From Candidatus Omnitrophota bacterium (GTDB taxonomy: Bacteria > Omnitrophota > Omnitrophia > Omnitrophales > Aquincolibacteriaceae): a stretch of DNA of 64,000 nt. Positions within the stretch are counted from its first letter, which is position 1, and each line of letters opens with the position of its first letter. Location: positions 210,679 to 274,678 of the forward strand of contig JAKLIQ010000001.1 in assembly GCA_022709525.1 (NCBI GenBank), given 5' to 3'. This document shows, piece by piece, positions 1-64,000 of the stretch. The notes beneath the pieces are model-generated. The model was not told the origin of the DNA, made no database searches, and saw only the letters and a list, made by a program, of their open reading frames with translations. The position numbers and the translations under genes are program-made.

Positions 1-21
1 CCGCAATATGGCTTATTTTTA

Positions 22-936
22 ATGCCGATTTACCCCTTTACTATGGCGTATTTTATGATCAAGAGGGGGTTATTTGACGTTGAAGAACTCGCCCAGGCAG
101 CACACCGAGACAAACTCATGGCAATCGGAGTTTTAGCGGCCAGCATCAATCATGAGATCCGGAGCCCGCTTTTCCTGATCAAAGGGTCGGCCGAGAATTG
201 TCTGGAGAAACAAAAAGAAGGCCTTTTGTCCGAACCGTCGGAAGTGATCCAAAAGGGAAATGAAGCGCTTCAGAAAAATATCGAACAAGCCAACCGGGCG
301 CTCGATATCATCAAACGTCTTTCATCTTTCGCCAAGGCTGGGGTTGAGAGCAAGTTGAAAATAGAACCGGTTTCGGTGGCGGAAGTTATTGAGAATGTTC
401 TTCCGCTCGTCCGTCATGAGCTTACGGTTAATCAGATCTGTTTTCACAAAGAGATGCCGGAAAATACCCCTAAAGTTTTGGCCGATGCGCTATGCCTTGA
501 AGAAATCTTTTTTAATCTTATCGTGAATGCCTGCCAGGCTTTGAAAGAAAAACCGGATAACCGTGAGATCAGGATCGCGGCCAAAACGGGGGATTCGGGA
601 CTAGGGACTAGCCCCTCGTTTTTTTCAGACCTGCGAATCCTCCGCCAAAGGACGGATCCGTCCAGCGAATTGTGGCGGACGGGTCCCAGCCTGTCCGGCA
701 GGCAGGCCAAGGAACGAGTCCCGGTCATTGTCACCATCCAGGACAACGGTCCCGGTATTCCGGAAGACAAGATCGACGAGGTATTCCGTCCTTTCTATAC
801 CACCAAAGCCGAAGGCACCGGTCTCGGTCTTTATGTAGTCAAACAGCTGATCGAAAAAAACCGCGGTCACATCGAAGTCCAGTCGGTGCTCAATATTGGC
901 ACAAAATTCATTTTATCTATGTTAGGAGTTTCTTGA
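22..936 (+). CDS. Sensor histidine kinase, C-terminal part (HisKA H-box 'INHEIRSPL' plus HATPase_c); 5' end lies outside the window
   Basis: ORF track; H-box, N-box 'NLIVNACQA', G1 'DNGPGIP', G2 'GTGLGLY'. Carries an in-frame REP-like insert at 596-723. Confidence 0.8.
   Translation: MPIYPFTMAYFMIKRGLFDVEELAQAAHRDKLMAIGVLAASINHEIRSPLFLIKGSAENCLEKQKEGLLSEPSEVIQKGNEALQKNIEQANRALDIIKRLSSFAKAGVESKLKIEPVSVAEVIENVLPLVRHELTVNQICFHKEMPENTPKVLADALCLEEIFFNLIVNACQALKEKPDNREIRIAAKTGDSGLGTSPSFFSDLRILRQRTDPSSELWRTGPSLSGRQAKERVPVIVTIQDNGPGIPEDKIDEVFRPFYTTKAEGTGLGLYVVKQLIEKNRGHIEVQSVLNIGTKFILSMLGVS
596..723. repeat. REP/MITE-like palindromic element (CGGGACTAGGGACTAG ... GAGTCCCG) inside the HK1 coding frame
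   Basis: Terminal inverted repeats CGGGACT/AGTCCCG. 5' and 3' ends nearly identical to the copy at 2083-2171. Same GGGACT family as the intergenic copies. Confidence 0.6.
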
Positions 937-941
937 TAATC

Positions 942-2396
942 ATGAATTATTACGCATTCACCAGCTTATTCAACGGAGCGGTTGTACTCGCGATAAGTTT
1001 TTATCTTTTTTTTCGCCAACGACAAAACGATCTTTATCAAAGTTGCGCCATTTTTGCGATGTGCATCGGTCTGTGGTGCATTTTTTATGCTGTTTGGCAG
1101 ATGCAACATTCTTACCACGAAGCATTGACGTATATACGTCTGGCCATGATTCCATGTTACGCGATCCCTTTTGCTTTCTTGTGGTTTGCATTAAAACTAA
1201 CAAATACTTCCTATCATTCTTGGCAACCAGCCGCACTTCTTGCCATTCTTTTATTTTTTATGTTTTTTAGTTTTAATCCTCTGATGATAAGAAGTGTGGA
1301 ACCTGTAACTGGTTTTAATTTTTGGCCTCGTCCTGGAGTTTTAATGAATTTGTATGTTTCGCTTTTTTTTCTAATAATTTTATTGGGTTATTGGTTTTTA
1401 TGGCAAGCATATCGCAACGCTCGCGATACGCGACGTTGGCAGATTCGATGGGTGATGTTGTCATTACTGCCGGGCTGGTTGGGGGGAGCAACTAACTGGT
1501 GTCTTTGGTATGGTATTCCGGTCCCGCCGGTGGCACATATTTTCGTTGGCGTTGGATTTTTGTTGCTCTTCTACGCAATCGTGCGGGGTCGGTTATTCGA
1601 TGTAGATGTTTTGGCCGATCTTGTGCAAGAAGCAAAGCTTTCAGCGCTTGGGATCATGGCAACAAGTATCAATCATGAAGTGCGGAATCCCTTATTTGTG
1701 ATCAAAGGTCTTGCGGAAACGCTTTTAGAACGGGATGATGCGGATAGAGCGAAGGTCAAAGACATCGCTCAAAGGACCCTTGCGCAGGCCGATCGCGCGC
1801 TTGAGATCATTAAAAATTTTTCCGAGTACGCCAAACGGCAAAGCTCTAAAACATTTGATAAAGCGCCGCTTGATCTTAGAGAAATTCTGGAGGGCATTGT
1901 TCCATTTGTTCGCAGTGAACTGGCGCTGGATAAGATCACGCTAATTCTAACTATCCCGACGGGAACGACCATACAAGCCGATCGTCACTCAGTTGAAGAA
2001 ATCTTTCTAAACCTTATCGTCAATGCCTGCCAGGCTATGCCTGGTGGCGGGGAGATTAAAATCACAGCCAAAACAGGAGACCCGGGACTAGGGACTAGCC
2101 CCTCGTTTTTTTCAAAGCCACGAGCCACGAGTCCCTGCCTGTCCGGCAGGCAGGCCGACGAACGAGTCCCGGTTATTGTTACCATCCAGGACAACGGCCC
2201 TGGGATACCAGCCGAACAGCTGACCCACATTTTTGAGCCGTTTTATACCACCAAGTCCTCCGGGACCGGCCTGGGGCTTTATGTAGTCAGGCAACTCATC
2301 GAAAAAAACCGAGGCCGCATCGAAGCCCAATCAACGCAAGGCGTTGGCGCGACCTTTACGATTTACTTCTCCCGAGGGGCGACAAAACAGTTATAA
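942..2396 (+). CDS. Membrane sensor histidine kinase (multi-TM N-terminus plus HisKA plus HATPase_c); tandem paralog of the upstream partial kinase
   Basis: ATG 942 with AGGAG 13 nt upstream. H-box 'INHEVRNPL'; 'DNGPGIP', 'GTGLGLY'. The ORF-track extension back to 672 overlaps HK1 and is not coding. Confidence 0.85.
   Translation: MNYYAFTSLFNGAVVLAISFYLFFRQRQNDLYQSCAIFAMCIGLWCIFYAVWQMQHSYHEALTYIRLAMIPCYAIPFAFLWFALKLTNTSYHSWQPAALLAILLFFMFFSFNPLMIRSVEPVTGFNFWPRPGVLMNLYVSLFFLIILLGYWFLWQAYRNARDTRRWQIRWVMLSLLPGWLGGATNWCLWYGIPVPPVAHIFVGVGFLLLFYAIVRGRLFDVDVLADLVQEAKLSALGIMATSINHEVRNPLFVIKGLAETLLERDDADRAKVKDIAQRTLAQADRALEIIKNFSEYAKRQSSKTFDKAPLDLREILEGIVPFVRSELALDKITLILTIPTGTTIQADRHSVEEIFLNLIVNACQAMPGGGEIKITAKTGDPGLGTSPSFFSKPRATSPCLSGRQADERVPVIVTIQDNGPGIPAEQLTHIFEPFYTTKSSGTGLGLYVVRQLIEKNRGRIEAQSTQGVGATFTIYFSRGATKQL
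2083..2171. repeat. REP/MITE-like palindromic element inserted in-frame in the HK2 HATPase domain
   Basis: 'cgggactagggactagcccctcgtttttttca ... cctgtccggcaggcaggcc..gaacgagtcccg'. 89 nt, frame preserved, G1/G2 boxes intact downstream. Confidence 0.6.
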
Positions 2397-2511
2397 AATA
2401 AATCGTTTTAAACCGAAACTTTTAATGTTGTTACCCTTTTACTTTTTTCAAGAATAACTGCTTTTCATCCGATAATATCCAAAAGATTTTAAACCAAAAA
2501 AGGTGGTAATT

Positions 2512-3048
2512 ATGGCAAAAATATTTGTGGTTGATGACGACATTTTAGTTTTAAAAGCAATCAGCAAGTTGCTTTCAATTAAAGGTTATTCAGTAAAAGA
2601 AGCTCGTAGCGGACAGGAGGCGATACAAATTTTAAAAAATGAAGTTTTTGATTTAATAATCTCGGATATTCGAATGGCGGGAATTGATGGGATTCAAGTT
2701 GTTGAGCAATTACGCAATATGGGAAGAAATACTCCCGTAATTCTGGTTACAGGGTATGCCAGCGAAGAAGCTCCTGTCGAAGCGTATAGATTAGGAGTCA
2801 GTGATTATATTTTGAAGCCTTTTGATAAAGATGACTTACTAAATAAAGTTGAGAAAAACTTAATCAATCGTAAAGAAAAAATCATTGATTTGTCAAAGCT
2901 TTTAGCAGAACTTGAAAACACAGTTGAACAATTTCAAAATAAAAATGATTTATTAATTTTCGAAAATGAAGAACTGAAATTTTTTTTAAAAAAGCTCGAT
3001 GCCATAATTTTTTCACTTAAAAAATATCAGGTCAAAGTGAATGCATAA
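2512..3048 (+). CDS. Response regulator: REC domain plus C-terminal coiled coil, no DNA-binding domain
   Basis: 'VVDDD...DLIISDIRMAGIDG'. RBS AAAAAGGTGG before ATG 2512. AT-rich codon usage. Confidence 0.8.
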   Translation: MAKIFVVDDDILVLKAISKLLSIKGYSVKEARSGQEAIQILKNEVFDLIISDIRMAGIDGIQVVEQLRNMGRNTPVILVTGYASEEAPVEAYRLGVSDYILKPFDKDDLLNKVEKNLINRKEKIIDLSKLLAELENTVEQFQNKNDLLIFENEELKFFLKKLDAIIFSLKKYQVKVNA

Positions 3049-3955
3049 TAATCGTATAAAGTACTTTTTTTTTAGAATTTTTAGAAAAATTCGAAATTTT
3101 CAGAAAAAAGTTACTCTTTTTTCTATAGAGGTCCGATATCGCTTCTTTCGAAGAATTTTTAATAAATTTATTTCAGCCTCGCAGCAAGCCGCCTTCTTAT
3201 ATCTTAGATTTTTGAGAAGATTACGATTTCGCATCTTAAGATTCTTGGTTTTTTTTATGTGGAAACGATGGCTAGATAGAGTGGATGGTTTGGAAAATAT
3301 TCCTTGGGGTGAGCCAGCTATAATTGCCTCTAATCATCTAAGTTATTTTGATTTTTTTGTTTTGGCCTCATTTTTAGAAAAACAAACAGTATTTATTGCC
3401 ACTAAAGGGCTCGACCAGCGTCAATTTGTTGGATGGTTTATGAAGCTAGATACTATTATTTATGTTGATCGAGATAAACCAGGGTACAGTTTCTTTAAGG
3501 AAATAATAAGACAAGCAAAGAATAAAAAATTAATTGTAATCTATCCAGAAGGAATGCGATCCCGAAGCGGGAAAATGCTCCCCCCAAAAACAGGATTTAT
3601 CAAACTAGCGCTTCTTTGTGGAATTCCTGTTATTCCATTGGCTATGAAAGGAACTTATGAAATTCTTCCACCGCACAGGCATTTACCAAAATTTACCAGA
3701 TGTAGTATAGAAATTGGGAGTAAAATATATTTATCTCCGTCCAATCCAATCCTTAAAGATATTTTTTATAGATGCGCCCAGTCTAAAAAATTCTCAGATT
3801 TAACAGATGAAGGGATCGAGGAAATTGCTTTTCGGATCATGAATCAAGTCAGGGTTATGGCAGGTCAAGAGTGGGATGACACTGCGGTTCTTAAGGCAAA
3901 ACAATATGGTTTATTGCCTCATTCCACGGTAGCAGTTCTCAGTCAAACCTTATGA
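3041..3955 (+). CDS. 1-acyl-sn-glycerol-3-phosphate acyltransferase family (PlsC-like)
   Basis: HX4D motif 'NHLSYFD' and 'IYPEGMRS' block. Exact start uncertain (very basic, Phe-rich N-terminus); overlaps the RR stop. Confidence 0.7.
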   Translation: MHNNRIKYFFFRIFRKIRNFQKKVTLFSIEVRYRFFRRIFNKFISASQQAAFLYLRFLRRLRFRILRFLVFFMWKRWLDRVDGLENIPWGEPAIIASNHLSYFDFFVLASFLEKQTVFIATKGLDQRQFVGWFMKLDTIIYVDRDKPGYSFFKEIIRQAKNKKLIVIYPEGMRSRSGKMLPPKTGFIKLALLCGIPVIPLAMKGTYEILPPHRHLPKFTRCSIEIGSKIYLSPSNPILKDIFYRCAQSKKFSDLTDEGIEEIAFRIMNQVRVMAGQEWDDTAVLKAKQYGLLPHSTVAVLSQTL

Positions 3956-4614
3956 TAAAAGCCGCCTTTTTCGATATTGATGGCACATTAATTTCTTGTC
4001 AAAGCCAGCAAGAATTATCTAAATTTATGTTCAAAAAGCGAGCCCTTTCTTTTGCTAGTATGTTAAAACTTTTTTTTTGGTTTACAGGTTATAAGCTAGG
4101 AATTTTTAGAAAAACCGTTAGCATTCGAAAAAAAATGTATCGCATACTTTCTTTAAAAAATAAAAACCAAATTGATTTATTCATCAAAGAAACGTATGAA
4201 AAAAATATATATCCTCAGAGAAATCAAATTTTCAAATCAATCATACAAGGACTCAAAAAAAGAAAATATATAGTTGTTGGCATATCCGGCACGCTTCAGC
4301 AATTTTGCGATTTTATAAAAGTAGAATTTGATATGGATTACGCCTTTGGAACTAAACTTTGTGAAGAAAAGGAGCGATATAGCGGTCGTTGGATAGGCAA
4401 AATACTAGAGGGTGAAGATAAAGCAGAATTTATTCAAAAATTTTCTAAAACAAATAATGTAGATTTAAACAATAGTATATTTTATGGTGATAGCAGTTCT
4501 GATATTCCGTCGATGAAGTTGGTTGGAAAAGCGATTGCCGTGGCCCCAGATATCAAATTAGAGCGATTAGCTAAGAAGAAAGGTTGGGACATTATTGATG
4601 CAGGAAGTTTTTAA
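3952..4614 (+). CDS. HAD-superfamily subfamily IB hydrolase (phosphoserine-phosphatase-like)
   Basis: Motif I 'FFDIDGTLIS', motif IV 'GDSSSD'. ATGA overlap with the PlsC stop. Confidence 0.75.
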   Translation: MIKAAFFDIDGTLISCQSQQELSKFMFKKRALSFASMLKLFFWFTGYKLGIFRKTVSIRKKMYRILSLKNKNQIDLFIKETYEKNIYPQRNQIFKSIIQGLKKRKYIVVGISGTLQQFCDFIKVEFDMDYAFGTKLCEEKERYSGRWIGKILEGEDKAEFIQKFSKTNNVDLNNSIFYGDSSSDIPSMKLVGKAIAVAPDIKLERLAKKKGWDIIDAGSF

Positions 4615-6925
4615 AGATCAATACATGCTGGCATCTAGCTTTACGGCAGCGTCAACCTTTTTGTTAGCGGCTTTGGTTTTTTGGAAGAATTATAAGCGGC
4701 GATTGAACCTGCTTTACTTTTTTTGGGCTTTTTCAGTAGGATTTTGGAGTTTGGCACTTGTTTTTAACATTTTTTCATCAAATTTTACATCAGCGATTTT
4801 TTGGTCAAAAATTTTACATTTTTGGGCAATTCTTCTTCCTCCTATTTATGTTCATTTTGTCCTTCTTTTTTTACAAAAGGAAAATAAGTTCAAACGCTTA
4901 ATTATAGGCATATATCTACTTTCCTTCGTAACAATTCTTTTAGATTTTTCACCTTGGTTTTTGACATCAACTTATCGAGAAAAATTCCATTTTTTTGTTA
5001 CCAAGCCTTTAGCGCTTTATCCATTACATATTGTTTTATTTGTATTCTGCATTTTGTTTGCAATTTTCCAACTCTTTCTAAGTTTTAGAGAAAGTAAGGG
5101 AAAATATAAACAGCAGGTATGGTTCTTTTTTTTAGCAACGTTAATTGGTTATTCAGGGGGAATCACGAATTTTTTAATTAATTATGATTTTTTGATTTAT
5201 CCTCTTTATCCTTTTGGAAACTATACAATTTGTGCATATGTCGTTGTAATAGGTCTCGGTATTTTAAAATATCAGCTAATGGATATTTATGTAATCATTA
5301 GAAAAACTTTGGTTTTTGCAGGATTGTTTGGTCTTTTACTGTTGGTGGTGGGAACAATCACGGCGTTGACACAAAGTTATATCGGGCAACTTGTTGGAAT
5401 CGGAGCAACGACGAGGCAGATCTTAAGCATTTTGATTGCGATGGTGCTGTTTGATCCAGTCCGAAAATTTCTTACAAACGTTACTGATAAATTTCTTTTT
5501 CAGAAAAAATATGATTATCACAAGCTGCTGAAGGATGCGTCGCGGGGGATGTCGAATATCGAGTCGCTCGAGCGCTTGCTAGGACTCGTGGTGCACTTTG
5601 TGACGATGAAAATGCGCATCAAGAACGCCGCGGTACTGATGCGGGAGGGGGCAAGCGATCAATATAACCTTGTTTACCAGCGCGGATTCGACAAGAAATT
5701 CCTCACGCTTACCCTCTATCAAAACGATCCTCTGATCCACTATCTCGAGACGCACAAAGAAGCGGTGGATATCGAGCGCATCAAAGAACAGATCGAAACG
5801 GCTTCTTCCCGCCGTCACGGCAAAATCGCCGAAGATTATGATTACGAGGCGATCCGGGAACGGATGGACCAGCTTCAGGCAGCCTGCTGCGTGCCGAGTT
5901 TTCTGGGGCGCGAACTGCGGAACATCCTCCTCATGGGCGAGAAAAAATCCGGCGAATACTATTCCAATGAAGACCTGAACCTCCTTTATACGCTGGCCCA
6001 GGAATCCTCCATCGCGATCGAGAACGCCCGGCTCTACGATGAGGCGATCAAAAAATCCAGAGAGCTCGAGCATATCAACGACCAGCTCGAACATTCCAAG
6101 ACGCTTCTCATGAAGGCCCTTCAGGAGGCCGAAGGGGCCAATAAACAGCTTCAGGATACCCAGGCCCAGCTGATCCACGAACAAAAGATGGCGACGCTTG
6201 GCCGGCTGGCGGCCTCGGTCGGTCACGAGGTCAATAACCCCCTTACCATCCTTTCCATGAACGTTTCGCGCGTGATCCTGAAACACCGCAAGCATCCGGA
6301 CATGAAGGTGACGGAGATCATCGATGTGTTCGATAAGATGGAAAAAAATATCGAGCGCATCAAGGCGGTTGTGAACACGCTGACCGGCCTTCTTAAAAAA
6401 TCAGAGAAGGGAAAATTCGAAGCGCTATCGCTTAAGCTGATCCTGGAGGAAACCCTGCCGCTCGTGCAGTTCCAGACTTATCTTGATAATCTTTCCGGAA
6501 CGGAGGTCGATTTCAACGTGCCGGGCAACGTTCCCCTCATCCGCGGTGATCTCGAGCGCCTGCAGGAGGTTTTCCTTAATCTTTTTATTAACGCCTTCCA
6601 CGCCATGGCGGGGAAGCGGCACCGGAGGATCGAAGTCCATGCCGAGATGGACCCGCAGGACCCGAATATGGTCGCCGTCCATTTCAAGGATAACGGCTCC
6701 GGCATGACCGAGGATGTCATGAAAAAGGTCTTCAATTACGGGTTTACGACCAAGGCGCCGGGAAAAGGCTCCGGTCTCGGGCTTTACATGTGCAAATATA
6801 TCGTCGAACTCCACGGCGGCACGATCCGGGTCCAAAGCAAGCTCGGGGAGGGAACGACCTTCACGCTGACTTTGCCGATCTATTCCGAAACCTCGACTGT
6901 AAAAACTGTTTCGTCTTCGTCTTAA
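4598..6925 (+). CDS. Large membrane sensor histidine kinase (multi-TM sensor, GAF-like/coiled-coil linker, HisKA, HATPase_c)
   Basis: 'LAASVGHEVNNPL' H-box; 'GSGLGLYMCKYIVELHGG'. 5' third strongly AT-rich, 3' two-thirds GC-rich. Confidence 0.85.
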   Translation: MQEVFKDQYMLASSFTAASTFLLAALVFWKNYKRRLNLLYFFWAFSVGFWSLALVFNIFSSNFTSAIFWSKILHFWAILLPPIYVHFVLLFLQKENKFKRLIIGIYLLSFVTILLDFSPWFLTSTYREKFHFFVTKPLALYPLHIVLFVFCILFAIFQLFLSFRESKGKYKQQVWFFFLATLIGYSGGITNFLINYDFLIYPLYPFGNYTICAYVVVIGLGILKYQLMDIYVIIRKTLVFAGLFGLLLLVVGTITALTQSYIGQLVGIGATTRQILSILIAMVLFDPVRKFLTNVTDKFLFQKKYDYHKLLKDASRGMSNIESLERLLGLVVHFVTMKMRIKNAAVLMREGASDQYNLVYQRGFDKKFLTLTLYQNDPLIHYLETHKEAVDIERIKEQIETASSRRHGKIAEDYDYEAIRERMDQLQAACCVPSFLGRELRNILLMGEKKSGEYYSNEDLNLLYTLAQESSIAIENARLYDEAIKKSRELEHINDQLEHSKTLLMKALQEAEGANKQLQDTQAQLIHEQKMATLGRLAASVGHEVNNPLTILSMNVSRVILKHRKHPDMKVTEIIDVFDKMEKNIERIKAVVNTLTGLLKKSEKGKFEALSLKLILEETLPLVQFQTYLDNLSGTEVDFNVPGNVPLIRGDLERLQEVFLNLFINAFHAMAGKRHRRIEVHAEMDPQDPNMVAVHFKDNGSGMTEDVMKKVFNYGFTTKAPGKGSGLGLYMCKYIVELHGGTIRVQSKLGEGTTFTLTLPIYSETSTVKTVSSSS

Positions 6926-6950
6926 GCAAGCTAGAATGAATCATAAAGCT

Positions 6951-7026
6951 GGGACTCGGGACTAGTTCCTCGGGACTCGATAAAACGAGGGACAAAACGA
7001 GTCCCTAGTCCCGAGGGACGAGTCCC
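6951..7026. repeat. Intergenic REP-like palindromic element (GGGACTCGGGACTAG ... GAGTCCC) followed by a T-run
   Basis: Inverted arms plus TTTT at 7027-7030. Sits between the HK stop and the RR start and probably acts as a terminator. Confidence 0.6.
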
Positions 7027-7036
7027 TTTTAAAATT

Positions 7037-7393
7037 ATGAAAAAAATCCTTATTGTCGATGACGAGGTGGGGATCATTCAGGAGGTCAAGGAATTCCTGG
7101 AAGAGGAAGGTTACGAGGTCCACACCGCGGACACAGCCAAGGCGGGGATGAAGCTGATCGAGGAGGTCCGTCCGGATGTGATCCTGATCGATATCAAGCT
7201 TCCCGACGCTTCCGGCAACGAGGTGCTCCGGTTCTGCAAAGAAAGATCCCCGAAGACCAAAACCGTGATCGTGACAGGCTATGTGGACCAGCACGTGATG
7301 GATGAGGCGGAGCAGCTCGGCCGCGACGCATTCCTTCAAAAGCCTTTCAATCTCGAAAAGATCATCAACGAAATCCAACGCCTGACGGCGTAA
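7037..7393 (+). CDS. Single-domain CheY-like response regulator
   Basis: 'KILIVDDE...ILIDIKLPDASG...KPF'. Confidence 0.85.
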   Translation: MKKILIVDDEVGIIQEVKEFLEEEGYEVHTADTAKAGMKLIEEVRPDVILIDIKLPDASGNEVLRFCKERSPKTKTVIVTGYVDQHVMDEAEQLGRDAFLQKPFNLEKIINEIQRLTA

Positions 7394-7398
7394 ACAGC

Positions 7399-7468
7399 CG
7401 GGACTCGGGACTAGGGACTCGTTCTCTTTCTTTGTTTTTCGAGTCCCGAGGAGCGAGGGGCGAGTCCC
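7399..7468. repeat. Intergenic REP-like palindromic element (CGGGACTCGGGACTAGGGACTC ... GAGTCCC plus TTTT)
   Basis: Same family; terminator-like. Confidence 0.6.
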
Positions 7469-7483
7469 TTTTAGAGGTTTCAT

Positions 7484-8029
7484 ATGAACTTTATCAAAAC
7501 CGAGATCGACGGCGTGATCGCGATCGAACCGAAAATTTTTAACGATCCGCGCGGTTTTTTCTACGAAAGCTACCGCAAGAAGCTTTTTGCCGAGCACGGC
7601 ATCAAAGATGATTTCGTCCAGGACAATATCAGCTCCTCCGCCAGGGGAGTGCTTCGCGGGCTTCATTACCAGATCGCGCCCCGCGCGCAGGCTAAGCTCA
7701 TGCGGGTGCTCCGCGGCTCCGTTTACGACGTGGTCGTGGATATCCGTCCGCGGTCCGGAACCTTCGGCAAATTCGTCGCCATGACGCTTTCGGCCGAAAA
7801 CAAAAAAATGCTCTATGTGCCCAAGGGATTCGCGCACGGTTTTTGCGTCCTGGAGGACGGCACGGAATTCCTTTATAAGGTCTCGGATTACTATTCCCCG
7901 GAACATGAGCGGGGGATCCTCTGGAACGATCCCGCGCTGGCCATTCCCTGGCCTAAGCTCGACCACCCGTTCATCCTTTCGGAAAAAGATAAAAAATATC
8001 CCACCTTGCAATCAGCCAAAGCTGATTGA
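7484..8029 (+). CDS. rmlC: dTDP-4-dehydrorhamnose 3,5-epimerase
   Basis: RmlC cupin motifs 'RGFFYESY', 'LRGLHYQ', 'KLMRVLRGSVYDVVVDIR'. Confidence 0.85.
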   Translation: MNFIKTEIDGVIAIEPKIFNDPRGFFYESYRKKLFAEHGIKDDFVQDNISSSARGVLRGLHYQIAPRAQAKLMRVLRGSVYDVVVDIRPRSGTFGKFVAMTLSAENKKMLYVPKGFAHGFCVLEDGTEFLYKVSDYYSPEHERGILWNDPALAIPWPKLDHPFILSEKDKKYPTLQSAKAD

Positions 8030-8135
8030 GACTACAGCCGCAACAGAATTCAATTTCGTAAGTCGAATGGGCCGCAGGTTAATCATGCTTTTAAATAAAA
8101 TTTAAATTGATTTTATATTAATAATAGATTATTCT

Positions 8136-8217
8136 TCCGGCATGAAAAACGAGCATGTGCCGGTTGCAAAAATACATACTTTTATGTATACTCTAAATGC
8201 ATACTTTAAGCATTTAG
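8136..8217 (+). promoter_or_regulatory. Candidate operator region for the TA operon: hairpin ccggcatg..catgtgccgg plus two palindromes ATACATA-cttt-TATGTAT and TAAATGC-atactttaa-GCATTTA
   Basis: Read directly; lies immediately upstream of the RHH antitoxin start. Confidence 0.35.
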
Positions 8218-8228
8218 GGGAGAACATT

Positions 8229-8474
8229 ATGGAACACTTGAGTATTACTTTTCCGGAGACTTTGAAAGCCGCGCTTGATCTGGAAGCCAAGCGGGAGGGA
8301 ACGAAAAGGAGCACGCTTATTCAAAAGGCGGTGCTTATTTATTTGAAATTAAAAAAACAAAAAACCACACAGGATCTTCTCAAAGAAGGGTATCTGGAAA
8401 TGGCCGGCGAATCCGAGCGGCTTTTAAACGAATTCAAAGATCTTGATGCGGAGTCCTTCGGCTATGCCGATTAA
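8229..8474 (+). CDS. Ribbon-helix-helix (CopG/MazE-like) antitoxin
   Basis: 'MEHLSITFPETLKAALDLEAKREGTKRSTLIQKAV'. GGGGAG RBS. Overlaps the toxin start. Confidence 0.6.
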   Translation: MEHLSITFPETLKAALDLEAKREGTKRSTLIQKAVLIYLKLKKQKTTQDLLKEGYLEMAGESERLLNEFKDLDAESFGYAD

Positions 8475-8808
8475 ACGGGGGGACCTTTTTTGGGTCGACC
8501 TTGCCTCGACGCGGGGTTCGGAACAGGCGGGCCGGAGACCTGTACTGGTTATTCAAAATGATATTGGCAATGAATTTGCCCCGACGGTCATTGTGGCCCC
8601 CTTGACAACCAAAAGTTTTTCAAAAGACTATCCCACCAATGTTCATGTCCCGAAGTCGATTGGCGGACTAAAATCTGATTCCACGGTCCTTTTATCACAG
8701 ATCCGCACTCTGGATAAAAAACGTCTTGAAAAAAAGATCAGCCATCTTTCCGATACGTATCTTGAAAAGGTCAATCAGGCCATCAAAGTAAGTTTGGGGT
8801 TGGTCTGA
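8464..8808 (+). CDS. mazF: MazF/PemK-family mRNA interferase toxin
   Basis: 'RGDLFWVDL...GSEQAGRRPVLVIQND...PTVIVAPLTT'. Confidence 0.8.
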   Translation: MPIKRGDLFWVDLASTRGSEQAGRRPVLVIQNDIGNEFAPTVIVAPLTTKSFSKDYPTNVHVPKSIGGLKSDSTVLLSQIRTLDKKRLEKKISHLSDTYLEKVNQAIKVSLGLV

Positions 8809-8812
8809 CAGG

Positions 8813-9043
8813 ATGATGAAATTCTCAGTTACCGTCAAAACCCAGGCCAGGGAAAATCGCGTTGAAGAAGTAAGCCCGGGCGGATTGCGCGTTTGGGTCA
8901 AAGCGCCGCCGCGGGAAGGCCGCGCCAACGAAGCGGTGGTCGAAACGCTGGCGGCTTATTTTAAGGTCCCCAAAAGCCGGGTGGCCATTGTCGGCGGTTT
9001 TAAAAGTAAGACAAAAATTGTAGCAATCGGGACTCGGGACTAG
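8813..9043 (+). CDS. DUF167/YggU-family small protein
   Basis: 'VKAPPREGRANEAVVETLAAYFKVPKSRVAIVGG'. Last codons and the TAG stop lie inside a REP element. Confidence 0.7.
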   Translation: MMKFSVTVKTQARENRVEEVSPGGLRVWVKAPPREGRANEAVVETLAAYFKVPKSRVAIVGGFKSKTKIVAIGTRD

Positions 9044-9170
9044 TTCCTCGCCTGGTTCTCATGAATTTTTGACAGAAACCAGTGCAGTACCTGATAATCT
9101 TTTAAATTTTAAAGAAATCAAGCACGGGACTCAATAGAACGAGCCCCGAGTCCCCAGGGGCGAGTCCCCC
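9028..9170. repeat. Composite REP-like element: left arm 9028-9053 (CGGGACTCGGGACTAG...), AT-rich 70-nt spacer, right arm 9124-9170 (...GAGTCCCCAGGGGCGAGTCCCCC)
   Basis: Same GGGACT family; the arms form an inverted repeat. Confidence 0.5.
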
Positions 9171-9223
9171 GATTCTATTAAAAAAGAAAGTCTTATTTCA
9201 ATAAAGTTCGGTTAAAATAAGGT

Positions 9224-11575
9224 ATGTTCCGTCATTTCGCAGAATTCGTACATCATTTCCGGTGGCCGGTCCTTCTGGCTATCCTGCTAAGCGTCTTTAT
9301 CCTCGGGATGGCGGTCTTGCGTCTCCAGGTCGATCCCTCCATGGAAACCCTCTTCATCAAAAAATCCCCCGAATACCAGTATTACCAGCAATACCGCGGA
9401 AAATACGGCAGCGACCAGATGATCGCCGTCGCCATGGCCACCGACGATCTCTTCACGCCCGCAAATCTCCGGATCCTTAAAAGCATTACCGACGGGATCG
9501 CCAGTTACGGGCAAGTGGAGCGCGTGATGAGCCTCGCTAACGCCATGGATATCCGCCACAAAATGCTCGGCGTCAAAACCGTTCCGGCGCTGGAGGGGGT
9601 GTTCGAAGGGGAGCGTTCGATCGAAACCGTCAAAGAGGAAGTGTTGCGCAATGAACTTTATCTCAGCAACATTGTTTCCAAGAACGGCAAGATCGCCAAC
9701 ATCCTGGTTTATCTGAAGCCGGCGGAAAAGAACAGTGCGGCGGCCAACGGCGCCTTTATCGAGGAGCTGCGGGCCTATCTCGAGGATTTTGAAGGTCCCG
9801 GCGTGAAGTTCTACATGGCCGGCGCCCCGGTCGAGCAGTATGAATTCATCGATCTTATCCACCGCGACCAGATGGTGTTCGTGCCGATCATTACGGCGAT
9901 CCTCGTCCTCATGACGCTTTTGATCTACCGGAGCTTTACCTGTATGGTCCTTTCGATGTCGATCGTGTTTACGACGCTTATCTGGACGCTCGGGACGATC
10001 GCGCTTTTAGGGCAGGAGCTCAACCTGATGACGTCACTTCTGGCGCCCGTGATCATGATCGTGTCGGTGATCAATTCCACTTACCTCATCAATCTTTTCT
10101 TCGAGGTCCGGCCGCATCACAAAAGCTTGAAAGAAGCGGTAAGCGTCACGATCCAACAGCTCGGGATGCCGTGTTTTTTGACGCATTTTACGGCGATCCT
10201 CGGGTTCGGCTCGCTCGCTTTGAGCCCCATCCCGGCGATCCAAAGCTTCGGGATCTTTGCGGCACTCGGGACTTTCTATTCCTATATCGTCGAGCTGGTC
10301 ATGACGACGCTGCTTCTGCCGATCCTGCCGTACCGGATTCCGAATCCCGGCAAGGCGCCGGAAGGGCATTTTTTTAACCGAGTGCTTTTGGGATTTCTTG
10401 AGAAGCTTGAATTCCGGTGGAAATGGCTCATCCTCATCGTGACCGCGATCGTGCTCGCGTTTTCCGTCCAGGGGGTCCGGAAGCTTGAAGTCGATACGAA
10501 TATCGTTAAACAAATGAAGCCGAACCTGCCGCTCGCGGTCGCGACGCGGTTCATCGACGATAACTTGACCGGCGTTTATTCGCTGGGTTTTGTTTTCCGC
10601 CGCAAGGACGGAGAAAGCATCGTGGACGCCAAGACCCTGGGTCTGCTTGACCAGTTCAAAACCTACCTGGAAGGGGAGCCCGGGATCGCAAAGGTCAACA
10701 GCATCACGACGCTGGTTAAAAAGATCAATGAAGCGCGGCAGAACGACCCCGACGCTTACCGCATTCCGCGGAGCCCGATGATCCTCAATCTTTATTTCAA
10801 GGGCATGGCCCAGTCCAAGGATCCCGAGCTTTGGAAGCTTGTCTCGCCCGATTTCAAAGAAGTGCGCCTGGAAGCGCGCATGCGGGCGATCGGGACAACG
10901 CAGGGGGCGCTTCTGGAGGAGCGTGTCCGGGAATATCTGAAGACCCATATGAGCGATTTCTTTGAATACAAGCTGACGGGCAATGTGGTGCTTTTGGGCA
11001 AGATCGCCAAGAGTCTTGTGCATGAGCAGACGCAGAGCTTCGCGTTCGCTTTCGCCTCCATCCTGATCGTGATCGTGCTCATCTTCCGCTCGATCCCGCT
11101 GGGGCTCCTGGCGGCGGTTCCGAACGTTTTTCCGATCCTGACGGTTTACGGGATCATGGGGTTCGCGGGGATCGAGCTTTCAACGGCGACCGCTATGATC
11201 GCGAGCATTGTTCTCGGCCTTGTCGTAGACGCCTCGATCCAGTTTCTCTACCGGTTCCGCAAAGAGTTCCAGCACCGGTCGCATTATATCCAGTCCCTTC
11301 ACCACACTTACCGGAACATGGGCCAATCGATGGTGGTTTCGACACTGATCCTCTGCATGGGGTTTGCCGCGAGCGTTTTCGCGAGTTTCCGGATCACGGT
11401 GCATTTCGGTGTTCTGACGAGTCTTACGATCTTTCTGGCGCTTCTTTGTTCTCTTTTGGTGATGCCGGTGCTCCTGATCATGATGAAGCCGTTCGGCCCC
11501 CAGCGTCTTTTCAAACGCAAAGTCGCCGACAAAGACCCTTTGTACGCGGCCAAACATCCCGTCAAGCATGTCTAG
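9224..11575 (+). CDS. RND-superfamily / MMPL (HpnN-like) exporter with two 6-TM bundles
   Basis: 783 aa with two hydrophobic bundles and periplasmic loops; typical MMPL/SSD topology. Confidence 0.75.
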   Translation: MFRHFAEFVHHFRWPVLLAILLSVFILGMAVLRLQVDPSMETLFIKKSPEYQYYQQYRGKYGSDQMIAVAMATDDLFTPANLRILKSITDGIASYGQVERVMSLANAMDIRHKMLGVKTVPALEGVFEGERSIETVKEEVLRNELYLSNIVSKNGKIANILVYLKPAEKNSAAANGAFIEELRAYLEDFEGPGVKFYMAGAPVEQYEFIDLIHRDQMVFVPIITAILVLMTLLIYRSFTCMVLSMSIVFTTLIWTLGTIALLGQELNLMTSLLAPVIMIVSVINSTYLINLFFEVRPHHKSLKEAVSVTIQQLGMPCFLTHFTAILGFGSLALSPIPAIQSFGIFAALGTFYSYIVELVMTTLLLPILPYRIPNPGKAPEGHFFNRVLLGFLEKLEFRWKWLILIVTAIVLAFSVQGVRKLEVDTNIVKQMKPNLPLAVATRFIDDNLTGVYSLGFVFRRKDGESIVDAKTLGLLDQFKTYLEGEPGIAKVNSITTLVKKINEARQNDPDAYRIPRSPMILNLYFKGMAQSKDPELWKLVSPDFKEVRLEARMRAIGTTQGALLEERVREYLKTHMSDFFEYKLTGNVVLLGKIAKSLVHEQTQSFAFAFASILIVIVLIFRSIPLGLLAAVPNVFPILTVYGIMGFAGIELSTATAMIASIVLGLVVDASIQFLYRFRKEFQHRSHYIQSLHHTYRNMGQSMVVSTLILCMGFAASVFASFRITVHFGVLTSLTIFLALLCSLLVMPVLLIMMKPFGPQRLFKRKVADKDPLYAAKHPVKHV

Positions 11576-11713
11576 CAGAGAATATCAAAAGAGATAAAAA
11601 AAGCTAGCATGCGTCTTATGACAGTGGTAGAATCCGAGCCCTTGAGATTCAAGGAAAATTTTGCATTGCGTTTGGTATGGTTTCTATTAAACAAAACCAG
11701 CAGGAGGTTGAAG

Positions 11714-13234
11714 ATGTTCCATTCGAAAAAACTTATCCCTCTTCTCGCTTTAGTGCTTGTGGTTGGAACGGCCTTTGTGCTGTCCGGCTGCGCAAGTTGC
11801 TGCGGCGAAGCAAAATCCAAACCCGCTTCTACGGGCGGCGCGCTTCGCGGCGTGCTAGGGTGTGATGACTGCGAAAAATCCTCCAGTCCTCTTCACATCG
11901 AAAAAGAAATGCCGCGTCAGATCGTCGTGGGAAAACCCTACACTTATACGATCAAGGTCTCCAATGAATCCTCCTGTGTGTTGGAAGACGTGGTCGTGAA
12001 CGAAAGGGTCCCTGAGAAATACGAAATGCAGACCGCGACTCCCAAGCTGAGCAATGTGGCCGGGCGCGTCGCAACCTGGGATCTCGGCTATTTGAAAGCC
12101 GGAGAGACCAAAGTGATCACCATTACCGGTATTGCTTCAGATGCTAGCGCGACGACGGCTTGCACGACGGGCGATTATACCCCTGTCCTGTGCCTTAGCC
12201 CCGAGGCGATCTCCCCGAGCTTGAAAGTCGCTATCGAAGCTCCGGATCAGGCGCTCATCTGCGATACGATCCCGGTCAAGATCACCGTGACCAATAGCGG
12301 CACCGGTTACGCGCAGGGCGTTGTGATCACCCAAGCCCTTCCGAAAGGCCTTACCACGACGGACGGAAAGACCTCCGTCACGATCAATGTCGGGGACCTC
12401 GCGGGCGGCGCCTCCAAGGCGTTCAGCGTGAACCTCAAAGCCACGGAGACCGGTAGCTTCGCCAACAAGGCGAGCGCCGAGGCCTCTAACGGCTTGTCCG
12501 CTGCGTCCGGTTCCGTGACCACCGAAGTGAGCCAACCCGTGCTTAAGGTCAATATCGCGGGCCCGAGCAAGATCTTCGTTACGAAGAACGCGAACTATGA
12601 AGTGACGGCGCAGAACGTGGGCGATGCCGCTTCGGCCAATACCGTTGTGAGCGCGACCATTCCTTCGGGCATGAAATTTGTGAGCGCCACCAACGGCGGC
12701 GCCGCGGATGGCGGCAAAGTCGTATGGAATATCGGCACGCTTGAAGCCGGTAAGTCCGTGAAGCTCGGTATGACCTTGAACAGTGTGACCGGCGGCACCG
12801 GCGAAAGCGTTGCCAGGGCGACCGGTACTTGCTGCCAGGAAGCTGGCGCAAGAGTCCAATCCGATGTCCAGGGTATCCCGGCCATCCTTTTGGAGGTCAT
12901 TGATACCGAAGACCCGATCCAGGTTGGCGGAACGGAAAAGCTTTACATCACCGTGACCAACCAGGGATCCGCTCCGGATAACGACATTGTCGTGAAAGTG
13001 AAATTCGAAGAGAATCTCGACTATGTCGCCGCGTCCGGTCCGACGCCCGGAAGATCCGATGACGTCAAGAGCGTCGAATTCGCGCCGCTTGCGTCCCTCG
13101 GCGCGGGACAAAAAGCAACATGGGAAGTGACCGCGAAAGCGGCCAGTGAAGGCGACCATCGCACGACCGTTGTTATGACCAGCGATGCGATCAGCCGCCC
13201 CGTGCAGGAAACGGAAGCGACCCGGATCTACTAA
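11714..13234 (+). CDS. Cysteine-rich lipoprotein with DUF11/Chlam_OMP6-type repeats (OmcB-like), long paralog
   Basis: Lipobox 'LSGCASCCGEA'. Repeated Ig-like DUF11 units. C-terminus '...ETEATRIY' shared with the paralog at 22333. RBS CAGGAGG before ATG 11714. Confidence 0.7.
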   Translation: MFHSKKLIPLLALVLVVGTAFVLSGCASCCGEAKSKPASTGGALRGVLGCDDCEKSSSPLHIEKEMPRQIVVGKPYTYTIKVSNESSCVLEDVVVNERVPEKYEMQTATPKLSNVAGRVATWDLGYLKAGETKVITITGIASDASATTACTTGDYTPVLCLSPEAISPSLKVAIEAPDQALICDTIPVKITVTNSGTGYAQGVVITQALPKGLTTTDGKTSVTINVGDLAGGASKAFSVNLKATETGSFANKASAEASNGLSAASGSVTTEVSQPVLKVNIAGPSKIFVTKNANYEVTAQNVGDAASANTVVSATIPSGMKFVSATNGGAADGGKVVWNIGTLEAGKSVKLGMTLNSVTGGTGESVARATGTCCQEAGARVQSDVQGIPAILLEVIDTEDPIQVGGTEKLYITVTNQGSAPDNDIVVKVKFEENLDYVAASGPTPGRSDDVKSVEFAPLASLGAGQKATWEVTAKAASEGDHRTTVVMTSDAISRPVQETEATRIY

Positions 13235-13255
13235 GCCGAGGTCCTTGTTTTATGC

Positions 13256-13293
13256 AAAAGCGCCACGGATTTCTCCGTGGCGCTTTTGTTCTT
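13256..13293 (+). terminator. Rho-independent terminator (aagcgccacgga-tttc-tccgtggcgctt plus T-run)
   Basis: Perfect 12-bp stem followed by TTTTGTTCTTT. Confidence 0.75.
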
Positions 13294-13334
13294 TAAGGTT
13301 TCACAGCTTTTAACCATCCAATGAAAAGGGGAGG

Positions 13335-13517
13335 ATGTCCATGAACACCATTCTAGGTCTGATCGTTCTGGTGCTTGATATCATTGCGATTGTGGATTGC
13401 GTGAAAAGTTCCGTGGCTACGGGAAAGAAAGTCCTTTGGATCATTTTGATCCTGATCCTGCCGTTGATCGGTATGATCCTGTATTTCCTGTTGGGGAAGC
13501 AGAAAAAAGCGGCGTAA
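13335..13517 (+). CDS. PLDc_N-like small membrane protein (2 TM, YxlE-like)
   Basis: 'LGLIVLVLDIIAIVDCVKS...KVLWIILILILPLIGMILYFLLGK'. RBS AAAGGGGAGG. Confidence 0.55.
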   Translation: MSMNTILGLIVLVLDIIAIVDCVKSSVATGKKVLWIILILILPLIGMILYFLLGKQKKAA

Positions 13518-13541
13518 GCTTTTAAAACTCGCAAAACAAAA

Positions 13542-13580
13542 AAGGCCTGATCTTTTCAGATCAGGCCTTTTTTGTTTCCA
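13542..13580. terminator. Bidirectional terminator hairpin (aggcctgatc-ttttca-gatcaggcct) flanked by A- and T-runs
   Basis: Perfect 10-bp stem with a T-run 3' and an A-run 5'. Sits between convergent genes and abuts attR. Confidence 0.7.
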
Positions 13581-13588
13581 GATAAATC

Positions 13589-13605
13589 TGGGGAGTAGTG
13601 GATTC
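13589..13605. repeat. 17-bp direct repeat TGGGGAGTAGTGGATTC (attR candidate), identical to the 3' end of tRNA-Tyr at 21301-21317
   Basis: Exact 17/17 match; flanking bases differ on both sides. Confidence 0.6.
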
Positions 13606-13724
13606 CTAAAACCCCCTATACAAAAAACGCGCGCTCTTTTTCATATAGGAAAAATTTTCTTCGGTTTGTTTTCTTTCGTCTTTTTATGATCCTTTTTAGT
13701 CCCCAATCGGTCCCAGAAAGACAT

Positions 13725-14357
13725 TTAACTGAACTGCAAGCGCCTATCAAGACCAAGGTGTTGGAAACGAATCCCGGCTGCCCAGTCACTCACCTGAAAC
13801 ACTTCTGATAGTTTTTGTATCGTAATTAAGTGCACTGTTGTGAGAGGCGAAGAATCATGCGCTTCGTCCTGGAAAATCTCATTTGCCTTTTCTTCGAAAA
13901 GATGTGCCGGCATTAAAATAGCAGCGGCAAGATATTTTGCATTTTTATCCATGAGTCGATAAATCGCTGGATCCAAAGAGTCGTAAAGGTTCAGATAATC
14001 TTCTGGAGTTTTAACATTTTTGAAAAGGTCCTTATGTATGATTGCATGCGCTCCTTCCTCCGCCAGGGTAAAACGGTAGCGCCGCTCATTTGAATCAAGA
14101 TCCATAAACATAGGATCCATCCTGATCGCACGCCGGCTCAGGGTAATGTAAGCCTCCATACCGTAAAGGCGTTTCAAGGACTGGAATTCTATGATGGAGA
14201 TATCGAGATCCCTTTCCAGAATCAATTCGATATCGACAGGGATAGAATCGGGAGGTTTGTGAAACTGTTTTAAAAACTCTTCAGCTATCGCTTCTAACTC
14301 CCCAGTATTGTAAATGCGCGGATCTAAACTGGGTTTGTTAGGTTCCTTTGATGTCAC
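13725..14357 (-). CDS. ImmA/IrrE-family (DUF955) metallopeptidase-like protein with variant motif EEGAH in place of HEXXH
   Basis: 'FTLAEEGAHAIIH' aligns to ImmA 'FTLAHELGHLLLH'. Coupled to the upstream XRE gene by a 20-nt overlap. Confidence 0.55.
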   Translation of the reverse strand: MTSKEPNKPSLDPRIYNTGELEAIAEEFLKQFHKPPDSIPVDIELILERDLDISIIEFQSLKRLYGMEAYITLSRRAIRMDPMFMDLDSNERRYRFTLAEEGAHAIIHKDLFKNVKTPEDYLNLYDSLDPAIYRLMDKNAKYLAAAILMPAHLFEEKANEIFQDEAHDSSPLTTVHLITIQKLSEVFQVSDWAAGIRFQHLGLDRRLQFS

Positions 14358-14715
14358 GAATCAGCTGCCGGATTTGTTCTTTTGTGAGTTTTTCGTTTTT
14401 GATGGTTCTCGCCATTAACGGAAGTTCTTCCATTGCTTCGATCTCTTCAAAATACTCCTGAACATCGGCGGATATTTCGCCTTCCTTTGTGGCAAGGTCA
14501 AACAATTTCCCGTAATCTTGGTCCTTGTCTGACAGCCCCAATGCTGAAGCGATTCTTTTCAGAATTTCTGGCGCTCTAGGGGGGTTGGCTTTTCCGCACT
14601 CAATGTTACTCAGGTTCGACGGAAGAATCTCCACCACTTTGGCAAACGACCTCAAACCCAATCCTTTAGCGAGCCGTAGTTTTCGCACGAAACTGCCAAA
14701 TGTAGTTTTGCTCAT
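14338..14715 (-). CDS. XRE-family helix-turn-helix transcriptional regulator
   Basis: 'FGSFVRKLRLAKGLGLRSFAKVVEILPSNLSNIECGK'. Confidence 0.75.
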   Translation of the reverse strand: MSKTTFGSFVRKLRLAKGLGLRSFAKVVEILPSNLSNIECGKANPPRAPEILKRIASALGLSDKDQDYGKLFDLATKEGEISADVQEYFEEIEAMEELPLMARTIKNEKLTKEQIRQLIRDIKGT

Positions 14716-14823
14716 CTAGGTGCCCTCCTGTTATGAAGTATACATAACAGAACTACGGAAAACAAGGGCAAAACTTTAGTTTTTAATAGGGGTATTCTCG
14801 ATAGGAAATGCCGTAGAGCCAGG

Positions 14824-15339
14824 CTAATCTTGGATAGATTCGGCAAGCGGGACATGAAATGACAGGCTCACGAGCCCATATTGCGAAAAAGTCTCATCGG
14901 AAGATATCTTCTTGCCGTCAAAATAGGCCTCGGCCCGCAAGTGCGAACAGTCCGGGTTCTGGAGCTGACAGGTCATTGACATTATGTAGGGATTAGCGGC
15001 CAGCTGAAGTTTTGTTTTTTGGCGTTCTTCTTTGCTCTGGCTATTGGCCTCTCGAATTGTTTGATCGAACGAGGTAACAGTCACAAATGGCGTATGGTTT
15101 TCTCCGGAGAACCCCGTAGATCCTTGCCCTAAACCAATCCCCGAAAAATTGCAATTAATCTTATTAACTCCGCCCCAGCCCTGGTCGCTTTCAATGAGCA
15201 ACATCAACGAGTTTTTTGAATTCTGAAAATACGCCTGTTTTTCTGCGTCATGTGTTGCTCTGACATTCTGGTAATAGGCGCATCCGGACAGAGCCAGCAC
15301 GAGAAGCAATGCTGACAATCTCTTGATCGTGTTTTTCAT
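14824..15339 (-). CDS. Lipoprotein of unknown function (island cargo)
   Basis: 'MKNTIKRLSALLLVLALSGC' lipobox. GGAGAGGGGG RBS. The ORF-track start at 15438 is an upstream extension. Confidence 0.5.
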   Translation of the reverse strand: MKNTIKRLSALLLVLALSGCAYYQNVRATHDAEKQAYFQNSKNSLMLLIESDQGWGGVNKINCNFSGIGLGQGSTGFSGENHTPFVTVTSFDQTIREANSQSKEERQKTKLQLAANPYIMSMTCQLQNPDCSHLRAEAYFDGKKISSDETFSQYGLVSLSFHVPLAESIQD

Positions 15340-15485
15340 AATCCGCCCCCTCTCCAGCGATTTTATAGATTTCATCAGAATTTTTTGCTCGCATTTGGTC
15401 CAGGACGCGCGATCCGGACCTGCCAAGACATAAGGCATGACCCTCTTTCCGAGAAAGTCTGCTCCGCTTCGCGCGCCAAGTCAAG

Positions 15486-15525
15486 ATTGAGTGTAGCACT
15501 ACAGTCAATTGAGTTTAGCACTACA
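15486..15525. promoter_or_regulatory. Two 18-bp direct repeats ATTGAGTKTAGCACTACA, followed by palindrome GTAGCGCTAC, in a divergent intergenic region of the island
   Basis: 17/18 identity, 22-bp spacing. Related inverted copies at 19784-19827. Confidence 0.35.
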
Positions 15526-15671
15526 AAACATGTTGCGTAGCGCTACGCTATGCATCCCTTGGACGTCAATGCGAAGAATAAATTTACGGTGCCTCCGCAC
15601 AATGCGAAAATTTCCCCGCGACAAAGATTGATCCACAAGAAACTGAACATTGAAAAAAAGGAGAAAGATGT

Positions 15672-15938
15672 ATGAACAAGCAACCAACTGCTACTCACTC
15701 TATCCCCTCCGGATCCGAAACCACGGAAACAAACTCCATCTATGAGGCCGCTTACCTTTTGTGCCGGAATTTAAAACTTTGCAGAATGGACCGCAGCGGC
15801 GGCTCTAAAGTAACCTTTGTCTTTCAAGGAAAAGACGCCACTAAAAAGGCTAATGAATTCTTTAACGGCGCGAAGGTTGGAGCGCGTGCGTATTCAGATG
15901 CGGTCCGCAGCCTAAAAGACCGAATTTTTAAACGCTGA
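15672..15938 (+). CDS. Hypothetical small protein (island cargo)
   Basis: ORF with RBS 'aaaggagaaag'; no confident family call. Confidence 0.4.
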   Translation: MNKQPTATHSIPSGSETTETNSIYEAAYLLCRNLKLCRMDRSGGSKVTFVFQGKDATKKANEFFNGAKVGARAYSDAVRSLKDRIFKR

Positions 15939-15964
15939 TCCACTAACCAGGAAGATGGTGGGTT

Positions 15965-16891
15965 ATGCGCGAAGAGAAAAATGATTCAGGAGAGAAGCAG
16001 CATTTTTACATGCTCGAAGCCAGGCACGCGGAACTGGTCGAGTTGGGAAAAATCTCCCTTGAGGATCTTGGCGCCCTTTCCCTCATGGGGTGCAATATCA
16101 ATCCTCACAATGGATACATGATAACCGGGCATAGCGATTATGCCGGAAGGGCAAATATTAAACCGTCCCAAGCGCGCTATCTTTTCGAAAAACTTGAGAG
16201 CGCCGGGCTTATCCGTTTTTTACTTCTCCAGCGCGGGCGATACAGTAAGGGATTGCTGTTTGTAATGGGCCGGAAGTTGGCTGGAGGCATGACGGTTAAC
16301 GATGAATTTGTTTCAAAAACAGCCAAAAAACGAGGCGTTTTTTCCGAATTGGAAAGCGACTTTCCGAATAAGAAAATTACCGAAATCCCCTCTACGGACA
16401 CTCTAGAAGTAAATGACGGATTCCGAATTGACCGAGAGGGAGAGGGAAAGGAGACGGAGACAGAAAGGGAGAGGGATAACGAGCCAATCCTTATTAAAGC
16501 GCCAAGGCTCACCATGGAAATAGCAAAGCATCCCCTTTTTAAACGCATCACGGAAGCGAATTGGGATCTCATTTACAAGAAATACGAATATGCTTGGCTA
16601 GATAACAAACTTCAGGACCTTGCTGGACGGCTTAATAAGGGACCTATATCTTTCGATCGATTGAATGGAATGCTCCAAGATGACTGGACCCAGCGAAGGC
16701 CAGCAAAAGATTATCGTCGCGAGGATGAGAAACAAAAAGCCGATATGCGCCAATGGGCCGCAGATCAAAAGGCAGACGAAGGGAAACCAGATCCGGAGTG
16801 TTTGATTGAGTGGCGAAAGAAGCGTGATCGCATGAAAGGATCGGGGACAACCGAAGCAATGACTGAAGCCGGCGCTGGTGAAAGCACATGA
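15965..16891 (+). CDS. Hypothetical protein with winged-helix-like N-terminal region and acidic ER-rich tract (replication-organizer-like?)
   Basis: 'ARYLFEKLESAGLIRFLLLQRGRYSKG'. Low-complexity 'EGEGKETETERERDNE'. Confidence 0.4.
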   Translation: MREEKNDSGEKQHFYMLEARHAELVELGKISLEDLGALSLMGCNINPHNGYMITGHSDYAGRANIKPSQARYLFEKLESAGLIRFLLLQRGRYSKGLLFVMGRKLAGGMTVNDEFVSKTAKKRGVFSELESDFPNKKITEIPSTDTLEVNDGFRIDREGEGKETETERERDNEPILIKAPRLTMEIAKHPLFKRITEANWDLIYKKYEYAWLDNKLQDLAGRLNKGPISFDRLNGMLQDDWTQRRPAKDYRREDEKQKADMRQWAADQKADEGKPDPECLIEWRKKRDRMKGSGTTEAMTEAGAGEST

Positions 16892-17148
16892 GTAAAGAAT
16901 ACGAGCTTGATAAGCGGATCTTTGACTTTGGGATGGATTGTCTCGAAGGTGCATTCTGTGGCAAATTCAACCGGACCGCTTACTGGCGCGAAGTAAAAGA
17001 AATGGGATCGTTTGAATTTATGCGCGGGATTGAGTTTGTCGTCAAGACGGTAACTTTTGGTGATGGCCTCATACCATACAAAATTCGAAAAGGTGGCAGA
17101 CTTAAGACGTGTGCTTTTTGCAAAGGACTAACAGAGGGAAAAGGATGA
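16888..17148 (+). CDS. Hypothetical small protein
   Basis: Translationally coupled ORF chain; several Cys. Confidence 0.3.
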   Translation: MSKEYELDKRIFDFGMDCLEGAFCGKFNRTAYWREVKEMGSFEFMRGIEFVVKTVTFGDGLIPYKIRKGGRLKTCAFCKGLTEGKG

Positions 17149-17366
17149 AACGGCTAAAGCGCTGGCTTGTCTCGGTGTTTAAGGATCCGCCAAGAGGCCG
17201 GAAGGATCCGAAGCCGTGCGGCATGGGCCCGGAGTGCTCATTTTGGGACTGGTGCAAAGAAACAGATTTTAAGAGGCTTCCAGGTTCAAGAGACCGCAAA
17301 TGCTATGTGGAGACATTCCTTTCCTCGATGAAGGAGACTACCGGTAAACAACGCGCGAAGCGGTAA
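17145..17366 (+). CDS. Hypothetical small basic Cys-containing protein
   Basis: Overlaps the previous stop (ATGA). 'MKRLKRWLVSVFKD...CGMGPECSFWDWC'. Confidence 0.3.
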   Translation: MKRLKRWLVSVFKDPPRGRKDPKPCGMGPECSFWDWCKETDFKRLPGSRDRKCYVETFLSSMKETTGKQRAKR

Positions 17367-17426
17367 CCATAAAATTATACGATTTATATGTAATAAAAAA
17401 GGACAGGGAAAAGGATAAATGAAGCC

Positions 17427-17660
17427 ATGGGCGGCGAGGACCGGAGGGAATACTTCGCGCATTTCAGGCAGTTCGACAAAGACGGACAAGAGTCAGATCT
17501 TTTTAACATGGTCGCGTTCTTTACTTACTTCGATCACAACTGGGAAAGTTCGGGAGCGAATTTTCGAAACCGTCCGCTGACTGTTAAACCCGCGCATGAG
17601 GTCAAATGGAAGCTCGGTAAAGGCGAGGAAAATAACAACTGGACGAGGACCTATTGTTGA
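17427..17660 (+). CDS. Hypothetical small protein
   Basis: ORF with RBS 'ggaaaaggataa'. Confidence 0.3.
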   Translation: MGGEDRREYFAHFRQFDKDGQESDLFNMVAFFTYFDHNWESSGANFRNRPLTVKPAHEVKWKLGKGEENNNWTRTYC

Positions 17661-17759
17661 GCGGAAAAATATCAAGGAATAAGTTGATTTTTAAAACGCT
17701 CCAATGGAGAATCTTACCCAAGAAAAGCATTTTGTAGGGACAGAAGAAAGAAGTTTGTT

Positions 17760-19253
17760 ATGGCAGTAGATACGCAAGCAAGTATCATTTTGAGGCTCAA
17801 GGATGAGTTCTCAAAAAATCTGAAATCCGCAGGAAATAATTTTCAATCCTTCGCGCGCCAAATTGACCAAGCCGGCGCATCTATTACCCGGACCGGGATG
17901 AAGATGGTGGCCGTAGGCACCACTATGAACGCCCCCTTTTTCGCCGCCGTAAAGACGATGGAGAAGTATTCTTTTGCCGCTCAAAACGAGATGAGACGCC
18001 TAAACAATGAGTTTGTTGCTCTATCAAAAACAATCTCCGAAGCGGCTTTACCCACGATCCGGCAATTCAATGACAACTTCTCTAAACTCATAAACGGGCT
18101 TAAAACCTTGGATCCGGCTCTGCTTCAAAATATCGCGCACTGGTCAATGGTGGCTGGGCAAATTTTGATCGTTGCCGGGACGCTCGAGATATTTATCGGA
18201 AAAGTGATAAGCCTAATCGCGAAATTGGGCCATTGGGGGAGGACGCTAGTTATCTTTAGCGGTGGGGTAATTCCCGGACTTATCGCAGTGATCGGAGGAC
18301 TAATCTTTGCCTGGATAAAATTTCACGACCAATTTGTCCTGGTTGTGGATTCCTTGCGGTTTTTATGGCTTCAATTTTGTGATTCCCTTATGGCCGCATG
18401 GCAAAAGGTCCTGCAGATCATTTCAAAGGTTCCGGGCGCAAATAGTTTTGCGGCGCAGGTGGACCAGCTGACGATTGCTAGACAAAAACTTAAACAGGAA
18501 ATGAACGCACTCGCAAGTGGCGGAAACTCGGAATGGAGTCAGCAACTTCAAAATTTTTCCAATCAAATCCAAAAGGCCGTTGCCGGATTCCAAAAGAGTT
18601 TTAACAGCGCCTCCCAAAACGTCGAGACTGTCATGCGGGATATGAAATCTAGAATTCAAGATACCGCCTTTTCGCTTTCAGATGGGTTTGCCGATGCGTT
18701 CGATAGGGTCTTGTTCGAAGGTGAGCGATTTGGCAATTCGATGAAATCCCTCTTTGCAAATATGGGCCGCAGTATTTTAAAAGACTTCGTTTCCACGGTT
18801 GGAAAGAACCTCTTTGGAGCTATTTTAGGGACCTCCGGCACAAACTCCGGATCCGGAATAGGTGGCCTTGCTGCCGCCGGCCTTGGGTCGTTCTTTGGCC
18901 CAATAGGGACCGGAATAGGCGCTCTTTTTGGAAGCCTCTTTAAATTCCACGAGGGAGGGGCTATTTACGCTCATGCCGGCCTTGCCCCTGATGAGGTGCC
19001 AATAATCGCCCAAACAGGCGAAGGAGTGCTTTCCAGGCGCGGAATGGCAACCATTGGCGGATCCGGGAACCTTCGCGCACTTAATGCGGGGCAATCTCCG
19101 GGAGGCCAAACTGTTGTAATTAATCTTACACAGGTGATTAAGGCATGGGATTCACAAGACGTTTACAGAAATCGCAAAGCGTTTACCGCAGCCATCGAAG
19201 AAGACATTATGAATAATGGCCGGATCCGTAATGCGATCAAATCCTACGGCTGA
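17760..19253 (+). CDS. Phage tail tape-measure-like protein (coiled coil, TM hairpins, Gly-rich segment)
   Basis: 'GSGIGGLAAAGLGSFFGPIGTGIGALFGS'; C-terminal '...HEGGAIYAHAGL..DEVPIIAQTGEGVLSR'. Confidence 0.4.
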   Translation: MAVDTQASIILRLKDEFSKNLKSAGNNFQSFARQIDQAGASITRTGMKMVAVGTTMNAPFFAAVKTMEKYSFAAQNEMRRLNNEFVALSKTISEAALPTIRQFNDNFSKLINGLKTLDPALLQNIAHWSMVAGQILIVAGTLEIFIGKVISLIAKLGHWGRTLVIFSGGVIPGLIAVIGGLIFAWIKFHDQFVLVVDSLRFLWLQFCDSLMAAWQKVLQIISKVPGANSFAAQVDQLTIARQKLKQEMNALASGGNSEWSQQLQNFSNQIQKAVAGFQKSFNSASQNVETVMRDMKSRIQDTAFSLSDGFADAFDRVLFEGERFGNSMKSLFANMGRSILKDFVSTVGKNLFGAILGTSGTNSGSGIGGLAAAGLGSFFGPIGTGIGALFGSLFKFHEGGAIYAHAGLAPDEVPIIAQTGEGVLSRRGMATIGGSGNLRALNAGQSPGGQTVVINLTQVIKAWDSQDVYRNRKAFTAAIEEDIMNNGRIRNAIKSYG

Positions 19254-19258
19254 CACGA

Positions 19259-19747
19259 ATGACAGACCAGAACCCACCCCAAGCAACGGACCAAGCAATA
19301 CCTCCTCCGTTGCCGAAACGCAGGCTTAAAACACAAACCCGGAAGATGCTGGCTGTTCTTCGCGGGATTGCAAAGGGAAATACGATCTCGCTCGCTTGTG
19401 AGAGCGCTGGGATTACCGCGATGACATTCTGGAACTGGCGGAAGAAGTGGCCGCGCATTTCTGCATTAACCGAAAGCCTTATTGCGAGCAAAATTCAAGC
19501 GGTAGAGGATAAACTTTTTAATCAGTGCGTTAATGGCAATATGACAGCCATCATCTTTTTTCTCACGAATCGATGCCCGGAGCGCTGGTCCGATCGACGC
19601 GCTTTGGTAAACAATACGAACGTCTTTAACGCGCGAAACGCGCCAGCTAAAGATGAGTCCAAGGAAAGCGTCGAAGCGATTTTTTCCAGAATTGAATCGA
19701 TACGCGCATCATTGATCCCACCGGACGGCACAAAACAACTTCCCTAG
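19259..19747 (+). CDS. Phage terminase small-subunit-like HTH protein (COG5484-like)
   Basis: 'LRGIAKGNTISLACESAGITAMTFWNWRKK' and 'MTAIIFFLTNRCPERWSDRRAL' resemble terS proteins of alphaproteobacterial prophages and GTAs. Confidence 0.45.
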   Translation: MTDQNPPQATDQAIPPPLPKRRLKTQTRKMLAVLRGIAKGNTISLACESAGITAMTFWNWRKKWPRISALTESLIASKIQAVEDKLFNQCVNGNMTAIIFFLTNRCPERWSDRRALVNNTNVFNARNAPAKDESKESVEAIFSRIESIRASLIPPDGTKQLP

Positions 19748-19885
19748 GTTCCGGGATTTTTAGAGGGCGGGCAAGTAAAGCGCTTTAGTTTAGTGGTAAA
19801 GTAAAATGGTTTAGTTTAGTGCTACAGTTCAATTCGGCGACAGGAAGGGCTGGATTCTCGGAAGTATCCAGAACGGCAGAACGAC

Positions 19886-20056
19886 TTAAACGGTCGCTAC
19901 AAAAGCCTCGATGCTCGCAAGCGTCTTGCGGTCCTTTTTGGGAAACCCGCCAAACTTCATAGCCTCAAGCCCAATCTTAAGAGCCGAGCGGATGAGTTGA
20001 TATTTAGTTTTGCTGATACAAACGCATTCTTCGTTTGCCTGTTTCTTCGCCTTCAT
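19886..20056 (-). CDS. Small ORF (56 aa), possible excisionase/AlpA-like; overlaps the integrase 3' end
   Basis: Perfect AAGGAGG RBS 7 nt upstream. 'MKAKKQANEECVCISKTKYQLIRSALKIGLEAMKFGGFPKK...'. Below the ORF-track cutoff. Confidence 0.25.
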   Translation of the reverse strand: MKAKKQANEECVCISKTKYQLIRSALKIGLEAMKFGGFPKKDRKTLASIEAFVATV

Positions 20057-21179
20057 GTTTGTCCTCCTTGTTTTTGGTCGTCCCTCGTTCCCCTGGTAAT
20101 ACGTTCAATTTCTCTACTGCTTCGCGCAAGTGTCCCGGCGTTTGATGTGCATAGATAAGCGTGGTTTGGATATTGCTGTGTCCCATAAGGGTTTTGACTG
20201 TGAAGGCGTCTGCGCCCCGCATAAGGAGCTGGCTGGCAAAAGTATGCCGTAGGGAGTGAACTTGCGTTAGATCGTAAATGCCGGCGTTCTGCGCTATCCG
20301 TATGAGGTCTAGCCGGAGTTGGTTGCCACTTATGGCATTGCCGTTCTTATCCGGGAAAACGAAATGGCTTTGACGCGGAAGGCCATCGAGCACAGCGGCC
20401 ACTGCTTCGGACATTGGTATTTCACGCTCGCCGGTCTTGGGAACCCAAAAGTCTTTGCGCTGGATCTTGATAACACGGTGTTTAAAGTCGAGATCTTTCC
20501 ATTCGAGATTCAGAAGTTCTCCCTTTCTCATCCCGGTATGGACCATGACAAAAAAGACCGGATAAAATTCGGGCTCACACGCGCGAAGTAGACGGCCTAT
20601 TTCCGCATCCGTCAAAAACCTTCTTTGCTTTGCATCATCGGCTTTCAGAAAACTAACGTCCCGGACCGGGTTTTCATCCAAAAACTTTTGCTTAATGGCA
20701 AGGTTGAAAATCGTGCGGAGCGTGCCGATCTCGAAATTAACCGTATTTGACTTCGCGCCCTTCTTAATGGTCGTTTTCTTCGTCAGAGGGCCCTTCTTGC
20801 CGTTCTTTGAAACTGGGGCACTCTTACGGTGCTGTTTGAACTTTTCGATCAGGGCGGGCGTTATATCGCGCAAACAAGCCACTTGGGGGACCGTCTTTAG
20901 AAACTCAAGGAAGTTGCTTACGGCGGAACGATAGCGGACGGTCGTAGCCGGCCTGTGATTCGTTTGGGAGTATTTCAGATAATCTTCGAGGAAGGTCTTG
21001 GGATCTGCTTGTTCTTGGTCGAGGAAACCTAGCTGGTTTCGCTCGTCTTTTACTTCGTGATCTTTCAGGGCGAGCTCGGCGATTTTCTTATCCCGGCTTA
21101 CTCGCTTGCGGTATCTTCGACCATTCTTCAGGTAAAGATCGATGTAATACCACTCGCCGCGCCTTCGGATAGTGCCCAT
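20004..21179 (-). CDS. int: Tyrosine site-specific integrase (phage integrase family)
   Basis: 'HSLRHTFASQLLMRGADAFTVKTLMGHSNIQTTLIYAH' (R..HxxR..Y). Adjacent to the tRNA-Tyr 3' end. Confidence 0.9.
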   Translation of the reverse strand: MGTIRRRGEWYYIDLYLKNGRRYRKRVSRDKKIAELALKDHEVKDERNQLGFLDQEQADPKTFLEDYLKYSQTNHRPATTVRYRSAVSNFLEFLKTVPQVACLRDITPALIEKFKQHRKSAPVSKNGKKGPLTKKTTIKKGAKSNTVNFEIGTLRTIFNLAIKQKFLDENPVRDVSFLKADDAKQRRFLTDAEIGRLLRACEPEFYPVFFVMVHTGMRKGELLNLEWKDLDFKHRVIKIQRKDFWVPKTGEREIPMSEAVAAVLDGLPRQSHFVFPDKNGNAISGNQLRLDLIRIAQNAGIYDLTQVHSLRHTFASQLLMRGADAFTVKTLMGHSNIQTTLIYAHQTPGHLREAVEKLNVLPGERGTTKNKEDKHEGEETGKRRMRLYQQN

Positions 21180-21300
21180 GCTTTTTCCCTCATCTGGTCT
21201 GGTTTTGGTCCCTAAACGGTCCCAAGTCCTACATGAGGGATTCTAGCGTGCACTTAATTCATTGTCAAACAAGCATTTACAGCATCACTCTAAAAAAGAG

Positions 21301-21384
21301 TGGGGAGTAGTGGATTCGAACCACTGAAGGCTAAAAGCCAACAGATTTACAGTCTGTCCCCTTTGGCCGCTCGGGCAACTCCCC
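21301..21384 (-). tRNA. tRNA-Tyr (anticodon GTA), long variable arm, CCA not encoded
   Basis: Hand-folded: GGGGAGT acceptor, ACAGA/TCTGT anticodon stem with loop CTGTAAA, AGTGG-TTCGAAT-CCACT T-arm. Confidence 0.85.
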
Positions 21385-21469
21385 GTGTCGGACGGGAATA
21401 TCAAATTCCCGCCGGACACGCACTTGCGCAATGAGCGTAAGTGCATAAGATCAAAATCATATCAAAATC

Positions 21470-21541
21470 AGCTGGTGGAGGGATTTGAACCCCCGACCCG
21501 CTGTTTACAAAACAGCTGCTCTACCCCTGAGCTACACCAGC
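21470..21541 (-). tRNA. tRNA-Thr (anticodon TGT)
   Basis: Hand-folded: GCTGGTG acceptor, GCTGT/ACAGC anticodon stem with loop TTTGTAA, GGGGG-TTCAAAT-CCCTC T-arm. Confidence 0.8.
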
Positions 21542-21885
21542 AAAAACGAAATCTTACCATGACAAAGAACGCCGAGTTTTATAACCCCTGTCCGCCTGAA
21601 GGTATCTTTCAGGACGGATCCGTCCTCCGCATGGATTTCTGCGGAGGCGGAAGCTACACCAGCACTGATTCTCATTTTAATTAAAAAATCAAATGTTTCC
21701 AAGCCGATATCAATAGAAGGATCCGATCGAAAGCGCGTCATTCTACAAGAATCCCCGTCAAAAATAAAGCGGGCAAAATTTTCAAAACATCTTGACCCCA
21801 TCTCCTCATAGGCGTAGACTAAAAACGCTGTTCTCTTGAATGCGAAAATTTTTCAACCTGCACCGCAAAAAAAAAGGAGAAGGCC

Positions 21886-22251
21886 ATGAAGAAAATGATG
21901 ATTTTTTTCCTGATCGCAGGATTATTTTTGGCGCCAATGACGGGCTTCGCGGCCAGTCCTTGGACGCAGGAGGATAATTACAACGATCGCATGTCGGGGA
22001 AGTTGCGTTTTGGCGTGATCAACACCCTTTTTGGCTGGACGGATATTTTCTTTGAGCCGATCAAAGGGGCGCGCAAATGCGAATCCTGCGATAGCGTCTG
22101 GACAGGTATCGGGAAAGGTTTCACGGATGCCGTAGTCAATGAAGTGGGCGGCGCTTTGCAGCTGCTGACCTTCCCTCTAGTATTTGATATACCGCTTCCC
22201 GATGATGGCGTCCAATTCGCCACGTGTTGCGGTTGCGGTTCTTCGAAGTAA
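21886..22251 (+). CDS. Small secreted protein, paralog family A, with Cys-rich C-terminus 'ATCCGCGSSK'
   Basis: Signal peptide. Conserved 'W..E..Y..K.KL.FG..N..GW...EP......G.GKG....N.VGG....FP...D.PLP' shared with 38377 and 38726. Confidence 0.55.
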   Translation: MKKMMIFFLIAGLFLAPMTGFAASPWTQEDNYNDRMSGKLRFGVINTLFGWTDIFFEPIKGARKCESCDSVWTGIGKGFTDAVVNEVGGALQLLTFPLVFDIPLPDDGVQFATCCGCGSSK

Positions 22252-22332
22252 TTTAATCGCATCGCTGAATAGCGTGCCCCGCGTTGGCGGGACACGCTAT
22301 TCGTGTCTTTGCCTTTAACAAGGAGGTTAGAA

Positions 22333-23187
22333 ATGAAGAGAACGGTGGCGAACATTTGTGTTTTAGTTTTCATGGTCGCGATCGCTTTTGCCCTTTCCGG
22401 TTGCGCGTCCTGTTGCGGAGAGGCGGCCCCAGCGAAGGCCCCTGCAACCAAGGGAATGCTGCATGGAACGATCGGATGCGATGATTGCGAGCTTTCCTCC
22501 AGCCCATTGAGGGTTGATAAGGAAATGCCGGGCCAGGTCGTGGTCGGGAAGCCCTATACCTACACGATCAAGGTCACCAACGAGGCCTCCTGCGTTCTTG
22601 AGGATGTCGTCGTGATCGAAAGGGTTTCCGAGGGCTACAAGATCGAATCCGCCAATCCTTCGGCGACCAAGGTTTCCGGCCGCGTTGCGGAATGGGATAT
22701 CGGCTATCTGAAGCCCAACGAGACCAAAGTCATCACGATCACGGGAGTGGCATCCAGCCCCAGCGCGACAACTTCCTGCACGAAAGCCGATTATAACCCG
22801 GTGCTTTGCCTCGGTCCGGGGGTGGGGATCCCGGCGATCCTGCTTGAAGTGGTGGATACCGAAGATCCCGTCCAGGTTGGCGGAATGGAGAAGTTCTATG
22901 TGATGGTAACGAACCAAGGAAATGCCGTGGATTCGGATATCGTCGTGAAAGTGGATTTTGAAGAAAATTTTGACTATGTGTCGTCGGGCGGTCCCACCGC
23001 GGGCAAGGCGGAAAGCGCCAAAACCGTTACGTTCGCTCCTCTAGCCGCTTTGGCCCCCGGGCAGAAAGCGACATGGGAAGTGACCGCGAAGGCCGTTTCG
23101 GAAGGGGATCATCGCACCTCCGTGAAGTTGACAAGCGATGCGATCCAGCGTTCCGTCGACGAAACTGAGGCGACCCGGATCTATTAA
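22333..23187 (+). CDS. Cysteine-rich DUF11/OmcB-like lipoprotein, short paralog
   Basis: 'LSGCASCCGEA' lipobox. N- and C-terminal domains homologous to 11714..13234; ends '...ETEATRIY'. RBS AAGGAGG. Confidence 0.7.
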   Translation: MKRTVANICVLVFMVAIAFALSGCASCCGEAAPAKAPATKGMLHGTIGCDDCELSSSPLRVDKEMPGQVVVGKPYTYTIKVTNEASCVLEDVVVIERVSEGYKIESANPSATKVSGRVAEWDIGYLKPNETKVITITGVASSPSATTSCTKADYNPVLCLGPGVGIPAILLEVVDTEDPVQVGGMEKFYVMVTNQGNAVDSDIVVKVDFEENFDYVSSGGPTAGKAESAKTVTFAPLAALAPGQKATWEVTAKAVSEGDHRTSVKLTSDAIQRSVDETEATRIY

Positions 23188-23244
23188 GCGTCATTGCGTT
23201 AGCAATCCGGTACGAAGTTCCATGAGATCTTTCATGGGATGCTG

Positions 23245-23296
23245 AAAAATGGGCACGCCGTTCCTCCCTGGGAAGTTGGCGTGCCCATTTTTTTTG
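23245..23296 (+). terminator. Rho-independent terminator (atgggcacgcc ... ggcgtgcccat plus T8)
   Basis: 11-bp stem followed by TTTTTTTT. Confidence 0.7.
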
Positions 23297-23461
23297 ACCA
23301 GCCTTGGTTCTCGCTATTTTTTATGCACTCCAACAAGGTCTTTTAATGGCAAATAATTTATAGCAATAACTATCATAAATATCAATTTATAGCAATATTA
23401 ATCTATAATTAATTCATAAACAGCTTTTTAAATAAAATTTAATAAAAAGTATCTTATTTTA

Positions 23462-23489
23462 TTGAATATTTGAATTACTATGCTATACT
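23462..23489 (+). promoter_or_regulatory. Sigma70-type promoter TTGAAT-N16-(TGc)TATACT in a 270-bp AT-rich intergenic with AATTTATAGCAATA direct repeats
   Basis: Extended -10 'tgctatact'. Direct repeats at ~23353 and ~23384. Confidence 0.4.
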
Positions 23490-23571
23490 GTTCACGAGGA
23501 TTCCGAAAACGAAAAAACCTAGCTATTGCTAGTGATTGATATTTTTGACTGTGTAAGGAAGGGCGATTTTT

Positions 23572-25725
23572 ATGGAGAAAAAGCCGGTCAAAGTGCTTGT
23601 GATCGAAGACGATCCTAATTATTTCATCCTCGTCAATGAGCGTCTGTCTTTAAGCCATGACCCGGTCTTTGAGATCATCCGCAGCAAGCACATGCAGTCC
23701 GGCCTCGAGCGTCTCAAAGACGGGGATATCGATATCGTTTTATTAGACCTGATGCTCCCCGACAGCGAAGGTATTCACAGCTTTACTACGGTTCACAACG
23801 CCTTTCCTTCAGTGCCCGTTATCATTCTGACCTCCGTCGATGACGACGAGCTGGCGGGCCGGGCCATCGGGCTTGGCGCACAAGATTATCTGACCAAAGG
23901 CAGCTTTGACCGGGAGCTGCTCGTCAAAAGCATTTGTTATGCCATCAGCCGCCACAAGGTCCAGGCCGAGCTTCAAAAATACTACCAGGAGAATGAACGT
24001 TCCAAGCAGACCCTGCAGGACCGGGACGAGCGTTTCCGGAGTCTCGTTTCCAACATCCCGGGCGCCGTCTACCGCTACACGTTGGAGCAGAGTAATAAAT
24101 GGAATATGGAGTTCATTAGCGACATGATCATGGCGATCTCCGGCCTCCCGTCTTCCGTTTTTATCGACCGCACGATCGACGCCTATTTTGAAAGGGTCCT
24201 CCCGCAAGACCTTCCGTTGCTTCAGGAGGCGTTCCGGAAGGCGGTCAAGGAGGGGTCGCTTTTCAGTGTGGACTACCGGATCCGTCACAGCAGCGGGGAC
24301 TTTCGCTGGGTGCATGACCAGGGCCGCGCCATTCAGAACACCGAAGGTAAAGTGACCCACGTCGACGGCGTTATCTCGGATATTACGGAGCGGACCAGGG
24401 AAAAAGAGCGCTTCAAACAGCTGGTTTCCTACGATTCTCTGACAAGCCTTCCGAACCGGGAGCTTTTTGTCGACCGTCTGGACCAGGCCATCGGGCAGGC
24501 GCGCCGCAAAAAAGAGATCGGCGCCGTGCTCGCTTTGGACCTGGATCACTTCAAGCGCATTAACGATACCTTGGGCCATACCATCGGCGATCAGTTGATC
24601 AAGGCGGTTTCCGTGCGGCTGCAGAAAACCCTTTTTGATTCCGACACCATTACCCGCATCAGCGGCGGGACCTTCATCATCCTTTTGCCCAGGATCGTAA
24701 AGGCGGACCATGCGGAGAATGTCGCCAACAAAATTCTGATGGCCTTCAAGGCGCCTTTTCTGATCCATCAGCATGAGCTCTTTACGGCCTGCAGCATCGG
24801 GATCGCCCTTTTCCCGAACGACGGCGAAGCAAGCGATATCCTGATCAAGAACGCCGACGCCGCAATGCATATCGCCAAAGAGCGCGGCAAAGACCGTTTC
24901 CAGCTCTATTCTTCCGCGATCGCCAACAACAGCTTTGAACGCCTCGTGCTGGAGAACAGTCTCCGCCGGGCCCTTGACCGCGATGAGTTCCGGTTGTATT
25001 ACCAGCCCCAGCTCGATCTCCGGACCGGGAAATCGATCGGAGTCGAGGCCCTCATCCGCTGGCAGCATCCGGACCTTGGGTTCATCCCTCCGATGGAATT
25101 CATCCCGATCGCCGAGGAGACAGGCCTGATCCACTCGATCGGGGAATGGGTCTTGAAGACCGCCTGCGAGCAGAAAAAGATCTGGGACCAGCAGGGTTTT
25201 AAATACCTGCGTGTTTCCGTGAATTTATCGGCCCGCCAATTCCACTATGCGAATCTGGTGGAGATGATCGACAGCGTCATCAAAAAGACCGGCATCGACC
25301 CGCAGGACCTTGATCTCGAATTGACGGAAAGCACCATCATGGAGCATTTAGAAGAGACCACAGAGACTTTGCGCAAGCTGAAGGATATGGGGACGCATAT
25401 TTCGATCGATGACTTCGGCACGGGTTATTCTTCCCTGATGTATCTGAAGACCTTTCCGATCGATACGATCAAAATCGATAAGTCCTTCGTCAAGGATATG
25501 ACCACCGATTCCGACGACCAGGCCATCACGCAGGCGATCATTTCCATGGCCCACAGCTTGAAGCTGGATGTTGTCGCCGAAGGCGTGGAGACCAAAGAAC
25601 AGCTTGAGCTCCTCAAATCCCAGAATTGCGACATCATCCAGGGGTATCTTTTCAGCCGGCCCATCCCGGCCGACGACATCCCGCCGCTTCTTTTGAACGG
25701 CGCGGCCAAGAAGATCCTCGCCTGA
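23572..25725 (+). CDS. Response regulator with REC-PAS-GGDEF(degenerate)-EAL architecture (c-di-GMP phosphodiesterase likely)
   Basis: REC 'VLVIEDD...LLDLMLPD'. GGDEF site reads 'RISGGTF'. EAL motifs intact ('EALIRW', 'DDFGTGYSSL', 'KIDKSFV'). Confidence 0.85.
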   Translation: MEKKPVKVLVIEDDPNYFILVNERLSLSHDPVFEIIRSKHMQSGLERLKDGDIDIVLLDLMLPDSEGIHSFTTVHNAFPSVPVIILTSVDDDELAGRAIGLGAQDYLTKGSFDRELLVKSICYAISRHKVQAELQKYYQENERSKQTLQDRDERFRSLVSNIPGAVYRYTLEQSNKWNMEFISDMIMAISGLPSSVFIDRTIDAYFERVLPQDLPLLQEAFRKAVKEGSLFSVDYRIRHSSGDFRWVHDQGRAIQNTEGKVTHVDGVISDITERTREKERFKQLVSYDSLTSLPNRELFVDRLDQAIGQARRKKEIGAVLALDLDHFKRINDTLGHTIGDQLIKAVSVRLQKTLFDSDTITRISGGTFIILLPRIVKADHAENVANKILMAFKAPFLIHQHELFTACSIGIALFPNDGEASDILIKNADAAMHIAKERGKDRFQLYSSAIANNSFERLVLENSLRRALDRDEFRLYYQPQLDLRTGKSIGVEALIRWQHPDLGFIPPMEFIPIAEETGLIHSIGEWVLKTACEQKKIWDQQGFKYLRVSVNLSARQFHYANLVEMIDSVIKKTGIDPQDLDLELTESTIMEHLEETTETLRKLKDMGTHISIDDFGTGYSSLMYLKTFPIDTIKIDKSFVKDMTTDSDDQAITQAIISMAHSLKLDVVAEGVETKEQLELLKSQNCDIIQGYLFSRPIPADDIPPLLLNGAAKKILA

Positions 25726-25776
25726 TCCTCCAAGATTCTCTGGAATTTTTTGCCAAAAAAGCCATAATGGCATCCT

Positions 25777-27117
25777 ATGTCCTACCGGTTTCTGTGCGAT
25801 CATTGCGGTAAAAAATTCGAGCTCGAAACTCCCGAGGCCAAGGAGTGTCCGTTCTGTTTCTGGACCTCTTCGGTCAAACGGGAAGACGAGGCGGCGTTAA
25901 CTAAAAAAAGCGCTTCCGCTTCTTTCCGGAAAGCTGTTTCCGGCGCGGGAACGAAAGCCCCTCCAGGAAATCTCTCTAAAAAACTGGCCTTTCTTTGGCG
26001 GAGCTTATTGTTCGTCGTTCTTCTCGCCGCCGCGGCTTTTTTAGCGCTCAAGGGCTGGCAGGCCTATCGCGCGTCGTCCTCTAAATCACCCGTGATCTCG
26101 CTCGCAAAACCCGGAAAGGAAACCGGAAAAGCGCCGGCGTCCGTGGCGGCCGCGCCGGGGATCGCTTCTCTTTCAGCTAAAGATAAAGAAATTCTTTACC
26201 GCGAAGTGACCGTTCCAGCCGATCGCGAGCCGGACCCCGCCGAACAAGCGGTCCTCTCCAAAGCCGTTCCGTTCCAGACGGGATGGACGGAAAAGCTTTC
26301 CTCGCCCGTTTGGACGCTCGCGCAATACCAGAAATTGATCGCGGATCAGGAAGCGTTCTACAAGATGCCCTTTGCGCGAAGTTATAAGAAAAAACTCGAA
26401 GAACTTTTTAATGCCAAATATCTTGCCGCGGCGGACGCATTTACCCAAGGGGACATCCTTGCCGCCCGGAATCTCTGGATGGAATCGCTCGCATTTCCGC
26501 TTTATTCGACCGATCTTCAAAAACACCGCGCGGTCGCGTTGACCATGCTCCGGCCTTTCATCAACGACACTCTGTCCAAAGTAAGCGCCATGAACCAAAG
26601 CATTATGGAAAGCGGCAAAAGGGCCAAAGAAAAAGCGTTAAGCGAGAATTATCAAAAACTTGCGCAACTGATCTCTCAAAAGAAATGGCAGGACGCCCTG
26701 GCCCTCGCGAGCTCCATGACCGGGGCGATCCAGGAGCTTCGCAAGGCCGCCGCCCCGCAAGAAGCGCCGCCGGCCTATCCCGCTTCTTTTGGCACGATCG
26801 ACGCCGATCTTCAACGCGCTCTGATGGATCTGATGGCGCCGGCGCCCTCTTCCACGGCCGATCTTCAACCCCTGCAGCAGGATCTTGTCGAGAAAAAAGA
26901 GGTGATCGAAACATTTACGGAACCTTATCTCCAGAATGCCGCTGCGGCTTACCGCGCGGCGCTTGAGGCGATCAAAGCGGAGAAGTGGCAGGAGGCGATC
27001 GGGGCCCTTAGCGCTATCCAGGGCCCGCCCGCGCTGCAGGAAGATGCGATCCAAAAGGCCGCCATCCTTGCTAAAATCATCCCGCCCGGGCTTGATTCGG
27101 CGGAGAAAACAGACTAA
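25777..27117 (+). CDS. Zinc-ribbon-anchored membrane protein with Ala-rich extracytoplasmic helical domain; unknown function
   Basis: 'CDHCGKKF...CPFCFW' followed by a TM segment. Confidence 0.5.
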   Translation: MSYRFLCDHCGKKFELETPEAKECPFCFWTSSVKREDEAALTKKSASASFRKAVSGAGTKAPPGNLSKKLAFLWRSLLFVVLLAAAAFLALKGWQAYRASSSKSPVISLAKPGKETGKAPASVAAAPGIASLSAKDKEILYREVTVPADREPDPAEQAVLSKAVPFQTGWTEKLSSPVWTLAQYQKLIADQEAFYKMPFARSYKKKLEELFNAKYLAAADAFTQGDILAARNLWMESLAFPLYSTDLQKHRAVALTMLRPFINDTLSKVSAMNQSIMESGKRAKEKALSENYQKLAQLISQKKWQDALALASSMTGAIQELRKAAAPQEAPPAYPASFGTIDADLQRALMDLMAPAPSSTADLQPLQQDLVEKKEVIETFTEPYLQNAAAAYRAALEAIKAEKWQEAIGALSAIQGPPALQEDAIQKAAILAKIIPPGLDSAEKTD

Positions 27118-27134
27118 GCTTCAGGGGTCGAGGC

Positions 27135-27536
27135 GTGGAACAAGATATATTAAAGACAGGCGCCATTAAAATGCGCCGCGGCGTTTTCGCACTGGTCAAA
27201 GACATGAATGCGGCATCGCAGATCTCAAAATGCGCCTCGGGGCTTCATGTCGGCGTCAGGAATTTTGACGAAGCGCGGAAGCTTCTTGATCAGGCCGCGG
27301 GTGAAAAGCCCTTTCTGCTGATCCTTGATTTTGAAAAATGCGAAGCCGAAGCATTTAAAGCGCTCAAAGAATTGCGCGAAAATGCCGATTTAAAGAGTGT
27401 CCCTGCGGTGGGTTTCGTGACGCAGGAGAAAATCATGGTAAAACCGGAGGCCGAGAAGGCCGGATGTTCCCGGGTCTATATGAAAACGGAGTTCGGCAGG
27501 GAATTGCCGAACCTGATAGCGAGGTATGCGGTATGA
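27135..27536 (+). CDS. Receiver-like (REC-fold) single-domain protein with atypical acidic pocket
   Basis: 'VFALVKD...FLLILDFE...VPAVGFVT' matches the REC beta-strand pattern, with KD in place of DD. Confidence 0.4.
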   Translation: MEQDILKTGAIKMRRGVFALVKDMNAASQISKCASGLHVGVRNFDEARKLLDQAAGEKPFLLILDFEKCEAEAFKALKELRENADLKSVPAVGFVTQEKIMVKPEAEKAGCSRVYMKTEFGRELPNLIARYAV

Positions 27537-27838
27537 TCTTCCATGTCGGTCACGAGCTTCCTGTCACGGAGTCCAGAGAACTGGATTGCGAATCCCCGTC
27601 TTTTACGGCCGAAGAAACACGCATCATCAAAAACCAGATCCGCAAGAATATGGCCGTGATCGACGAGCATGTCCGCCGGATCGATCTTTTTGTGAATCAT
27701 GAGCGCCACGCGTCGCGCGCGCCGCTCGTCGAGAAATTGCGCGAACGCCTCGCCCTTTTAATGGAAGAAAATGACACTTTTCGAAGGGCTCTTTGGAGGC
27801 AATTTGAACGAGAAAGTTTTGGGACGAGCCTGATATGA
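27532..27838 (+). CDS. Hypothetical coiled-coil protein, translationally coupled on both sides
   Basis: ATGA overlap with the upstream stop and with the glgC start. Confidence 0.4.
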
Positions 27839-29097
27839 GCCGCCGCGTTACGACCTTGATCCTTGGCGGCGGGCAGGGGAAGAGGCTTTTTCCGCTCACG
27901 AGTTACCGTTCCAAACCCGCGGTCCCGATCGGCGGCAAATACCGCTTGGTCGATATCCCGATCTCGAACGCGATCAACTCGGGGCTCCGGCGCATTTTTG
28001 TCCTGACACAGTTCAATTCCGCTTCGCTTCACCGGCATATCCACCGGACCTATCCCTACGAAGCGTTCACGAAAACCAGCGTCGAACTTCTCGCGGCCGA
28101 GCAAACCACCGAGAATACCGACTGGTTCCAGGGGACAGCGGATGCCGTCCGTAAATGCTTGCCTCATTACCACACCGCCTCGACCGATGTTTTTTTGATC
28201 CTTTCCGGGGACCATCTTTACCGCATGAATTACAAGGAGATCCTGGGCTTTCACGAGATGCAGCGCGCCGATGTAACGGTCGCGACCGTGCCGGTGCCGG
28301 AACGCTTGATCAAGGGTTTCGGGATCATGAAACTTCAGAAAGACGGCCAGATCACGGATTTTCTCGAAAAACCGACCAAGAACGACGCGACAGAATCCTT
28401 TGCCATGCCCAAGCCGCTTTGCGACCTTTACCGGGTCAAGGCGAAAAGCCCTATGTATCTCGCGTCGATGGGGATCTATGTCTTCAACCGGGACGCGCTT
28501 CTTGACGTGCTCGCCGGAAAAGAGAAGGATTTCGGGAGAGAGGTCATCCCGAAGGCCATCAAGAATTACAAGGTCTTCGGCCATGTCTACACGGGTTACT
28601 GGCGCGACATCGGGACGATCGGGAGTTTTTATGAGGCGAGCATTGAGCTGACGAACGCGAATCCGCCGTTCAGCTTTTTATCCCCCGAGGGCCGCATCTT
28701 CACCCGCCCGCGTTTTCTGCCGCCTTCCAAGATCATCGAAACCGAACTGGATCACGTGATGATGTCGGAGGGTTGCCTTTTGACCGGTTCCAAGATCCAG
28801 CATTCGGTCGTCGGTTTGCGTTCGATCGTGGGGCCCGGGACAGTCATTCGCAAAAGCATCTTGATGGGTAACGATTACTACGAATGGCCGGACCAGTCGC
28901 AGGAGAACCGTATCGGGGTCGGAAAGAACTGCGTGATCGAAAATTGCATTATCGACAAGAACGTTTCGATCGGGGACGGCGTCAGCATCACGAACGCCAA
29001 AGGCCTCGAAGAAAAAGACGAGGATCATTATTATATTCGTGACGGGATCGTGATCATCCCGAAAGGCGCTTATATCCCGTCCGGCACCAAGATCTAA
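27835..29097 (+). CDS. glgC: Glucose-1-phosphate adenylyltransferase
   Basis: 'LILGGGQGKRLFPLT...KPAVPIGGKYRLVDIPISN'. Confidence 0.9.
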   Translation: MSRRVTTLILGGGQGKRLFPLTSYRSKPAVPIGGKYRLVDIPISNAINSGLRRIFVLTQFNSASLHRHIHRTYPYEAFTKTSVELLAAEQTTENTDWFQGTADAVRKCLPHYHTASTDVFLILSGDHLYRMNYKEILGFHEMQRADVTVATVPVPERLIKGFGIMKLQKDGQITDFLEKPTKNDATESFAMPKPLCDLYRVKAKSPMYLASMGIYVFNRDALLDVLAGKEKDFGREVIPKAIKNYKVFGHVYTGYWRDIGTIGSFYEASIELTNANPPFSFLSPEGRIFTRPRFLPPSKIIETELDHVMMSEGCLLTGSKIQHSVVGLRSIVGPGTVIRKSILMGNDYYEWPDQSQENRIGVGKNCVIENCIIDKNVSIGDGVSITNAKGLEEKDEDHYYIRDGIVIIPKGAYIPSGTKI

Positions 29098-29114
29098 TCC
29101 CAAAGAAGGCGGTA

Positions 29115-29441
29115 TTGAACCTCATGTTCTTTCGGCCAAACAACCCGGTGATCCGGAAATTTTGCTTTATGCTTCTGTTCTTGTCCGCCGCGCCCGCCGC
29201 TTTCGCGGTTGTCCGGGATGCGGACCCTGAACCTTCCTCGCAGGAGATCTCCCAGGCCCAGGCCACGATGGCTTCGCTTTTCGGCCGCGGAGCCACCATG
29301 CCGGCCACGCCCCGCATGGGCGGAACGATCGCCCTTCCTTCTTTTGACAATTCGGAGATGGAGGTCAGCAAAGAATCGCTTGAAGAAGCCCAGCAGAGGG
29401 ATCTGGACGCCGCCATGGCGTCGGCGAACGAGGGGATTTAG
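29115..29441 (+). CDS. Small secreted protein, unknown function
   Basis: Signal peptide 'FCFMLLFLSAAPAAFA'. Confidence 0.4.
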   Translation: MNLMFFRPNNPVIRKFCFMLLFLSAAPAAFAVVRDADPEPSSQEISQAQATMASLFGRGATMPATPRMGGTIALPSFDNSEMEVSKESLEEAQQRDLDAAMASANEGI

Positions 29442-30535
29442 TAATTCGCTTTTTCCAGTTTAAAAAAAGCGAATGTCGCGAAGATCATATTCCCGCCCCA
29501 CGCGCTTAAAAAAGGCCAAAGCCGCCCCGATTTTCCAAGAGCCAGAAAGACCGCGTCGCTTACGTGGAATGCGAATACCGAGGCCGCGCAGATCAGGACG
29601 CTCATCGCGATGGCTTTCCGGTTCCGCACCGAGCCCAGGAAGGGAATGGCCAGCAGCAGCATGACCACGCCTTTCCAGGGCGCCGCCAGACGGCTATAAA
29701 GATCGACTTTTTCCGAATAAACGGCGATGCCGTTCTCTTTGAGTTTTTCGATCGTATATTTCAGTTCATGGTAGGAAAGAAAAACACTGTCGCTGGCCGT
29801 ATTGATCAGGTCCCGCGGCGTGATCGTGACATCGGGGTAACTTTTTTGGGGAATGATCTGGGGTTTTCCGAGGACGTCGCCCTGGACATCCGTTTGATAT
29901 TCGGTCACACCTTCAAAGACCCAGTGGTCTTCGGCCCAGGCGCCTTTTTGCGCGAAGATCTTTTGGGTGGTGTGATGCGTGACGGGATCCAGCCAGATGA
30001 TGATCGCATCTTCCACCGTCTTCGTTTTCGGGGCGAATTTCCTGAAATAATAAAGCGTGTTCCCGCCGCTGTAATAAGTGACGTTCTTGAAAACCTTCCG
30101 GTCTTTGGCGCCTTTTTTCTTCTCGATATAGATCTCAAGAAGTTCGTTTGCGGTGCGATAGGTCGGCGGAACGACGCGGTCGGCCACCAAAAAAGTAATG
30201 ATCCCGAGTAAAAGCCCCAGGAAGATCATCGGCCGGACGATGGTCAGGATCTTAAGCCCCGCCGCTTTCATGGCCATCAGTTCATTGTGGAGGCCTAAGT
30301 GGACCAAAAGGAAGATCGTGCCAAGCCAGACCGCCCAAGAGATAGTTTGGGTAAAAGAGATCGGGATCAGGGAAAGGTAATAGCGCAGGATGATCAGGAC
30401 CGGCGTCTTATTTCTCAGGAGCTCGTCAAGATTATCGAAGAGGTCCGCCACAAGGATCAGGAATACAAGCGTCAGGGAACAGAAAACGATGGGGAAGATC
30501 AGCTCCCGCACCAGGTACCGGTCTAAAACCTTCAA
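29438..30535 (-). CDS. LptF/LptG-family LPS export permease (YjgP/YjgQ)
   Basis: 365 aa, 6 TM, with the periplasmic beta-jellyroll region typical of LptF/G. Confidence 0.7.
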   Translation of the reverse strand: MKVLDRYLVRELIFPIVFCSLTLVFLILVADLFDNLDELLRNKTPVLIILRYYLSLIPISFTQTISWAVWLGTIFLLVHLGLHNELMAMKAAGLKILTIVRPMIFLGLLLGIITFLVADRVVPPTYRTANELLEIYIEKKKGAKDRKVFKNVTYYSGGNTLYYFRKFAPKTKTVEDAIIIWLDPVTHHTTQKIFAQKGAWAEDHWVFEGVTEYQTDVQGDVLGKPQIIPQKSYPDVTITPRDLINTASDSVFLSYHELKYTIEKLKENGIAVYSEKVDLYSRLAAPWKGVVMLLLAIPFLGSVRNRKAIAMSVLICAASVFAFHVSDAVFLALGKSGRLWPFLSAWGGNMIFATFAFFKLEKANY

Positions 30536-30638
30536 AAGGGTCTCTCCTTATGGATTTGTTTTAAGAGGCTAGCGCCGCCCATTTAAAAATAACGTCACTG
30601 GCACAGCGCAGGTATCTTATCCGTCTGCGGGGCGAATC

Positions 30639-31406
30639 TCAAACTGTTTTTGCGTGGGGGCATTGTTTACAGTGCCCCCGTCCTAAGGGAGCCCGGAGAG
30701 CGACGCTTAGGATCCTGTTTTTTTCCTCGGGCGCCACGGTCCTGGCGAGGGCCAGGAAGTCGACCCGCTTGGCGCCGTGGTGTTTCAGGAGCCGGGCCGC
30801 TTCATTCGCGGTCGCGCCGGTGGTCAGAACATCATCCAAAAGAAGGAACGATCCGCCCGCGACGCGGCGGGGGTCCTTCAGCCGGAAGGCGCCATAAACA
30901 TTGATCGCGCGTTCTTCCCGGGTTAGCGCCGTCTGGCTGGGAATGGAATGGCGTTTGGCAAGCAGGGAAAGCCTGAGAGGGGGCGTCAGCCAGGGGGCGA
31001 TCATCTCGGCCAGGATCTCCGCCTGGTTAAAATGCCTTTTAACGAGCTTGAGGCGGTCGATCGGGATGGGAAGGATGGCGTCATACCAGAAATCCGAAGT
31101 CACGGCTTGAGCCAGCCGGATCATTTTTTCACGACATGTTTTTAAGAGATAATCCTTTCCTGCGTACTTCACGCCATGCAAAAGCTCTTTGAGCGGGGAT
31201 TCGTAAGCATAAAGGGCCCAGGCATGGTCCAGATGCTCGAAGCGCTCTTCGACTAAGGTTTCTTCCATCGGCCAGCTCAAAACATCCAAGCGCCCGGCGC
31301 AATCCCGGCAGAGAATGTTCTCTTCAAGGTGCAGCATGGCATGGCATATCTCGCACGCGGCGGGGTAGAAAAGGCGAATCAACGCTTCTTGGTATTGGCG
31401 GAACAT
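30639..31406 (-). CDS. comF: ComF-family protein (zinc finger plus phosphoribosyltransferase domain)
   Basis: 'CEICHAMLH...CRDCAGRL'. PRTase motif 'LLLDDVLTTGAT'. Confidence 0.75.
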   Translation of the reverse strand: MFRQYQEALIRLFYPAACEICHAMLHLEENILCRDCAGRLDVLSWPMEETLVEERFEHLDHAWALYAYESPLKELLHGVKYAGKDYLLKTCREKMIRLAQAVTSDFWYDAILPIPIDRLKLVKRHFNQAEILAEMIAPWLTPPLRLSLLAKRHSIPSQTALTREERAINVYGAFRLKDPRRVAGGSFLLLDDVLTTGATANEAARLLKHHGAKRVDFLALARTVAPEEKNRILSVALRAPLGRGHCKQCPHAKTV

Positions 31407-31482
31407 GGGGCGGTATTTTAATGGCTTCCGGAGAAAATCGCTACATCTTTGCGGCGGGGCCGTTTAAGCCCAGTTATTTTCT

Positions 31483-31510
31483 TTGCCACGCGGCGGCTTT
31501 TCCGTATAAT
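31483..31510 (+). promoter_or_regulatory. Sigma70-type promoter TTGCCA-N16-TATAAT upstream of rpsU
   Basis: Hexamers read directly; ~40 nt upstream of the GTG start. Confidence 0.5.
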
Positions 31511-31550
31511 ACCGCCCTCATCAATCCACACCAGAGAGGGTGAATAACGA

Positions 31551-31730
31551 GTGCTAAAAGTTGACGTTGGAAATCACGAGCCGCTTGAGCGGGCCCTGAA
31601 GCGCCTGAAAAAAAAGATGGAACGCGAAGGGATCCTGAAGATCCTGAAGGCGCGGAAGAATTACGAAAAGCCCAGCGAGAAAAGGCGTCGTAAATCCCGC
31701 ATGTCCAAGTCCCGCAAATTCAGCTTCTAA
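31551..31730 (+). CDS. rpsU: 30S ribosomal protein S21 (missing from the ORF track, 59 aa, GTG start)
   Basis: Manual translation 'MLKVDVGNHEPLERALKRLKKKMEREGILKILKARKNYEKPSEKRRRKSRMSKSRKFSF'. RBS AGAGAGGGTG. Confidence 0.8.
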   Translation: MLKVDVGNHEPLERALKRLKKKMEREGILKILKARKNYEKPSEKRRRKSRMSKSRKFSF

Positions 31731-31880
31731 TCAAGGGACTCTTTCCGAAAAAGTTCTCTGGTACCGCTTGAAGCGAGGAGTGTGTATTTCCATGTTGTGG
31801 AAATACGCTTCTTCTTCTAGTATGATAAATATTCACATGCGGCGATCATTCAGAACGAAAGGGCGGCGCTACCGCAGTCT

Positions 31881-33145
31881 ATGACGGCAAAATTCCAAGG
31901 TTTCCCCGGGATGGACGACATCCTTCCGGGCGAGATCGAAAAATGGCAATGGGTCGAAGAAAAAGCCCGTATTTTCTTCGAAGCCGCGGGATTTAAAGAA
32001 ATACGCACCCCCCTTCTCGAACCCACCGAACTTTTCACGCGTTCCATCGGCGAGTCGACCGATATCGTCCATAAGGAAATGTATACCTTCGAAGACCGCG
32101 GCAAGCGTTCGATGACGCTCCGGCCCGAGATGACGGCGTCGGTAGCCCGCTGCGTGGTCGAAAAAGGGCTTCTCACTCAGGCTAAATCGCTCCGTTTTTA
32201 TTATATCGGCCCCATGTTCCGCGCCGAACGCCCTCAAGCCGGCCGCAAACGCCAATTCCACCAGATCGGTGTCGAGATCATCAACGAAGGCGCCGCCGCC
32301 GATCTTGAAAGCATCGCGCTGCTTTACAAATTCCTCCAATACGTGGGACTTTCGGACATACAGTTGAATCTCAACGATCTCGGCGAAGAAGAAGGTCGGG
32401 TGAAAGTGCGCAAAGCGCTTACTGAATATTTCTCGAAAGAAAGATCCAGGCTTTGCAAGGATTGCCAGTGGCGGCTTGAAAAGAACGTGCTTCGTGTTTT
32501 TGACTGCAAGATCAAAGAATGCCAGCCCGTGATCGAATCGGCTCCCTGGGAGAATTTTTTTCCTTTAAGCGAATCGTTCAAATCGTTGGAAGAAAAACTT
32601 AAAACGGAAGGGATCCCGTACCGGATCAACAGGCGTCTTGTGCGCGGCCTGGATTATTATAACGGCGTTGTTTTTGAGATCACGGCCGAAGGGCTCGGCG
32701 CGCAGAACGCCGTCGCAGGCGGCGGCCGCTATGACCGTCTTTATCAAGACCTTGGCGGCAAACAAACCCCCGCAACGGGATTCAGTTTGGGGGTAGAACG
32801 CTTGATCGCTGCTTTGGAAAAATCAAATCCTGATTTCGCAAAACTCATCTTTCAAAGATATTGTTATATCGCTCCGATCGCAAATAGTCCGGAGGTCGAA
32901 CGCTATGTTACTGACATTGTCAGCGAACTCATCAAGCGAGGTTATCGCTGCATGAAAACACCCGGTGTTTACGGGTTGGATGCTCACCTCAAGAAAGCGA
33001 ACCAGTTCGGGGTCCGCTATATGGCGATCATAGGTTCAGATGAAGCGGCAAAAGGGACGGTCGCCTTCAAGGATTTAAACGCAAGGAAACAAGAAAACAT
33101 TTTAAAGAAAGATTTTTTATTCAAATTTGAAGAGGCGTTAAGATC

Positions 33146-33152
<7 letters not shown>
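31881..33152 (+). CDS. hisS: Histidine--tRNA ligase
   Basis: Class II motifs 'RTPLLEPTELF', 'FRAERPQAGRKRQFHQIGVE', 'GGGRYD'. Confidence 0.9.
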
Positions 33153-34939
<1,787 letters not shown>

Positions 34940-34957
34940 CGACGAAAGGGGCCCTCA

Positions 34958-35914
34958 TTGCAAAAGATCATCAAGCTGCATTCTAATGAAGAGGCAAGAG
35001 CGCTTTACGGCAATCTGGACCAGAATATCCGTCAGGCCGAAAAAGACCATCGCGTTAAGATCGTGGCCCGTAATGACCGGCTCAAGATCATGGGCGATAA
35101 GAAGAATGTCGAAGATGCCCACCGTTTTTTTGTGCGGCTCCTTGAAATGCAGCGCAAGGGCGGCAAATTGATCGAGAGATCGCCGGCGGAAACCGGCTCT
35201 AAAAAAGAAACTCACGTAGCCCCGCCCCATAGCGGAGGGATCCATTTCTTTCATCGCGGAAAAGTGATCCAGGCGCGAAGCGAGAACCAACTCGCTTACT
35301 TAAAAGCGATGCAAGCGCGCGATATCGTGATCGCGATCGGGCCCGCCGGTACCGGAAAAACTTATTTGGCCATGGCCGCGGCGGTGGAAGCGCTTAAGAA
35401 AAAATACGTGGCCCGGATCATCCTGACGCGCCCGGCCGTAGAAGCCGGGGAGAACCTCGGGTTCCTGCCGGGAGACCTTGCCGCCAAAGTGAATCCTTAT
35501 CTTCGTCCGCTCTATGACGCGCTTTATGATATGCTCGAATTCGACGAGGTGGCGCGCTATACGGAACGCGGCGCGATCGAGATCGCCCCGATCGCTTACA
35601 TGCGCGGGCGGACGCTTAATGATTCCTATGTGATCCTCGATGAAGCGCAGAATTGCACGCACAACCAGATGAAGATGTTCCTGACGCGTTTGGGCCAGAC
35701 CTCCAAGGTCGTGATCACCGGCGATATCACGCAGATCGATCTGCCGTCTCCCAAAAAATCCGGTTTAGTCGAGATCCGCAGTATTCTGGCGGATATTCCT
35801 GATATTCAGTTCATCTACCTGAATGAAACCGATGTCGTGCGCCATCCTCTCGTCCAGGAAATCATCAAGGCCTATGAAAAACATGAGCGCAAAAGAACCC
35901 AGGACGAATCCTGA
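34958..35914 (+). CDS. ybeZ: PhoH-like ATPase (YbeZ)
   Basis: Walker A '[11 protein letters not shown]'; 'ILDEAQN'. TTG start with GAAAGGGG RBS. Confidence 0.85.
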
Positions 35915-35954
35915 CCGCTCTTTTCGATGCCGAATGCCCGCATGAGACCCTCTT

Positions 35955-36425
35955 ATGGCGCATGAGATCCTCCTGAAACATGAGTGCCCGAGGATCAAGG
36001 TGTCCGAGGCCAAACTTAAAAAAATCGCGGCGCGGATCCTAAGCGATCTTGGATTTAAAAAGGCCGCTTTAAGCGTCCTCTTAGTCGACGGTCCTGAGAT
36101 GCGGCGTCTCAATCGGCGTTATCTGCGGCACGCCTGGTCGACGGATGTGCTGGCCTTCAGCGAAAAAAAGTCTCGTGGCCGCGCGCAAACAAGAAACCCT
36201 GGCCGGGATAACGCCGATTTTCTCGGCGATATCGCGCTTTGCCTGCCCACCATCCGGTCCCAGGCCAAAGAGTATGAGCACACCTTCGAAGAAGAGCTCC
36301 ACTATTGCCTATGCCATGGCATTCTGCATCTGATGGGCTATGAGGATAAGAACCGGAAAACTTCGAAGACCATGCACCGTAAACAGGGTCAGATCCTCAA
36401 ACGCGTCAAAAAGAAAAGCGTTTAA
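35955..36425 (+). CDS. ybeY: rRNA maturation endoribonuclease YbeY
   Basis: 'HGILHLMGYEDKN' metal-binding motif. Confidence 0.85.
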   Translation: MAHEILLKHECPRIKVSEAKLKKIAARILSDLGFKKAALSVLLVDGPEMRRLNRRYLRHAWSTDVLAFSEKKSRGRAQTRNPGRDNADFLGDIALCLPTIRSQAKEYEHTFEEELHYCLCHGILHLMGYEDKNRKTSKTMHRKQGQILKRVKKKSV

Positions 36426-36431
36426 GGTTCC

Positions 36432-37193
36432 ATGAGCATTCATAAAACCGAAGCGCTCGTTCTTAAAACCTCGCCTTTCCGCTCCAGCTCTCTCATCGTC
36501 ACATTCTTTACGCCGCATTTCGGGAAAGTGCGCGGCGTCGTGAAAGGCGTCCATCGGGAAGGGGAGATCCGGCAGGCCGGGTTTGAACCGTTCACACATG
36601 CTGAATATATTTTTTATGAAAAAAAGCGTTCGGACCTTCATTTGATCTCCGAGGCCTCGATCCTGGATAGCCATCACGCGCTTCGAGACCGTCTTGAGGG
36701 GATTGCTTACGCCAGCTATTTTTGCGAACTGGTCGATGAGATGACGGAGATCCAGGACCCGCACCCGAGGATCTTCGACCTCCTCAAGGAAAGTTTCCGT
36801 TTTCTCGCCGTGATCCCGCCGCCGCGGCTGGCAACCATTTTTGTGGCGCAATTGCTCCGGGAGATGGGCTGGCTTCCTTACCTCGAAAGCTGCCTGGAAT
36901 GCGACGCCAAACCTCTAGAAGACGGTTTTTTTTCGATCCGTCACGGAGCATTATTGTGCAAAAACTGTCGCAGCAAAGACACGGCCGCCAAGCCCGTGGG
37001 GGCGGCCACGCTCGCTGTTTTACGTTCCTATAGTAGGGATGCCCTGGCGGATTGCCTTCGGGCCTCGCACAGCGTTTCGGTCGAAACCCAGATCAGCGTT
37101 CTCATCACAACTTTTCTTAACTACCGCCTCGGAAAACCCCTCAAAACCCGGAAGTTTCTCGATTCCATCCTTCCAAAATCCGCACCAAGATAG
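36432..37193 (+). CDS. recO: DNA repair protein RecO
   Basis: OB-fold N-terminus; zinc finger 'CLECDAKP...CKNC'. Confidence 0.85.
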   Translation: MSIHKTEALVLKTSPFRSSSLIVTFFTPHFGKVRGVVKGVHREGEIRQAGFEPFTHAEYIFYEKKRSDLHLISEASILDSHHALRDRLEGIAYASYFCELVDEMTEIQDPHPRIFDLLKESFRFLAVIPPPRLATIFVAQLLREMGWLPYLESCLECDAKPLEDGFFSIRHGALLCKNCRSKDTAAKPVGAATLAVLRSYSRDALADCLRASHSVSVETQISVLITTFLNYRLGKPLKTRKFLDSILPKSAPR

Positions 37194-37310
37194 AAAATAA
37201 AAAATCTGTAAGTTATTTATTATCAATGACTTATAAAATTAAGGAAATTTGACTTTTTTAAATTGCAATGTTATGTTTCCTTTAGATGGTGGAAATTATA
37301 CATAATTTAT

Positions 37311-37333
37311 CTATGCTATATATTGCTATATAT
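37311..37333 (+). promoter_or_regulatory. Extended -10 (TGcTATATA) with tandem TGCTATATAT repeat in an AT-rich intergenic upstream of 37350
   Basis: Shares the 10-mer CTATGCTATA with the promoter at 23478. Confidence 0.3.
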
Positions 37334-37349
37334 TAGAGAAAGATAAAAA

Positions 37350-38150
37350 ATGAGTGAAAACCAAGGGCAAGAACAAGTTATTCCGCGACTGTATGTCAGC
37401 CTCTCAGCTGAAGAGCGCGAATCGGCTATCTATTTTCTCCTCGAATCGATCCTTAAGGCCAAAGACCAGTCTCAAGGCCTGACGCGCACTCTTAGTTTTG
37501 ACGAGGATGTGAATATTTACCTAGCCCATCTGCTTTTCGCGGTCTCGCTGCCGGAATACCAAGACATGGCCGCGCCCTTTCTTTCCAATAACGCGGAAGA
37601 GATTTTTGAATGGGTCCGAGAAGCGAATGATCCGATGCTTCGCTATTTCATCTTCAAAGTGAATGCCGATCACCTGCTGATCCGGTCAACCATCTTTAAC
37701 CCGGATCCTGAGCTGGCCAAGCGGTTTTCCGTCAAGAAGAACGGAAGCGGGGACGCGCGGACCGAGGATCAGATGGCCGCCGTGCTGTATTACAATCAGG
37801 CGTCGCGTTGTCATGCCGGTGTTTATGACAAAAAAACCGGCGTCGGGGAAGTGCTCGGGAAGATCGCTTCACAGTTCGATGTCTACCGCCAGGTCCTTTT
37901 GAATGTCAAAACCGATTATTTCAAATTTATCGAATGTTTCCGCGAGCAGGCCTTCCAGCATTTTCTGGTAAAACTCAGCGCTTATGAAAGAGATTATTTA
38001 AAGGATATCAAGATGGAGCGGTTCTTGGAGCTCTATCAGAAATGGCTGATCACGAAGGCGCCTGAATTGAAAGGCCAGATCCTTGAATTGACCCGGGAAC
38101 TTAACCGCCTGGATCCCGGATTCCGTTTTGACACCGGGAAACTCGGTTGA
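37350..38150 (+). CDS. Hypothetical protein (266 aa)
   Basis: ORF with RBS 'agagaaagat'; no family recognised. Confidence 0.5.
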   Translation: MSENQGQEQVIPRLYVSLSAEERESAIYFLLESILKAKDQSQGLTRTLSFDEDVNIYLAHLLFAVSLPEYQDMAAPFLSNNAEEIFEWVREANDPMLRYFIFKVNADHLLIRSTIFNPDPELAKRFSVKKNGSGDARTEDQMAAVLYYNQASRCHAGVYDKKTGVGEVLGKIASQFDVYRQVLLNVKTDYFKFIECFREQAFQHFLVKLSAYERDYLKDIKMERFLELYQKWLITKAPELKGQILELTRELNRLDPGFRFDTGKLG

Positions 38151-38376
38151 AGAGCCAATGCCATGAGCCCCGTCCACTTGCAGCAGGAGATCCGCTCCAA
38201 ACTCGATGAATTTCTCGATGTCTATTCTTTTTATCTCAAAACCCGTATTTCCCTTATCCGGGACGAGGCACGCCTCCGCGCTTATGAACTCCAGCTTCTC
38301 GATCGGAACCAATTCGCGCGCGAGCGAGTTCGATTTCTTGACTTGTAAGTAGTAAAACAGTAGTATTTTTCCGCCT

Positions 38377-38742
38377 ATGAGACCATTCTCCTTAACTCTT
38401 TCTTCGGTTCGGACGCGAGCCCTCGCGGCTCTCGTCCTTTTTTGTTTCTTGTCGGGGACCGCTTACGCCGGTTTTTTTGAGTCAAGCGACTGGACGCAGG
38501 AACCCACTTACCTCGGCAAGATCTCGCGTAAGCTCGGTTTCGGGTTCCTCAACATGACGGCCGGCTGGACAGCTTTATTCTATGAGCCCTGCAAGGATCA
38601 GAACTTCTTTGTTGGCGTCGGCAAAGGCCTTGGCTATATGGTGACAAACACGGTGGGCGGTGTGATCCACGCGGCCACATTTCCTATTCCTTTGGATGTT
38701 CCTCTTCCGCACGGCGGGATCGCCTATGAATATCAAAGCTAG
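38377..38742 (+). CDS. Small secreted protein, paralog family A
   Basis: Signal peptide. Conserved W/G-rich core shared with 21886 and 38726. Confidence 0.55.
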   Translation: MRPFSLTLSSVRTRALAALVLFCFLSGTAYAGFFESSDWTQEPTYLGKISRKLGFGFLNMTAGWTALFYEPCKDQNFFVGVGKGLGYMVTNTVGGVIHAATFPIPLDVPLPHGGIAYEYQS

Positions 38743-39133
38743 CCGTTTTTTTCTCGCGTTTGCCGTCATAGCCGTTTTTATGCTGGCAGGCATTGCGCCG
38801 GCGCATGCGTCACCTTGGGCGGAGAAAAAAACATACGGGGAAAAAACGATGGGGAAACTCGGTTTTGGCCTCAAGAATTCTTTGCTGGGATGGATGACCC
38901 CCTGGGCCGAAGCCAGGAATTCCAAGTATTCCAAACAATGGGTCGGTTTCTCGGCCGGGATCGGCAAAGGCGCGATCAATATGATCGGCGGGGTGATCCA
39001 GCTCGGCACTTTTTTTATCCCAGTCGATTTCCCGGATATTGGACAGGGATTGCCTATTCCGGATCCGGAAAAAGCTAAAAATCCACCCAAACCCTACGCC
39101 CCTTACACGAAAAAGCCCAACCCGTTCTTTTAA
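38726..39133 (+). CDS. Small secreted protein, paralog family A, tandem copy with Pro/Lys-rich tail
   Basis: Signal peptide 'MNIKASRFFLAFAVIAVFMLAGIAPAHA'; same core motifs. Confidence 0.55.
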   Translation: MNIKASRFFLAFAVIAVFMLAGIAPAHASPWAEKKTYGEKTMGKLGFGLKNSLLGWMTPWAEARNSKYSKQWVGFSAGIGKGAINMIGGVIQLGTFFIPVDFPDIGQGLPIPDPEKAKNPPKPYAPYTKKPNPFF

Positions 39134-39247
39134 GGATCGGTTCCCCGTTCGATTCCCGCCGTTATTCCCAAGAAGGGGGGAGTTTGATATAATGCGCCCC
39201 TCGTGCATCCTTGAGTTTCGATCCATCAACCCATTTCAGGATAGACC

Positions 39248-40444
39248 ATGCTAAAACAGCCGATATCTTTCGAACCGACCGGACGCCTCCAAAAACTGCC
39301 CCCTTATCTTTTTGCCGAGATCGATAAAAAGAAACGGGAACTGATCGCCAAAGGCAAAGATGTGATCGACCTTGGCGTAGGCGACCCTGACATTCCGACC
39401 GCGGATTTCATCATCGAAGCTTTAAGCGCCGCCGCCAGGAACCCGCGCAATCACCGCTACGCGCTCGATCAGGGCATGCCCGAATTCCGCCACGCGATCC
39501 GCGACTGGTTCCAACACCGTTTCGGCGTCAAGCTTGATCCGGACAAGGAGATCCTGCCGCTCATCGGGTCCAAAGAAGGCATCGGCCATCTCCCGCTCGC
39601 CGTCTTAAATCCCGGTAATGTCTGTCTTATCCCGGACCCCGGTTATCCCGTTTACCGGTCCGGAACGCTTTTCGCGGAAGGCATTCCTTACACAATGCCG
39701 CTCCTTGAAAAGAACCGCTACTTTCCGGATCTTGACGCGATCCCGGCGGATATCCTGAAGAACGCCAAACTCATGTTCCTCAATTATCCGAACAATCCGA
39801 CCTCGCAAGTCGCCGACAAGGCTTTTTTTGAAAAAGCGGTGGCGTTCGCGCATAAACACCGGATCCTGATCGCCCATGACGCGGCGTATTCAGAAATGAC
39901 CTTCGACGGTTTTAAGTCGCCGAGCATCCTCGAGATCCCCGGCGCGAAAGAGGTCGCTGTTGAGCTTTTCTCTCTTTCCAAGACCTACAGCATGACAGGC
40001 TGGCGTGTCGGCTTCGCCGTCGGCAATGCGCAAGTGATCGCGCTTCTCGCGAAGGTAAAATCAAACCTGGATTCCGGTATTTTCCAAGCGATCCAGATCG
40101 CCGGCATGACGGCGCTTCAGGAAGGACAGAAGACGCTGGAGCAGAATCTCAAGATCTATCAGGAGCGCCGCGACCTTTTGGTCCAGGGGCTTCGTGATCT
40201 TGGATGGAAAATTGAAGCGCCGAAAGGGACCTTTTATGTCTGGATCCCGGTCCCGGCCGGTTACACCTCCGCGGAATTGGCCCTGAAATTCCTTGAAGAG
40301 CTCAATATCGTCGTGACGCCGGGCAACGGATTCGGCCCCAACGGCGAAGGGTATTTCCGGATCTCGCTGACTATGGCCGAATCGCGGATCATGGAAGCCC
40401 TGGACCGGATCAAAAAAAGTCATCCGCATCACTCAAAGCTTTAA
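39248..40444 (+). CDS. dapL: LL-diaminopimelate aminotransferase (DapL-type class I aminotransferase)
   Basis: N-terminal 'YLFAEI...IDLGVGDPDIP' DapL hallmark. PLP-lysine 'SLSKTYSMTGWRVG'. Confidence 0.75.
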   Translation: MLKQPISFEPTGRLQKLPPYLFAEIDKKKRELIAKGKDVIDLGVGDPDIPTADFIIEALSAAARNPRNHRYALDQGMPEFRHAIRDWFQHRFGVKLDPDKEILPLIGSKEGIGHLPLAVLNPGNVCLIPDPGYPVYRSGTLFAEGIPYTMPLLEKNRYFPDLDAIPADILKNAKLMFLNYPNNPTSQVADKAFFEKAVAFAHKHRILIAHDAAYSEMTFDGFKSPSILEIPGAKEVAVELFSLSKTYSMTGWRVGFAVGNAQVIALLAKVKSNLDSGIFQAIQIAGMTALQEGQKTLEQNLKIYQERRDLLVQGLRDLGWKIEAPKGTFYVWIPVPAGYTSAELALKFLEELNIVVTPGNGFGPNGEGYFRISLTMAESRIMEALDRIKKSHPHHSKL

Positions 40445-40460
40445 GACGGTCCGGTCGCCC

Positions 40461-40946
40461 ATGCCCAAAGTCTTTATCGGGGTTGGATCCAATCTCGGAG
40501 ACCGGGCGGGTTACCTTGAATCAGCCCGGAAAGAAATCCTTTCAATCAAAGGCATCCGCGACCTTCGATGCTCTCCGGTCTATGAAACAGAACCTGTGGC
40601 GGCCGAAGGCGGCTCTTTCCTGAATGGGGTCTGGAGTTTTGAAACGGAATTAACTCCCCGGGAGATCCTTCAAAACCTTTGGGCGATCGAAACAAAAGCG
40701 GGACGCCGGCGCGATAAAATAAATAGCGCACGGACGCTCGATCTGGATCTCCTTTTTTACGGGGATGAAACGATCCGGGAAAAAGATCTGATCGTGCCGC
40801 ATCCGCGGCTTCATGAGCGGGGATTTGTGATCGCGCCCTTTTGCGATCTCGCGCCGGATCGGGTTCATCCAGTGTTAAAAGAAAACATAGCGACGCTTAA
40901 AAAACGTCTGGGCAGGATCTTAGGCATCCGGAAGATAAAAACATGA
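40461..40946 (+). CDS. folK: 2-amino-4-hydroxy-6-hydroxymethyldihydropteridine pyrophosphokinase
   Basis: 'VFIGVGSNLGDR...SPVYETEPV...LDLDLL'. Confidence 0.85.
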   Translation: MPKVFIGVGSNLGDRAGYLESARKEILSIKGIRDLRCSPVYETEPVAAEGGSFLNGVWSFETELTPREILQNLWAIETKAGRRRDKINSARTLDLDLLFYGDETIREKDLIVPHPRLHERGFVIAPFCDLAPDRVHPVLKENIATLKKRLGRILGIRKIKT

Positions 40947-41791
40947 AGATCATTCGCGATCCATGTCAGCTTCAAAAAATACTTCAAAGGGAGCGGGCTC
41001 GAGGCAAGGCGGTCGGTTTTGTTCCGACCATGGGCGCGTTGCACGAAGGGCACCTTTCCCTTGTCCGCGCATCAGACCGCGCGAACGATGTGACGGTCGT
41101 AAGTATTTTCGTTAACCCGACGCAATTCGGCCCTAAAGAAGATTTTAAAAAATACCCGCGCACGCTCGGGACGGATCTAAAAAAACTCCGGAAAACAAAA
41201 ACCGATTATCTTTTTCTTCCTTCAGTCGCGGCGATGTATCCCGAAGGCTGCATAACCCATGTCGAAGTTGATCCGAAATTGTCCGGCACCCTTTGCGGCA
41301 AATTCCGCCCGGGGCACTTCCGGGGCGTAGCGACAGTAGTCGTAAAGCTTCTCAATATCGTCGGGCCTTGCCGCCTTTATCTGGGCTCCAAGGATTACCA
41401 ACAGGCAGCGATCCTAAACCGTGTTGTCGAAGACCTTAGGATCGACTGCAGAGTCCATGTCATGCCGACGGTGCGCGAAGCGGACGGGCTTGCGATGAGT
41501 TCACGGAACCGTTACCTGAGCTCCTCGGAAAGGCGCCGGGCGCTTGGGATCTCACGCGTCCTTACGGCTTTAAAGCGGGATATTTTGAAAAAACGCGGGG
41601 CGATCGCCAGGTTGAAAGTGCTGGCGTTAAAAGAACTGAAAAAAAACGTCGACCGCGTTCAATATCTTGAAGTCGTGGATCCCGTAACGCTTCACCCGCT
41701 CAGGAAATATCAAAAGAAAATGACCGCTTTGGCAGCCTGTTTTGTCGGCAAGACAAGACTGATCGATAATGTTATAATCCGTTCCCAGTAA
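40943..41791 (+). CDS. panC: Pantoate--beta-alanine ligase
   Basis: 'GFVPTMGALHEGHLSLV'; overlaps the folK stop. Confidence 0.9.
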   Translation: MKIIRDPCQLQKILQRERARGKAVGFVPTMGALHEGHLSLVRASDRANDVTVVSIFVNPTQFGPKEDFKKYPRTLGTDLKKLRKTKTDYLFLPSVAAMYPEGCITHVEVDPKLSGTLCGKFRPGHFRGVATVVVKLLNIVGPCRLYLGSKDYQQAAILNRVVEDLRIDCRVHVMPTVREADGLAMSSRNRYLSSSERRRALGISRVLTALKRDILKKRGAIARLKVLALKELKKNVDRVQYLEVVDPVTLHPLRKYQKKMTALAACFVGKTRLIDNVIIRSQ

Positions 41792-41819
41792 TCAGAGGTC
41801 AGCCGTCAGCTGTCAATTT

Positions 41820-42185
41820 ATGCAGAAACAGAAATTCAGAAATTTTAAAGTTTGGCAGCGGGCTATGGATTTGGTGGAAAAAATCTACCGCCTCACTGAA
41901 CATTTTCCTTCGTCCGAAAAATTTGGACTGACAAGTCAATTGCGTCGTTCAGCAAGTTCAATCGCATTGAATATTGCCGAGGGAAGCGCTTCAAGCTCTC
42001 CAAGCGAATTTGGAAGGTTCTTGGAGATTTCTCTAAGATCCAATTATGAATTGGTCTGCGGTATTGAAATCGCCAAAAGGCTAGGTTATTGTCGATGTTT
42101 AGAAAAAGACAGTTTACTGGCAGAACTGGATGAAATCGCCGCCATGCTGTCTGGTTTTAAAAAGAAACTAAAAACCGATCACTGA
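41820..42185 (+). CDS. Four-helix-bundle protein of the 23S-rRNA-intervening-sequence (IVS) family, lying between panC and panD
   Basis: 'FKVWQRAMDLVEKIYRLTEHFPSSEKFGLTSQLRRSASSIALNIAEGS'. Confidence 0.75.
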   Translation: MQKQKFRNFKVWQRAMDLVEKIYRLTEHFPSSEKFGLTSQLRRSASSIALNIAEGSASSSPSEFGRFLEISLRSNYELVCGIEIAKRLGYCRCLEKDSLLAELDEIAAMLSGFKKKLKTDH

Positions 42186-42210
42186 TCACTGAAAACTGAA
42201 AGCTGAGTGT

Positions 42211-42573
42211 ATGCAACGACAGATCATGCACGGAAAGATCCACCGCGCGACAGTCACGGAAGCGCATCTTGATTATCCCGGCAGCATCACGATCGATAAG
42301 AAACTTATGGATAAAGCCGGCATCCTGCATCACGAAAAAGTCCTGATCGCCAATCTGACGAATGGTTCTCGCATCGAAAGTTACGCCATCCCCGGGCCTG
42401 CAGGTTCGGGAGTGATCTGTCTCAACGGCGGAGCCGCCAAACACGGTAAGGCGGGTGATATGGTCATCATTCTCGCTTTCGGAGTGATGTCTGAAAAAGA
42501 AGCTAAGAATTATCAACCCAAGATCGTCTATGTTGACCGTCACAACCGCATTGTGAAGAAAAAATCAAAATGA
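42211..42573 (+). CDS. panD: Aspartate 1-decarboxylase
   Basis: 'MHGKIHRATVTEAHLDYPGSITID' (pyruvoyl Ser in GSIT). Confidence 0.9.
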   Translation: MQRQIMHGKIHRATVTEAHLDYPGSITIDKKLMDKAGILHHEKVLIANLTNGSRIESYAIPGPAGSGVICLNGGAAKHGKAGDMVIILAFGVMSEKEAKNYQPKIVYVDRHNRIVKKKSK

Positions 42574-43385
42574 AAAGAAAGATCAAGGTCGGGATCATCG
42601 GGGGAGGGACGATCGGCACAGCTCTCGCGCATGCCGTGGTGGCCGATCTTAAGGCCTTCGCGCAACTCCGCTTCCTTTGTGAAAAACACAAAGAGAAGGC
42701 CGCGACACTTCAAAAAAAATTTCAATTTCACGCCAAACTCGTTCCCATGACGCAATTGGTCCGGCGCTCGGACCTTATTATCGAAGCCGCTTCACCGAAG
42801 GTTGCGGCGCAGGTCGTCAAACTCGCTTGTAAATGGAATAAAAAAGTTCTCATCATGAGTGTCGGCGGACTGCTTCAGCCGCAGATCGCGGAGCTTCTTA
42901 AGAAAAACCTTTCCCGTATTTTTTGCCCTTCCGGCGCTATTACAGGTGTCGACGGCGTTCTGGCGGCGGCCAACGGAAAGATCCGCAAGGTCCGGCTGAT
43001 CACACGGAAACCTCCCGAAGCCTTGATGGGCGCGGCTTATTTTCTTAAGAAAAGATTCCCCGTTCTCAAAACTTCTTCTGAAGAACGGCGTGTTTTCCGC
43101 GGAGTCGCGGCGGAAGCCATCGAACATTTTCCGCAGAATATCAATGTCGCGGCCGTTTTAAGCCTCGCCGGGCTTGGCCCCGAAAAGACCCAGGTCGAGA
43201 TCTGGACCTCCCGCGCCTACAAAGGAAACCAGCACGAGGTCCTGGTGGAAGGCGATTTCGGGACTTTCACCACCGTTACGAAGAACCGGCCCGCTCCGGG
43301 GAATCCCAAGACCAGCTATCTCGCCATCCTTTCGGCGATCGCCACGCTTAAAAAAGCGTTCGCTTCCGTTCGCGTCGGCACTTAG
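42570..43385 (+). CDS. L-aspartate dehydrogenase-like (NadX family)
   Basis: Rossmann 'VGIIGGGTIG'; 'CPSGAITGVDG', 'NPKTSYLAI'. Coupled to the panD stop. Confidence 0.6.
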   Translation: MKRKIKVGIIGGGTIGTALAHAVVADLKAFAQLRFLCEKHKEKAATLQKKFQFHAKLVPMTQLVRRSDLIIEAASPKVAAQVVKLACKWNKKVLIMSVGGLLQPQIAELLKKNLSRIFCPSGAITGVDGVLAAANGKIRKVRLITRKPPEALMGAAYFLKKRFPVLKTSSEERRVFRGVAAEAIEHFPQNINVAAVLSLAGLGPEKTQVEIWTSRAYKGNQHEVLVEGDFGTFTTVTKNRPAPGNPKTSYLAILSAIATLKKAFASVRVGT

Positions 43386-43413
43386 ACGGAGCCCGGCCGG
43401 AAGGATCCCGCGC

Positions 43414-46188
43414 ATGGAAGAATTCATCGAGATCCAAGGGGCCCGAGAGCACAATCTCAAGAACCTCTCGCTCAAAATTCCCCGGAATAAATTCACGGTC
43501 GTGACCGGCCTCTCGGGTTCCGGAAAATCCTCGCTCGCCTTCGATACCATTTATGCCGAAGGCCAGCGCCGCTATCTTGAAAGCCTTTCTTCCTACGCGA
43601 AGCAATTCCTCGAAAAACTTAAAAAACCGGATGTCGATCATATCTCCGGTCTTTCGCCCGCGATCGCGATCGAGCAGCGTTCCGTTACGCATAACCCGCG
43701 CTCTACCGTCGCGACCGTTACCGAGATTTACGATTATCTCAGGCTTCTTTTCGCCAAGGTCGGGACATCGCATTGTCCTTCCTGCGGCGAAACGCTCCGC
43801 GGCCAGACCCGCCAGGAACTCTTTCAGGACCTTCTTCAGCGTTTTTCGGGGAAAGACATCCAAATCCTGGCGCCGCTCGTGCGCGGCCGCAAAGGGGAAT
43901 TCCAGAAACTTTTTCAGGATGCCCTCAAAAAAGGCTTCGACCGGGCCCGCATCGACGGCCATGTCAGGATCGTCAAGCCGGAGATGAAGCTCCGGAAGTC
44001 ATTCCGGCACGATATCGAGATCGTCATCGATGAACTGATGCCTTCCGCGGATGAAGATAGGCGGTTCAAAAATTCGCTAATGTGCGCGCTAGACCTCGCC
44101 AAAGGCCATGTCGCGATCCTGGAGCGATCACGGGAAAAATCGGCACAGCCTCATTTCTTTTCCACCACCAAGACCTGCGCCAAATGCCAGCTCAGTTTGC
44201 CGGACCTGACCCCCAACATGTTCTCCTTTAACAGTCCTTACGGCGCCTGCGCCAGATGCAAGGGTCTCGGGAAGCTTTCCCAGGTTTTCGTCAAAGGTCT
44301 GATCGCGTCGCCGCAAAAACCGCTCATGAACGCGCTCCATCAGGATGTTTTTTTCTCGTTCAATAAATATTTCATCGAAGACCTCCTTCATGACCTGACG
44401 CAAAAATACAATTTCGAATGGGATACGCCGTACCAGGATTGGCCGGAGGACGCCAAGGAGGCCTTTTTCTTGGGGGATGGCGACATTTCCGGGCTTGTCG
44501 AAGAATGGGAACGGCTTTTCCATGAAACGAATTCCGAGGAAGTGCGCGCGAAGATCCGGAAATTCCTGCGGGAAGAAGTTTGTCCGGAGTGCGCGGGCAA
44601 ACGCCTTCGTAAGGAAAGTCTTGGCGTTCTCGTTGCCGGAAAAAACATCGCGGAGATAACGGCCCTTGCCGTTGAGGAAGTGGCGCCGTTCTTTCAAGCG
44701 CTCCGCTTCGAAGACTCGGAAAAAATGATCGCCGAACCCATCTTGCGGGAGATCCGGGAGCGGCTCGCGTTCCTTCTAAATATCGGTCTCGGATATCTCA
44801 CGCTCGACCGCACGGTCGCGACGCTTGCCGGCGGGGAGTTGCAGCGCATCCGTCTGGCTGCCCAGATCGGTTTAGGGCTTACGGGCGTTCTTTATGTGTT
44901 GGACGAACCGAGCATCGGCCTGCATCCCCGAGATAACGGAAAACTACTTGATGCGCTGGAAAAACTCCGGGACCTTAAAAATACAGTCCTTGTCGTGGAG
45001 CATGACGAAGAAACGATCCGGCGCGCCGATCATGTGATCGATCTTGGGCCGGGCGCCGGGATCGAAGGGGGCAAAGTCGTTGCTCAAGGACCGTTGACAG
45101 AACTTAAGGATTGTCCCGATTCGCTGACACTTCAATATCTCTCCGGCGCGCGTTCGATCGAAGTGCCGAAAAAAAGAAAATTTGATCCCAAAGCCCCAAA
45201 GCTCATCGTCAGAGGATGTCGTGAGCACAACCTCAAAGACATCGACGCGGTTTTTCCCCTCGGACATTTTATTTGTGTTACCGGCGTGTCCGGCTCGGGG
45301 AAAAGCACGCTTGTTCACGATATCCTCTACAAAGAGCTCCATAACCGGATCTGGAAGACCCAGTATAAAGCCGGTGCTTTCGGGACCCTTGAAGGGGCGG
45401 AATCGATCGACAAGATCATCGAGATCGACCAAGCTCCCATCGGCCGGACGCCACGCTCCAATCCGGCGACCTATACGGATATCTTTGCTTTTATCCGCAA
45501 GCTCTATAGCGATATGGAGCTTTCAAAGCTCCGTCGCTACTCGCAATCGCGCTTCAGCTTCAATCTCAAAGGCGGCCGTTGCGAGACATGCCGCGGGATG
45601 GGGTTCGAGAAACTTGAAATGAGCTTCATGCCGGATCTTTTCGTGGTCTGCGAATCCTGCCGGGGCAAACGTTACAACGAACCGACCCTCGATGTCCGCT
45701 ATCAGGGAAAAAATATTGCGGAAGTTCTGGACCTTTCGGTGCGCGAAGCGATCGGTTTTTTCAAGAAATTCTCCATGATCCGCGAGCGGCTTGAAATTCT
45801 GGATGCGGTCGGTTTAGGGTACGTGAAGCTCGGGCAATCATCCGCCACGCTTTCAGGCGGGGAGGCGCAGCGCATCAAGATCGCGGCCGAACTTATCAAG
45901 AAAGCCACCGGAAAAACACTTTATCTTTTGGATGAACCTACAACGGGGCTTCATTTCGGCGATATCCAGCATCTTTTGAACGCGCTTTTTGAGCTTCGCG
46001 ATCAGGGGAATACCGTTGTCGTGATCGAGCATAATCTTGATGTCATCAAGACAGCCGATCATGTGATCGATCTGGGCCCTGAAGGCGGGAAGGACGGCGG
46101 GCGTGTCGTGGCTTGCGGTTCCCCGGAAGAGGTCGCGGATGTCCCTGGCTCCTATACGGGACAATTTCTCCGGAAGATTCTCAAGTAA
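43414..46188 (+). CDS. uvrA: Excinuclease ABC subunit A
   Basis: Two ABC ATPase modules, zinc fingers, conserved N-terminus 'MEEFIEIQGAREHNLKN'. The ORF-track start at 43174 is an extension; RBS GGAAGGA before 43414. Confidence 0.9.
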   Translation: MEEFIEIQGAREHNLKNLSLKIPRNKFTVVTGLSGSGKSSLAFDTIYAEGQRRYLESLSSYAKQFLEKLKKPDVDHISGLSPAIAIEQRSVTHNPRSTVATVTEIYDYLRLLFAKVGTSHCPSCGETLRGQTRQELFQDLLQRFSGKDIQILAPLVRGRKGEFQKLFQDALKKGFDRARIDGHVRIVKPEMKLRKSFRHDIEIVIDELMPSADEDRRFKNSLMCALDLAKGHVAILERSREKSAQPHFFSTTKTCAKCQLSLPDLTPNMFSFNSPYGACARCKGLGKLSQVFVKGLIASPQKPLMNALHQDVFFSFNKYFIEDLLHDLTQKYNFEWDTPYQDWPEDAKEAFFLGDGDISGLVEEWERLFHETNSEEVRAKIRKFLREEVCPECAGKRLRKESLGVLVAGKNIAEITALAVEEVAPFFQALRFEDSEKMIAEPILREIRERLAFLLNIGLGYLTLDRTVATLAGGELQRIRLAAQIGLGLTGVLYVLDEPSIGLHPRDNGKLLDALEKLRDLKNTVLVVEHDEETIRRADHVIDLGPGAGIEGGKVVAQGPLTELKDCPDSLTLQYLSGARSIEVPKKRKFDPKAPKLIVRGCREHNLKDIDAVFPLGHFICVTGVSGSGKSTLVHDILYKELHNRIWKTQYKAGAFGTLEGAESIDKIIEIDQAPIGRTPRSNPATYTDIFAFIRKLYSDMELSKLRRYSQSRFSFNLKGGRCETCRGMGFEKLEMSFMPDLFVVCESCRGKRYNEPTLDVRYQGKNIAEVLDLSVREAIGFFKKFSMIRERLEILDAVGLGYVKLGQSSATLSGGEAQRIKIAAELIKKATGKTLYLLDEPTTGLHFGDIQHLLNALFELRDQGNTVVVIEHNLDVIKTADHVIDLGPEGGKDGGRVVACGSPEEVADVPGSYTGQFLRKILK

Positions 46189-46200
46189 AATAACCCTTTG

Positions 46201-46226
46201 AGTGCCTGGCTCTAGAGCCAGGCACT
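46201..46226 (+). terminator. Perfect 11-bp hairpin (agtgcctggct-ctag-agccaggcact) after uvrA, with no T-run
   Basis: Read directly; terminator-like or REP-like. Confidence 0.4.
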
Positions 46227-46364
46227 GGAGGGGTAGTGGCTATTGTGGATGAATACCATCGTTCCTTCGAAGGAAAAATAATAAAGTTCTTTTAATCAGA
46301 ATCACTTTTTGCTATATTGTGCACGTTCGTTTGATAAAAATCCTGTTTCAAAAGGAGTCCCCTC

Positions 46365-46568
46365 ATGATCATGGAAATTGGAATTGTGGCCGGAGAGATC
46401 TGGCACTTCCTTGATGAAAAAAAGAACGCTACTGCGGATGAACTCACCAAAGGATTGAAGCGCCCCCGCGATCTTGTGCTTATGAGTCTCGGCTGGCTTG
46501 CTCGCGAAGGTCATATCACCCTAGGGACTCCGGAAAGCGGTTACTCGGCGACGCTGAACCGAAAATAA
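46365..46568 (+). CDS. Small winged-helix-like protein
   Basis: AGGAG RBS; 67 aa. Confidence 0.45.
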   Translation: MIMEIGIVAGEIWHFLDEKKNATADELTKGLKRPRDLVLMSLGWLAREGHITLGTPESGYSATLNRK

Positions 46569-46577
46569 TCAAGACGC

Positions 46578-46895
46578 GTGAAATATTTCTGCGTTCTTAC
46601 GACAGTTCCAAAAATTTCAAAGGCCCGCTCGTTAGCGGGCCTTTTAATTTCTAAACGCCTTGCGGCTTGCGTCCAGATCCTTCCCGGCCTCGAATCCCAT
46701 TACCGCTGGCGCGGCAAAAAAGAAACCGCCAAAGAAATCCTTCTCCTGATCAAAACTCGCGCGTCTGCTTATAAGAAGCTCGAAAAAGCCATTCTTCAAA
46801 ATCATCCCTACGAAGTCCCCGAGATCGTCGCCTTTCCCATCACCAAAGGCAGTAAAACCTATCTTGATTGGATCGATGCGGAAGTGAAGAAGTAA
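46578..46895 (+). CDS. cutA: CutA1 divalent-cation tolerance protein (PII-like)
   Basis: 'AACVQILPGLESHYRWRGK...HPYEVPEIVAFPI'. Confidence 0.75.
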   Translation: MKYFCVLTTVPKISKARSLAGLLISKRLAACVQILPGLESHYRWRGKKETAKEILLLIKTRASAYKKLEKAILQNHPYEVPEIVAFPITKGSKTYLDWIDAEVKK

Positions 46896-46900
46896 AAAGT

Positions 46901-47455
46901 TCAGATCTTGGAAGGGGAGACCGCGATAAAGATTTTTGCGGGTTTCTGGCCTTCGTTCACGATCTGATGGGGGAAGGAGGCGTCGAAGTAAAGCGTTTCC
47001 TGCGCCTTGAGGTCGTATTCCTGGCTCTCAAGCTTGATCTTGATGTGCCCGTCGATCACCCACACGAATTTTTCAACGCCCCGCTCATTGTGTTCTTTCT
47101 CGGTTTTGCCTCCGCCCTGGAGCGTTAGAAGGAGAGGCGTGATCTTTTTCTTCGAGCTTTCCTGCGTGAGCAGTTCGACATGGACATCTTTAGTGTGATG
47201 CGTGGCCGTGCGGGCTTCTTTGGCTTGATGGCTGATCTGTTCGTACCGGCGATCCACCCCGGAATAAAGTTCCGCAAGCCCGATCCCGAGCGTTTCGGCG
47301 ATCTTCTCGTGCGATTCCACCGTCCCGATCATAGTACCGGTCTCGATGCGGGAGAGGGTAGCCTGGGCGATGCCGGTCTTTTGGGAGATCTCAACCAGCG
47401 TGAGCCCTTTTTCCTTACGAAGCGAGCGGATTCGATTTCCTAGATTTTTGAGCAT
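46901..47455 (-). CDS. XRE-family HTH regulator with C-terminal cupin domain
   Basis: 'IRSLRKEKGLTLVEISQKTGIAQATLSRIETG'; cupin beta-barrel at the C-terminus. Confidence 0.75.
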   Translation of the reverse strand: MLKNLGNRIRSLRKEKGLTLVEISQKTGIAQATLSRIETGTMIGTVESHEKIAETLGIGLAELYSGVDRRYEQISHQAKEARTATHHTKDVHVELLTQESSKKKITPLLLTLQGGGKTEKEHNERGVEKFVWVIDGHIKIKLESQEYDLKAQETLYFDASFPHQIVNEGQKPAKIFIAVSPSKI

Positions 47456-47602
47456 GGACGCATTCTAACGGAAAGCTTCTTACCGTCAAGCTTAATATAA
47501 CTTAAATGAATAAAATAAGATATGATTTTATTTAAATATGATATTGACAAATAATCATATTTATGATAACCTCCCGTCAACGTCAAAAATGGAGGTGTAA
47601 AC

Positions 47603-47944
47603 ATGTTGTACCGAACAGAAGTGAAACAAGCTTTGGGCCTTGTGGTCCTGGCGACTTTTTTCTTTGGCGGCCTTTCCATGATCGCCGCGGAAAAAGCGCT
47701 GGCCGCGGAACCCAAAGCGGTTCTGCAGCTTCAGGGCCAGAACCAGCCCGCGGTGATGGTGAATGTCAATAAAGCCACCACCGAAGAGCTGATCAAGGTC
47801 CGGGGCATCGGGCCGGTCATGGCCAAGAGGATCATCGAGTATCGCGAGAAGAACGGCGCGTTCAAATCGATCGATGATCTGACGCAGGTCCAGGGGATCG
47901 GCGGCAATAAGCTGCAGAAGATCAAAGATCAAGTAACGGTTTAA
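47603..47944 (+). CDS. comEA: ComEA-like helix-hairpin-helix DNA-binding competence protein
   Basis: Signal/TM N-terminus. 'VNVNKATTEELIKVRGIGPVMAKRIIEYREKNGAFKSIDDL..VQGIG'. RBS GGAGGTG. Confidence 0.75.
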   Translation: MLYRTEVKQALGLVVLATFFFGGLSMIAAEKALAAEPKAVLQLQGQNQPAVMVNVNKATTEELIKVRGIGPVMAKRIIEYREKNGAFKSIDDLTQVQGIGGNKLQKIKDQVTV

Positions 47945-48018
47945 TACCGGAGCTTGAGACCCGTACGCGAGGGGACAGCCGCTTTTCCGGGGGCTGTCCC
48001 TTTGCGCTTTAAGGATCT

Positions 48019-48354
48019 ATGAAAGCCGATCAATTAAAAATTTCTGAGTCCACGAACAATTATTTCCGGTGTCTTGCGAAGGCGATGGACAGGACCCGCC
48101 AGTTGCTCTGCAGAAAAGATCTAACGCCAAGCCATAAAGGGATCCATTCCGTGAAATCTATTCTCTATGCCGCGATCGAGCGGGCGGGCATGGAATCGGA
48201 ACGCTTGATCTCCGCGCAGGAGCTTTTACGCGAACTCTTGGCGTTCGTAGCGCTTCAAGCGGACCCCGCGCCCGGCGAACGGGAGGAAGCGCTCAGGATC
48301 CTTAAAAAACTTCAAGCACACCACTTTATGATAAATAACGATGTTTCCAGATGA
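48019..48354 (+). CDS. Hypothetical protein (111 aa)
   Basis: ORF only. Confidence 0.35.
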   Translation: MKADQLKISESTNNYFRCLAKAMDRTRQLLCRKDLTPSHKGIHSVKSILYAAIERAGMESERLISAQELLRELLAFVALQADPAPGEREEALRILKKLQAHHFMINNDVSR

Positions 48355-48376
48355 TTTCAAATTTGAAATCTCAAAT
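48353..48376. repeat. Palindromic motif GATTTCAAATTTGAAATCTCAAAT (core TCAAATTTGA) upstream of the IVS-family gene
   Basis: Perfect palindrome CAAATTTG. Related copies at 48671-48702 and 48885-48908. Confidence 0.5.
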
Positions 48377-48394
48377 AGATTTAGAGAAAAATAA

Positions 48395-48877
48395 ATGAAA
48401 TTCGAGCGTTTTGAAGATCTACCGGTCTGGAAAGACAGCGTTGAACTGGCAACCGCTATTTTTCGAATGACCCGGAGCCATCGATTTCGCGGGCTTGGAG
48501 ATATTTCGAACCAGATACAACGGGCGGGGCTTTCCATATCCAATAATATTGCGGAAGGATTCGAGCGCGGTACGACTCAGGAGCTACTCTCTTTTCTTTA
48601 TTACGCAAGGGGCTCGGCAGGAGAAGTGCGCTCCATCTTATCGGTCATGGAAAATCTCGAAAATCTCCATGATCTCAAATTTGAAATTTCAAATCTGAAA
48701 TCCGCCGCTGAAGCGGTTTCGCGCCAGATCCGAGGTTGGGCGGCGGCGTTACAGAATACACCCATTCGTGGGCAGCGGTATCTTGGCGAACAATCAAAAG
48801 CAGCATTCGATCAAGAAAAAAGCCGCAAAATGTTTAAGGAAACGCTCAAACGATATTATCAACCTCCGGTCTCTTAA
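48395..48877 (+). CDS. Four-helix-bundle protein of the 23S-rRNA-IVS family (second copy)
   Basis: 'ISNQIQRAGLSISNNIAEGFERGT'. Contains an internal copy of the palindrome, encoding 'DLKFEISNLKS'. Confidence 0.75.
   Translation: MKFERFEDLPVWKDSVELATAIFRMTRSHRFRGLGDISNQIQRAGLSISNNIAEGFERGTTQELLSFLYYARGSAGEVRSILSVMENLENLHDLKFEISNLKSAAEAVSRQIRGWAAALQNTPIRGQRYLGEQSKAAFDQEKSRKMFKETLKRYYQPPVS
48671..48702. repeat. Internal copy GATCTCAAATTTGAAATTTCAAATCTGAAATC of the palindromic motif, inside the coding sequence
   Basis: 17/17 identical to the copy at 48885-48901. Confidence 0.5.
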
Positions 48878-48884
48878 GATTTAA

Positions 48885-48908
48885 GATCTCAAATTTGAAA
48901 TTGCAAGG
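48885..48908. repeat. Downstream copy GATCTCAAATTTGAAATTGCAAGG of the palindromic motif
   Basis: Immediately after the stop codon. Confidence 0.5.
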
Positions 48909-48951
48909 CCGCAAATCGCTACGGCATAACATTTTCGGTTCGCTCCTTAGC

Positions 48952-48980
48952 TTGATTCGCCGTAGGGTTTTTGTTAGAAT
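48952..48980 (+). promoter_or_regulatory. Sigma70-type promoter TTGATT-N17-TAGAAT upstream of glyQS
   Basis: Hexamers read directly; ~60 nt before ATG 49038. Confidence 0.45.
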
Positions 48981-49037
48981 GCCGCCTCTTTAAAGAAGCG
49001 CCGATAACCCTCTTTCAGAGCCTTTCTAAGGAAAACG

Positions 49038-49925
49038 ATGCCTAAAGCTTTGACATTTCAGGAGTTAATACAAAAACTGAACGACTACTGGTCAAAGCAG
49101 GGGTGTCTTATCATGCAGCCCTATGACCTGGAGGTCGGCGCCGGCACTTTTTCCCCTCACACCTTCCTCCGCGCTCTTGGTCCCGAGCCATGGAATGCCG
49201 CTTATGTGGAGCCCTCCCGACGGCCTACGGACGGCCGCTACGGAGAAAATCCGCACAGAACCCAGCATTATTATCAATACCAGGTGATCCTGAAACCTTC
49301 GCCGGAAAATACCCAAGAGCTTTATCTCAACAGCCTCCGGGCGGTCGGCATCGACCCGCTTTCCCACGACATTCGATTCGTGGAAGATGACTGGGAATCT
49401 CCGACCTTGGGCGCATGGGGATTGGGCTGGGAAGTTTGGCTCGACAGCCTTGAGATCACGCAGTTCACTTATTTCCAGCAATGCGGTTCGATCGATCTGG
49501 AGGTTATTTCCTGCGAGATCACCTACGGCCTTGAGCGCATCGCCATGTTCCTGCAGCAGAAAGAATCCCTTTTTGATATCCAATGGAACAATCAGGTGAC
49601 CTACGGCGACGTTCATCTTCAGGGGGAAAAAGAATTCTCGAAATTCAATTTTGAAGGCTCCGACCCCGAGATTTACCGCCGTCATTTTGAAGATTATGAA
49701 AAACAAGCTACGCGGCTTCTTGAAAGCGGGATGGTCCTTCCGGCCTACGATTGCTGCCTGAAAACCTCGCATATCTTTAATCTTTTGGACGCGCGCGGCG
49801 CCGTGAGCGTCAACGAACGGCCCCGCTATGTCGCGCGGGTTCGCGCCCTGGCTCGCCGCTGCGCGGAAGGATACCTCGAAAGCCGCAAGGTGCAGAACTT
49901 TCCGCTTATCAGGAAAACGAAGTGA
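49038..49925 (+). CDS. glyQ: Glycine--tRNA ligase alpha subunit
   Basis: '[35 protein letters not shown]'. Confidence 0.9.
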
Positions 49926-49928
49926 CTC

Positions 49929-52028
49929 ATGCCTAATTTACTCATCGAGATCGGAACCGAAGAACTGCCGGTCGGGAGTCTGGACGTTCTCTACCAGGAA
50001 TTGGAGTTTAAAACACGCCAGAAGCTCGTCGATGAAAGGGTTGCTTTCTCGGAAGTAAGAACGGAAGCCACGCCGCGTCGCATCGCGCTTTTTGTTCAGG
50101 GCATCGCTACCATGCAGCCGGACCGCACACTCGAGATCCCGGGGCCTTTGCAGGAAAAATGTTATGACGCGCAGGGCAAGCCGACGCAAACCCTTCAGGG
50201 CTTTCTGAAGAGCAAACAAGCCGCTGCAAAAGATATCGAGATCCGTGAAACGCCCAAAGGAAAATTTATTTTTCTGAAGAAAAAAGAAAAAGGCAAACCC
50301 GTCGCGGCGCTTTTGCCGGACCTCATCAAGGACATTCTCGCCTCGCTTTCTTTCCCGAAACTCATGCGCTGGGAATCCTCGGGTTTCCGTTTCCCGAGGC
50401 CCATCCGCTGGGTCGTTGCTTTGATGGACGTTAAAAAGGTCCCGCTCGCGCTTGCCGGCGTGAAATCCGGCAATAAAAGTTTTGGCCACCGTTTTCTCGC
50501 CCCGCAGGGTTTTTCGATCCCCCGGGCGGATTGGAAGGCCTACATCGCGCTTCTTAAAAAGAAACATGTACATCTTCCGCTTGAGGCCCGCGAGGCCATG
50601 GTCCGGAACGCTTTGAGGAGCCGCTTCGGGCAGAAAAAGATCGACGAAGAGCTCGTGCATATCAACGCGCATCTGGTCGAAGAGCCCTTTTTTCTGCAAG
50701 GGACTTTTTCCCAGGAATACCTTGAACTGCCCGCGGAAGTGCTCGCCAATTGCATGAAGAAAAATCAAAAAGTCTTCGCCTGTTATGACGCCAAAGGGCA
50801 GCTGAAGAATGGATTTGTCGCGGTCATGAACGGCAAGCGGAACAACCTCGCCAAGATCCGCGCGGATTACGAGAACGTCCTGGATTCGCGCCTGAAAGAC
50901 GCGCGCTATTTTTACGAGATGGACACGCGCGAATCTTTCGAAAAGAAAAAACCGGTCCTTGGCCAGCTGGTTTATCTCGGGAAGCTCGGCTCCATGCTGG
51001 ATAAAACGCACCGGCTTGAAAAAATGGCCTCTATTTTCACCGAGGCGGCGGGGCGTAAAGACCTGTCCCGGGACCTTGAGCGCGTCGCTTCGCTTTCCAA
51101 AGTCGATCTTGTAACGCATCTGGTCTATGAAATGCCGGAGTTGCAGGGGATCGTGGGAGGGGAATACGCCCGCGAGGCCGGCGAGAAAGAAGAGGTCGCT
51201 TCCGCCGTCAGCGTCCAGTATCTGCCGAAAAATCTCGGCGAAGATCACCACATCGTCAAACAATCGATGGACCTTCTCGGCGCTTTTTTCGGGATCATCG
51301 ACCGGCTGGACCTTTTAACCGGGGCTTTCGGTACCGGGATCGAACCTACGGGGAGTCAGGATCCTTTCGCGCTTCGCCGCGCGGGAGGTGTTGTGGTCAA
51401 GCTTGTCCGCGCGTTCGACATTCCGTTCTCTTTGGAAGCGGTTGTTGAAGCGAATATCAAGCTTTACGGCGATAAGCTGACGCAAAAGAATGATCTGAAA
51501 ACCAGGCTTTTCAAATTCCTGCAGGAGCGCGTTTCCTTCGAATTAGGCGTCAAGCCCGGCACAAGGCCTTATGAGATCCTGCAAGCCGTCATGCGTTCCT
51601 CCTTCGATGACCTGGCGGACGTGTACCGGAGATTTGAAATTTTGACCGCGATGGATGAGAAAACGTTGATCAAGGCGGCCAAAGTGATCCAGCGCACGGC
51701 CAATATGCTCAAAGGGTACGGCAAAACGCCGGGCGAGCCCAAACCGGAGCTTTTGATCGAATGGCAGGAGCGGAAACTTTTTGAGTTGATCCAGGACAAG
51801 TCCCAGGAGGTCGCCGGGCCGATCTCAAAGAAGGAATACGAAAAAGCGACCCAGTTTTTTGCCGAGATCTTCGCCGCTCCGCTGCATGATTTTTTTGACC
51901 ATGTCCTGGTCAATGCCGAAGACGCCGGCTTGAGGGAAAACCGGATGGCCATGGTCGCCAGGATCAACCGTCTTTATGCCGGAAAAGTCGCCGATCTTTC
52001 TCTGCTATCCAGAATCGATGAAGAGTGA
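49929..52028 (+). CDS. glyS: Glycine--tRNA ligase beta subunit
   Basis: 699 aa, immediately downstream of glyQ. Confidence 0.9.
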   Translation: MPNLLIEIGTEELPVGSLDVLYQELEFKTRQKLVDERVAFSEVRTEATPRRIALFVQGIATMQPDRTLEIPGPLQEKCYDAQGKPTQTLQGFLKSKQAAAKDIEIRETPKGKFIFLKKKEKGKPVAALLPDLIKDILASLSFPKLMRWESSGFRFPRPIRWVVALMDVKKVPLALAGVKSGNKSFGHRFLAPQGFSIPRADWKAYIALLKKKHVHLPLEAREAMVRNALRSRFGQKKIDEELVHINAHLVEEPFFLQGTFSQEYLELPAEVLANCMKKNQKVFACYDAKGQLKNGFVAVMNGKRNNLAKIRADYENVLDSRLKDARYFYEMDTRESFEKKKPVLGQLVYLGKLGSMLDKTHRLEKMASIFTEAAGRKDLSRDLERVASLSKVDLVTHLVYEMPELQGIVGGEYAREAGEKEEVASAVSVQYLPKNLGEDHHIVKQSMDLLGAFFGIIDRLDLLTGAFGTGIEPTGSQDPFALRRAGGVVVKLVRAFDIPFSLEAVVEANIKLYGDKLTQKNDLKTRLFKFLQERVSFELGVKPGTRPYEILQAVMRSSFDDLADVYRRFEILTAMDEKTLIKAAKVIQRTANMLKGYGKTPGEPKPELLIEWQERKLFELIQDKSQEVAGPISKKEYEKATQFFAEIFAAPLHDFFDHVLVNAEDAGLRENRMAMVARINRLYAGKVADLSLLSRIDEE

Positions 52029-52056
52029 TATAATCCCCCCTCTTCTAGACCTCTTT

Positions 52057-52137
52057 CAAGTACCGCTTGAAGATCAATTTATGGGTTAGCGGTACTTGCA
52101 CTGTGAACCCATAGAATTAACATAGACGCAGTGCAAG
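52057..52137 (+). promoter_or_regulatory. Structured 5' leader of ppdK with two mutually exclusive hairpins (52057-66/52089-98 and 52094-102/52129-37); -10 TATAAT at 52029-34
   Basis: Complementary 9-10-nt stems read directly; they share the 'cttg' segment. Confidence 0.3.
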
Positions 52138-52210
52138 ACCCCTGAAGGTCCTTCGAAGGAAAGCGTATTAACTGTGTCAGCCAAATCAACAAGGAGTTAA
52201 AGGAGCTACA

Positions 52211-54889
<2,679 letters not shown>

Positions 54890-54950
54890 GCCCGCGTTTT
54901 TTAGGAATTGATTCCGGCCCTGTTCCAACGGGGCCGGGAACCCGGATCCT

Positions 54951-56120
54951 ATGGCAGGCAAAAAAAATAAAAAAAAGAAGGTCCGTCCCCTCCGCGGGAC
55001 GAAACCGAAGCATTCCAAGAAAAAAACAGGACGGGGACGCTCCAGGCGTTCCCGTTCCGTTTCTCTTATCCCTAAATCCGCAAAATCCAAGAACCCTTCT
55101 TCCAAGAAACCCCTTAAGGCCAAAGACGAGATCGATGCTCTTTTGCGCCGCGATAAGGCCCTTCGGCGGGAAGCCGAGAGCGTCCTAAAGCTTGAAGGCG
55201 GCGCAGATCGCCGGGCGCGCGAACGCGAAGATGAGGAGCCCGACGCGCACGCTGATGACGCGATGGATCAAACGCTCGACCGCACGCCGATGCGGATCTA
55301 TCTTGACCAGATCGAACATATCCCGCTTCTTACACCCGAAGAAGAGATCTCATTAGCCGAAAAAGTTCAGTCGGGCGGCCATGACGCCGAAACGGCGCGC
55401 CATAAAATGATCCGTTCCAATCTCCGGCTGGTGATCGCGATCGCGAAACGTTATGCGCACATGGGTTTGGCCTTCTCGGACCTTGTCGAAGAGGGGAATA
55501 TCGGCCTGATGCGGGCCGTGGAAAAATTCGACCCGAAGCGCGGATACCGTTTTTCGACCTACGCCTCTTGGTGGATCAAGCAGGGCATGATGCGTTCTCT
55601 TTCCAACCAGGGAAAGACCATCCGCATTCCGGTCTATATGTATGACATTATTTCCAAGTGGCGGCGTGTGCGGGACGCGCTCACGCAGCGCCTGAACCGC
55701 ATGCCGACCCGCCGCGAGATCGCCAAGGTCCTCGAAGTTCCGGCCTCCAAGGTCAAGGAGATCGAAACGATCGTTAGCCGTCCGAGTTCGCTCAATACGC
55801 CGCTCAGCATTGACGGAACGGCGGAACTGATCGACGTCCTTGAAGACAATAAGGAACGGAATCCGGATGTTCTGGTCGGTGAAGCGCTTAAGAACGAACG
55901 GGTGCGGAAGATCCTGGAGACCCTTGACGACCGCGAGCGCGAGGTCATGACCCGCCGTTTCGGTTTGGACCATCATGATCCTCACACGCTCGAAGAGGTC
56001 GCGCAGCATTTCAAGGTCACACGGGAGCGCATTCGCCAGATCGAAGGCGTGGTCTTAAAAAAGATCCGCGCCCAGCTGACCCTGGAAGGCGATCAATTCA
56101 CGAATTATCTCGCGCATTAA
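54951..56120 (+). CDS. Sigma-70 family sigma factor (RpoD/RpoS-like regions 1.2-4), with possible Lys/Arg-rich N-terminal tail
   Basis: Region 2 'DLVEEGNIGLMRAVEKFDPKRGYRFSTYASWWIKQ'; region 4.2 'TLEEVAQHFKVTRERIRQIE'. Alternative start at the 'MDQTLDRTPMRIYLDQI' Met is possible. Confidence 0.8.
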   Translation: MAGKKNKKKKVRPLRGTKPKHSKKKTGRGRSRRSRSVSLIPKSAKSKNPSSKKPLKAKDEIDALLRRDKALRREAESVLKLEGGADRRAREREDEEPDAHADDAMDQTLDRTPMRIYLDQIEHIPLLTPEEEISLAEKVQSGGHDAETARHKMIRSNLRLVIAIAKRYAHMGLAFSDLVEEGNIGLMRAVEKFDPKRGYRFSTYASWWIKQGMMRSLSNQGKTIRIPVYMYDIISKWRRVRDALTQRLNRMPTRREIAKVLEVPASKVKEIETIVSRPSSLNTPLSIDGTAELIDVLEDNKERNPDVLVGEALKNERVRKILETLDDREREVMTRRFGLDHHDPHTLEEVAQHFKVTRERIRQIEGVVLKKIRAQLTLEGDQFTNYLAH

Positions 56121-56158
56121 GTCTTTTTAGCGCCGAAACACATTCAAAAGGAGCAAGT

Positions 56159-56680
56159 ATGAGCCTGAAATCCCTGGAAGCCAAAGTCCGGAGCATCCCC
56201 GATTTTCCAAAAAAAGGCGTTTTGTTTCGCGACATTACGCCGCTTCTTAAAGATGCCTGGTCGCTTAAGGAGATCATCGCGCGCCTGGCGGGATCTTTGA
56301 AAGGACGGAAGGTCAGCGCTGTCGTAGGGATCGAATCGCGCGGCTTTATTTTCGGGACCGCGCTGGCGACCAAGCTTGGGGTGGGATTTGTTCCGATCCG
56401 GAAAAAAGGGAAACTTCCCTGGAGGACGAAACGGATCGCTTGCACGCTTGAATACGGACAGGAGATCCTCGAGATCCACCAGGATGCCGTCAAACCGGGC
56501 GAGAAAGTCGTGATCGTTGACGATCTTCTTGCGACGGGCGGGACCGCGGCCGCCGCCGCCAAACTTGTGGAAAGCATCGGCGGCAAAGTGGTAAAGGCCG
56601 CTTTTGTGATCGAGCTCGGATTTTTAGGCGGGCGGGGGAAGCTAAAAAAATACGACGTATTCTCCCTGATAAAATATTAA
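56159..56680 (+). CDS. apt: Adenine phosphoribosyltransferase
   Basis: 'VVIVDDLLATGGTAAAAAKLVESIGGKVV'. Confidence 0.9.
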   Translation: MSLKSLEAKVRSIPDFPKKGVLFRDITPLLKDAWSLKEIIARLAGSLKGRKVSAVVGIESRGFIFGTALATKLGVGFVPIRKKGKLPWRTKRIACTLEYGQEILEIHQDAVKPGEKVVIVDDLLATGGTAAAAAKLVESIGGKVVKAAFVIELGFLGGRGKLKKYDVFSLIKY

Positions 56681-56683
56681 TAC

Positions 56684-56762
56684 AGGGCCAGAGACTAGAG
56701 ACCGGAGACTGGAGCAAAAACGCTTTGGGGTTTTGGTCTAGGGTCTGTAGTCTGTGGTCTGG
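56684..56762. repeat. Inverted AGACT/GGTCT-rich repeat pair (ccagagactagagaccggagactggag ... ggtctagggtctgtagtctgtggtctgg) upstream of tRNA-Arg
   Basis: GAGACT hexamer variant of the GGGACT repeat family. Confidence 0.4.
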
Positions 56763-56766
56763 AAAA

Positions 56767-56840
56767 GCCCCCATAGCTCAATTGGATAGAGCATCTCCTT
56801 CCTAAGGAGAGGGTTGCATGTTCGATTCATGCTGGGGGCA
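56767..56840 (+). tRNA. tRNA-Arg (anticodon CCT), followed by a T7 run
   Basis: Hand-folded: GCCCCCA acceptor, TCTCC/GGAGA anticodon stem with loop TTCCTAA, GCATG-TTCGATT-CATGC T-arm. Confidence 0.85.
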
Positions 56841-56857
56841 TTTTTTTGAGGTTCTTG

Positions 56858-57409
56858 ATGAATAGAACGTTTAAAAATCAAAAAATAAACTACTTCGCGG
56901 TCACTGCCTGCCTTTTTTTGTCTTTGTCCGGCGCGGCCTTCGCCCAAGAAACGGAGTTCATAGAAGACGCTCCCGTTCAGGATGAGGCATCCGCCCCGCA
57001 ATCGGAGCTGGAAAAAATGAAAAAAGAATGGGAAGCGGTCCGGGACCAGCAGATCCAGATGATCCGCGAAAAGGAAGATCAGCTTGAAAAGCTTAAAGAA
57101 GAGATCTTCGCTAAAATGAAAACTTCCGGCATTTCGGTCGCGCCGCCCGCGGAGGTAAAACCGGAATTTTCAAAAGCTTCCGAACCGATCCTGCCGATCG
57201 ATACGGCGGGAGCGGCGGGCCTTGCAGGCAGCGCCGAGCTTGAAGCCCAGCGGGAGGCCCTTCAGGCCGAACGCCAGAAATTCTTCGCCGAGATGAACCG
57301 CCAGAAAGAAAATCTGCTCCAATTCCAGGCCTCTCTGGATATTAAAGCCAAACAACTTGAGGCCGAACGCGAGCGGTTCGAAGAAGAAAAGAAAGCGGCC
57401 GCCGCGTAA
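56858..57409 (+). CDS. Secreted coiled-coil protein (E/K/Q-rich), unknown function
   Basis: Signal peptide 'FAVTACLFLSLSGAAFA'. The ORF-track TTG start at 56846 is less likely than ATG 56858. Confidence 0.45.
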   Translation: MNRTFKNQKINYFAVTACLFLSLSGAAFAQETEFIEDAPVQDEASAPQSELEKMKKEWEAVRDQQIQMIREKEDQLEKLKEEIFAKMKTSGISVAPPAEVKPEFSKASEPILPIDTAGAAGLAGSAELEAQREALQAERQKFFAEMNRQKENLLQFQASLDIKAKQLEAERERFEEEKKAAAA

Positions 57410-57443
57410 GATTTGCGGCTCTCCGAAAGGGGCTCTCCGATCT

Positions 57444-57986
57444 ATGTCCGCCAAAAATTCCTTCAGAAGGATGGTCCTCGAAAAAAGGAAAAATATCCCG
57501 GCCGTTTCGAGGCGCGCCAAGAGCAAAAAGATCTTCAAGCGTTTGATCCAAACCTCTGTTTTCCAAAGGTCCGCTCACATCGCCTTTTACTGCGGGATCA
57601 CGCCCGAGGTATCCACGCAATCGTTCCTTAAGGCCGCTCTCAAAGATAAAAAGATCTATCTTCCCAGGGTCCAGTTAAGAAAAAAGCGCCTGCAATTCCA
57701 TCGCGTGCGTTCCCTCGGGGATCTCCGGCGGGGGCCTTATGGTATCCTGGAGCCGAAACCTTCTTGCGCCGCGATCCCGGCGAAGCGCCTCGAACTGATC
57801 ATCGTGCCGGGAGTCGCATTTGACAGAAAGGGCGGGCGTCTGGGCCGCGGCGCCGGGTATTACGACCGTTTTCTGAAAAAAGCCAAGCAGGCGGTCAAGG
57901 TTGGCCTCTGTTTTCGGGAACAGATCGTCAAAAAGATCCCGATGAAGCATCACGACGTTCGGATGGATCGGATTATTACAGATTAA
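57444..57986 (+). CDS. 5-formyltetrahydrofolate cyclo-ligase (MTHFS)
   Basis: 'VPGVAFDRKGGRLGRGAGYYDRFL'. RBS GAAAGGGG before ATG 57444. Confidence 0.8.
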   Translation: MSAKNSFRRMVLEKRKNIPAVSRRAKSKKIFKRLIQTSVFQRSAHIAFYCGITPEVSTQSFLKAALKDKKIYLPRVQLRKKRLQFHRVRSLGDLRRGPYGILEPKPSCAAIPAKRLELIIVPGVAFDRKGGRLGRGAGYYDRFLKKAKQAVKVGLCFREQIVKKIPMKHHDVRMDRIITD

Positions 57987-57990
57987 AAAA

Positions 57991-58046
57991 CGGGACTCGG
58001 GACTCGTAAACGAAGAACCAAAACAAGTCCCGAGCTACGAGTCTCT
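57991..58046. repeat. Intergenic REP-like element (CGGGACTCGGGACTCG ... CAAGTCCCGAGCTACGAGTCTC)
   Basis: Same GGGACT family; lies between the MTHFS stop and the xseA start. Confidence 0.55.
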
Positions 58047-58055
58047 TTAAGCTAA

Positions 58056-59312
58056 GTGAAAACAAAAATGAGAATACAGGAAGAAAATCTTCTCAAAGGG
58101 TCGGAGAGTCGGAAAATTTATACGGTCAGCCAGCTCAACCGCCAGGCCCGTATGCTTTTGGAATCAAGATTTCCCACGGTATGGGTGGAAGGGGAGATCT
58201 CGAATTTCAAGCGGCACACTTCGGGCCACATTTATCTGACGCTCAAGGATGAGGCGTCGCAGATCCAGGCGGCTTTTTTCAACCAGTATCATCGCGGGCT
58301 CAAATTTGAATTGAAGGACGGGCTCAAAGTCCTCGCGTTCTGCCGCGTTTCCATTTATGAGGCGCGGGGGCAGTACCAGCTTTACGTCGAACGCATCGAA
58401 CCTCAAGGCGTGGGCGCGCTCCAGCTCGCGTTCCAGCAATTAAAAGAACGTTTGGAAAAGGAAGGGCTTTTTCTTCAAGAAAGAAAACGCCCGATCCCCC
58501 CGTTCCCGAAAATAGTCGGCGTGATCACGTCGCCCACGGGGGCTGCGATCCATGATATCTTAAACGTCGTGAACCGCCGTTTTTGCGGGACACACATCCA
58601 GCTTTATCCCGCGAAAGTCCAGGGCGAGGGCGCGGCTGATGAGATCGCGGCCGCCCTCCGGGTCATGAATGAGCGCTCGGAGGCTGAAGTTCTGATCGTC
58701 GGGCGCGGCGGCGGGAGCTTGGAAGATCTTTGGGCTTTTAATGAGGAGGCGGTCGCCCGCGCAGTCTTTGCATCCCGGATCCCGGTCATCTCGGCGGTAG
58801 GGCACGAGACCGACTGGACGATCTGCGATCTTGTTGCGGATCTCCGGGCGCCGACACCATCCGCCGCGGCGGAACTTGTCGTTTCAAGCCGCCTGGAGCT
58901 GGAAGCGCGGCTTCAGCGATCCGGGGAGAGGATCCAATTTGCGGCAAATAACATGCTTGAAAATTTCCGGTCCAGGCTTGAAAATTTGATCTCCAGCGCC
59001 GGATTCAAAGAACCACAGTATCTTTTGGAGCAATTCCTCTCAAGAGTTGACGAGGCGGGGCGCCATATGGAGGAACGCTTTAAAAATTTTATGAATTCCA
59101 AAGAGCAGATCTTTCAGGGCCTGACGGGCCGGTTAAACGCGCTCAGTCCCCTTGCTATTCTAGAGCGGGGTTATTCTGTTAGTTTTGATGAGCATGGGAA
59201 GATCGTTAAAAAAACCGGACAAGTGTCGGTCGGGAGCTCCATGCGGACCCGTTTCCGGAAAGGTTCGGTGCTTTCAAAGATCACCGCTATTCAAGAAGAT
59301 GAGGAGATATAA
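58056..59312 (+). CDS. xseA: Exodeoxyribonuclease VII large subunit
   Basis: OB-fold N-terminus 'IYTVSQLNRQARMLLESRFPTVWVEGEISNFKRHTSGHIYLTLKD'. GTG 58056 or ATG 58068. Confidence 0.85.
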   Translation: MKTKMRIQEENLLKGSESRKIYTVSQLNRQARMLLESRFPTVWVEGEISNFKRHTSGHIYLTLKDEASQIQAAFFNQYHRGLKFELKDGLKVLAFCRVSIYEARGQYQLYVERIEPQGVGALQLAFQQLKERLEKEGLFLQERKRPIPPFPKIVGVITSPTGAAIHDILNVVNRRFCGTHIQLYPAKVQGEGAADEIAAALRVMNERSEAEVLIVGRGGGSLEDLWAFNEEAVARAVFASRIPVISAVGHETDWTICDLVADLRAPTPSAAAELVVSSRLELEARLQRSGERIQFAANNMLENFRSRLENLISSAGFKEPQYLLEQFLSRVDEAGRHMEERFKNFMNSKEQIFQGLTGRLNALSPLAILERGYSVSFDEHGKIVKKTGQVSVGSSMRTRFRKGSVLSKITAIQEDEEI

Positions 59313-59606
59313 ATGACCGAGAAGAGAGAAAAATTTCAATTTGAAAAGGCGTTAGAGATCCTTGAAAAGATCGTCGAATCCATGGAAAGCGGGGAGCTCA
59401 CGCTCGATCAGGCGCTTCAAAAATACGAAGAAGGCGTCGGGCTTGTGCGGGCGTGTCAGACCCAGCTCAACGAGGCAGAAAAAAAGATCGAGATCCTGAC
59501 CAAAACCTTGGACGGTGCGCTCCGGAAAGAACCCTTCGATCCGGAAGATCCCTCTCGCGGGGCCAGGAAGGGCAAAAGGAAAAAAGATCCCGAGGATGAG
59601 GCATAA
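59313..59606 (+). CDS. xseB: Exodeoxyribonuclease VII small subunit
   Basis: 'FEKALEILEKIVESMESGELTLDQALQKYEEGVGLVRACQ'. Confidence 0.85.
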   Translation: MTEKREKFQFEKALEILEKIVESMESGELTLDQALQKYEEGVGLVRACQTQLNEAEKKIEILTKTLDGALRKEPFDPEDPSRGARKGKRKKDPEDEA

Positions 59607-59609
59607 AAC

Positions 59610-60449
59610 ATGACTTACCGTCGGCTTTTCAAGAATTCCCTGGCGCTTATCGAAAAAGGATTGCGGGATCTTCTGCGCGCGCAGCGGACGCCGCCCTTGA
59701 GCATCCATCGCGCGATGGAATACGCCGTTTTTTCCGGAGCCAAAAGGTTCCGGCCGGTCCTTGCCTTAAGCGCCTGCGAGGCGTGCGGCGGTGACCCTCG
59801 CAGAGCCCTTCCGGCGGCCCTGGCGATCGAGCTCATTCATACTTATTCACTCGTCCATGACGATCTTCCCGCTTTGGATAATGACGCCTTAAGGCGCGGC
59901 AAGCCGACCTGTCATAAGAAATTCGGGGAAACGAACGCGATCCTTGCGGGGGACGCGCTGTTGACGCTCGCGTTCGAATTATTGGCAAAGATCAAGCCCG
60001 CCGAACGCGCGGTCCGGCTTCTCCGGGAAATATCGACGGCTGCCGGAACGCATGGTATGATCGGAGGCCAAGTCGCGGACCTGGAGATCCCGGCCCGTAA
60101 AAAGACCGTCGCTTTACACCGTTTTATCAGCGAGCGGAAAACGGGAGCGCTTATTCGCGTGAGCGCGGCTGCGGGAGCGATCGCGGCCGGCGCCACAACG
60201 CGTCAATTTCGCTCGATCGTCCGTTACGGCGAATATCTCGGCCATGCGTTCCAAGTTGTGGATGATATCCTGGACCGGGACGGTTATTGCGAGGCGATGA
60301 GCGTTCCGGCCGCCATCAAAAAAGCGGAACATCTCATCGGACAGGCAAAAAAAGAACTCCGTATTTTCAGCCGGAACGCGCAGCCGCTCTTTTTCTTGGC
60401 CGATTTTTTAAAAGCAAGAATACCCTTGCGAACCCTTTCAACCTCGTAG
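59610..60449 (+). CDS. ispA: (2E,6E)-farnesyl diphosphate synthase / geranyltranstransferase
   Basis: First DDxxD 'LVHDDLPALDND'; second 'FQVVDDILD'. Confidence 0.85.
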   Translation: MTYRRLFKNSLALIEKGLRDLLRAQRTPPLSIHRAMEYAVFSGAKRFRPVLALSACEACGGDPRRALPAALAIELIHTYSLVHDDLPALDNDALRRGKPTCHKKFGETNAILAGDALLTLAFELLAKIKPAERAVRLLREISTAAGTHGMIGGQVADLEIPARKKTVALHRFISERKTGALIRVSAAAGAIAAGATTRQFRSIVRYGEYLGHAFQVVDDILDRDGYCEAMSVPAAIKKAEHLIGQAKKELRIFSRNAQPLFFLADFLKARIPLRTLSTS

Positions 60450-60473
60450 CTTGAAATGGTCTAAGGATCATTT

Positions 60474-62363
60474 ATGACGCAATGGATCGATAAAATAAAG
60501 TGCCCGCAGGACCTGAAACAGGTGCCTTTGGAAAAACTGCCCGAGGTCGCGCAGGAATACCGTCATTTCCTGATCGAATCCGTGGCTAAAACGGGCGGTC
60601 ATCTGGGCGCAAGTCTCGGCGCGCTTGAGCTGAGCATTGCCCTCCATTATGTTCTGAACTCCCCGGAAGATAAGATCTGCTGGGATGTCGGCCATCAAGC
60701 GTATGTCCATAAAATGATCACGGGCCGCAAGGACCGGATGCAAACGCTTCGCCAGCCGGGCGGTTTGAGCGGGTTTCCGGCGCCCTGGGAAAGTCCGCAT
60801 GACCCTTTTATCGTCGGCCATGCTGGCACAGCGATCACCCAAGCCCTCGGGCTTGCCGCAGCGAGGGATCTCCGGCAGGGGAGCGAAAAAGTCGTTGCTG
60901 TCGTCGGCGACGGGGCGATGACCGCGGGGCTTTCTTACGAAGCGCTCAATAGCGCCGGGCATCTGAAAAAGAACATGCTGATCGTTCTCAATGATAACGA
61001 GATGTCCATCGCGAAGAACGTGGGCGCGATGAGCCGTTATCTGAACCGCGTGATCACGAACCCTCTTTACAACCGCATCCGCGGAGAAGTCGAAAAGCAG
61101 CTCAAACGTTTTCCTCGCCTCAAGAAATTCTCCAATGCCTCCCTTGAGGGCATGAAACATCTTTTTGTTCCGGGCATCATTTTTGAAGAGCTCGGATTCC
61201 GGTATTTTGGCCCCGTCGACGGCCATGATGTTATTGGCCTGGTGAAAACTTTGCGTGATATTCTGACTCTCAATACTTGCAGCATTCTTCATATCCTCAC
61301 AAAAAAAGGCAAAGGATGCGCCTTCGCCGAAAAAGACGAAGAAAAAGGCCACGGCGTCGGTCCGTTCGATGTCAAGACCGGAGAAAAGATCGAAACCGTT
61401 TCCTCCCAGGAAGAGGCCTCAGACGTTTCCTATACCCGCGCTTTCGCTGATGCCCTTTCCAAGCAGGCGCGCCGCAATCCCAAGGTCGTCGCCATTACCG
61501 CGGCTATGCCTTCCGGCACGGGCCTTCTTCATTTCCAGAAAGAATTCCCGGAACGTTTTTTTGATGTCGGGATCGCGGAGCAGCACGCCGTATCTTTTGC
61601 CGGGGCCCTGGCCCGCGGCGGCCTAAAACCCGTAGTGGCGATCTATTCTTCATTCCTGCAGAGGTCCCATGATTCGGTCATGCATGACGCGGCCCTTCAA
61701 AGACAGGGTATCGTGCTCGGGATCGACCGCGCAGGGCTCGTCGGCGCCGACGGCGCCACGCACCAGGGGATCTTTGATATGGCCTACCTGGGGTCCGTGC
61801 CCGGCATTGTCCTGGCTTCCCCGGTCGACGAATACGAAATGGAAAAAATGATGGAACTCGCGCTAAGCCATCCCTCGGTTTTCGCGATCCGCTATCCACG
61901 GGCTTATATCCCCAAAATGTTCGATGCTTTCCCAAAAAAAGGTTTTGAAACAGGAGAGGGCGAAGTGCTTTTTGAAGGCGAAGATGTGACGCTGCTTGCC
62001 CTCGGGAGCATGGTGGAAGCGGCTTGTAAAGCCCGCGCGTTCCTCGAAAAAGAGGGCGTTTCGGCGCGCGTCGTCAATATGCGTTTCGCGCGACCGCTTG
62101 ATGAGCAGATCATCCTCGATTCCCTGCAAAAAACAAAAATCCTTTTCACGCTGGAAGAGCATGTCGCCACGGGCGGCTTCGGCTCGAAAGTCCTGGAATT
62201 TCTCGAAGAAAAAAATATTCGCCACATGCCGCTCAAACGCCTGGCCCTTCCCGATGAATTCATTGAGCACGGCGCCCGCGAAGCGCAATTGGATGAATTC
62301 GGCCTCTCGCCCGAAAAGATCGCCGCCTCGGTCCTCAAAGAGCTCTCCCGCCAGACAAAGTAA
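60474..62363 (+). CDS. dxs: 1-deoxy-D-xylulose-5-phosphate synthase
   Basis: ThDP motif 'GDGAMTAG...NDN'; 629 aa. Confidence 0.9.
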   Translation: MTQWIDKIKCPQDLKQVPLEKLPEVAQEYRHFLIESVAKTGGHLGASLGALELSIALHYVLNSPEDKICWDVGHQAYVHKMITGRKDRMQTLRQPGGLSGFPAPWESPHDPFIVGHAGTAITQALGLAAARDLRQGSEKVVAVVGDGAMTAGLSYEALNSAGHLKKNMLIVLNDNEMSIAKNVGAMSRYLNRVITNPLYNRIRGEVEKQLKRFPRLKKFSNASLEGMKHLFVPGIIFEELGFRYFGPVDGHDVIGLVKTLRDILTLNTCSILHILTKKGKGCAFAEKDEEKGHGVGPFDVKTGEKIETVSSQEEASDVSYTRAFADALSKQARRNPKVVAITAAMPSGTGLLHFQKEFPERFFDVGIAEQHAVSFAGALARGGLKPVVAIYSSFLQRSHDSVMHDAALQRQGIVLGIDRAGLVGADGATHQGIFDMAYLGSVPGIVLASPVDEYEMEKMMELALSHPSVFAIRYPRAYIPKMFDAFPKKGFETGEGEVLFEGEDVTLLALGSMVEAACKARAFLEKEGVSARVVNMRFARPLDEQIILDSLQKTKILFTLEEHVATGGFGSKVLEFLEEKNIRHMPLKRLALPDEFIEHGAREAQLDEFGLSPEKIAASVLKELSRQTK

Positions 62364-62455
62364 AGCACTAGTATTATTTTATGCAGATAGCAAAATCGTA
62401 CCAAGTACACAGGGGACAGATTAATCGAGATATTTTAAAAAGGGAGGTAAAACGC

Positions 62456-62620
62456 ATGCAAGCCAATGAAGCTGAAAGGCTCCGCAAAGAATGGGGCGCA
62501 AAACCTTGTGAGCATCCTAAATGGGAAAAAGAGTATATTTTAGGCTCGGACACAGGTGATAAAGTCTGTTCACAATGCGGAGCATTAGATTACGACATTA
62601 AGAATAAGAAAAAAGGATAG
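62456..62620 (+). CDS. Small zinc-ribbon protein (54 aa) in the AT-rich patch
   Basis: Strong RBS AAGGGAGGT. 'CEHPKW...CSQCG'. The ORF-track start at 62381 has no RBS. Confidence 0.35.
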   Translation: MQANEAERLRKEWGAKPCEHPKWEKEYILGSDTGDKVCSQCGALDYDIKNKKKG

Positions 62621-62621
62621 A

Positions 62622-63704
62622 TTGACATCGAGTTGCTTATTTCTCAATAAAATGTCCAGAATACCAGCAGAGGAATTTCAACAACTTTATTGTGATAAAA
62701 AAATGAAGATGAGCGAAATAGCAGCTCATTTCAATACTACTATTTATTATCTGCATCGATTAAGAAAGCGTTACGGCATTCCTAGGCGAAATAAAGGAGA
62801 GCCAAATTTTAAACCTGAAACTTTAAAAAAAATCGAAACCATTAATGAGCTTTATCTGCAAGGCCTACACCCGCGAGTAATTGCCGAAAACCTAGGCATT
62901 ACAGAGAAAGCCTTGCGAACATTTTGTTGGATTCATCAGATTAAAAGCAAAGGACAGCAATATTGGTCCCCTTATTCCATAAATGAAAGATTTTTCTCAA
63001 ATTGGTCTAATGAAATGGCGTGGGCGCTTGGTTGGATTCTTACAGATGGCGTCATAGTTTTTCAAGGAATAGTCCATCAACTAAAGTTTCAAATCACAGA
63101 TAAAGAAGTAGTGGAAAAAATACGCACTATTATGGGGTCAACGCATCCAATAACCGATGTAAAACCATACGGCAATTCAAAAAAAGTGCAATATCGTATT
63201 TTAATATCTAACCAAAACATCATAAAAGATCTAGCCAGATTAAACATTGTTAAAAGGAAAAGCTTAATCGTGAAAATGCCCGAAATGCCCGCAGAGTATT
63301 TTGGTCATTTTTTACGGGGAGTTTTTGAAGGCGATGGATCTATTCATATTAACCACCGAAGCAAAAGCGGTGAGCCTTCCTACCGAGTAAAAATTGTTTC
63401 TGGATCAAAGCTTTTCATCGAAGGACTTCAACGCAAAATGATTGAATTGCATGGACTAAGTAGCTCATTACATAAAGATAGGGCCAGAGAATTTTACGAA
63501 CTGAACTGGAATAGTGCGAATGATATTTACAAAATGGGCCGCATTATGTATGAAGGCGTCAGTGACAATTTAATTTTAGCGAGAAAGCGGAATATATTTC
63601 ATGAGTTTCAAACAACGCAATACAAAAGATTCTTAGACAAACGTAAAATGGTACAAGGTGCAGCGGAAGCCCCGCACCATAAGTCTGCGGGGCAAGCAGG
63701 TTGA
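62622..63704 (+). CDS. Free-standing two-motif LAGLIDADG homing-endonuclease-like protein with N-terminal HTH domains
   Basis: 'LGWILTDGVI' and 'LRGVFEGDGSI' LAGLIDADG motifs. HTH 'MSEIAAHFNTTIYYLHRLRKRYGI'. AT-rich codon usage. Start TTG 62622 or ATG 62652. Confidence 0.7.
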   Translation: MTSSCLFLNKMSRIPAEEFQQLYCDKKMKMSEIAAHFNTTIYYLHRLRKRYGIPRRNKGEPNFKPETLKKIETINELYLQGLHPRVIAENLGITEKALRTFCWIHQIKSKGQQYWSPYSINERFFSNWSNEMAWALGWILTDGVIVFQGIVHQLKFQITDKEVVEKIRTIMGSTHPITDVKPYGNSKKVQYRILISNQNIIKDLARLNIVKRKSLIVKMPEMPAEYFGHFLRGVFEGDGSIHINHRSKSGEPSYRVKIVSGSKLFIEGLQRKMIELHGLSSSLHKDRAREFYELNWNSANDIYKMGRIMYEGVSDNLILARKRNIFHEFQTTQYKRFLDKRKMVQGAAEAPHHKSAGQAG

Positions 63705-63740
63705 TTTTGAATAACTTTTCTTATTCCGGCTGGAGTTTTT

Positions 63741-63953
63741 ATGAATGAAATTCCTTTTACCCCCGCGGGAGAATTCATAGAGCTTTTCAAGCTTCTCAAG
63801 GCGACTGGTCTTTGCGACAGCGGGGGATTGGCCAAATATGCGATCGCGAATTCTCAGGTCAAAGTCGACGGCCAAATAGAAACCCGCAAAGCCTGCAAGA
63901 TCCGCCAAGGTCAACGGGTCGAGTTCTCCGGCCATACCATCCTGGTCCGGTAA
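63741..63953 (+). CDS. S4-domain RNA-binding protein (YbcJ-like)
   Basis: 'GLAKYAIANSQVKVDGQIETRKACKIRQGQRVEF'. Confidence 0.7.
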   Translation: MNEIPFTPAGEFIELFKLLKATGLCDSGGLAKYAIANSQVKVDGQIETRKACKIRQGQRVEFSGHTILVR

Positions 63954-64000
63954 TCCACATTTCCTCTCCTGAAAAGGCATGTTCTGGCCGTTAAATACCA

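Follow-up and report, generated by a model that had tools for sequence, protein, structure and literature searches.

How does a small DNA hairpin of a kind that sits between genes come to lie, in frame, inside the ATP-binding domains of two adjacent histidine kinases, and what has become of the proteins that carry it? In this study, we have followed up a first-pass annotation of a window of 64,000 nucleotides (the whole stretch of DNA that was analysed), which had noticed palindromic elements in two tandem kinases, HK1 and HK2, and had taken them for two separate insertions. The sequences are present where they had been placed, at 597-722 and 2084-2170, and they leave the frame unbroken as claimed, with no stop in either element and with the G1, F and G2 boxes intact downstream. 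The kinases and their coding copies are as follows, with hairpin folding computed from Watson-Crick pairs only.

1-936, + strand: HK1, HisKA_7TM histidine kinase, C-terminal 311 codons of 505 aa, the gene being truncated by the left edge of the window
597-722, + strand: in-frame GGGACT-family hairpin element in HK1, long form of 126 nt, peptide GLGTSPSFFSDLRILRQRTDPSSELWRTGPSLSGRQAKERVP, hairpin fold z = -2.1
642-680, + strand: internal palindromic module TCCGCCAAAGGACGGATCCGTCCAGCGAATTGTGGCGGA of the HK1 element, 39 nt, delimited by alignment, fold z = -2.7
689-709, + strand: small inner palindrome with a CCTGTCCGGCAGG core in the right half of the HK1 element, a stem in the computed folds
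942-2396, + strand: HK2 (P0001), 484-aa HisKA_7TM histidine kinase (Pfam), AlphaFold2 mean pLDDT 86.9
2084-2170, + strand: in-frame GGGACT-family hairpin element in HK2, short form of 87 nt, peptide GLGTSPSFFSKPRATSPCLSGRQADERVP, fold z = -4.7
2137-2157, + strand: HK2 counterpart of the CCTGTCCGGCAGG-core inner palindrome, a stem in the computed folds
4595-6925, + strand: HK3, paralogous kinase with an uninterrupted hairpin, which serves as internal control

HK1 had been given as 22-936, but its frame is already open at window base 1, and the full gene of 505 aa lies at 8478-9995 of L137, on the source contig of 550,887 bp. The kinase motifs H, N, G1, F and G2 are all intact (Pfam HisKA, HATPase_c and HisKA_7TM; conserved columns), and the closest solved folds to HK2 are the DHp-CA kinases ZraS and HK853 (Foldseek). 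In Pfam terms, HK1 matches HisKA and HATPase_c, the latter only from profile position 38, past the insert; the HATPase_c match of HK3 covers profile positions 1-109 in a single stretch. This third kinase is indeed free of an insert, as first reported, its N box and G1 being 37 aa apart.

The HK1 element reads GGGACTAGGGACTAGCCCCTCGTTTTTTTCA...CTGTCCGGCAGGCAGGCC..GAACGAGTCCC, a pattern that the HK2 element shares. The ends of the two copies had been described as nearly identical, and the first 32 nt at the 5' side are the same in both, while the flanking coding DNA is ~50-80% identical. The 43 and 30 residues said to have been added stand as element lengths in codons but not as a net gain, which amounts to 41 aa for HK1 and 28 aa for HK2 when empty-site orthologs are the reference. 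The inner palindrome with the CCTGTCCGGCAGG core gave two matches against 0.04 expected. By alignment, the 39-nt module of HK1 is missing from the HK2 element and from a relative, L002; the intergenic element at L014 2382-2490, from another Omnitrophota genome, has it at the corresponding internal place, and a hairpin related to it lies at 21586-21660 of the window. We considered a recent nested insertion of the module in HK1, in view of its absence from L002, and dropped this idea because the module is also found inside the L014 intergenic copy, so that it may have been either gained or lost. Programmed bypass or hopping in the style of T4 gene 60 was ruled out, since the insert does not begin with an in-frame stop, as was a mini-intein, the insert having 28-41 residues and no splicing motifs. 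One tryptic peptide expected from a translated insert is, for example, TGDPGLGTSPSFFSKPR.

The kinase inserts had been assigned to an intergenic GGGACT family, and the counts bear this out. With up to 3 mismatches, GGGACTAGGGACTAG has 11 matches against 0.63 expected, and all 16 of the 16 CGAGTCCC/GGGACTCG octamers in the 64-kb window (2.2 expected) fall inside six elements, so that the motif is no chance occurrence. The family is built from arms of 2-4 tandem heptamers, GGGACTM on the left (units GGGACTC or GGGACTA, 2-4 repeats per array) and its complement KAGTCCC on the right, with a T/A-rich loop between them, and some members carry additional internal palindromic modules. Over 73 kb of the source contig (the 64-kb window plus a 9-kb extension via L137), the family has six members, five of which have hairpin fold z-scores from -2.1 to -4.95. 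Four copies lie outside the kinases.

6951-7026, + strand: intergenic copy between the HK3 stop (6925) and the start of a response regulator (7037), z = -4.95, followed by TTTT
7400-7468, + strand: intergenic copy between the response-regulator stop (7393) and the start of a dTDP-sugar isomerase (7484), z = -2.3, followed by TTTT
9029-9168, + strand: longer copy overlapping the 3' end of a 76-aa PF02594 gene, next gene start at 9224, z = -3.9
57992-58045, + strand: degenerate intergenic copy between an ORF ending at 57986 and an ORF starting at 58056, weak fold with z = -1.2

These four copies, all on the + strand, start 5-25 nt past the upstream stop or overlap it and end 10-55 nt before the next start, and all six copies in the window share one orientation relative to transcription. 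At 9029-9168, the left arm of the element provides the end of the PF02594 gene (window 8813-9043; L137 17872-18102), namely its final four codons, GTRD, and its TAG stop. A short intergenic copy can be read through without a stop in 2-4 of its 6 frames; the same family is found in frame in the ValRS of another Omnitrophota MAG (L014), and a scan of species genomes placed GGGACTM arrays at >113 places across many phyla. The intergenic copies may act as terminators or mRNA stabilisers, a role that stays a suggestion because a consensus terminator scan did not call them as terminators on the + strand. The first-pass label of MITE is set aside, since it implies transposition, for which we found no evidence: terminal inverted repeats are present (GGGACTMGGGACT... 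against ...AGTCCCKAGTCCC), as in MITEs, but there is no target-site duplication, filled and empty sites of the HK1 family showing no direct repeat at their borders. Any mobility of the element would be hypothetical, as no transposase, RAYT-type gene or associated IS was noticed in the 73 kb of sequence. A metagenome scan with the exact head of the HK subfamily, GGGACTMGGGACTAGCCCCTCGTTTT, returned no match, hence no donor or master copy was identified.

If the element was inserted, genes without it should exist, and they do. The alignment of HATPase_c domains shows the insert to be absent from close orthologs of both kinases, in agreement with the earlier proposal. The distance from N box to G1 is 32-39 aa (empty) in 72 of 116 homologs, and the other 44 carry inserts of at least six sequence families, all within two loops. 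Where the insert sits, orthologs with 60-67% identity form a tight turn instead. Empty sites are seen in HK2 orthologs P0005, P0011, P0013 and P0021, among them orthologs at 64-67% identity, and in HK1 orthologs L117 8497-9894, P0090 and P0112; syntenic HK1/HK2 orthologs in L117 and L001 are among them. All close homologs, like the host contig, belong to MAGs of Omnitrophota type. Where an HK1 ortholog is filled, the element has taken the place of the native 6-residue loop and has not merely extended it. Across 77 aligned homologs, every internal insertion of at least 6 aa falls at HK2 residues 365-369 or 376-382, and unrelated insert sequences occupy the site in different orthologs: the site is a hot spot.

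A homologous segment at the same site in orthologs had been named beforehand as the sign of an ancestral linker, and such segments exist, in L116 and L118 and in the HK1 ortholog at L001 8661-8737, which aligns arm for arm with the intergenic copy at window 6951-7026. They are patchily distributed copies of the repeat, so the insertion reading stands. The linker reading, an old subfamily loop lost in some members whose resemblance to the repeat is secondary, could draw on the related segment shared by HK1 orthologs of three other assemblies (L001, L116, L002); we nevertheless hold it to be very unlikely, as, in their DNA, these segments reproduce the intergenic repeat in full, heptamer order included, as filled and empty genes interleave on a neighbour-joining tree (built without support values), where the filled P0076 and the empty P0090 are sisters, and as the syntenic HK1 ortholog of L117 is empty. 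Vertical inheritance could in part account for the same-family segments at this site in several HK1 orthologs.

The insert site is a beta-hairpin, formed by the strand after the N-box helix and the strand that leads into G1. It had been described as the ATP-lid hairpin, of which the hairpin is right and the ATP lid is not: in established histidine kinase nomenclature, the ATP lid lies between G1/F and G2, and this site lies between the N box and G1. In the AlphaFold2 model of HK2 (mean pLDDT 86.9), residues 379-410 run between strands 370-378 and 411-417 at pLDDT 42-61, and they have no counterpart in the solved structure of ZraS (9jfj), where the flanking segments abut at residues 168/167. 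The surface loop that modelling had been proposed to test for thus appears as a low-confidence loop at the hairpin tip, and the insert is predicted to be a floppy or disordered surface loop of the ATP-binding domain. The turn of the hairpin is itself a tip exposed to solvent, on the domain's sheet side and away from the nucleotide pocket.

How the second kinase acquired its copy can be read from the DNA around it, where one further feature stands out.

2055-2215, + strand: HK1-type tract in HK2, putatively a product of gene conversion, donor region in HK1 at ~568-765

By sliding identity, HK1 and HK2 are 0.85-0.92 identical in nucleotides over HK2 2055-2196 as against ~0.5 upstream, and the same tract of HK2 has an identity of 0.50-0.57 to its own HK2 ortholog and 0.64-0.94 to the HK1 ortholog. 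The peptides that flank the insert in HK2, AKTGD and VPVIVTIQDNGPGIP, are of the HK1-family type, where HK2 orthologs read AKEEKPW...IKIRDTGPGL. That the HK2 copy and ~60 nt of flank are HK1-type indicates, at the sequence level, a short gene conversion from HK1, which would make a single event of the two copies and dispense with a second insertion; the two separate insertions of the first-pass annotation are replaced by one event followed by exchange between paralogs. It is true that the element family might target this spot and have struck HK1 and HK2 each on its own: the site has been hit repeatedly, with inserts in 44 of 116 homologs and with all internal insertions of at least 6 aa in the 77 aligned ones confined to the two short segments given above, and four of the five kinases of this cluster carry one. 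We consider two such site-specific insertions improbable, since an insertion would leave the flanks unrewritten and HK1-type sequence reaches both coding flanks of HK2, and since at least six unrelated families at one site suggest tolerance and exchange between paralogs rather than a shared integrase specificity.

The interrupted genes do not look like ruins. Upstream of the insert, the comparison of HK1 with its relative L002 gives a dN of 0.053 and a dS of 1.35 (dN/dS ~0.04), so the kinase is, on codon comparison, under strong purifying selection. The two kinases stand in tandem with exactly the same two insert forms in all four assemblies (JGI, ENA), which come from different samples and pipelines, and the HK1 element is identical in the three besides the source. 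Taken together, purifying selection and recurrence in four independent assemblies mean that the locus is neither a pseudogene nor an artefact; a frameshift or stop, which the first-pass annotation had named as grounds for calling these pseudogenes, was not found, and this candidate was ruled out by the intact frames and the dN/dS of the kinase. A Logan contig of the close relative (L002) does show an HK1/HK2 chimera, possibly a repeat-induced join, but for the locus studied here pseudogenes or chimeras from repeat-induced misassembly are extremely improbable, given genes intact in all catalytic motifs and an insert layout that does not vary between assemblies.

The same comparison bears on whether the insert has been put to use. 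In HK1 against L002, dS is 0.13 in the insert and 0.21 downstream of it, as against 1.35 upstream, which implies recent recombination in this region and blurs the polarity of the 39-nt difference. Alternatively, the hairpin or its peptide could have been domesticated, as an RNA pause or processing site that uncouples sensor from catalytic part, or as a docking or variable surface loop of the CA domain. The element DNA is more conserved than the flanking synonymous sites, the six window copies all face the same way relative to transcription, and inserts are kept in many intact orthologs, all of which would fit such a function. The low dS extends past the insert, however, and is thus explained by recent recombination; dN/dS within the insert is ~0.6 (from only 8 differences) against 0.04 for the kinase, which suggests little constraint on the peptide; and the sequences are unrelated across orthologs, in a loop modelled as disordered. 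Domestication therefore has, in our judgement, only an outside chance.

Based on our results, the explanation that we consider probable as a whole is that a dispersed hairpin repeat entered the turn of HK1, was tolerated there, and was copied to HK2 by conversion. The usual home of the repeat in this genome would be the short spacer just past a stop, between co-directional genes. In the kinase lineage to which HK1 belongs, one copy would have landed in the codons for the tight turn of the beta-hairpin that lies between N box and G1 in HATPase_c; we infer this direction, and the mechanism, of the original insertion from the comparisons above. The element would then be translated as a disordered loop of 28-41 residues, rich in Gly, Ser, Pro and Arg, in a kinase that still works, and the peptide is presumably both made and harmless. 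Such a copy would be tolerated because the heptamer arms are stop-free in most frames and because the turn is exposed and away from the nucleotide pocket. The HK2 copy would have arisen by a short non-reciprocal recombination in which the conserved N-box and G1-box DNA served as homology arms, and the 39-nt difference between the two copies would reflect an internal module of the element family that was gained or lost.

Several known systems invite comparison. Rickettsia palindromic elements (RPEs) are dispersed palindromic repeats that occur in intergenic DNA as well as within functional genes, whose frame they keep (Ogata et al., 2000, 2002; summarised in PMC10969869). The element studied here resembles RPEs in being multi-copy, palindromic, intergenic as well as in frame in intact genes, and in adding a peptide at a position compatible with the fold, and it differs in its size (54-140 nt versus ~100-150 bp), its tandem heptamers and its Omnitrophota-like rather than Rickettsia host (PMC10969869). 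The RPE-style phenomenon first proposed is therefore upheld, the repeat being a family member that keeps the reading frame of two tandem kinases within their ATP-binding domains and that orthologs lack. To our knowledge, heptamer arms are no feature of RPEs, and we know of no sequence relation to RPE-1 to RPE-10, nor of any description of RPEs concentrating on two loops of one domain or spreading between paralogs by conversion. By analogy, then, the element works like an RPE but is probably not a member of the RPE family.

G-rich heptameric repeats are closer in their units: GGGAATC in Xanthomonas and GGGGAYT in Nostoc (PMC4692102), and, in Geobacter metallireducens, GGGACCG in four tandem units at 49 sites between and within genes (PMC2700814). 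Here as there, a unit of GGG plus 4 nt is repeated 2-4 times in tandem, mostly between co-directional ORFs near a stop, and among the known repeats inverted arrangements occur and few copies are intragenic (PMC4692102, PMC2700814). Unlike them, the short arrays described here are paired with an inverted array into a compact hairpin element with recognisable subfamilies, and in-frame conserved inserts in enzymes are not described in these two papers. With REP/BIME sequences and bacterial MITEs the element shares the form of small, non-autonomous-looking hairpin repeats in operon spacers (PMC3733652, PMC3184786, PMC10969869, PMC5896051). REPs have a conserved GTAG or CGTC head on a palindrome of 20-40 bp (PMC3733652); our arms start with GGGACT, end with AGTCCC and have no such head. 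For ERIC, BOX, the Coxiella QMITE and Anabaena MITEs, cases of a MITE fused in frame to a host ORF have been documented (PMC10969869). Our search of the open-access literature turned up no such repeats described for Omnitrophota or within HATPase_c domains.

In conclusion, this is a phenomenon like that of the Rickettsia RPEs in a new lineage and with a new element: "selfish DNA inside proteins", best known from Rickettsia, is now seen in an uncultured free-living or episymbiotic phylum and in a signalling ATPase. In practice, such inserts split Pfam HATPase_c matches (hence the start at profile position 38 here), give rise to spurious ORFs on the reverse strand, and can fragment short-read assemblies or create chimeras in them. 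The homologs also provide a natural tolerance map of a kinase catalytic domain, with all internal insertions of at least 6 aa (77 homologs) within one 17-residue stretch, and the locus offers a route by which one insertion may travel through a paralog family, by conversion between those two blocks of DNA in which the gene is most conserved. Going further, the segment between N box and G1 in Omnitrophota HisKA_7TM kinases might be a cassette site, more than a tolerant loop, at which several palindromic families are captured time and again and then shuffled between paralogs by conversion across the conserved DNA of the N and G1 boxes. We regard this as unlikely; were it true, heritable variation of the kinase surface, or an RNA hairpin within the message, would be exposed to selection.

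The neighbouring histidine kinases HK1 (ending at 936) and HK2 (942-2396) share a HisKA_7TM, HisKA and HATPase_c architecture (Pfam), and an intergenic-type hairpin repeat of the GGGACT family sits in frame in a surface turn of each, between the N box (NLIVNACQA) and the G1 box (DNGPGI). The window's left edge truncates HK1, which is 505 aa long on the source contig (L137), where it is directly preceded by another two tandem kinases of the HisKA_7TM type (L137 4724-8481). The window holds six elements, two of them coding:

Copies of the GGGACT element in the window
597-722, + strand, insert in HK1, 126 nt, between N box and G1
2084-2170, + strand, insert in HK2, 87 nt, between N box and G1
6951-7026, + strand, non-kinase copy, spacer between co-directional genes
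7400-7468, + strand, non-kinase copy, spacer between co-directional genes
9029-9168, + strand, non-kinase copy, overlaps 3' end of upstream gene
57992-58045, + strand, non-kinase copy, spacer between co-directional genes

The two inserts have a common start (GGGACTAGGGACTAGCCCCTCGTTTTTTTCA) and a common end (CTGTCCGGCAGGCAGGCC..GAACGAGTCCC). As the first-pass annotation had claimed, the frame is kept without stops through either insert, and G1, F and G2 follow downstream; the Pfam HATPase_c match begins only at profile position 38 in HK1 and HK2 alike. The third kinase, HK3 (4595-6925, annotated from 4598), was rightly said to have no insert, its HATPase_c profile being matched as a single piece over positions 1-109. 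JGI and ENA assemblies of other samples carry identical forms of both inserts in the identical tandem arrangement. Compared with L002, a contig from a close relative, HK1 gives a dN of 0.053 and a dS of 1.35 (omega ~0.04) 5' of the insert, a dN of 0.078 and a dS of 0.127 within it (from 8 differences), and a dS of 0.21 on its 3' side, a value that speaks for recent recombination over the 3' half of HK1. With open frames and such a low omega we found none of the frameshifts, stops or signs of pseudogenes that might have been feared, and HK1 and HK2 appear to be genuine, functional kinase genes, the host gene being under selection. Spurious minus-strand ORFs of 81-108 aa cross the palindromic inserts at 444-770 and 1985-2230 (peptides ...NEGLVPSP...) and illustrate how such elements give rise to false gene calls. 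The MAG of P0001, the HK2 protein (942-2396), is labelled 'Candidatus Moranbacteria' at NCBI; since close homologs, synteny and repeat family all indicate Omnitrophota, this name probably reflects a mistake in binning or taxonomy.

Each element consists of a left arm of two to four tandem GGGACTM heptamers (sometimes GYYCCTC), a T/A-rich central loop and a right arm of complementary heptamers (CGAGTCCC, GAGGGRC, GAGTCCC). Where 0.63 occurrences of the head motif would be expected in the window, there are 11, and all 16 CGAGTCCC/GGGACTCG octamers fall within the six elements, five of which fold better than shuffles (z -2.1 to -4.95). Orientation relative to transcription is identical in 6/6. 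The four non-kinase copies occupy short spacers, starting 5-25 nt past the upstream stop or, at 9029, overlapping the upstream gene, a 76-aa PF02594 gene whose last four codons (GTRD) and TAG stop, at 9029-9043, come from the left arm. Elsewhere in the window, a strong double hairpin at 21586-21660 (z = -5.4) adjoins tRNA-Thr (21470-21541) and tRNA-Tyr (21300-21384), an A/T-rich palindromic motif (GATCTCAAATTTGAAATTTCAAATCTGAAATC) is present in three copies at 48353-48919 (spacing 318 and 214 nt), and two 300-nt segments 9,953 nt apart (12871-13170 and 22824-23123) are 70% identical, presumably as paralogous genes.

In the AlphaFold2 model of HK2, which is confident overall (mean pLDDT 86.9), residues 379-410 lie between strands 370-378 and 411-417 with a pLDDT of 42-61. 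The flanks of the insert align with residues 126-168 and 167-237 of the solved ZraS cytoplasmic domain (9jfj), in which they abut, leaving 26 HK2 residues without a partner. The ATP lid lies between G1/F and G2. The insert, modelled as a low-confidence loop, is in the hairpin turn preceding G1, not in the ATP-lid hairpin first proposed. The encoded peptides are ~60% Gly/Ser/Pro/Thr/Arg.

The insert is absent from most homologs, as had been anticipated: 72 of 116 scorable HK2 homologs have an N box-G1 spacing of 32-39 residues, among them the closest orthologs (P0005, P0011, P0013 and P0021, 64-67% identity). In loci L001 and L117 the order GAF-kinase, HK1 ortholog, HK2 ortholog and response regulator is as here, and this identical synteny confirms the orthology of their kinases. 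The HK1 ortholog is filled and the HK2 ortholog empty in L001; the HK1 ortholog of L117 is empty. A homologous segment in an ortholog had been named as grounds for doubting an insertion; L001 has one, but it (GGGACTCGGGACTAGTACCTCGGGACTCG...CGAGTCCCTAGCCCCGAGGAACGAGTTCC) is a copy of the intergenic repeat, matching 6951-7026 heptamer for heptamer. Other variants occupy this site in L116 and L118, and empty and filled genes are intermixed on a rough neighbour-joining tree. In filled HK1-family sites the element takes the place of the native loop and is not added to it; their comparison with empty sites revealed no target-site duplication, and no transposase was seen in the sequence examined. 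The L117 spacers orthologous to 6926-7036 and 7394-7483 (16275-16381 and 16739-16818) also bear hairpins, made of other heptamers (GTCAGAG-type and CACGCAC-type); hairpin position and architecture are conserved, but the heptamer varies from genome to genome.

Two insertions had been implied, yet the two copies would derive from a single event. In the part that precedes the N box, nucleotide identity between HK1 and HK2 is only ~50% and each kinase is nearer to its own ortholog; over HK2 2055-2196 the pattern is reversed, with an identity of 0.85-0.92 between HK1 and HK2, 0.50-0.57 to the HK2 ortholog and 0.64-0.94 to the HK1 ortholog. The peptides flanking the HK2 insert (AKTGD and VPVIVTIQDNGPGIP) are of HK1-family type, HK2 orthologs having AKEEKPW...IKIRDTGPGL. 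From this reversal and these flanks we conclude that a conversion tract of ~150 nt from HK1 probably brought the element into HK2, the copy arriving, as the alignments indicate, together with its HK1-type flanks. In L118, from another organism, an HK2-family gene carries the HK1-type insert subfamily of L001, loop included; therefore this kind of exchange recurs. The extra 39 nt of HK1 (642-680) are missing in L002 and are a module of the element family, because they are found inside an intergenic copy of another genome (L014 2382-2490). This module and the hairpin near the tRNA genes have a common GGACGGATCCGTCC core and common TCCGCC/GGCGGA ends. L002 (1-1040, Logan SRR15237811) has only one kinase upstream of the response regulator, with a short-form insert; this kinase resembles HK1 except at its 3' end, which resembles HK2, and reflects either a genuine fusion of HK1 and HK2 by deletion or a join made by the repeat in k-mer assembly.

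The N box-G1 site of these kinases is an insertion hot spot. Extra residues are present there in 44/116 homologs, in at least six recognisable sequence families. Among 77 aligned homologs, all internal insertions of at least 6 aa follow HK2 residues 365-369 (site A, a loop) or 376-382 (site B, the hairpin turn), with none elsewhere in about 460 residues. Of the five kinases clustered on the source contig, four have an insert: the GGGACT element in HK1 and HK2, an 81-nt site-A element at the N-box loop of the GAF-kinase in L137 4724-8481 (KPNSLLKDSKVNWTSPGNLRGEENRCQGK), and, in the kinase after it, a perfect 17-bp site-B palindrome (GTACACACCCGGTGTGT...; peptide SNAPRTHPVCTLVDTPGVYKG; folding energy -43.7 kcal/mol). 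The site-A element is a second repeat family (core AAGGNNAATTGGNNTAGTCCTGG, peptide PNSPSKNSKVNWTSPGNLQSEENRCQGK; L116 7002 and 8645, L117 11129, L119-L136). It lies in frame in kinases and in an aconitase-like ORF, UbiD-like decarboxylase ORFs and other long ORFs, these being named from flanking peptide motifs only. Only weakly palindromic, it is present outside ORFs as well, and some copies have the opposite orientation.

In-frame elements are a general phenomenon, also outside kinases: in other Omnitrophota MAGs the GGGACT family is in frame within the ValRS catalytic domain (L014), within a multidomain ORF of giant size (L006) and in the stretch that separates DUF1016 from SNase domains (L031). 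With each species represented by a single genome, a scan for GGGACTMGGGACTAGNNMCTCG gave at least 113 stretches against about 4 expected by our own estimate. Among the matches listed (L003-L115), which represent Acidobacteriota, Gemmatimonadota, Clostridia, Proteobacteria, cyanobacteria, Planctomycetota and Omnitrophota, longer GGGACTM heptamer arrays predominate; these are often mirrored downstream by an inverted array and often change to other heptamers within one array. The arms belong to the class of G-rich heptamer repeats, placed similarly in Xanthomonas and Nostoc (PMC4692102) and in Geobacter (PMC2700814).

Functionally, the element matches both Rickettsia palindromic elements (RPE), as first suggested, and in-frame MITE fusions (PMC10969869). 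It falls outside the RPE families, as its host differs and it has no known sequence relation to them. Of the label 'REP/MITE-like', the small hairpin repeat stands, but the element lacks the REP head motif, the target-site duplication of a MITE and evidence of transposition. In the open-access literature we met no description of such elements for Omnitrophota or for HATPase_c domains. The first interpretation is supported, once corrected for structural site, number of insertion events and lack of transposition evidence. The insert peptide would be translated and neutral, and the element arms, open in 2-4 of six frames, may through this freedom from stops ease the survival of in-frame copies. 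Intergenic copies may work as 3'-end hairpins, and the conserved N-box and G1-box DNA could provide homology arms by which inserts pass from one paralog to another.

Follow-up and report, generated by a model that had tools for sequence, protein, structure and literature searches.

A window of 64,000 nucleotides of Candidatus Omnitrophota DNA, the whole stretch analysed here, carries seven copies of a dispersed family of palindromic repeats built from 7-nt units. Two of these copies lie in frame within protein-coding genes and a third has replaced the stop codon of a gene. The preferred reading, which is given a probability of about 0.55, is that the seven loci are members of one heptamer palindrome family shared among the Omnitrophota, and that the copies are selfish or neutral insertions with a REP-like effect on RNA. 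Reports of heptamer repeats go back to 1990 for cyanobacteria, with xanthomonads following later. The G-rich class of these repeats is now found in the uncultured phylum Omnitrophota as well, where the elements have fixed ends.

Anatomy of the repeat family

A sequence-only reading of this DNA had placed seven copies in the window, and all seven were recovered with refined boundaries (Table 1). The motif GGGACTMGGGACTAG, with up to 2 mismatches allowed, has 11 matches in the 64-kb window as opposed to 0.15 expected from shuffled sequences, and none of 100 shuffles reached 11. The 7-nt-periodic pattern of the right arm, CGAGNNNCGAGNNNCGAG, also has 11 matches (0.71 expected), all within the seven elements. 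Looser scans revealed no further copies in the window.

Table 1. Positions of the repeat copies and associated features in the window.
Feature	Position	Strand	Remarks
Element copy in histidine kinase HK1 (ORF 22-936)	590..722	+	In frame; histidine kinase profile match split into two stretches around the copy
Nested palindromic insert in the HK1 copy	641..679	+	39 nt; length a multiple of 3
Element copy in histidine kinase HK2 (stop 2396; ORF listed from 672)	2077..2170	+	In frame; 672 is the start in the ORF list and may not be the true start
Copy between HK3 (stop 6925) and the response regulator gene (ATG 7037)	6951..7026	+	TTTT next
Copy between the response regulator gene (stop 7393) and rmlC (ATG 7484)	7400..7468	+	TTTT next
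DUF167 gene	8813..9043	+	Last four codons GGG ACT CGG GAC and the TAG stop fall within units 1 and 2 of the element
Split copy between DUF167 and the MMPL/RND gene (ATG 9224)	9029..9168	+	Left arm 9029-9050
Promoter-like site TTGACA-18 nt-GATAAT in the insert of the split copy	9069..9098	+	Consensus match only
Four-helix-bundle (TIGR02436, Avd-like) gene 41820-42185 between panC and panD	41792..42206	+	Heptamer arrays on both sides
Second four-helix-bundle gene (ORF 48395-48877)	48353..48705	+	AATTTGA/AATTTCA-type heptamer arrays
GAGACY/RGTCTN variant between a phosphoribosyltransferase gene (stop 56680) and tRNA-Arg(CCT) (56767-56840)	56685..56762	+	
Short copy between the MTHFS gene (stop 57986) and xseA	57992..58045	+	AAAAAAC to the left, TTTAAG to the right

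The elements are imperfect palindromes of 54-140 nt. The left arm, GGGACTC-GGGACTA-(GGGACTC)-(GYYCCTC)-G, is followed by an A/T-rich loop and by a right arm of the form C-(GAGNNNC)n-GAGTCCC, a degenerate GAGNNNC array that is an inexact complement of the left arm. Between the arms, the seven copies have loops of 8-75 nt with no ORF. Similarity between copies extends well past the GGGACT hexamer: 23 copies, taken from the window and from Omnitrophota relatives, yield a consensus whose conserved ends are GGGACTC GGGACTA GGGACTC ... (A)AC GAGTCCC GAGGNAC GAGTCCC, with C (83%), A (78%) and C (65%) as the seventh base of units 1, 2 and 3, respectively. The loops of these copies are wholly different and the copies are not near-identical, which is unlike a recent burst. 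The earlier description of a dispersed family of palindromic, hairpin-forming repeats is thus upheld by the motif excess, the consensus and the folding reported below. In the window, only tRNAs match Rfam 15 at the gathering score, with the best sub-threshold match at E = 0.39, and no paper on bacteria turned up when the literature was searched for the exact repeat strings.

Distribution and change among relatives

Homologues of the window proteins are named Candidatus Omnitrophota, and the same element ends recur in other genomes of this phylum. The similarity is not confined to the window, with matches in many other genomes. A scan of one genome per species yielded at least 113 loci, when by a rough estimate about 4 would be expected if base composition were uniform. 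Arrays of (GGGACTN)n, often as inverted pairs, occur in many phyla; among the matches listed, there are loci in Omnitrophota, Acidobacteriota, Gemmatimonadota, Gammaproteobacteria, cyanobacteria and Planctomycetota, among others. Many of the listed loci are pairs of a G-array and a C-array 10-120 nt apart, and arrays of up to 15 units are found in other phyla. A phage origin was rejected, with only 2 matches in 2.9 million viral contigs.

Three of the intergenic elements, including that at 6951-7026, are identical in more than eight metagenome samples. The 7400-7468 element has one extra GAGTCCC unit in the strain contig L125, and the number of units therefore varies between strains; an element junction in that contig joins two copies. 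In syntenic relatives, the heptamer hairpins in the gap between the response regulator gene and rmlC are of three unit types unrelated to one another, each with self-complementary arms. A fixed orientation relative to transcription was considered and dropped: in the window the canonical arm comes first on the sense strand in each of the seven copies, whereas the copies of Omnitrophota relatives occur in both orientations.

Copies within coding sequences

It had been proposed that the copies are placed exactly between genes. This stands for five of the seven, while the copies at 590-722 and 2077-2170 are in frame inside histidine kinase ORFs. The HK1 copy reads GGGATTC GGGACTA GGGACTA GCCCCTC G ... 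AAGGAAC GAGTCCC, encodes ..GDSGLGTSPSFFS...ERVP.. and is located between the N box and the G1 box. Its nested palindromic insert, TCCGCC..GGACGGATCCGTCC..GGCGGA, is missing from the strain contig L131, which is otherwise 85-93% identical. The HK2 copy consists of GAGACCC GGGACTA GGGACTA GCCCCTC G ... GAGCCAC GAGTCCC, a small palindrome GCCTGTCCGGCAGGC, and then GACGAAC GAGTCCC. The loop from N box to G1 box is 32-35 aa long in most of 120 homologues; HK1 has 76 aa there, and HK2 has 60. Two diverged kinases (P0031 and P0049) have a heptamer hairpin in the same loop, and a comparison across the kinases revealed whole two-armed elements to be present or absent at this one place in the protein. 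The arms in the kinase genes are 82-93% identical, in contrast to 50-77% for the flanking coding DNA of the same genes. No compensatory base-pair changes were found among five kinase-loop copies; this covariation test is uninformative, as the paired arm positions never vary.

The valine-tRNA ligase gene (valS) of an Omnitrophota relative contains the element-encoded GTRDSGLVPRKNESRVP, and other ORFs of relatives also contain in-frame copies. All coding copies of the G-strand are in the single frame that avoids the TAG of GGGACTAG. A further candidate, a copy inside tsaD in the relative L009, was rejected, as the profile match puts the real start of the gene after the element.

A further coding change is seen in the DUF167 gene. 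Its ORF ends ..VAIGTRD*, with the TAG at 9041-9043 within the second unit GGGACTAG, and the family profile is already complete at residue 72 of 76. The suggestion that the element supplies the stop codon of this gene is thereby confirmed. The C-termini of orthologues, a comparison that the sequence-only reading had called for, show that in approximately 34 of 88 listed sequences the stop comes three codons before that of the window gene, mostly directly after ..IG (72 residues); in the relative L132 the gene ends ATC GGG TAA. The copy that overlaps this stop had been described as split by an A/T-rich insert, and such an insert of 75 nt is present at 9051-9125, followed by GGGACTC (9126-9132) and the right arm to 9168. 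An unsplit 70-nt element of the same type lies at the same DUF167/MMPL site in the relative L133. The promoter-like site in the insert matches at 11 of 12 positions, the best in the first 12 kb.

These repeats can rewrite proteins, through the addition of 25-44 residues to a kinase catalytic domain, an insertion in valS and the replacement of a stop codon. In such genomes, segments encoded by the repeats will find their way into gene calls and protein-family alignments.

Relation to known repeat classes

The elements are a lineage-specific Omnitrophota form of a class known from Xanthomonas and Nostoc, the G-rich heptamer repeat pairs. This class comprises (GGGANTN)n repeats, with GGGAATC in Xanthomonas and GGGGA(C/T)T, a cyanobacterial STRR1-type heptamer, in Nostoc; the Xanthomonas genomes have 70-75 convergent pairs each, at a mean of 28 nt from the upstream ORF and mostly transcribed (Rehm et al. 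2015, PMC4692102). The window copies likewise have at least two tandem 7-nt units of the type GGGNNYN, with neighbouring convergent arrays on opposite strands that form an inverted repeat. They share the intergenic bias (5 of 7 copies), the placement between co-directional ORFs, nearer to the 3′ end of the upstream one, and a unit number that differs between relatives. Unlike that class, the window elements have fixed, asymmetric ends conserved across Omnitrophota genomes and a right arm that is not the exact complement of the left, and their in-frame copies in essential or signalling genes and the donation of a stop codon are not described there. Their arms also have only 2-3 units, below four G-tracts. 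No G3N1-7 x4 motif overlaps any window element, and a G-quadruplex reading of these copies was rejected because they have fewer than four G-tracts.

The term "REP-like", which had been applied to the elements, is suitable only in part. As with the REP, BIME and REPIN sequences of Enterobacteria and Pseudomonas, which are mobilized by RAYT (Y1) transposases, they are short, dispersed imperfect palindromes in co-directional gene gaps that can form RNA stem-loops. REP and REPIN sequences, however, are 20-40 nt long with a GTAG/CTAC head, whereas the window elements measure 54-140 nt, end in GGGACTC and GAGTCCC, have arms of tandem heptamers and lack a GTAG head. REPs are also strictly extragenic, unlike the copies in HK1, HK2, valS and other ORFs. 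No RAYT or other transposase was found among the fewer than 20 ORFs screened in the 64-kb window. The inverted ends recall a MITE, but no target-site duplication or flanking direct repeat was found at any of the seven copies, and no insertion sequence related to the elements was seen in the window.

The Rickettsia palindromic elements (RPE) are palindromes of approximately 100 nt that lie in frame in protein genes and add a peptide, with survival of the protein. The likeness to the coding copies, which also keep the ORF open, is one of behavior, with no relationship in sequence expected. The window elements differ in being heptamer-built and mostly intergenic; RPEs are not known outside Rickettsia and are not known to be built from heptamers. 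The TAACTGA heptamers of Beggiatoaceae, cyanobacteria and Bacteroidetes are A/T-rich direct repeats (MacGregor 2015, PMC4679880). Like the NNACTGA array of the window (42165-42206), which stops 4 nt short of the panD start, they are intergenic heptamer arrays that run to within a few bases of a start codon. In contrast, the elements have inverted, G-rich arms, and the NNACTGA array is itself the right arm of an inverted pair.

Origin of the elements

Under the preferred reading, the copies would behave as small selfish or neutral insertions, in the manner of REP, MITE and Rickettsia palindromic elements. They would settle in co-directional gene gaps, starting 0-25 nt past a stop codon, and could overwrite a stop codon and supply a new one, as in DUF167. 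Within genes, a copy may persist if it is in the one open frame and in a tolerant surface loop, as in the two histidine kinases and the valS of the relative. In this reading, copies already in place change when single 7-nt units are gained or lost, when other small palindromes or a promoter-like segment insert into them, and when copies recombine with one another. Counting against it are the lack of target-site duplications at the seven copies and of a transposase among the ORFs screened, the differing loops and the weak fold at 7400-7468. The three unrelated unit types in the gap between the response regulator gene and rmlC are explained no less well by turnover in situ, or by selection for the architecture, than by transposition.

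A rather doubtful alternative is that the elements are cargo-less relatives of a wider class of element, in which inverted heptamer arrays surround an Avd-like four-helix-bundle gene of the "23S rRNA intervening sequence protein" family, the short hairpins relating to these cassettes as MITEs do to insertion sequences. The long stem would then be a putative substrate of RNase III, as in rRNA intervening sequences. Avd-like four-helix-bundle genes are typically located between inverted heptamer arrays. In the panC/panD cassette the left array is TCAGAGG TCAGCCG TCAGCTG TCAATTT (41792-41819), with six inverted NNACTGA units on the right (42165-42206), while the arrays of the second gene lie upstream of it (48353-48380) and within its 3′ portion (48671-48705). 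Both of these genes and that of L132 lie between inverted arrays that abut the start and overlap the stop. Arrays of at least 3 units border both ends in 38 of 70 such metagenome genes, with complementary unit consensuses in 34 of the 38; among 51 other genes of the window, there is no gene bordered by arrays on both sides. The duplex between upstream and downstream sequences has a mean of -38.7 kcal/mol, against -28.8 for neighbouring genes (p = 2.5e-5). The cassette of L132 fills the gap between HK3 and the response regulator gene, the site of the window hairpin at 6951-7026, and cassette arms of the GAGACN or GGGGACT type exist (L181, L183 and L210).

In the Coxiella intervening sequence, this ORF is flanked by the two sides of a 28-bp stem, which RNase III cleaves (PMC4990558). 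The 23S rRNA intervening sequences of Coxiella and Leptospira share with the heptamer elements a long stem of terminal inverted repeats and, in the cargo-bearing relatives only, the same protein family in the loop. The GGGACTN copies differ, as they are without this ORF (PF05635/TIGR02436), lie outside rRNA and have arms of heptamer arrays. An HMM search revealed no four-helix-bundle gene in the 113 listed GGGACTN loci, approximately 850 kb in total, and exact GGGACTN arms were present in 0 of 80 cassettes. Pairs of GGGACTN arms 300-700 nt apart that enclose a small gene are likewise unsupported, with the spacings clustering at 10-120 nt. The four-helix bundle has no known transposition chemistry, and such genes could merely insert preferentially into pre-existing arrays or persist within them. 

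It can be conjectured, as a rather improbable extension, that heptamer inverted repeats form one widespread class of bacterial element: full-length members with an Avd-like gene, and far commoner short members that include both the solo hairpins and the STRR and G-rich heptamers of cyanobacteria, xanthomonads and many other phyla, with a protein that acts on the arrays in mobility, maintenance or RNA processing. If true, this would give a function to an orphan protein family and to orphan repeats. No literature linking heptamer repeats to the four-helix-bundle family was found in the searched literature; the association itself is statistically strong and makes the origin of both testable.

An unlikely reading takes the elements for simple sequence repeats, formed and evolving at their present sites without mobility. 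The 7-nt arrays would be products of polymerase slippage, their inverted partners would be copies made by intrastrand template switching, and any function would reside in the DNA, for example as a G-quadruplex or i-motif, as proposed for Xanthomonas and Nostoc. The one-unit length polymorphism of L125, the 15-unit arrays of other phyla and the three unrelated, self-complementary unit types in one gap of three relatives are in keeping with this, as is the lack of target-site duplications at the seven copies and of a transposase among the ORFs screened. Heptamer repeats are also over-represented in bacteria, and G-rich ones form G4 structures in vitro. Free slippage, however, would not be expected to leave the fixed and asymmetric Omnitrophota ends (C-A-C in the left arm, GAGGNAC in the middle of the right arm) seen across several genomes. 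The presence or absence of whole two-armed elements in one protein loop, the identity of three intergenic elements in more than eight samples, and the 2-3 G-tracts of the window copies also count against it.

Intergenic copies, folding and termination

An association with gene 3′ ends is seen, and all five intergenic copies start 0-25 nt past a stop codon between co-directional genes. At four of the five, the next start codon or tRNA is only 4-15 nt past the hairpin. The most stable hairpin is that of 6951-7026 (-44.9 kcal/mol, z -6.1), followed by the 56685-56762 variant (z -5.4). Four other copies have z values of -2 to -3 (-2.1 for 57992-58045), and the 7400-7468 copy folds no better than shuffled sequence (z -1.0).

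That the elements are host-selected intrinsic (Rho-independent) terminators, as the sequence-only reading had it, is very improbable, despite the stable GC-rich stems followed by TTTT at 6951-7026 and 7400-7468 and the consistent position behind stop codons. The T-run said to follow the copies usually is clear at these two, weak at 57992 (TTTAAG) and absent at the other four. Across the window and the Omnitrophota relatives, a T-run in the sense direction follows approximately 7-8 of 14 intergenic copies; this share is above chance, roughly estimated at 6-10% for an A/T-rich spacer, and leaves half of the copies without one. At two of the four copies in the relative L039 (4255-4366 and 6266-6337), the T-run is only on the strand opposite the genes. 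The in-frame copies in the kinase genes, in valS and in other ORFs of relatives are transcribed and translated through, and a consensus terminator scan missed the full hairpins because their loops exceed 8 nt. A purely terminator role is therefore unlikely, given a T-run at about half of the intergenic copies and the 4-15 nt to the next genes. A promoter would not fit into such gaps, and the response regulator gene, rmlC, xseA and tRNA-Arg would thus be silenced if termination were efficient.

REPs stabilize the upstream mRNA and can attenuate transcription, and those within approximately 15 nt of a stop codon can lower translation of the upstream gene. The effect of the proposed selfish or neutral insertions on the host would most probably be REP-like as well. 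In the transcript, the arms would pair into a stable stem-loop, which at the 3′ end of the upstream cistron may act as a barrier to 3′-5′ decay. With a U-run behind it, the stem-loop could serve as a leaky terminator, and perhaps also as a site for a double-strand RNase. A strand-specific structure based on G-U pairs was considered and rejected for the family, as most copies are about equally stable on both strands. Only the 56685-56762 variant, the stem of which uses G-U pairs, is much more stable on the sense strand (-40.2 kcal/mol on the + strand and -23.3 on the - strand).

Structure and classification of the repeat

The sequence-only reading described a family of repeats, with 6951-9170 as its main stretch, and this finding is real: the sequence there is as given, and the remaining copies were found at the positions assigned to them, with their limits refined (see table). 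Searching the window for GGGACTMGGGACTAG with a tolerance of two mismatches gave 11 matches, where dinucleotide-preserving shuffles predict 0.15. The hexamer GGGACT alone is present 42 times against 22 expected, with the excess clustered at the element sites. Looser scans with either arm type returned no additional copies in the window.

Heptamer-built hairpin copies, gap arrays of relatives and four-helix-bundle loci (window coordinates unless a contig or locus, L, is named)
Feature	Position	Context
Copy	590-722	In frame within histidine kinase gene HK1
Copy	2077-2170	In frame within histidine kinase gene HK2
Copy	6951-7026	Intergenic, kinase HK3 / response regulator (RR)
Copy	7400-7468	Intergenic, RR / rmlC
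Copy, split	9029-9168	Intergenic, DUF167 / MMPL
GAGACY variant copy	56685-56762	Intergenic, phosphoribosyltransferase / tRNA-Arg
Copy	57992-58045	Intergenic, MTHFS / xseA
Gap array, relative	L132 8672-8782	
Gap array, relative	L132 9320-9433	
Gap array, relative	L132 9926-10000	
Gap array, relative	L132 10220-10347	
Gap array, relative	L132 12700-12883	
Gap array, relative	L133 317-397	
Four-helix-bundle locus	41792-42206	panC / panD
Four-helix-bundle locus	48353-48705	Upstream of glyQ
Four-helix-bundle locus	L132 7880-8310	Outside window
Four-helix-bundle loci	L135-L214	Outside window

In an end-anchored alignment of 23 copies, some of them window copies and the others taken from Candidatus Omnitrophota genomes, the arms are tandem 7-nt units and not plain palindrome halves. 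The left end reads GGGACTC GGGACTA GGGACTC, often followed by GYYCCTC and then G, with position 7 being C in 83% of first units, A in 78% of second units and C in 65% of third units. The loop is A/T-rich and usually ends in AAC. The right end reads GAGTCCC GAGGNAC GAGTCCC, and the right arm, being a degenerate GAGNNNC array, does not complement the left one exactly. The same asymmetry is seen in different genomes. The copies are thus conserved well past the GGGACT hexamer.

The RNA folding energy is -44.9 kcal/mol for the 6951-7026 copy (z -6.1) and -40.2 for the 56685-56762 variant (z -5.4). Four further copies reach z-scores of -2 to -3, while that at 7400-7468 folds no better than shuffles (z -1.0). 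The plus and minus strands fold nearly equally, with the exception of the tRNA-proximal variant at 56685-56762, the fold of which relies on G-U pairs.

The elements are a lineage-specific variant of a known, unexplained repeat class. Heptamer repeats of the form (GGGANTN)n in Xanthomonas, with 70-75 convergent pairs per genome, and GGGGA(C/T)T in Nostoc have been described; they lie a mean of 28 nt from the upstream ORF, are transcribed for the most part, form G4 in vitro and have no assigned function (Rehm et al. 2015, PMC4692102). The window elements match this class in all tested respects except G4 potential, as each arm has two to three G-tracts and no G4 motif was found over the elements. 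Rfam holds no matching family. The earlier term “REP-like” fits only in a loose sense: the elements lack the features that define REP, since they have no GTAG head and are not confined to extragenic DNA. Nor are they MITEs by definition, given the lack of a target-site duplication. In their in-frame behaviour they are similar to the Rickettsia palindromic elements. The interest of the finding is raised by the coding insertions and by an association with four-helix-bundle genes.

Copies within genes

The copies had been placed exactly between genes, but two of those in the window lie within coding sequence. In each of the neighbouring kinase genes HK1 and HK2, a copy lies in frame in the stretch that separates the N box from the G1 box (DNGPGI), and the match to the kinase profile is interrupted there. 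The spacing between the two boxes is usually 32-35 residues in the 120 kinase homologues compared, many of them named Candidatus Omnitrophota, versus 76 in HK1 and 60 in HK2. In two diverged homologues, P0031 and P0049, the same kinase loop contains a heptamer hairpin with matching ends. Among the kinase-gene copies compared, the arms are 82-93% identical versus 50-77% for the flanking coding DNA; the base pairs are invariant and covariation is uninformative. Examples from elsewhere in the Omnitrophota are a copy in frame within a valine-tRNA ligase (GTRDSGLVPRKNESRVP), another in a nuclease-like ORF and a third, reversed, in a giant ORF. Every G-strand copy in coding sequence is in the sole frame that lacks the TAG of GGGACTAG.

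Other sequences are nested in, or share the sites of, the kinase copies. A 39-nt palindrome (TCCGCC..GGACGGATCCGTCC..GGCGGA) lies in frame in the HK1 element at 641-679 and is absent from strain L131. The small palindrome GCCTGTCCGGCAGGC is found in both kinase copies (692-706 and 2137-2151). The homologues P0010, P0018, P0034, P0049 and P0054 have other, unrelated inserts in the kinase loop and directly after the N box, one of which encodes ..ARSPAFRGTTRQSQNEIASPSGFAMT...

The DUF167 gene (8813-9043) enters its element in the frame that meets the TAG. The ORF ends in ..KIVAIGTRD*, with the family profile already complete at residue 72 of 76. Among 88 homologues, approximately 34 have 72 residues, mostly ending in ..IG and the rest in K, N, H or R, and a similar number have 76 residues, most of these with ..IGECQC-like ends. 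The gene ends ATC GGG TAA in the syntenic relative L132 and ATC GGG ACT CGG GGC TAG in the relative L133, where the stop lies within the second unit of a same-type element. This comparison of C-termini bears out the proposal that the element provides the DUF167 stop codon, the ancestral stop being three codons earlier. The L133 element is 70 nt and unsplit, confirming that the window copy is divided by an insert, the 75-nt segment 9051-9125. Of all sigma-70-like matches within the first 12 kb, the top one, TTGACA-18-GATAAT (9069-9098), lies in this insert; it is a consensus match only.

Intergenic copies and their possible role

The five intergenic copies of the window lie between co-directional genes and start 0-25 nt past the upstream stop. 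In four of the five, the next start codon or tRNA is only 4-15 nt on. The best-supported reading is that of a selfish or neutral hairpin repeat, with an RNA stem-loop that may act like REP. Placed at the end of the upstream cistron, the stem-loop could act as a barrier to decay or terminate transcription leakily, and it may also be a double-strand RNase site.

The terminator role first proposed for the copies holds at best in part. Of 14 intergenic copies, counting the window and relatives, no more than about 7-8 have the stem followed by a sense-direction T-run, and the coding copies are read through, neither of which fits a strict terminator role. Such a role also fits poorly because most downstream genes have no room for a promoter in front of them.

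Strains, relatives and origin of the copies

A 551-kb JGI contig (3300010429, Ga0116241_10000025) and the NCBI assembly GCA_035454205.1 encode exactly the proteins of the window, and three intergenic elements are identical across more than eight samples. Samples containing this genome come from anaerobic digesters. The NCBI organism labels of two proteins identical to those of the window conflict (P0030, equal to HK1, Candidatus Moranbacteria; P0121, equal to DUF167, Candidatus Omnitrophota), which suggests a binning or labelling inconsistency.

The strain contig L125 (Logan SRR15237810, 2160 nt) is 98.7% identical; its RR/rmlC element has one additional GAGTCCC unit and two point changes. It runs from the equivalent of window 9061 to 9058, and at the junction the insert of the DUF167 element is fused to the right half of the HK3/RR element at a common GGGACTC. 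The junction is a sign that copies have recombined or undergone duplication with one another, though it may come from the assembly. The layout suggests a tandem duplication or a circle, or that both elements have the same insert; it may also be an assembly artefact. Strain L131 (Logan SRR15237811) has one kinase versus HK1 and HK2 at 22-2396 of the window, its 5′ part HK1-like and the DNA downstream HK2-like. The two layouts differ by a deletion or duplication that spans the part of the catalytic domain which is shared and in which the element lies.

The similarity is not confined to the window. With one genome per species, the 22-nt pattern was found at 113 or more loci, against about four by chance, a rough estimate assuming uniform base composition. 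The matches listed include GGGACTN loci from many phyla, many with (GGGACTN)n and (NAGTCCC)n arrays paired at a distance of 10-120 nt. Viral contigs gave two matches only.

In syntenic relatives, nearly every gap of the gene cluster holds an inverted heptamer array of a different unit type (TAGCCNA, GTGTCAC/GTATCAN, GAGCCAC, GGGGAAC, CGCTCAA), and the RR/rmlC gap has three unrelated heptamer families in three genomes. A separate, differently built palindromic repeat (GTCATTGCGAG...CTCGCAATGAC) fills the intergenic gap at L133 925-1100. The MazF toxin gene (8443-8808) and a small upstream ORF, between rmlC and DUF167 in the window (8142-8808), are swapped for a single unrelated hypothetical gene at L132 9434-9925 and L133 1098-1532.

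Transposition is a candidate source of the copies, but the window copies have no target-site duplication, no transposase was seen among the fewer than 20 window ORFs screened, and the loops of copies are dissimilar. The unrelated families in the RR/rmlC gap of the three relatives likewise argue against it. Pure slippage is made less likely by the fixed, asymmetric element ends and by the presence or absence of the whole element in a protein loop.

Four-helix-bundle genes between heptamer arrays

Both four-helix-bundle genes of the window (TIGR02436 / PF05635, Avd-like, “23S rRNA intervening sequence protein”) are enclosed by inverted heptamer arrays, which reach up to the start codon of the gene on one side and run over its stop codon on the other. 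In L132, such a cassette occupies the HK3/RR gap, where the window has the hairpin 6951-7026. Arrays of at least three units are present at both ends in 38 of 70 metagenomic four-helix-bundle genes, and are complementary in 34 of these 38; the control, 51 other window genes, gave none with arrays at both ends. Duplex energies differ between four-helix-bundle and neighbouring genes (p = 2.5e-5). The unit sequence varies by locus, and the two arms of one locus match.

In Coxiella, the rRNA intervening sequence is an ORF of the same family in a 28-bp stem, which RNase III cleaves (PMC4990558). In the literature searched, no paper connects the four-helix-bundle family with heptamer repeats. Among the matches listed, none of the 113 GGGACTN loci has a four-helix-bundle gene, so what connects the solo hairpins with the cassettes is their architecture and the site they share, a common origin being only a possibility.

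Six NNACTGA heptamers in direct orientation occupy 42165-42206, stopping 4 nt short of the panD start codon. The array agrees with the TAACTGA class of repeats known from Beggiatoaceae and cyanobacteria (PMC4679880), and it doubles as the right arm in the inverted pair that encloses the four-helix-bundle gene.

Follow-up and report, generated by a model that had tools for sequence, protein, structure and literature searches.

Does a 64,000-nucleotide stretch of DNA from an Omnitrophota bacterium (the window) encode true relatives of OmcB, an envelope protein of chlamydiae, and does the small secreted protein encoded next to one of them act as their partner? The initial annotation had proposed a disulfide-crosslinked envelope or adhesin module. 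Its observation was confirmed, and its interpretation was partly supported. The reading that we favor, with a probability of roughly 0.6, is that the locus encodes lipid-anchored envelope proteins of an old OmcB family, which arose by duplication and are joined through thiols to a small partner protein.

Two lipoprotein paralogs of different length

All three reported reading frames were present on the forward strand. The long lipoprotein (11714..13234) comprises 506 residues rather than the 507 first given. It carries a signal peptide and the lipobox VLSG↓C26, followed by C29, C30, and the motif G-C50-DD-C53-E; C29, C30, C50, and C53 form its anchor-adjacent cysteine cluster. In the short lipoprotein (22333..23187, 284 residues), the lipobox ALSG↓C24 is followed by C27 and C28 and by C49/C52. 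Both proteins passed a PROSITE PS51257-style lipobox rule, in agreement with the common lipobox and cysteine cluster originally described. The reported Ig-like repeats were recovered by Pfam as four DUF11/CLIPPER domains in the long protein (E 3e-42; residues ~58-165, 166-275, 276-385, and 386-506) and two in the short one (E 6e-21), and TIGR01451 (NCBIfam) matched as well. An AF2 model of the long protein (pLDDT 89.6) showed four beta-sandwich domains behind 40 disordered N-terminal residues. A protein from an Omnitrophota MAG matches the long protein at 100% identity.

BLASTP clearly identified the two proteins as paralogs (E 5e-70 and 5e-66). The short one consists of the N terminus and domain 1 (64% identical to residues 1-165 of the long protein) joined in frame with domain 4 (72.7% identity with residues 386-506). 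Domains 2 and 3 are exactly absent, matching the two internal repeats that had been noted as lacking. Both proteins end in ETEATRIY as claimed, but to call their C-terminal domains near-identical overstated an identity of 73% in protein and 70% in DNA. At least five further lineages have proteins of the short type, and those of other Omnitrophota form one clade in a neighbor-joining tree of domain 4; this occurrence and monophyly suggest a preserved paralog. The gene would have been duplicated in the lineage of the window, after which an exact deletion, in frame, would have removed domains 2 and 3 from one copy. The outcome would be two rods of unequal length, with a common cysteine cluster (C-x-x-C-C ... 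C-x-x-C) and a common terminal domain.

The long gene is preceded by a gene for a 783-residue MMPL/RND-type transporter with a sterol-sensing-like domain (9224..11575, forward strand; Pfam MMPL E 1.6e-37), a conserved neighbor found in the same order in the relatives L047 and L050. Downstream lie an intrinsic-terminator-like 16-bp hairpin (13254..13289, forward strand) and a gene for a 60-residue PLDc_N small membrane protein (13335..13517, forward strand), the latter also found in L050. The short gene is followed by an intrinsic-terminator-like hairpin with a T8 run (23244..23293, forward strand). The paralogs lie 8.6 kb apart, and most of that distance is taken up by a 7.7-kb integrative element (13589..21317), with the long gene on one side and the small gene and short paralog on the other. 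The element is inserted at tRNA-Tyr (21300-21384, reverse strand) and bounded by exact 17-nt direct repeats (13589-13605 and 21301-21317), the second of which is the 3' end of that tRNA. It encodes, on the reverse strand, a tyrosine integrase (20004-21179) and an XRE/ImmA-like pair (13725-14715). Between this island and the small gene lie tRNA-Tyr and tRNA-Thr (21470-21541, reverse strand). The element had gone unmentioned in the initial annotation.

Homology to chlamydial OmcB

Comparisons were made with real, retrieved OmcB sequences. The long protein aligned with OmcB of Chlamydia pneumoniae at 30% identity over 493 residues (E 1e-60), collinearly to the last residue, where ETEATRIY stood opposite DTENTHVY. 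Domain 4 of the short protein also matched OmcB (E 5e-24). Aligned with hhalign, the two families gave a probability of 100% (E 3.8e-70) over 445 columns reaching the final residue, and the long protein scored 36.5 bits with Pfam Chlam_OMP6 against a gathering cut-off of 34.1. The resemblance to OmcB first noticed by eye is thus strongly supported as true homology across the whole protein, beyond generic DUF11 repeats, as judged from the alignments. Cysteine conservation did not extend as far. Only C373 is common to the window proteins and all sampled chlamydial OmcBs, and C160 to half of them.

Homologs of 38-81% identity were found in Omnitrophota, Phycisphaerae/Sedimentisphaerales, Planctomycetes, Lentisphaerae, and Sumerlaeia. 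Among 105 homologs, a strict rule identified a lipobox in 68, and 80 carried the C-terminal motif. Environmental chlamydial OmcBs begin with a lipobox-like L[AS]SC and continue with a cysteine-rich stretch. In the layout that family members would share, a flexible and often cysteine-bearing linker adjoins the lipid anchor, and four Ig-like CLIPPER (DUF11) domains form a rigid rod that closes with the conserved strand ETE(A/S)T..Y.

A small five-cysteine protein linked to OmcB-like genes

The 121-residue protein encoded directly upstream of the short paralog (21886..22251, forward strand) is secreted as described, with a signal of the signal peptidase I type (GFA↓ASPW) and the end ATCCGCGSSK. 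Under the PROSITE PS51257-style rule it has no lipobox. It is predicted, at low AF2 confidence (pLDDT 66.6), to form a helical hairpin, whose loop contains C65-E-S-C68, and an extended tail that ends in C114-C115-G-C117. The TIGR04073 HMM gave a weak but consistent match to residues 36-98 of this protein and to all ten distant relatives tested, scoring 16-27 bits where the cut-off is 50, which points to a distant relationship. The protein had been likened to the small cysteine-rich lipoprotein whose gene precedes omcB in Chlamydia. That gene order was confirmed on real loci. As a homolog of OmcA the small protein was rejected, given the missing lipobox and the lack of similarity in comparisons with OmcA (E 5.1) and with an 88-residue chlamydial protein (E 0.33); Pfam gave no match.

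Both the CxxC loop and the CCxC tail were present in 9 of 9 five-cysteine lineages, and neither in any of 28 cysteine-free relatives, so the five cysteines were acquired together in one subfamily. An internal disulfide or metal site in the small protein would fit this paired gain equally well. In 6 of the 9 lineages, the five-cysteine gene immediately precedes a gene for an OmcB-like lipoprotein, compared with 0 of the 28 cysteine-free relatives (Fisher p = 3.6e-5). The downstream gene is short-type in four of these six and long-type in two, and the other neighbors differ. In the remaining three lineages the gene stands alone among housekeeping genes, so the synteny expected in relatives was borne out in part. 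Neither the long paralog of the window nor its long counterparts in L047 and L048 have a small gene upstream. In the window, the small gene is separated from the short paralog by a strong RNA hairpin followed by a weak T tract (22263..22305, forward strand; -36.1 kcal/mol, z -5.1), possibly an attenuator or mRNA stabilizer, which is missing from the relatives L001, L004, and L049. In L050, as in the window, the small gene and the lipoprotein gene have a strong hairpin or a terminator between them, so that separate transcription is possible. The linkage of the five-cysteine subtype to OmcB-like genes nevertheless suggests partnership.

A proposed envelope module and its alternatives

The small protein subfamily, being encoded repeatedly directly upstream of the lipoprotein genes, would act as partner of their products. 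Its thiols would join the anchor-proximal cysteine cluster of the lipoproteins through mixed disulfides or a shared metal. Not counting the lipidated one, the short paralog has 7 cysteines in its mature form, and the small protein has 5; both numbers are odd, and at least one thiol in each therefore cannot pair within its own chain. Judged by the E. coli sorting rule alone, the alanine at position +2 would direct the lipoproteins to the outer membrane. Together, the lipoproteins and the small protein would form a layer in the outer envelope that is tethered by lipid, probably with a structural role and perhaps cross-linked by disulfides.

A less likely but serious alternative accepts the lipoproteins as OmcB-family members and takes the small protein to be functionally unrelated, its position a lineage-specific accident and its five cysteines serving to stabilize its own hairpin by an internal disulfide or metal site. 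Its solitary gene in three of nine lineages, its own promoter-like site, and the hairpin or terminator before the lipoprotein gene are in keeping with this, and in the model the 27-residue tail could fold back onto the CxxC of the hairpin loop. In three loci, moreover, the cysteine-free relatives adjoin genes for TonB-dependent receptors, which likewise belong to the outer membrane, so the family may be a general envelope accessory. Yet inherited gene order alone poorly explains an adjacency that recurs in six lineages with varied flanks and with both short- and long-type genes, and that is never seen among the cysteine-free relatives; the odd thiol number also argues against it. Rather doubtful is the idea that the clusters (CxxCC...CxxC in the lipoproteins, CxxC...CCxC in the small protein) bind metal and form no disulfides, in a lipid-tethered periplasmic or surface device for metal handling or redox sensing. 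In a mainly anaerobic phylum such as Omnitrophota, it is less certain that disulfides are stable in the periplasm. By our own reading of the sequence, the two CxxC-type motifs, about 20 residues apart, have zinc-ribbon or rubredoxin-like spacing, and the cysteine region is disordered in the AF2 model, as apo metal sites often are. However, the initial cysteine of the first motif is lipidated and cannot be a ligand, the cluster is variable or missing in close homologs that retain the rest of the protein, and searches of Pfam and NCBIfam matched no metal-binding family.

Very improbable is a reading of the lipoproteins as generic DUF11/CLIPPER stalks of fibrillar adhesins without specific relation to OmcB. 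DUF11 is indeed common in surface adhesins (PMC12617251), Foldseek matched the AF2 model to tandem Ig stalks of adhesins and to integrin legs, which are generic Ig arrays, and the short paralog fell below the Chlam_OMP6 cut-off in the Pfam search. This reading was refuted by the C. pneumoniae OmcB alignment, which runs collinearly through all four domains, and by hhalign. Against it also stand the C-terminal motif and lipobox layout shared with environmental chlamydial OmcBs, and a length fixed at about 500 residues and four domains across phyla, with no adhesion head domain.

Comparison with known systems

The CLIPPER domain of fibrillar adhesins (DUF11, PF01345; crystal structure 9IFR, PMC12617251) belongs to the same Pfam family and has the same tandem beta-sandwich Ig-like fold. 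The window proteins differ in having four or two domains without an adhesive head, the lipobox as their only sorting domain, and conserved cysteines at domain junctions. With the exosortase-system-associated small proteins of TIGR04073, the small protein shares a similar size and a signal peptide, whereas the five-cysteine loop and tail are restricted to the subfamily linked to OmcB-like genes.

Chlamydial OmcB and the window family agree in full-length homology, in four Ig-like domains of identical order, in the (D/E)TE(A/N/S)T.(I/V)Y ending, and, for environmental chlamydiae, in a lipobox followed by a cysteine-bearing linker. They differ in cysteine content, which is 4.4-10.7% in OmcB and 2.2% and 3.2% in the window lipoproteins, too low for the term cysteine-rich that had been applied. 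The adhesin part of the original proposal found no support: the basic XBBXBX heparin-binding region, which confers adhesin activity on chlamydial OmcB (PMC2229832), was absent from the window proteins on inspection of their sequences. The host is here a free-living or episymbiotic Omnitrophota bacterium rather than an intracellular chlamydia, and the window has a two-domain paralog. In both systems a gene for a small cysteine-containing exported protein lies just upstream of the OmcB-family gene, as with OmcA (Pfam Chlam_OMP3; a 9-kDa cysteine-rich lipoprotein) and the unnamed 88-residue cysteine-rich lipoprotein of an environmental Chlamydiales MAG. The small protein is unrelated to OmcA, contains 4.1% cysteine compared with 15-17% in these two, lacks their lipobox, and is a predicted helical hairpin; unlike the chlamydial arrangement, its linkage is confined to 6 of 9 lineages. 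In function, the proposed layer would be the counterpart of the OmcA/OmcB complex of chlamydiae, but with a small subunit that is not homologous to OmcA.

In 2006, the sole non-chlamydial match to OmcB noted was a 907-residue protein of Rhodopirellula baltica, from the same superphylum, reported to be cysteine-free, longer, and OmcB-like in its C-terminal part only (PMC1403754). The window family, by comparison, is collinear over the whole length, OmcB-sized, and equipped with conserved cysteines. Relatives of this kind in Omnitrophota would make OmcB an old lipoprotein family of about 500 residues, spread over Omnitrophota, Planctomycetota/Phycisphaerae, Lentisphaerae, and Chlamydiae, that belongs to the superphylum rather than being a chlamydial invention.

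Two Lipoprotein Paralogs of Different Length

The three genes described in the initial annotation were all present in the ORF list: a long lipoprotein of 506 aa (11714-13234, plus strand), a short paralog of 284 aa (22333-23187, plus strand) with the ribosome-binding site AAGGAGG 7 nt upstream, and a small protein of 121 aa (21886-22251, plus strand). Both lipoproteins start with a basic n-region and a hydrophobic core. The lipobox that follows, VLSG↓C26 for the long and ALSG↓C24 for the short paralog, passed a PROSITE PS51257-style rule in both cases. The lipid-modified cysteine is followed by C-C at positions +3/+4 and by G-C-D-D-C-E about 20 residues further on. DUF11, now called CLIPPER, was matched in Pfam with 144 bits and four stretches for the long protein and with 75 bits and two stretches for the short protein, and TIGR01451 from NCBIfam matched as well. 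The long protein was 100% identical to a Candidatus Omnitrophota MAG protein in the database; the small and the short protein matched other Omnitrophota MAG records.

The paralogy of the two lipoproteins was evident from E values of 5e-70 and 5e-66. The short protein consists of the N-terminus and domain 1 (64% identity) fused in frame to domain 4 of the long type; domains 2 and 3 are missing and were cut exactly at the domain boundaries. Domain 4 is 72.7% identical in protein and 70% in DNA. Thus, the earlier description of the C-terminal domains as near-identical was too strong, and the short paralog is not a recent duplicate. Short-type proteins (264-286 aa) are found in at least five other lineages, represented by the homologous proteins P0059, P0071, and P0078 and by the loci L005 and L048 from relatives. 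In a neighbor-joining tree of domain 4, calculated without bootstrap, short-type proteins formed one clade that was sister to a clade containing the long protein of the window. The short paralog is thus taken as a maintained gene, for which the tree is modest evidence.

Homology to Chlamydial OmcB

A C. trachomatis OmcB sequence that served only as a search probe shared 91-93% identity with database entries, and named OmcBs of many Chlamydiae were obtained with it; the conclusions rest on the retrieved sequences. BLASTP aligned the long protein with C. pneumoniae OmcB (P0154) in a single collinear block (30% identity over 493 aa, E 1e-60) spanning from just past the signal region to the last residue. 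The short protein was aligned with C. pneumoniae OmcB via domain 4 (E 5e-24). When a profile of 28 non-chlamydial sequences was compared with one of 18 chlamydial sequences by hhalign, the alignment covered 445 columns and reached the end of both profiles, with a probability of 100% and an E value of 3.8e-70. The resemblance to OmcB proposed in the initial annotation therefore exceeds that of generic repeats, and the alternative that the window lipoproteins are generic adhesins was refuted. A motif (D/E)TE(A/N/S)T.(I/V)Y is located at the extreme C-terminal end, reading ETEATRIY in both window proteins and, facing it in the alignment, DTENTHVY in C. pneumoniae; it was present in 80 of the 105 non-chlamydial and 62 of the 88 chlamydial full-length matches. 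The Pfam model Chlam_OMP6 (PF03504; gathering threshold 34.1 bits) scored 36.5 bits for the long and 14.2 bits for the short protein, with a match that overlaps the stronger DUF11 match. An OmcB-specific model is absent from NCBIfam, where real OmcBs match TIGR01451 only. By homology, as judged from these alignments, the window lipoproteins are members of the OmcB family.

Structure prediction for the long protein with AF2, based on a 98-sequence alignment, gave an all-beta model (pLDDT 89.6) in which the first 40 residues are disordered and four beta-sandwich domains extend from approximately residue 43 to 506. The long lipoprotein is an Ig rod of four domains and the short one of two. Foldseek searches against the PDB returned generic tandem Ig arrays only (integrin legs, PrgB, and antigen I/II) with low TM-scores. 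PDB sequence searches with the single protein and with the 98-sequence profile did not find a solved structure of a family member; they yielded weak CARDB-like matches only (3idu and 2kl6). The entry 9IFR was not among them, and the window lipoproteins did not align significantly with it. The CLIPPER/DUF11 domain has a CnaA-like fold, in which an isopeptide bond (Lys-Asn with catalytic Asp/Glu) is frequent and absent from some domains (PMC12617251).

Cysteines and N-terminal Layout

The lipoproteins had also been labeled cysteine-rich, which does not hold by the standard of OmcB: cysteine accounts for 2.2% of the long and 3.2% of the short protein versus 4.4-10.7% in chlamydial OmcBs, and few cysteine columns are common to both. 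Besides the lipobox cysteine, four residues, Cys150, Cys160, Cys183, and Cys373, were conserved without exception in the 25 non-chlamydial members sampled and are located where domains 1/2 and 3/4 meet. Of these, Chlamydiae share the columns of Cys373 (10/10) and Cys160 (5/10) only. The extra anchor-proximal cysteines (CxxCC...CxxC) are limited to one Omnitrophota subclade, and Phycisphaerae carry GCYSCQSW instead.

In the window proteins, the lipobox is followed by a cysteine-bearing linker (LSGC-ASCC...GCDDC). Environmental chlamydial OmcBs likewise have a lipobox-like start and then a very cysteine-rich linker, which takes the form L[AS]SC-NRNWCDC... in P0181, P0192, P0193, and P0228; in P0238, LSSC precedes a cysteine-rich stretch of another sequence. 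The heparin-binding motif XBBXBX was not found in the window lipoproteins, the linkers of which contain 6-12% basic residues; a basic N-terminus with this motif is an adhesin feature of Chlamydiaceae (PMC2229832). Because environmental chlamydial OmcBs open in the same manner, a lipid anchor plus cysteine linker seems to be the more ancient arrangement, with the basic heparin-binding N-terminus of Chlamydiaceae as a derived state.

An Integrative Element Separates the Lipoprotein Genes

Most of the gap between the long gene and the small gene is an integrative element of 7.7 kb (13589-21317); without it, the long gene and the small plus short pair would lie about 0.9 kb apart. The element is located at a tRNA-Tyr site (21300-21384, minus strand) upstream of the small gene, where a tRNA-Thr gene is found too, and is bordered by exact 17-nt direct repeats at 13589-13605 and 21301-21317. 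The repeat at 13589-13605 copies the 3' end of tRNA-Tyr, and its flanks are unrelated. A tyrosine integrase gene (20004-21179, minus strand; Phage_integrase, E 2.5e-32) abuts the tRNA gene, and a pair encoding an XRE-HTH and an ImmA/IrrE-like protein (13725-14715, minus strand) occupies the far end. The element also encodes a DUF5659 protein and a 497-aa protein (17760-19253) that gave a weak ApoLp-III match only and may be tape-measure-like. It is thus a tRNA-targeting tyrosine-integrase element; it is small and resembles a satellite or remnant.

An ancestral tandem pair of long and short genes was considered and found unsupported, as in the closest relative the long gene is followed by different genes and the short pair resides on another contig. 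Locus L048 does carry both types in tandem: a 331-aa autotransporter beta-barrel-only gene, the gene for a 264-aa short-type OmcB-like protein without the usual cysteine cluster, and a long paralog (7961-11515).

Two further features of the window were recorded. A gene for a MazF/PemK toxin (8443-8808) is overlapped by an upstream ORF of 110 aa, possibly its antitoxin (together 8142-8808), and sits between a dTDP-sugar epimerase gene and an MMPL gene. The G+C content is markedly lower at 2001-6000 (0.37) and 62001-64000 (0.43) than elsewhere (about 0.53), and these stretches may be acquired DNA.

The Small Five-cysteine Protein and Its Linkage to the Lipoprotein Genes

The small protein has a signal of the signal peptidase I type (GFA↓ASPW) and five cysteines arranged as C65-E-S-C68 and C114-C115-G-C117. 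Its AF2 model, weak at a pLDDT of 66.6, is a helical hairpin (residues 32-62 and 71-94) that carries CESC in its loop and ends in an extended tail. Homology to OmcA was ruled out. The small protein had no Pfam match at E <= 1 and hence none to Chlam_OMP3 (PF03503), and BLASTP revealed no similarity to C. pneumoniae OmcA (E 5.1). Furthermore, OmcA has a lipobox and about 15% cysteine, whereas the small protein is devoid of a lipobox and contains 4.1%. A comparison with an 88-aa cysteine-rich lipoprotein, the gene of which precedes that of OmcB in an environmental Chlamydiales MAG, gave an E value of 0.33. That lipoprotein (locus L055, 2523-2789; 14.8% cysteine) was itself unrecognized by the Pfam OmcA model, echoing a remark from 2006 that 'OmcA' of Protochlamydia was annotated from position and cysteine content only.

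The small protein is one member of a larger family of signal-peptide proteins of small size, with 196 representative clusters at E <= 0.001. TIGR04073 scored 27 bits (E 3.6e-6) for the small protein and 16-25 bits for ten distant relatives, all below the cut-off of 50 bits, so that a relationship to the TIGR04073 exosortase-associated proteins would be distant at best. Its members fall into two distinct groups: the CxxC insertion and the CCxC tail occur together in nine lineages and are both missing from 28 genome loci; the five cysteines were thus gained together. Cysteine-free relatives of 121 and 145 aa (phmmer, 70 and 52 bits) are encoded in tandem at 38377-39133 of the window; both subtypes are therefore present in this genome.

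The five-cysteine gene lies directly upstream of a short-type lipoprotein gene in the window and in the relatives' loci L001/L006, L004, and L049. It lies directly upstream of a long-type gene in L050 and L005, the contig of the latter stopping inside the signal peptide of the lipoprotein. The gene order in L050 is MMPL, small, long, PLDc_N, and the window has MMPL, long, PLDc_N without a small gene. No OmcB-like gene lies within 6 kb of any of the 28 cysteine-free relatives (Fisher p = 3.6e-5 versus the five-cysteine type). The co-occurrence expected from the initial annotation is thus significant and not universal, as in three lineages (L007/L042, L008, and L009/L045) the five-cysteine gene stands alone among housekeeping genes.

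Cysteine-free pairs precede a TonB-dependent receptor gene in three other Omnitrophota (L017, 5995-9274; L027, 5875-9245; L029, 5749-9369), a hint that an association with outer-membrane proteins applies to the small-protein family as a whole. Upstream of the small plus short pair, L001 (8522-9409) and L004 (1607-2485) carry a divergent gene for a LysR-family regulator where the window has tRNA genes. Downstream of the pair in L004 (5518-11793) are genes for three radical-SAM enzymes, a PqqD-like protein, and an S24 peptidase as well as two ORFs of about 64 aa; this set resembles a cluster for peptide modification and probably has no relation to the pair.

A promoter-like site precedes the small gene, and folding indicated good terminators after the short and the long gene. 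Scans for consensus promoters and terminators gave counts near shuffle expectation; the hairpins came from folding. In the window, the small gene and the short paralog are separated by a strong hairpin (-36 kcal/mol, z -5.1) whose T tract is weak, and L050 has a terminator after the small gene, whereas the 47-nt gap in L049 is without a hairpin. Co-transcription of the small gene and the lipoprotein gene is therefore possible but not assured.

Proposed Role and Relation to the Chlamydial Complex

Tethering of the lipoproteins to the outer membrane would follow from Ala at +2 if the E. coli sorting rule is applied. The small protein may be joined to the anchor-proximal cluster by its thiols, via a disulfide or a shared metal. 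The numbers of thiols are odd, with seven non-lipid cysteines in the mature short paralog and five in the small protein. A rival explanation holds that the cysteines of the small protein pair internally and that its adjacency to the lipoprotein gene is incidental; solitary five-cysteine genes are compatible with it, and the linkage of this subtype to OmcB-like genes argues for a partnership. Alternatively, the cysteine clusters may bind metal. A structural role in the envelope, akin to that of the chlamydial OmcA/OmcB complex, may further be envisaged by analogy.

Homologs of about 500-590 aa occur in Omnitrophota, Phycisphaerae/Sedimentisphaerales, other Planctomycetes, Lentisphaerae, and Sumerlaeia, as judged from the homolog list and the termini. 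The strict rule identified a lipobox in 68 of 105, and further members have a sequence of the L-P-G-C type. No conserved neighbors of the family gene were found in one planctomycete and one Lentisphaerae genome, in which it looks monocistronic. Earlier comparative work regarded OmcB as Chlamydiales-specific, with a weak cysteine-free planctomycete match as sole exception (PMC1403754), and a general remark stated that chlamydial outer membrane proteins have orthologs across the wider superphylum (PMC2811131). Beyond these remarks from 2006 and 2009, our literature search found no account of an OmcB-like family outside Chlamydiae. Full-length, OmcB-sized homologs are now evident in free-living Omnitrophota, Planctomycetota, and Lentisphaerae, with a lipobox layout common to environmental chlamydiae. 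They show in concrete terms what an ancestor of the highly cysteine-rich chlamydial protein could have looked like, and they provide non-pathogen material to study the fold. The recurring tie to a non-homologous five-cysteine protein allows convergent recruitment of partners to be tested. In practical terms the gain is modest: some members are named OmcB or DUF11 by automatic annotation already, one Omnitrophica homolog among them as 'OmcB precursor', and the functional roles are putative.

A more far-reaching idea, to which we assign a probability of roughly one in five, is that OmcB is not of chlamydial origin: the last common ancestor of the Planctomycetes-Verrucomicrobia-Chlamydiae superphylum would already have had an envelope protein with a lipid anchor and four Ig domains, from which OmcB stems. 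Unrelated small cysteine-bearing partners would have been recruited independently, OmcA in Chlamydiaceae and a five-cysteine TIGR04073-like hairpin in Omnitrophota, and each pair would build a thiol-linked proteinaceous envelope layer. If so, the Omnitrophota trio of long, short, and small proteins would represent a second, independently evolved outer membrane complex. By the features that functionally define chlamydial OmcB, i.e. high cysteine content, an OmcA partner, and a heparin-binding motif, the window proteins are not OmcB; the small upstream protein is not OmcA, and the likeness to the omcA-omcB gene order is positional only.
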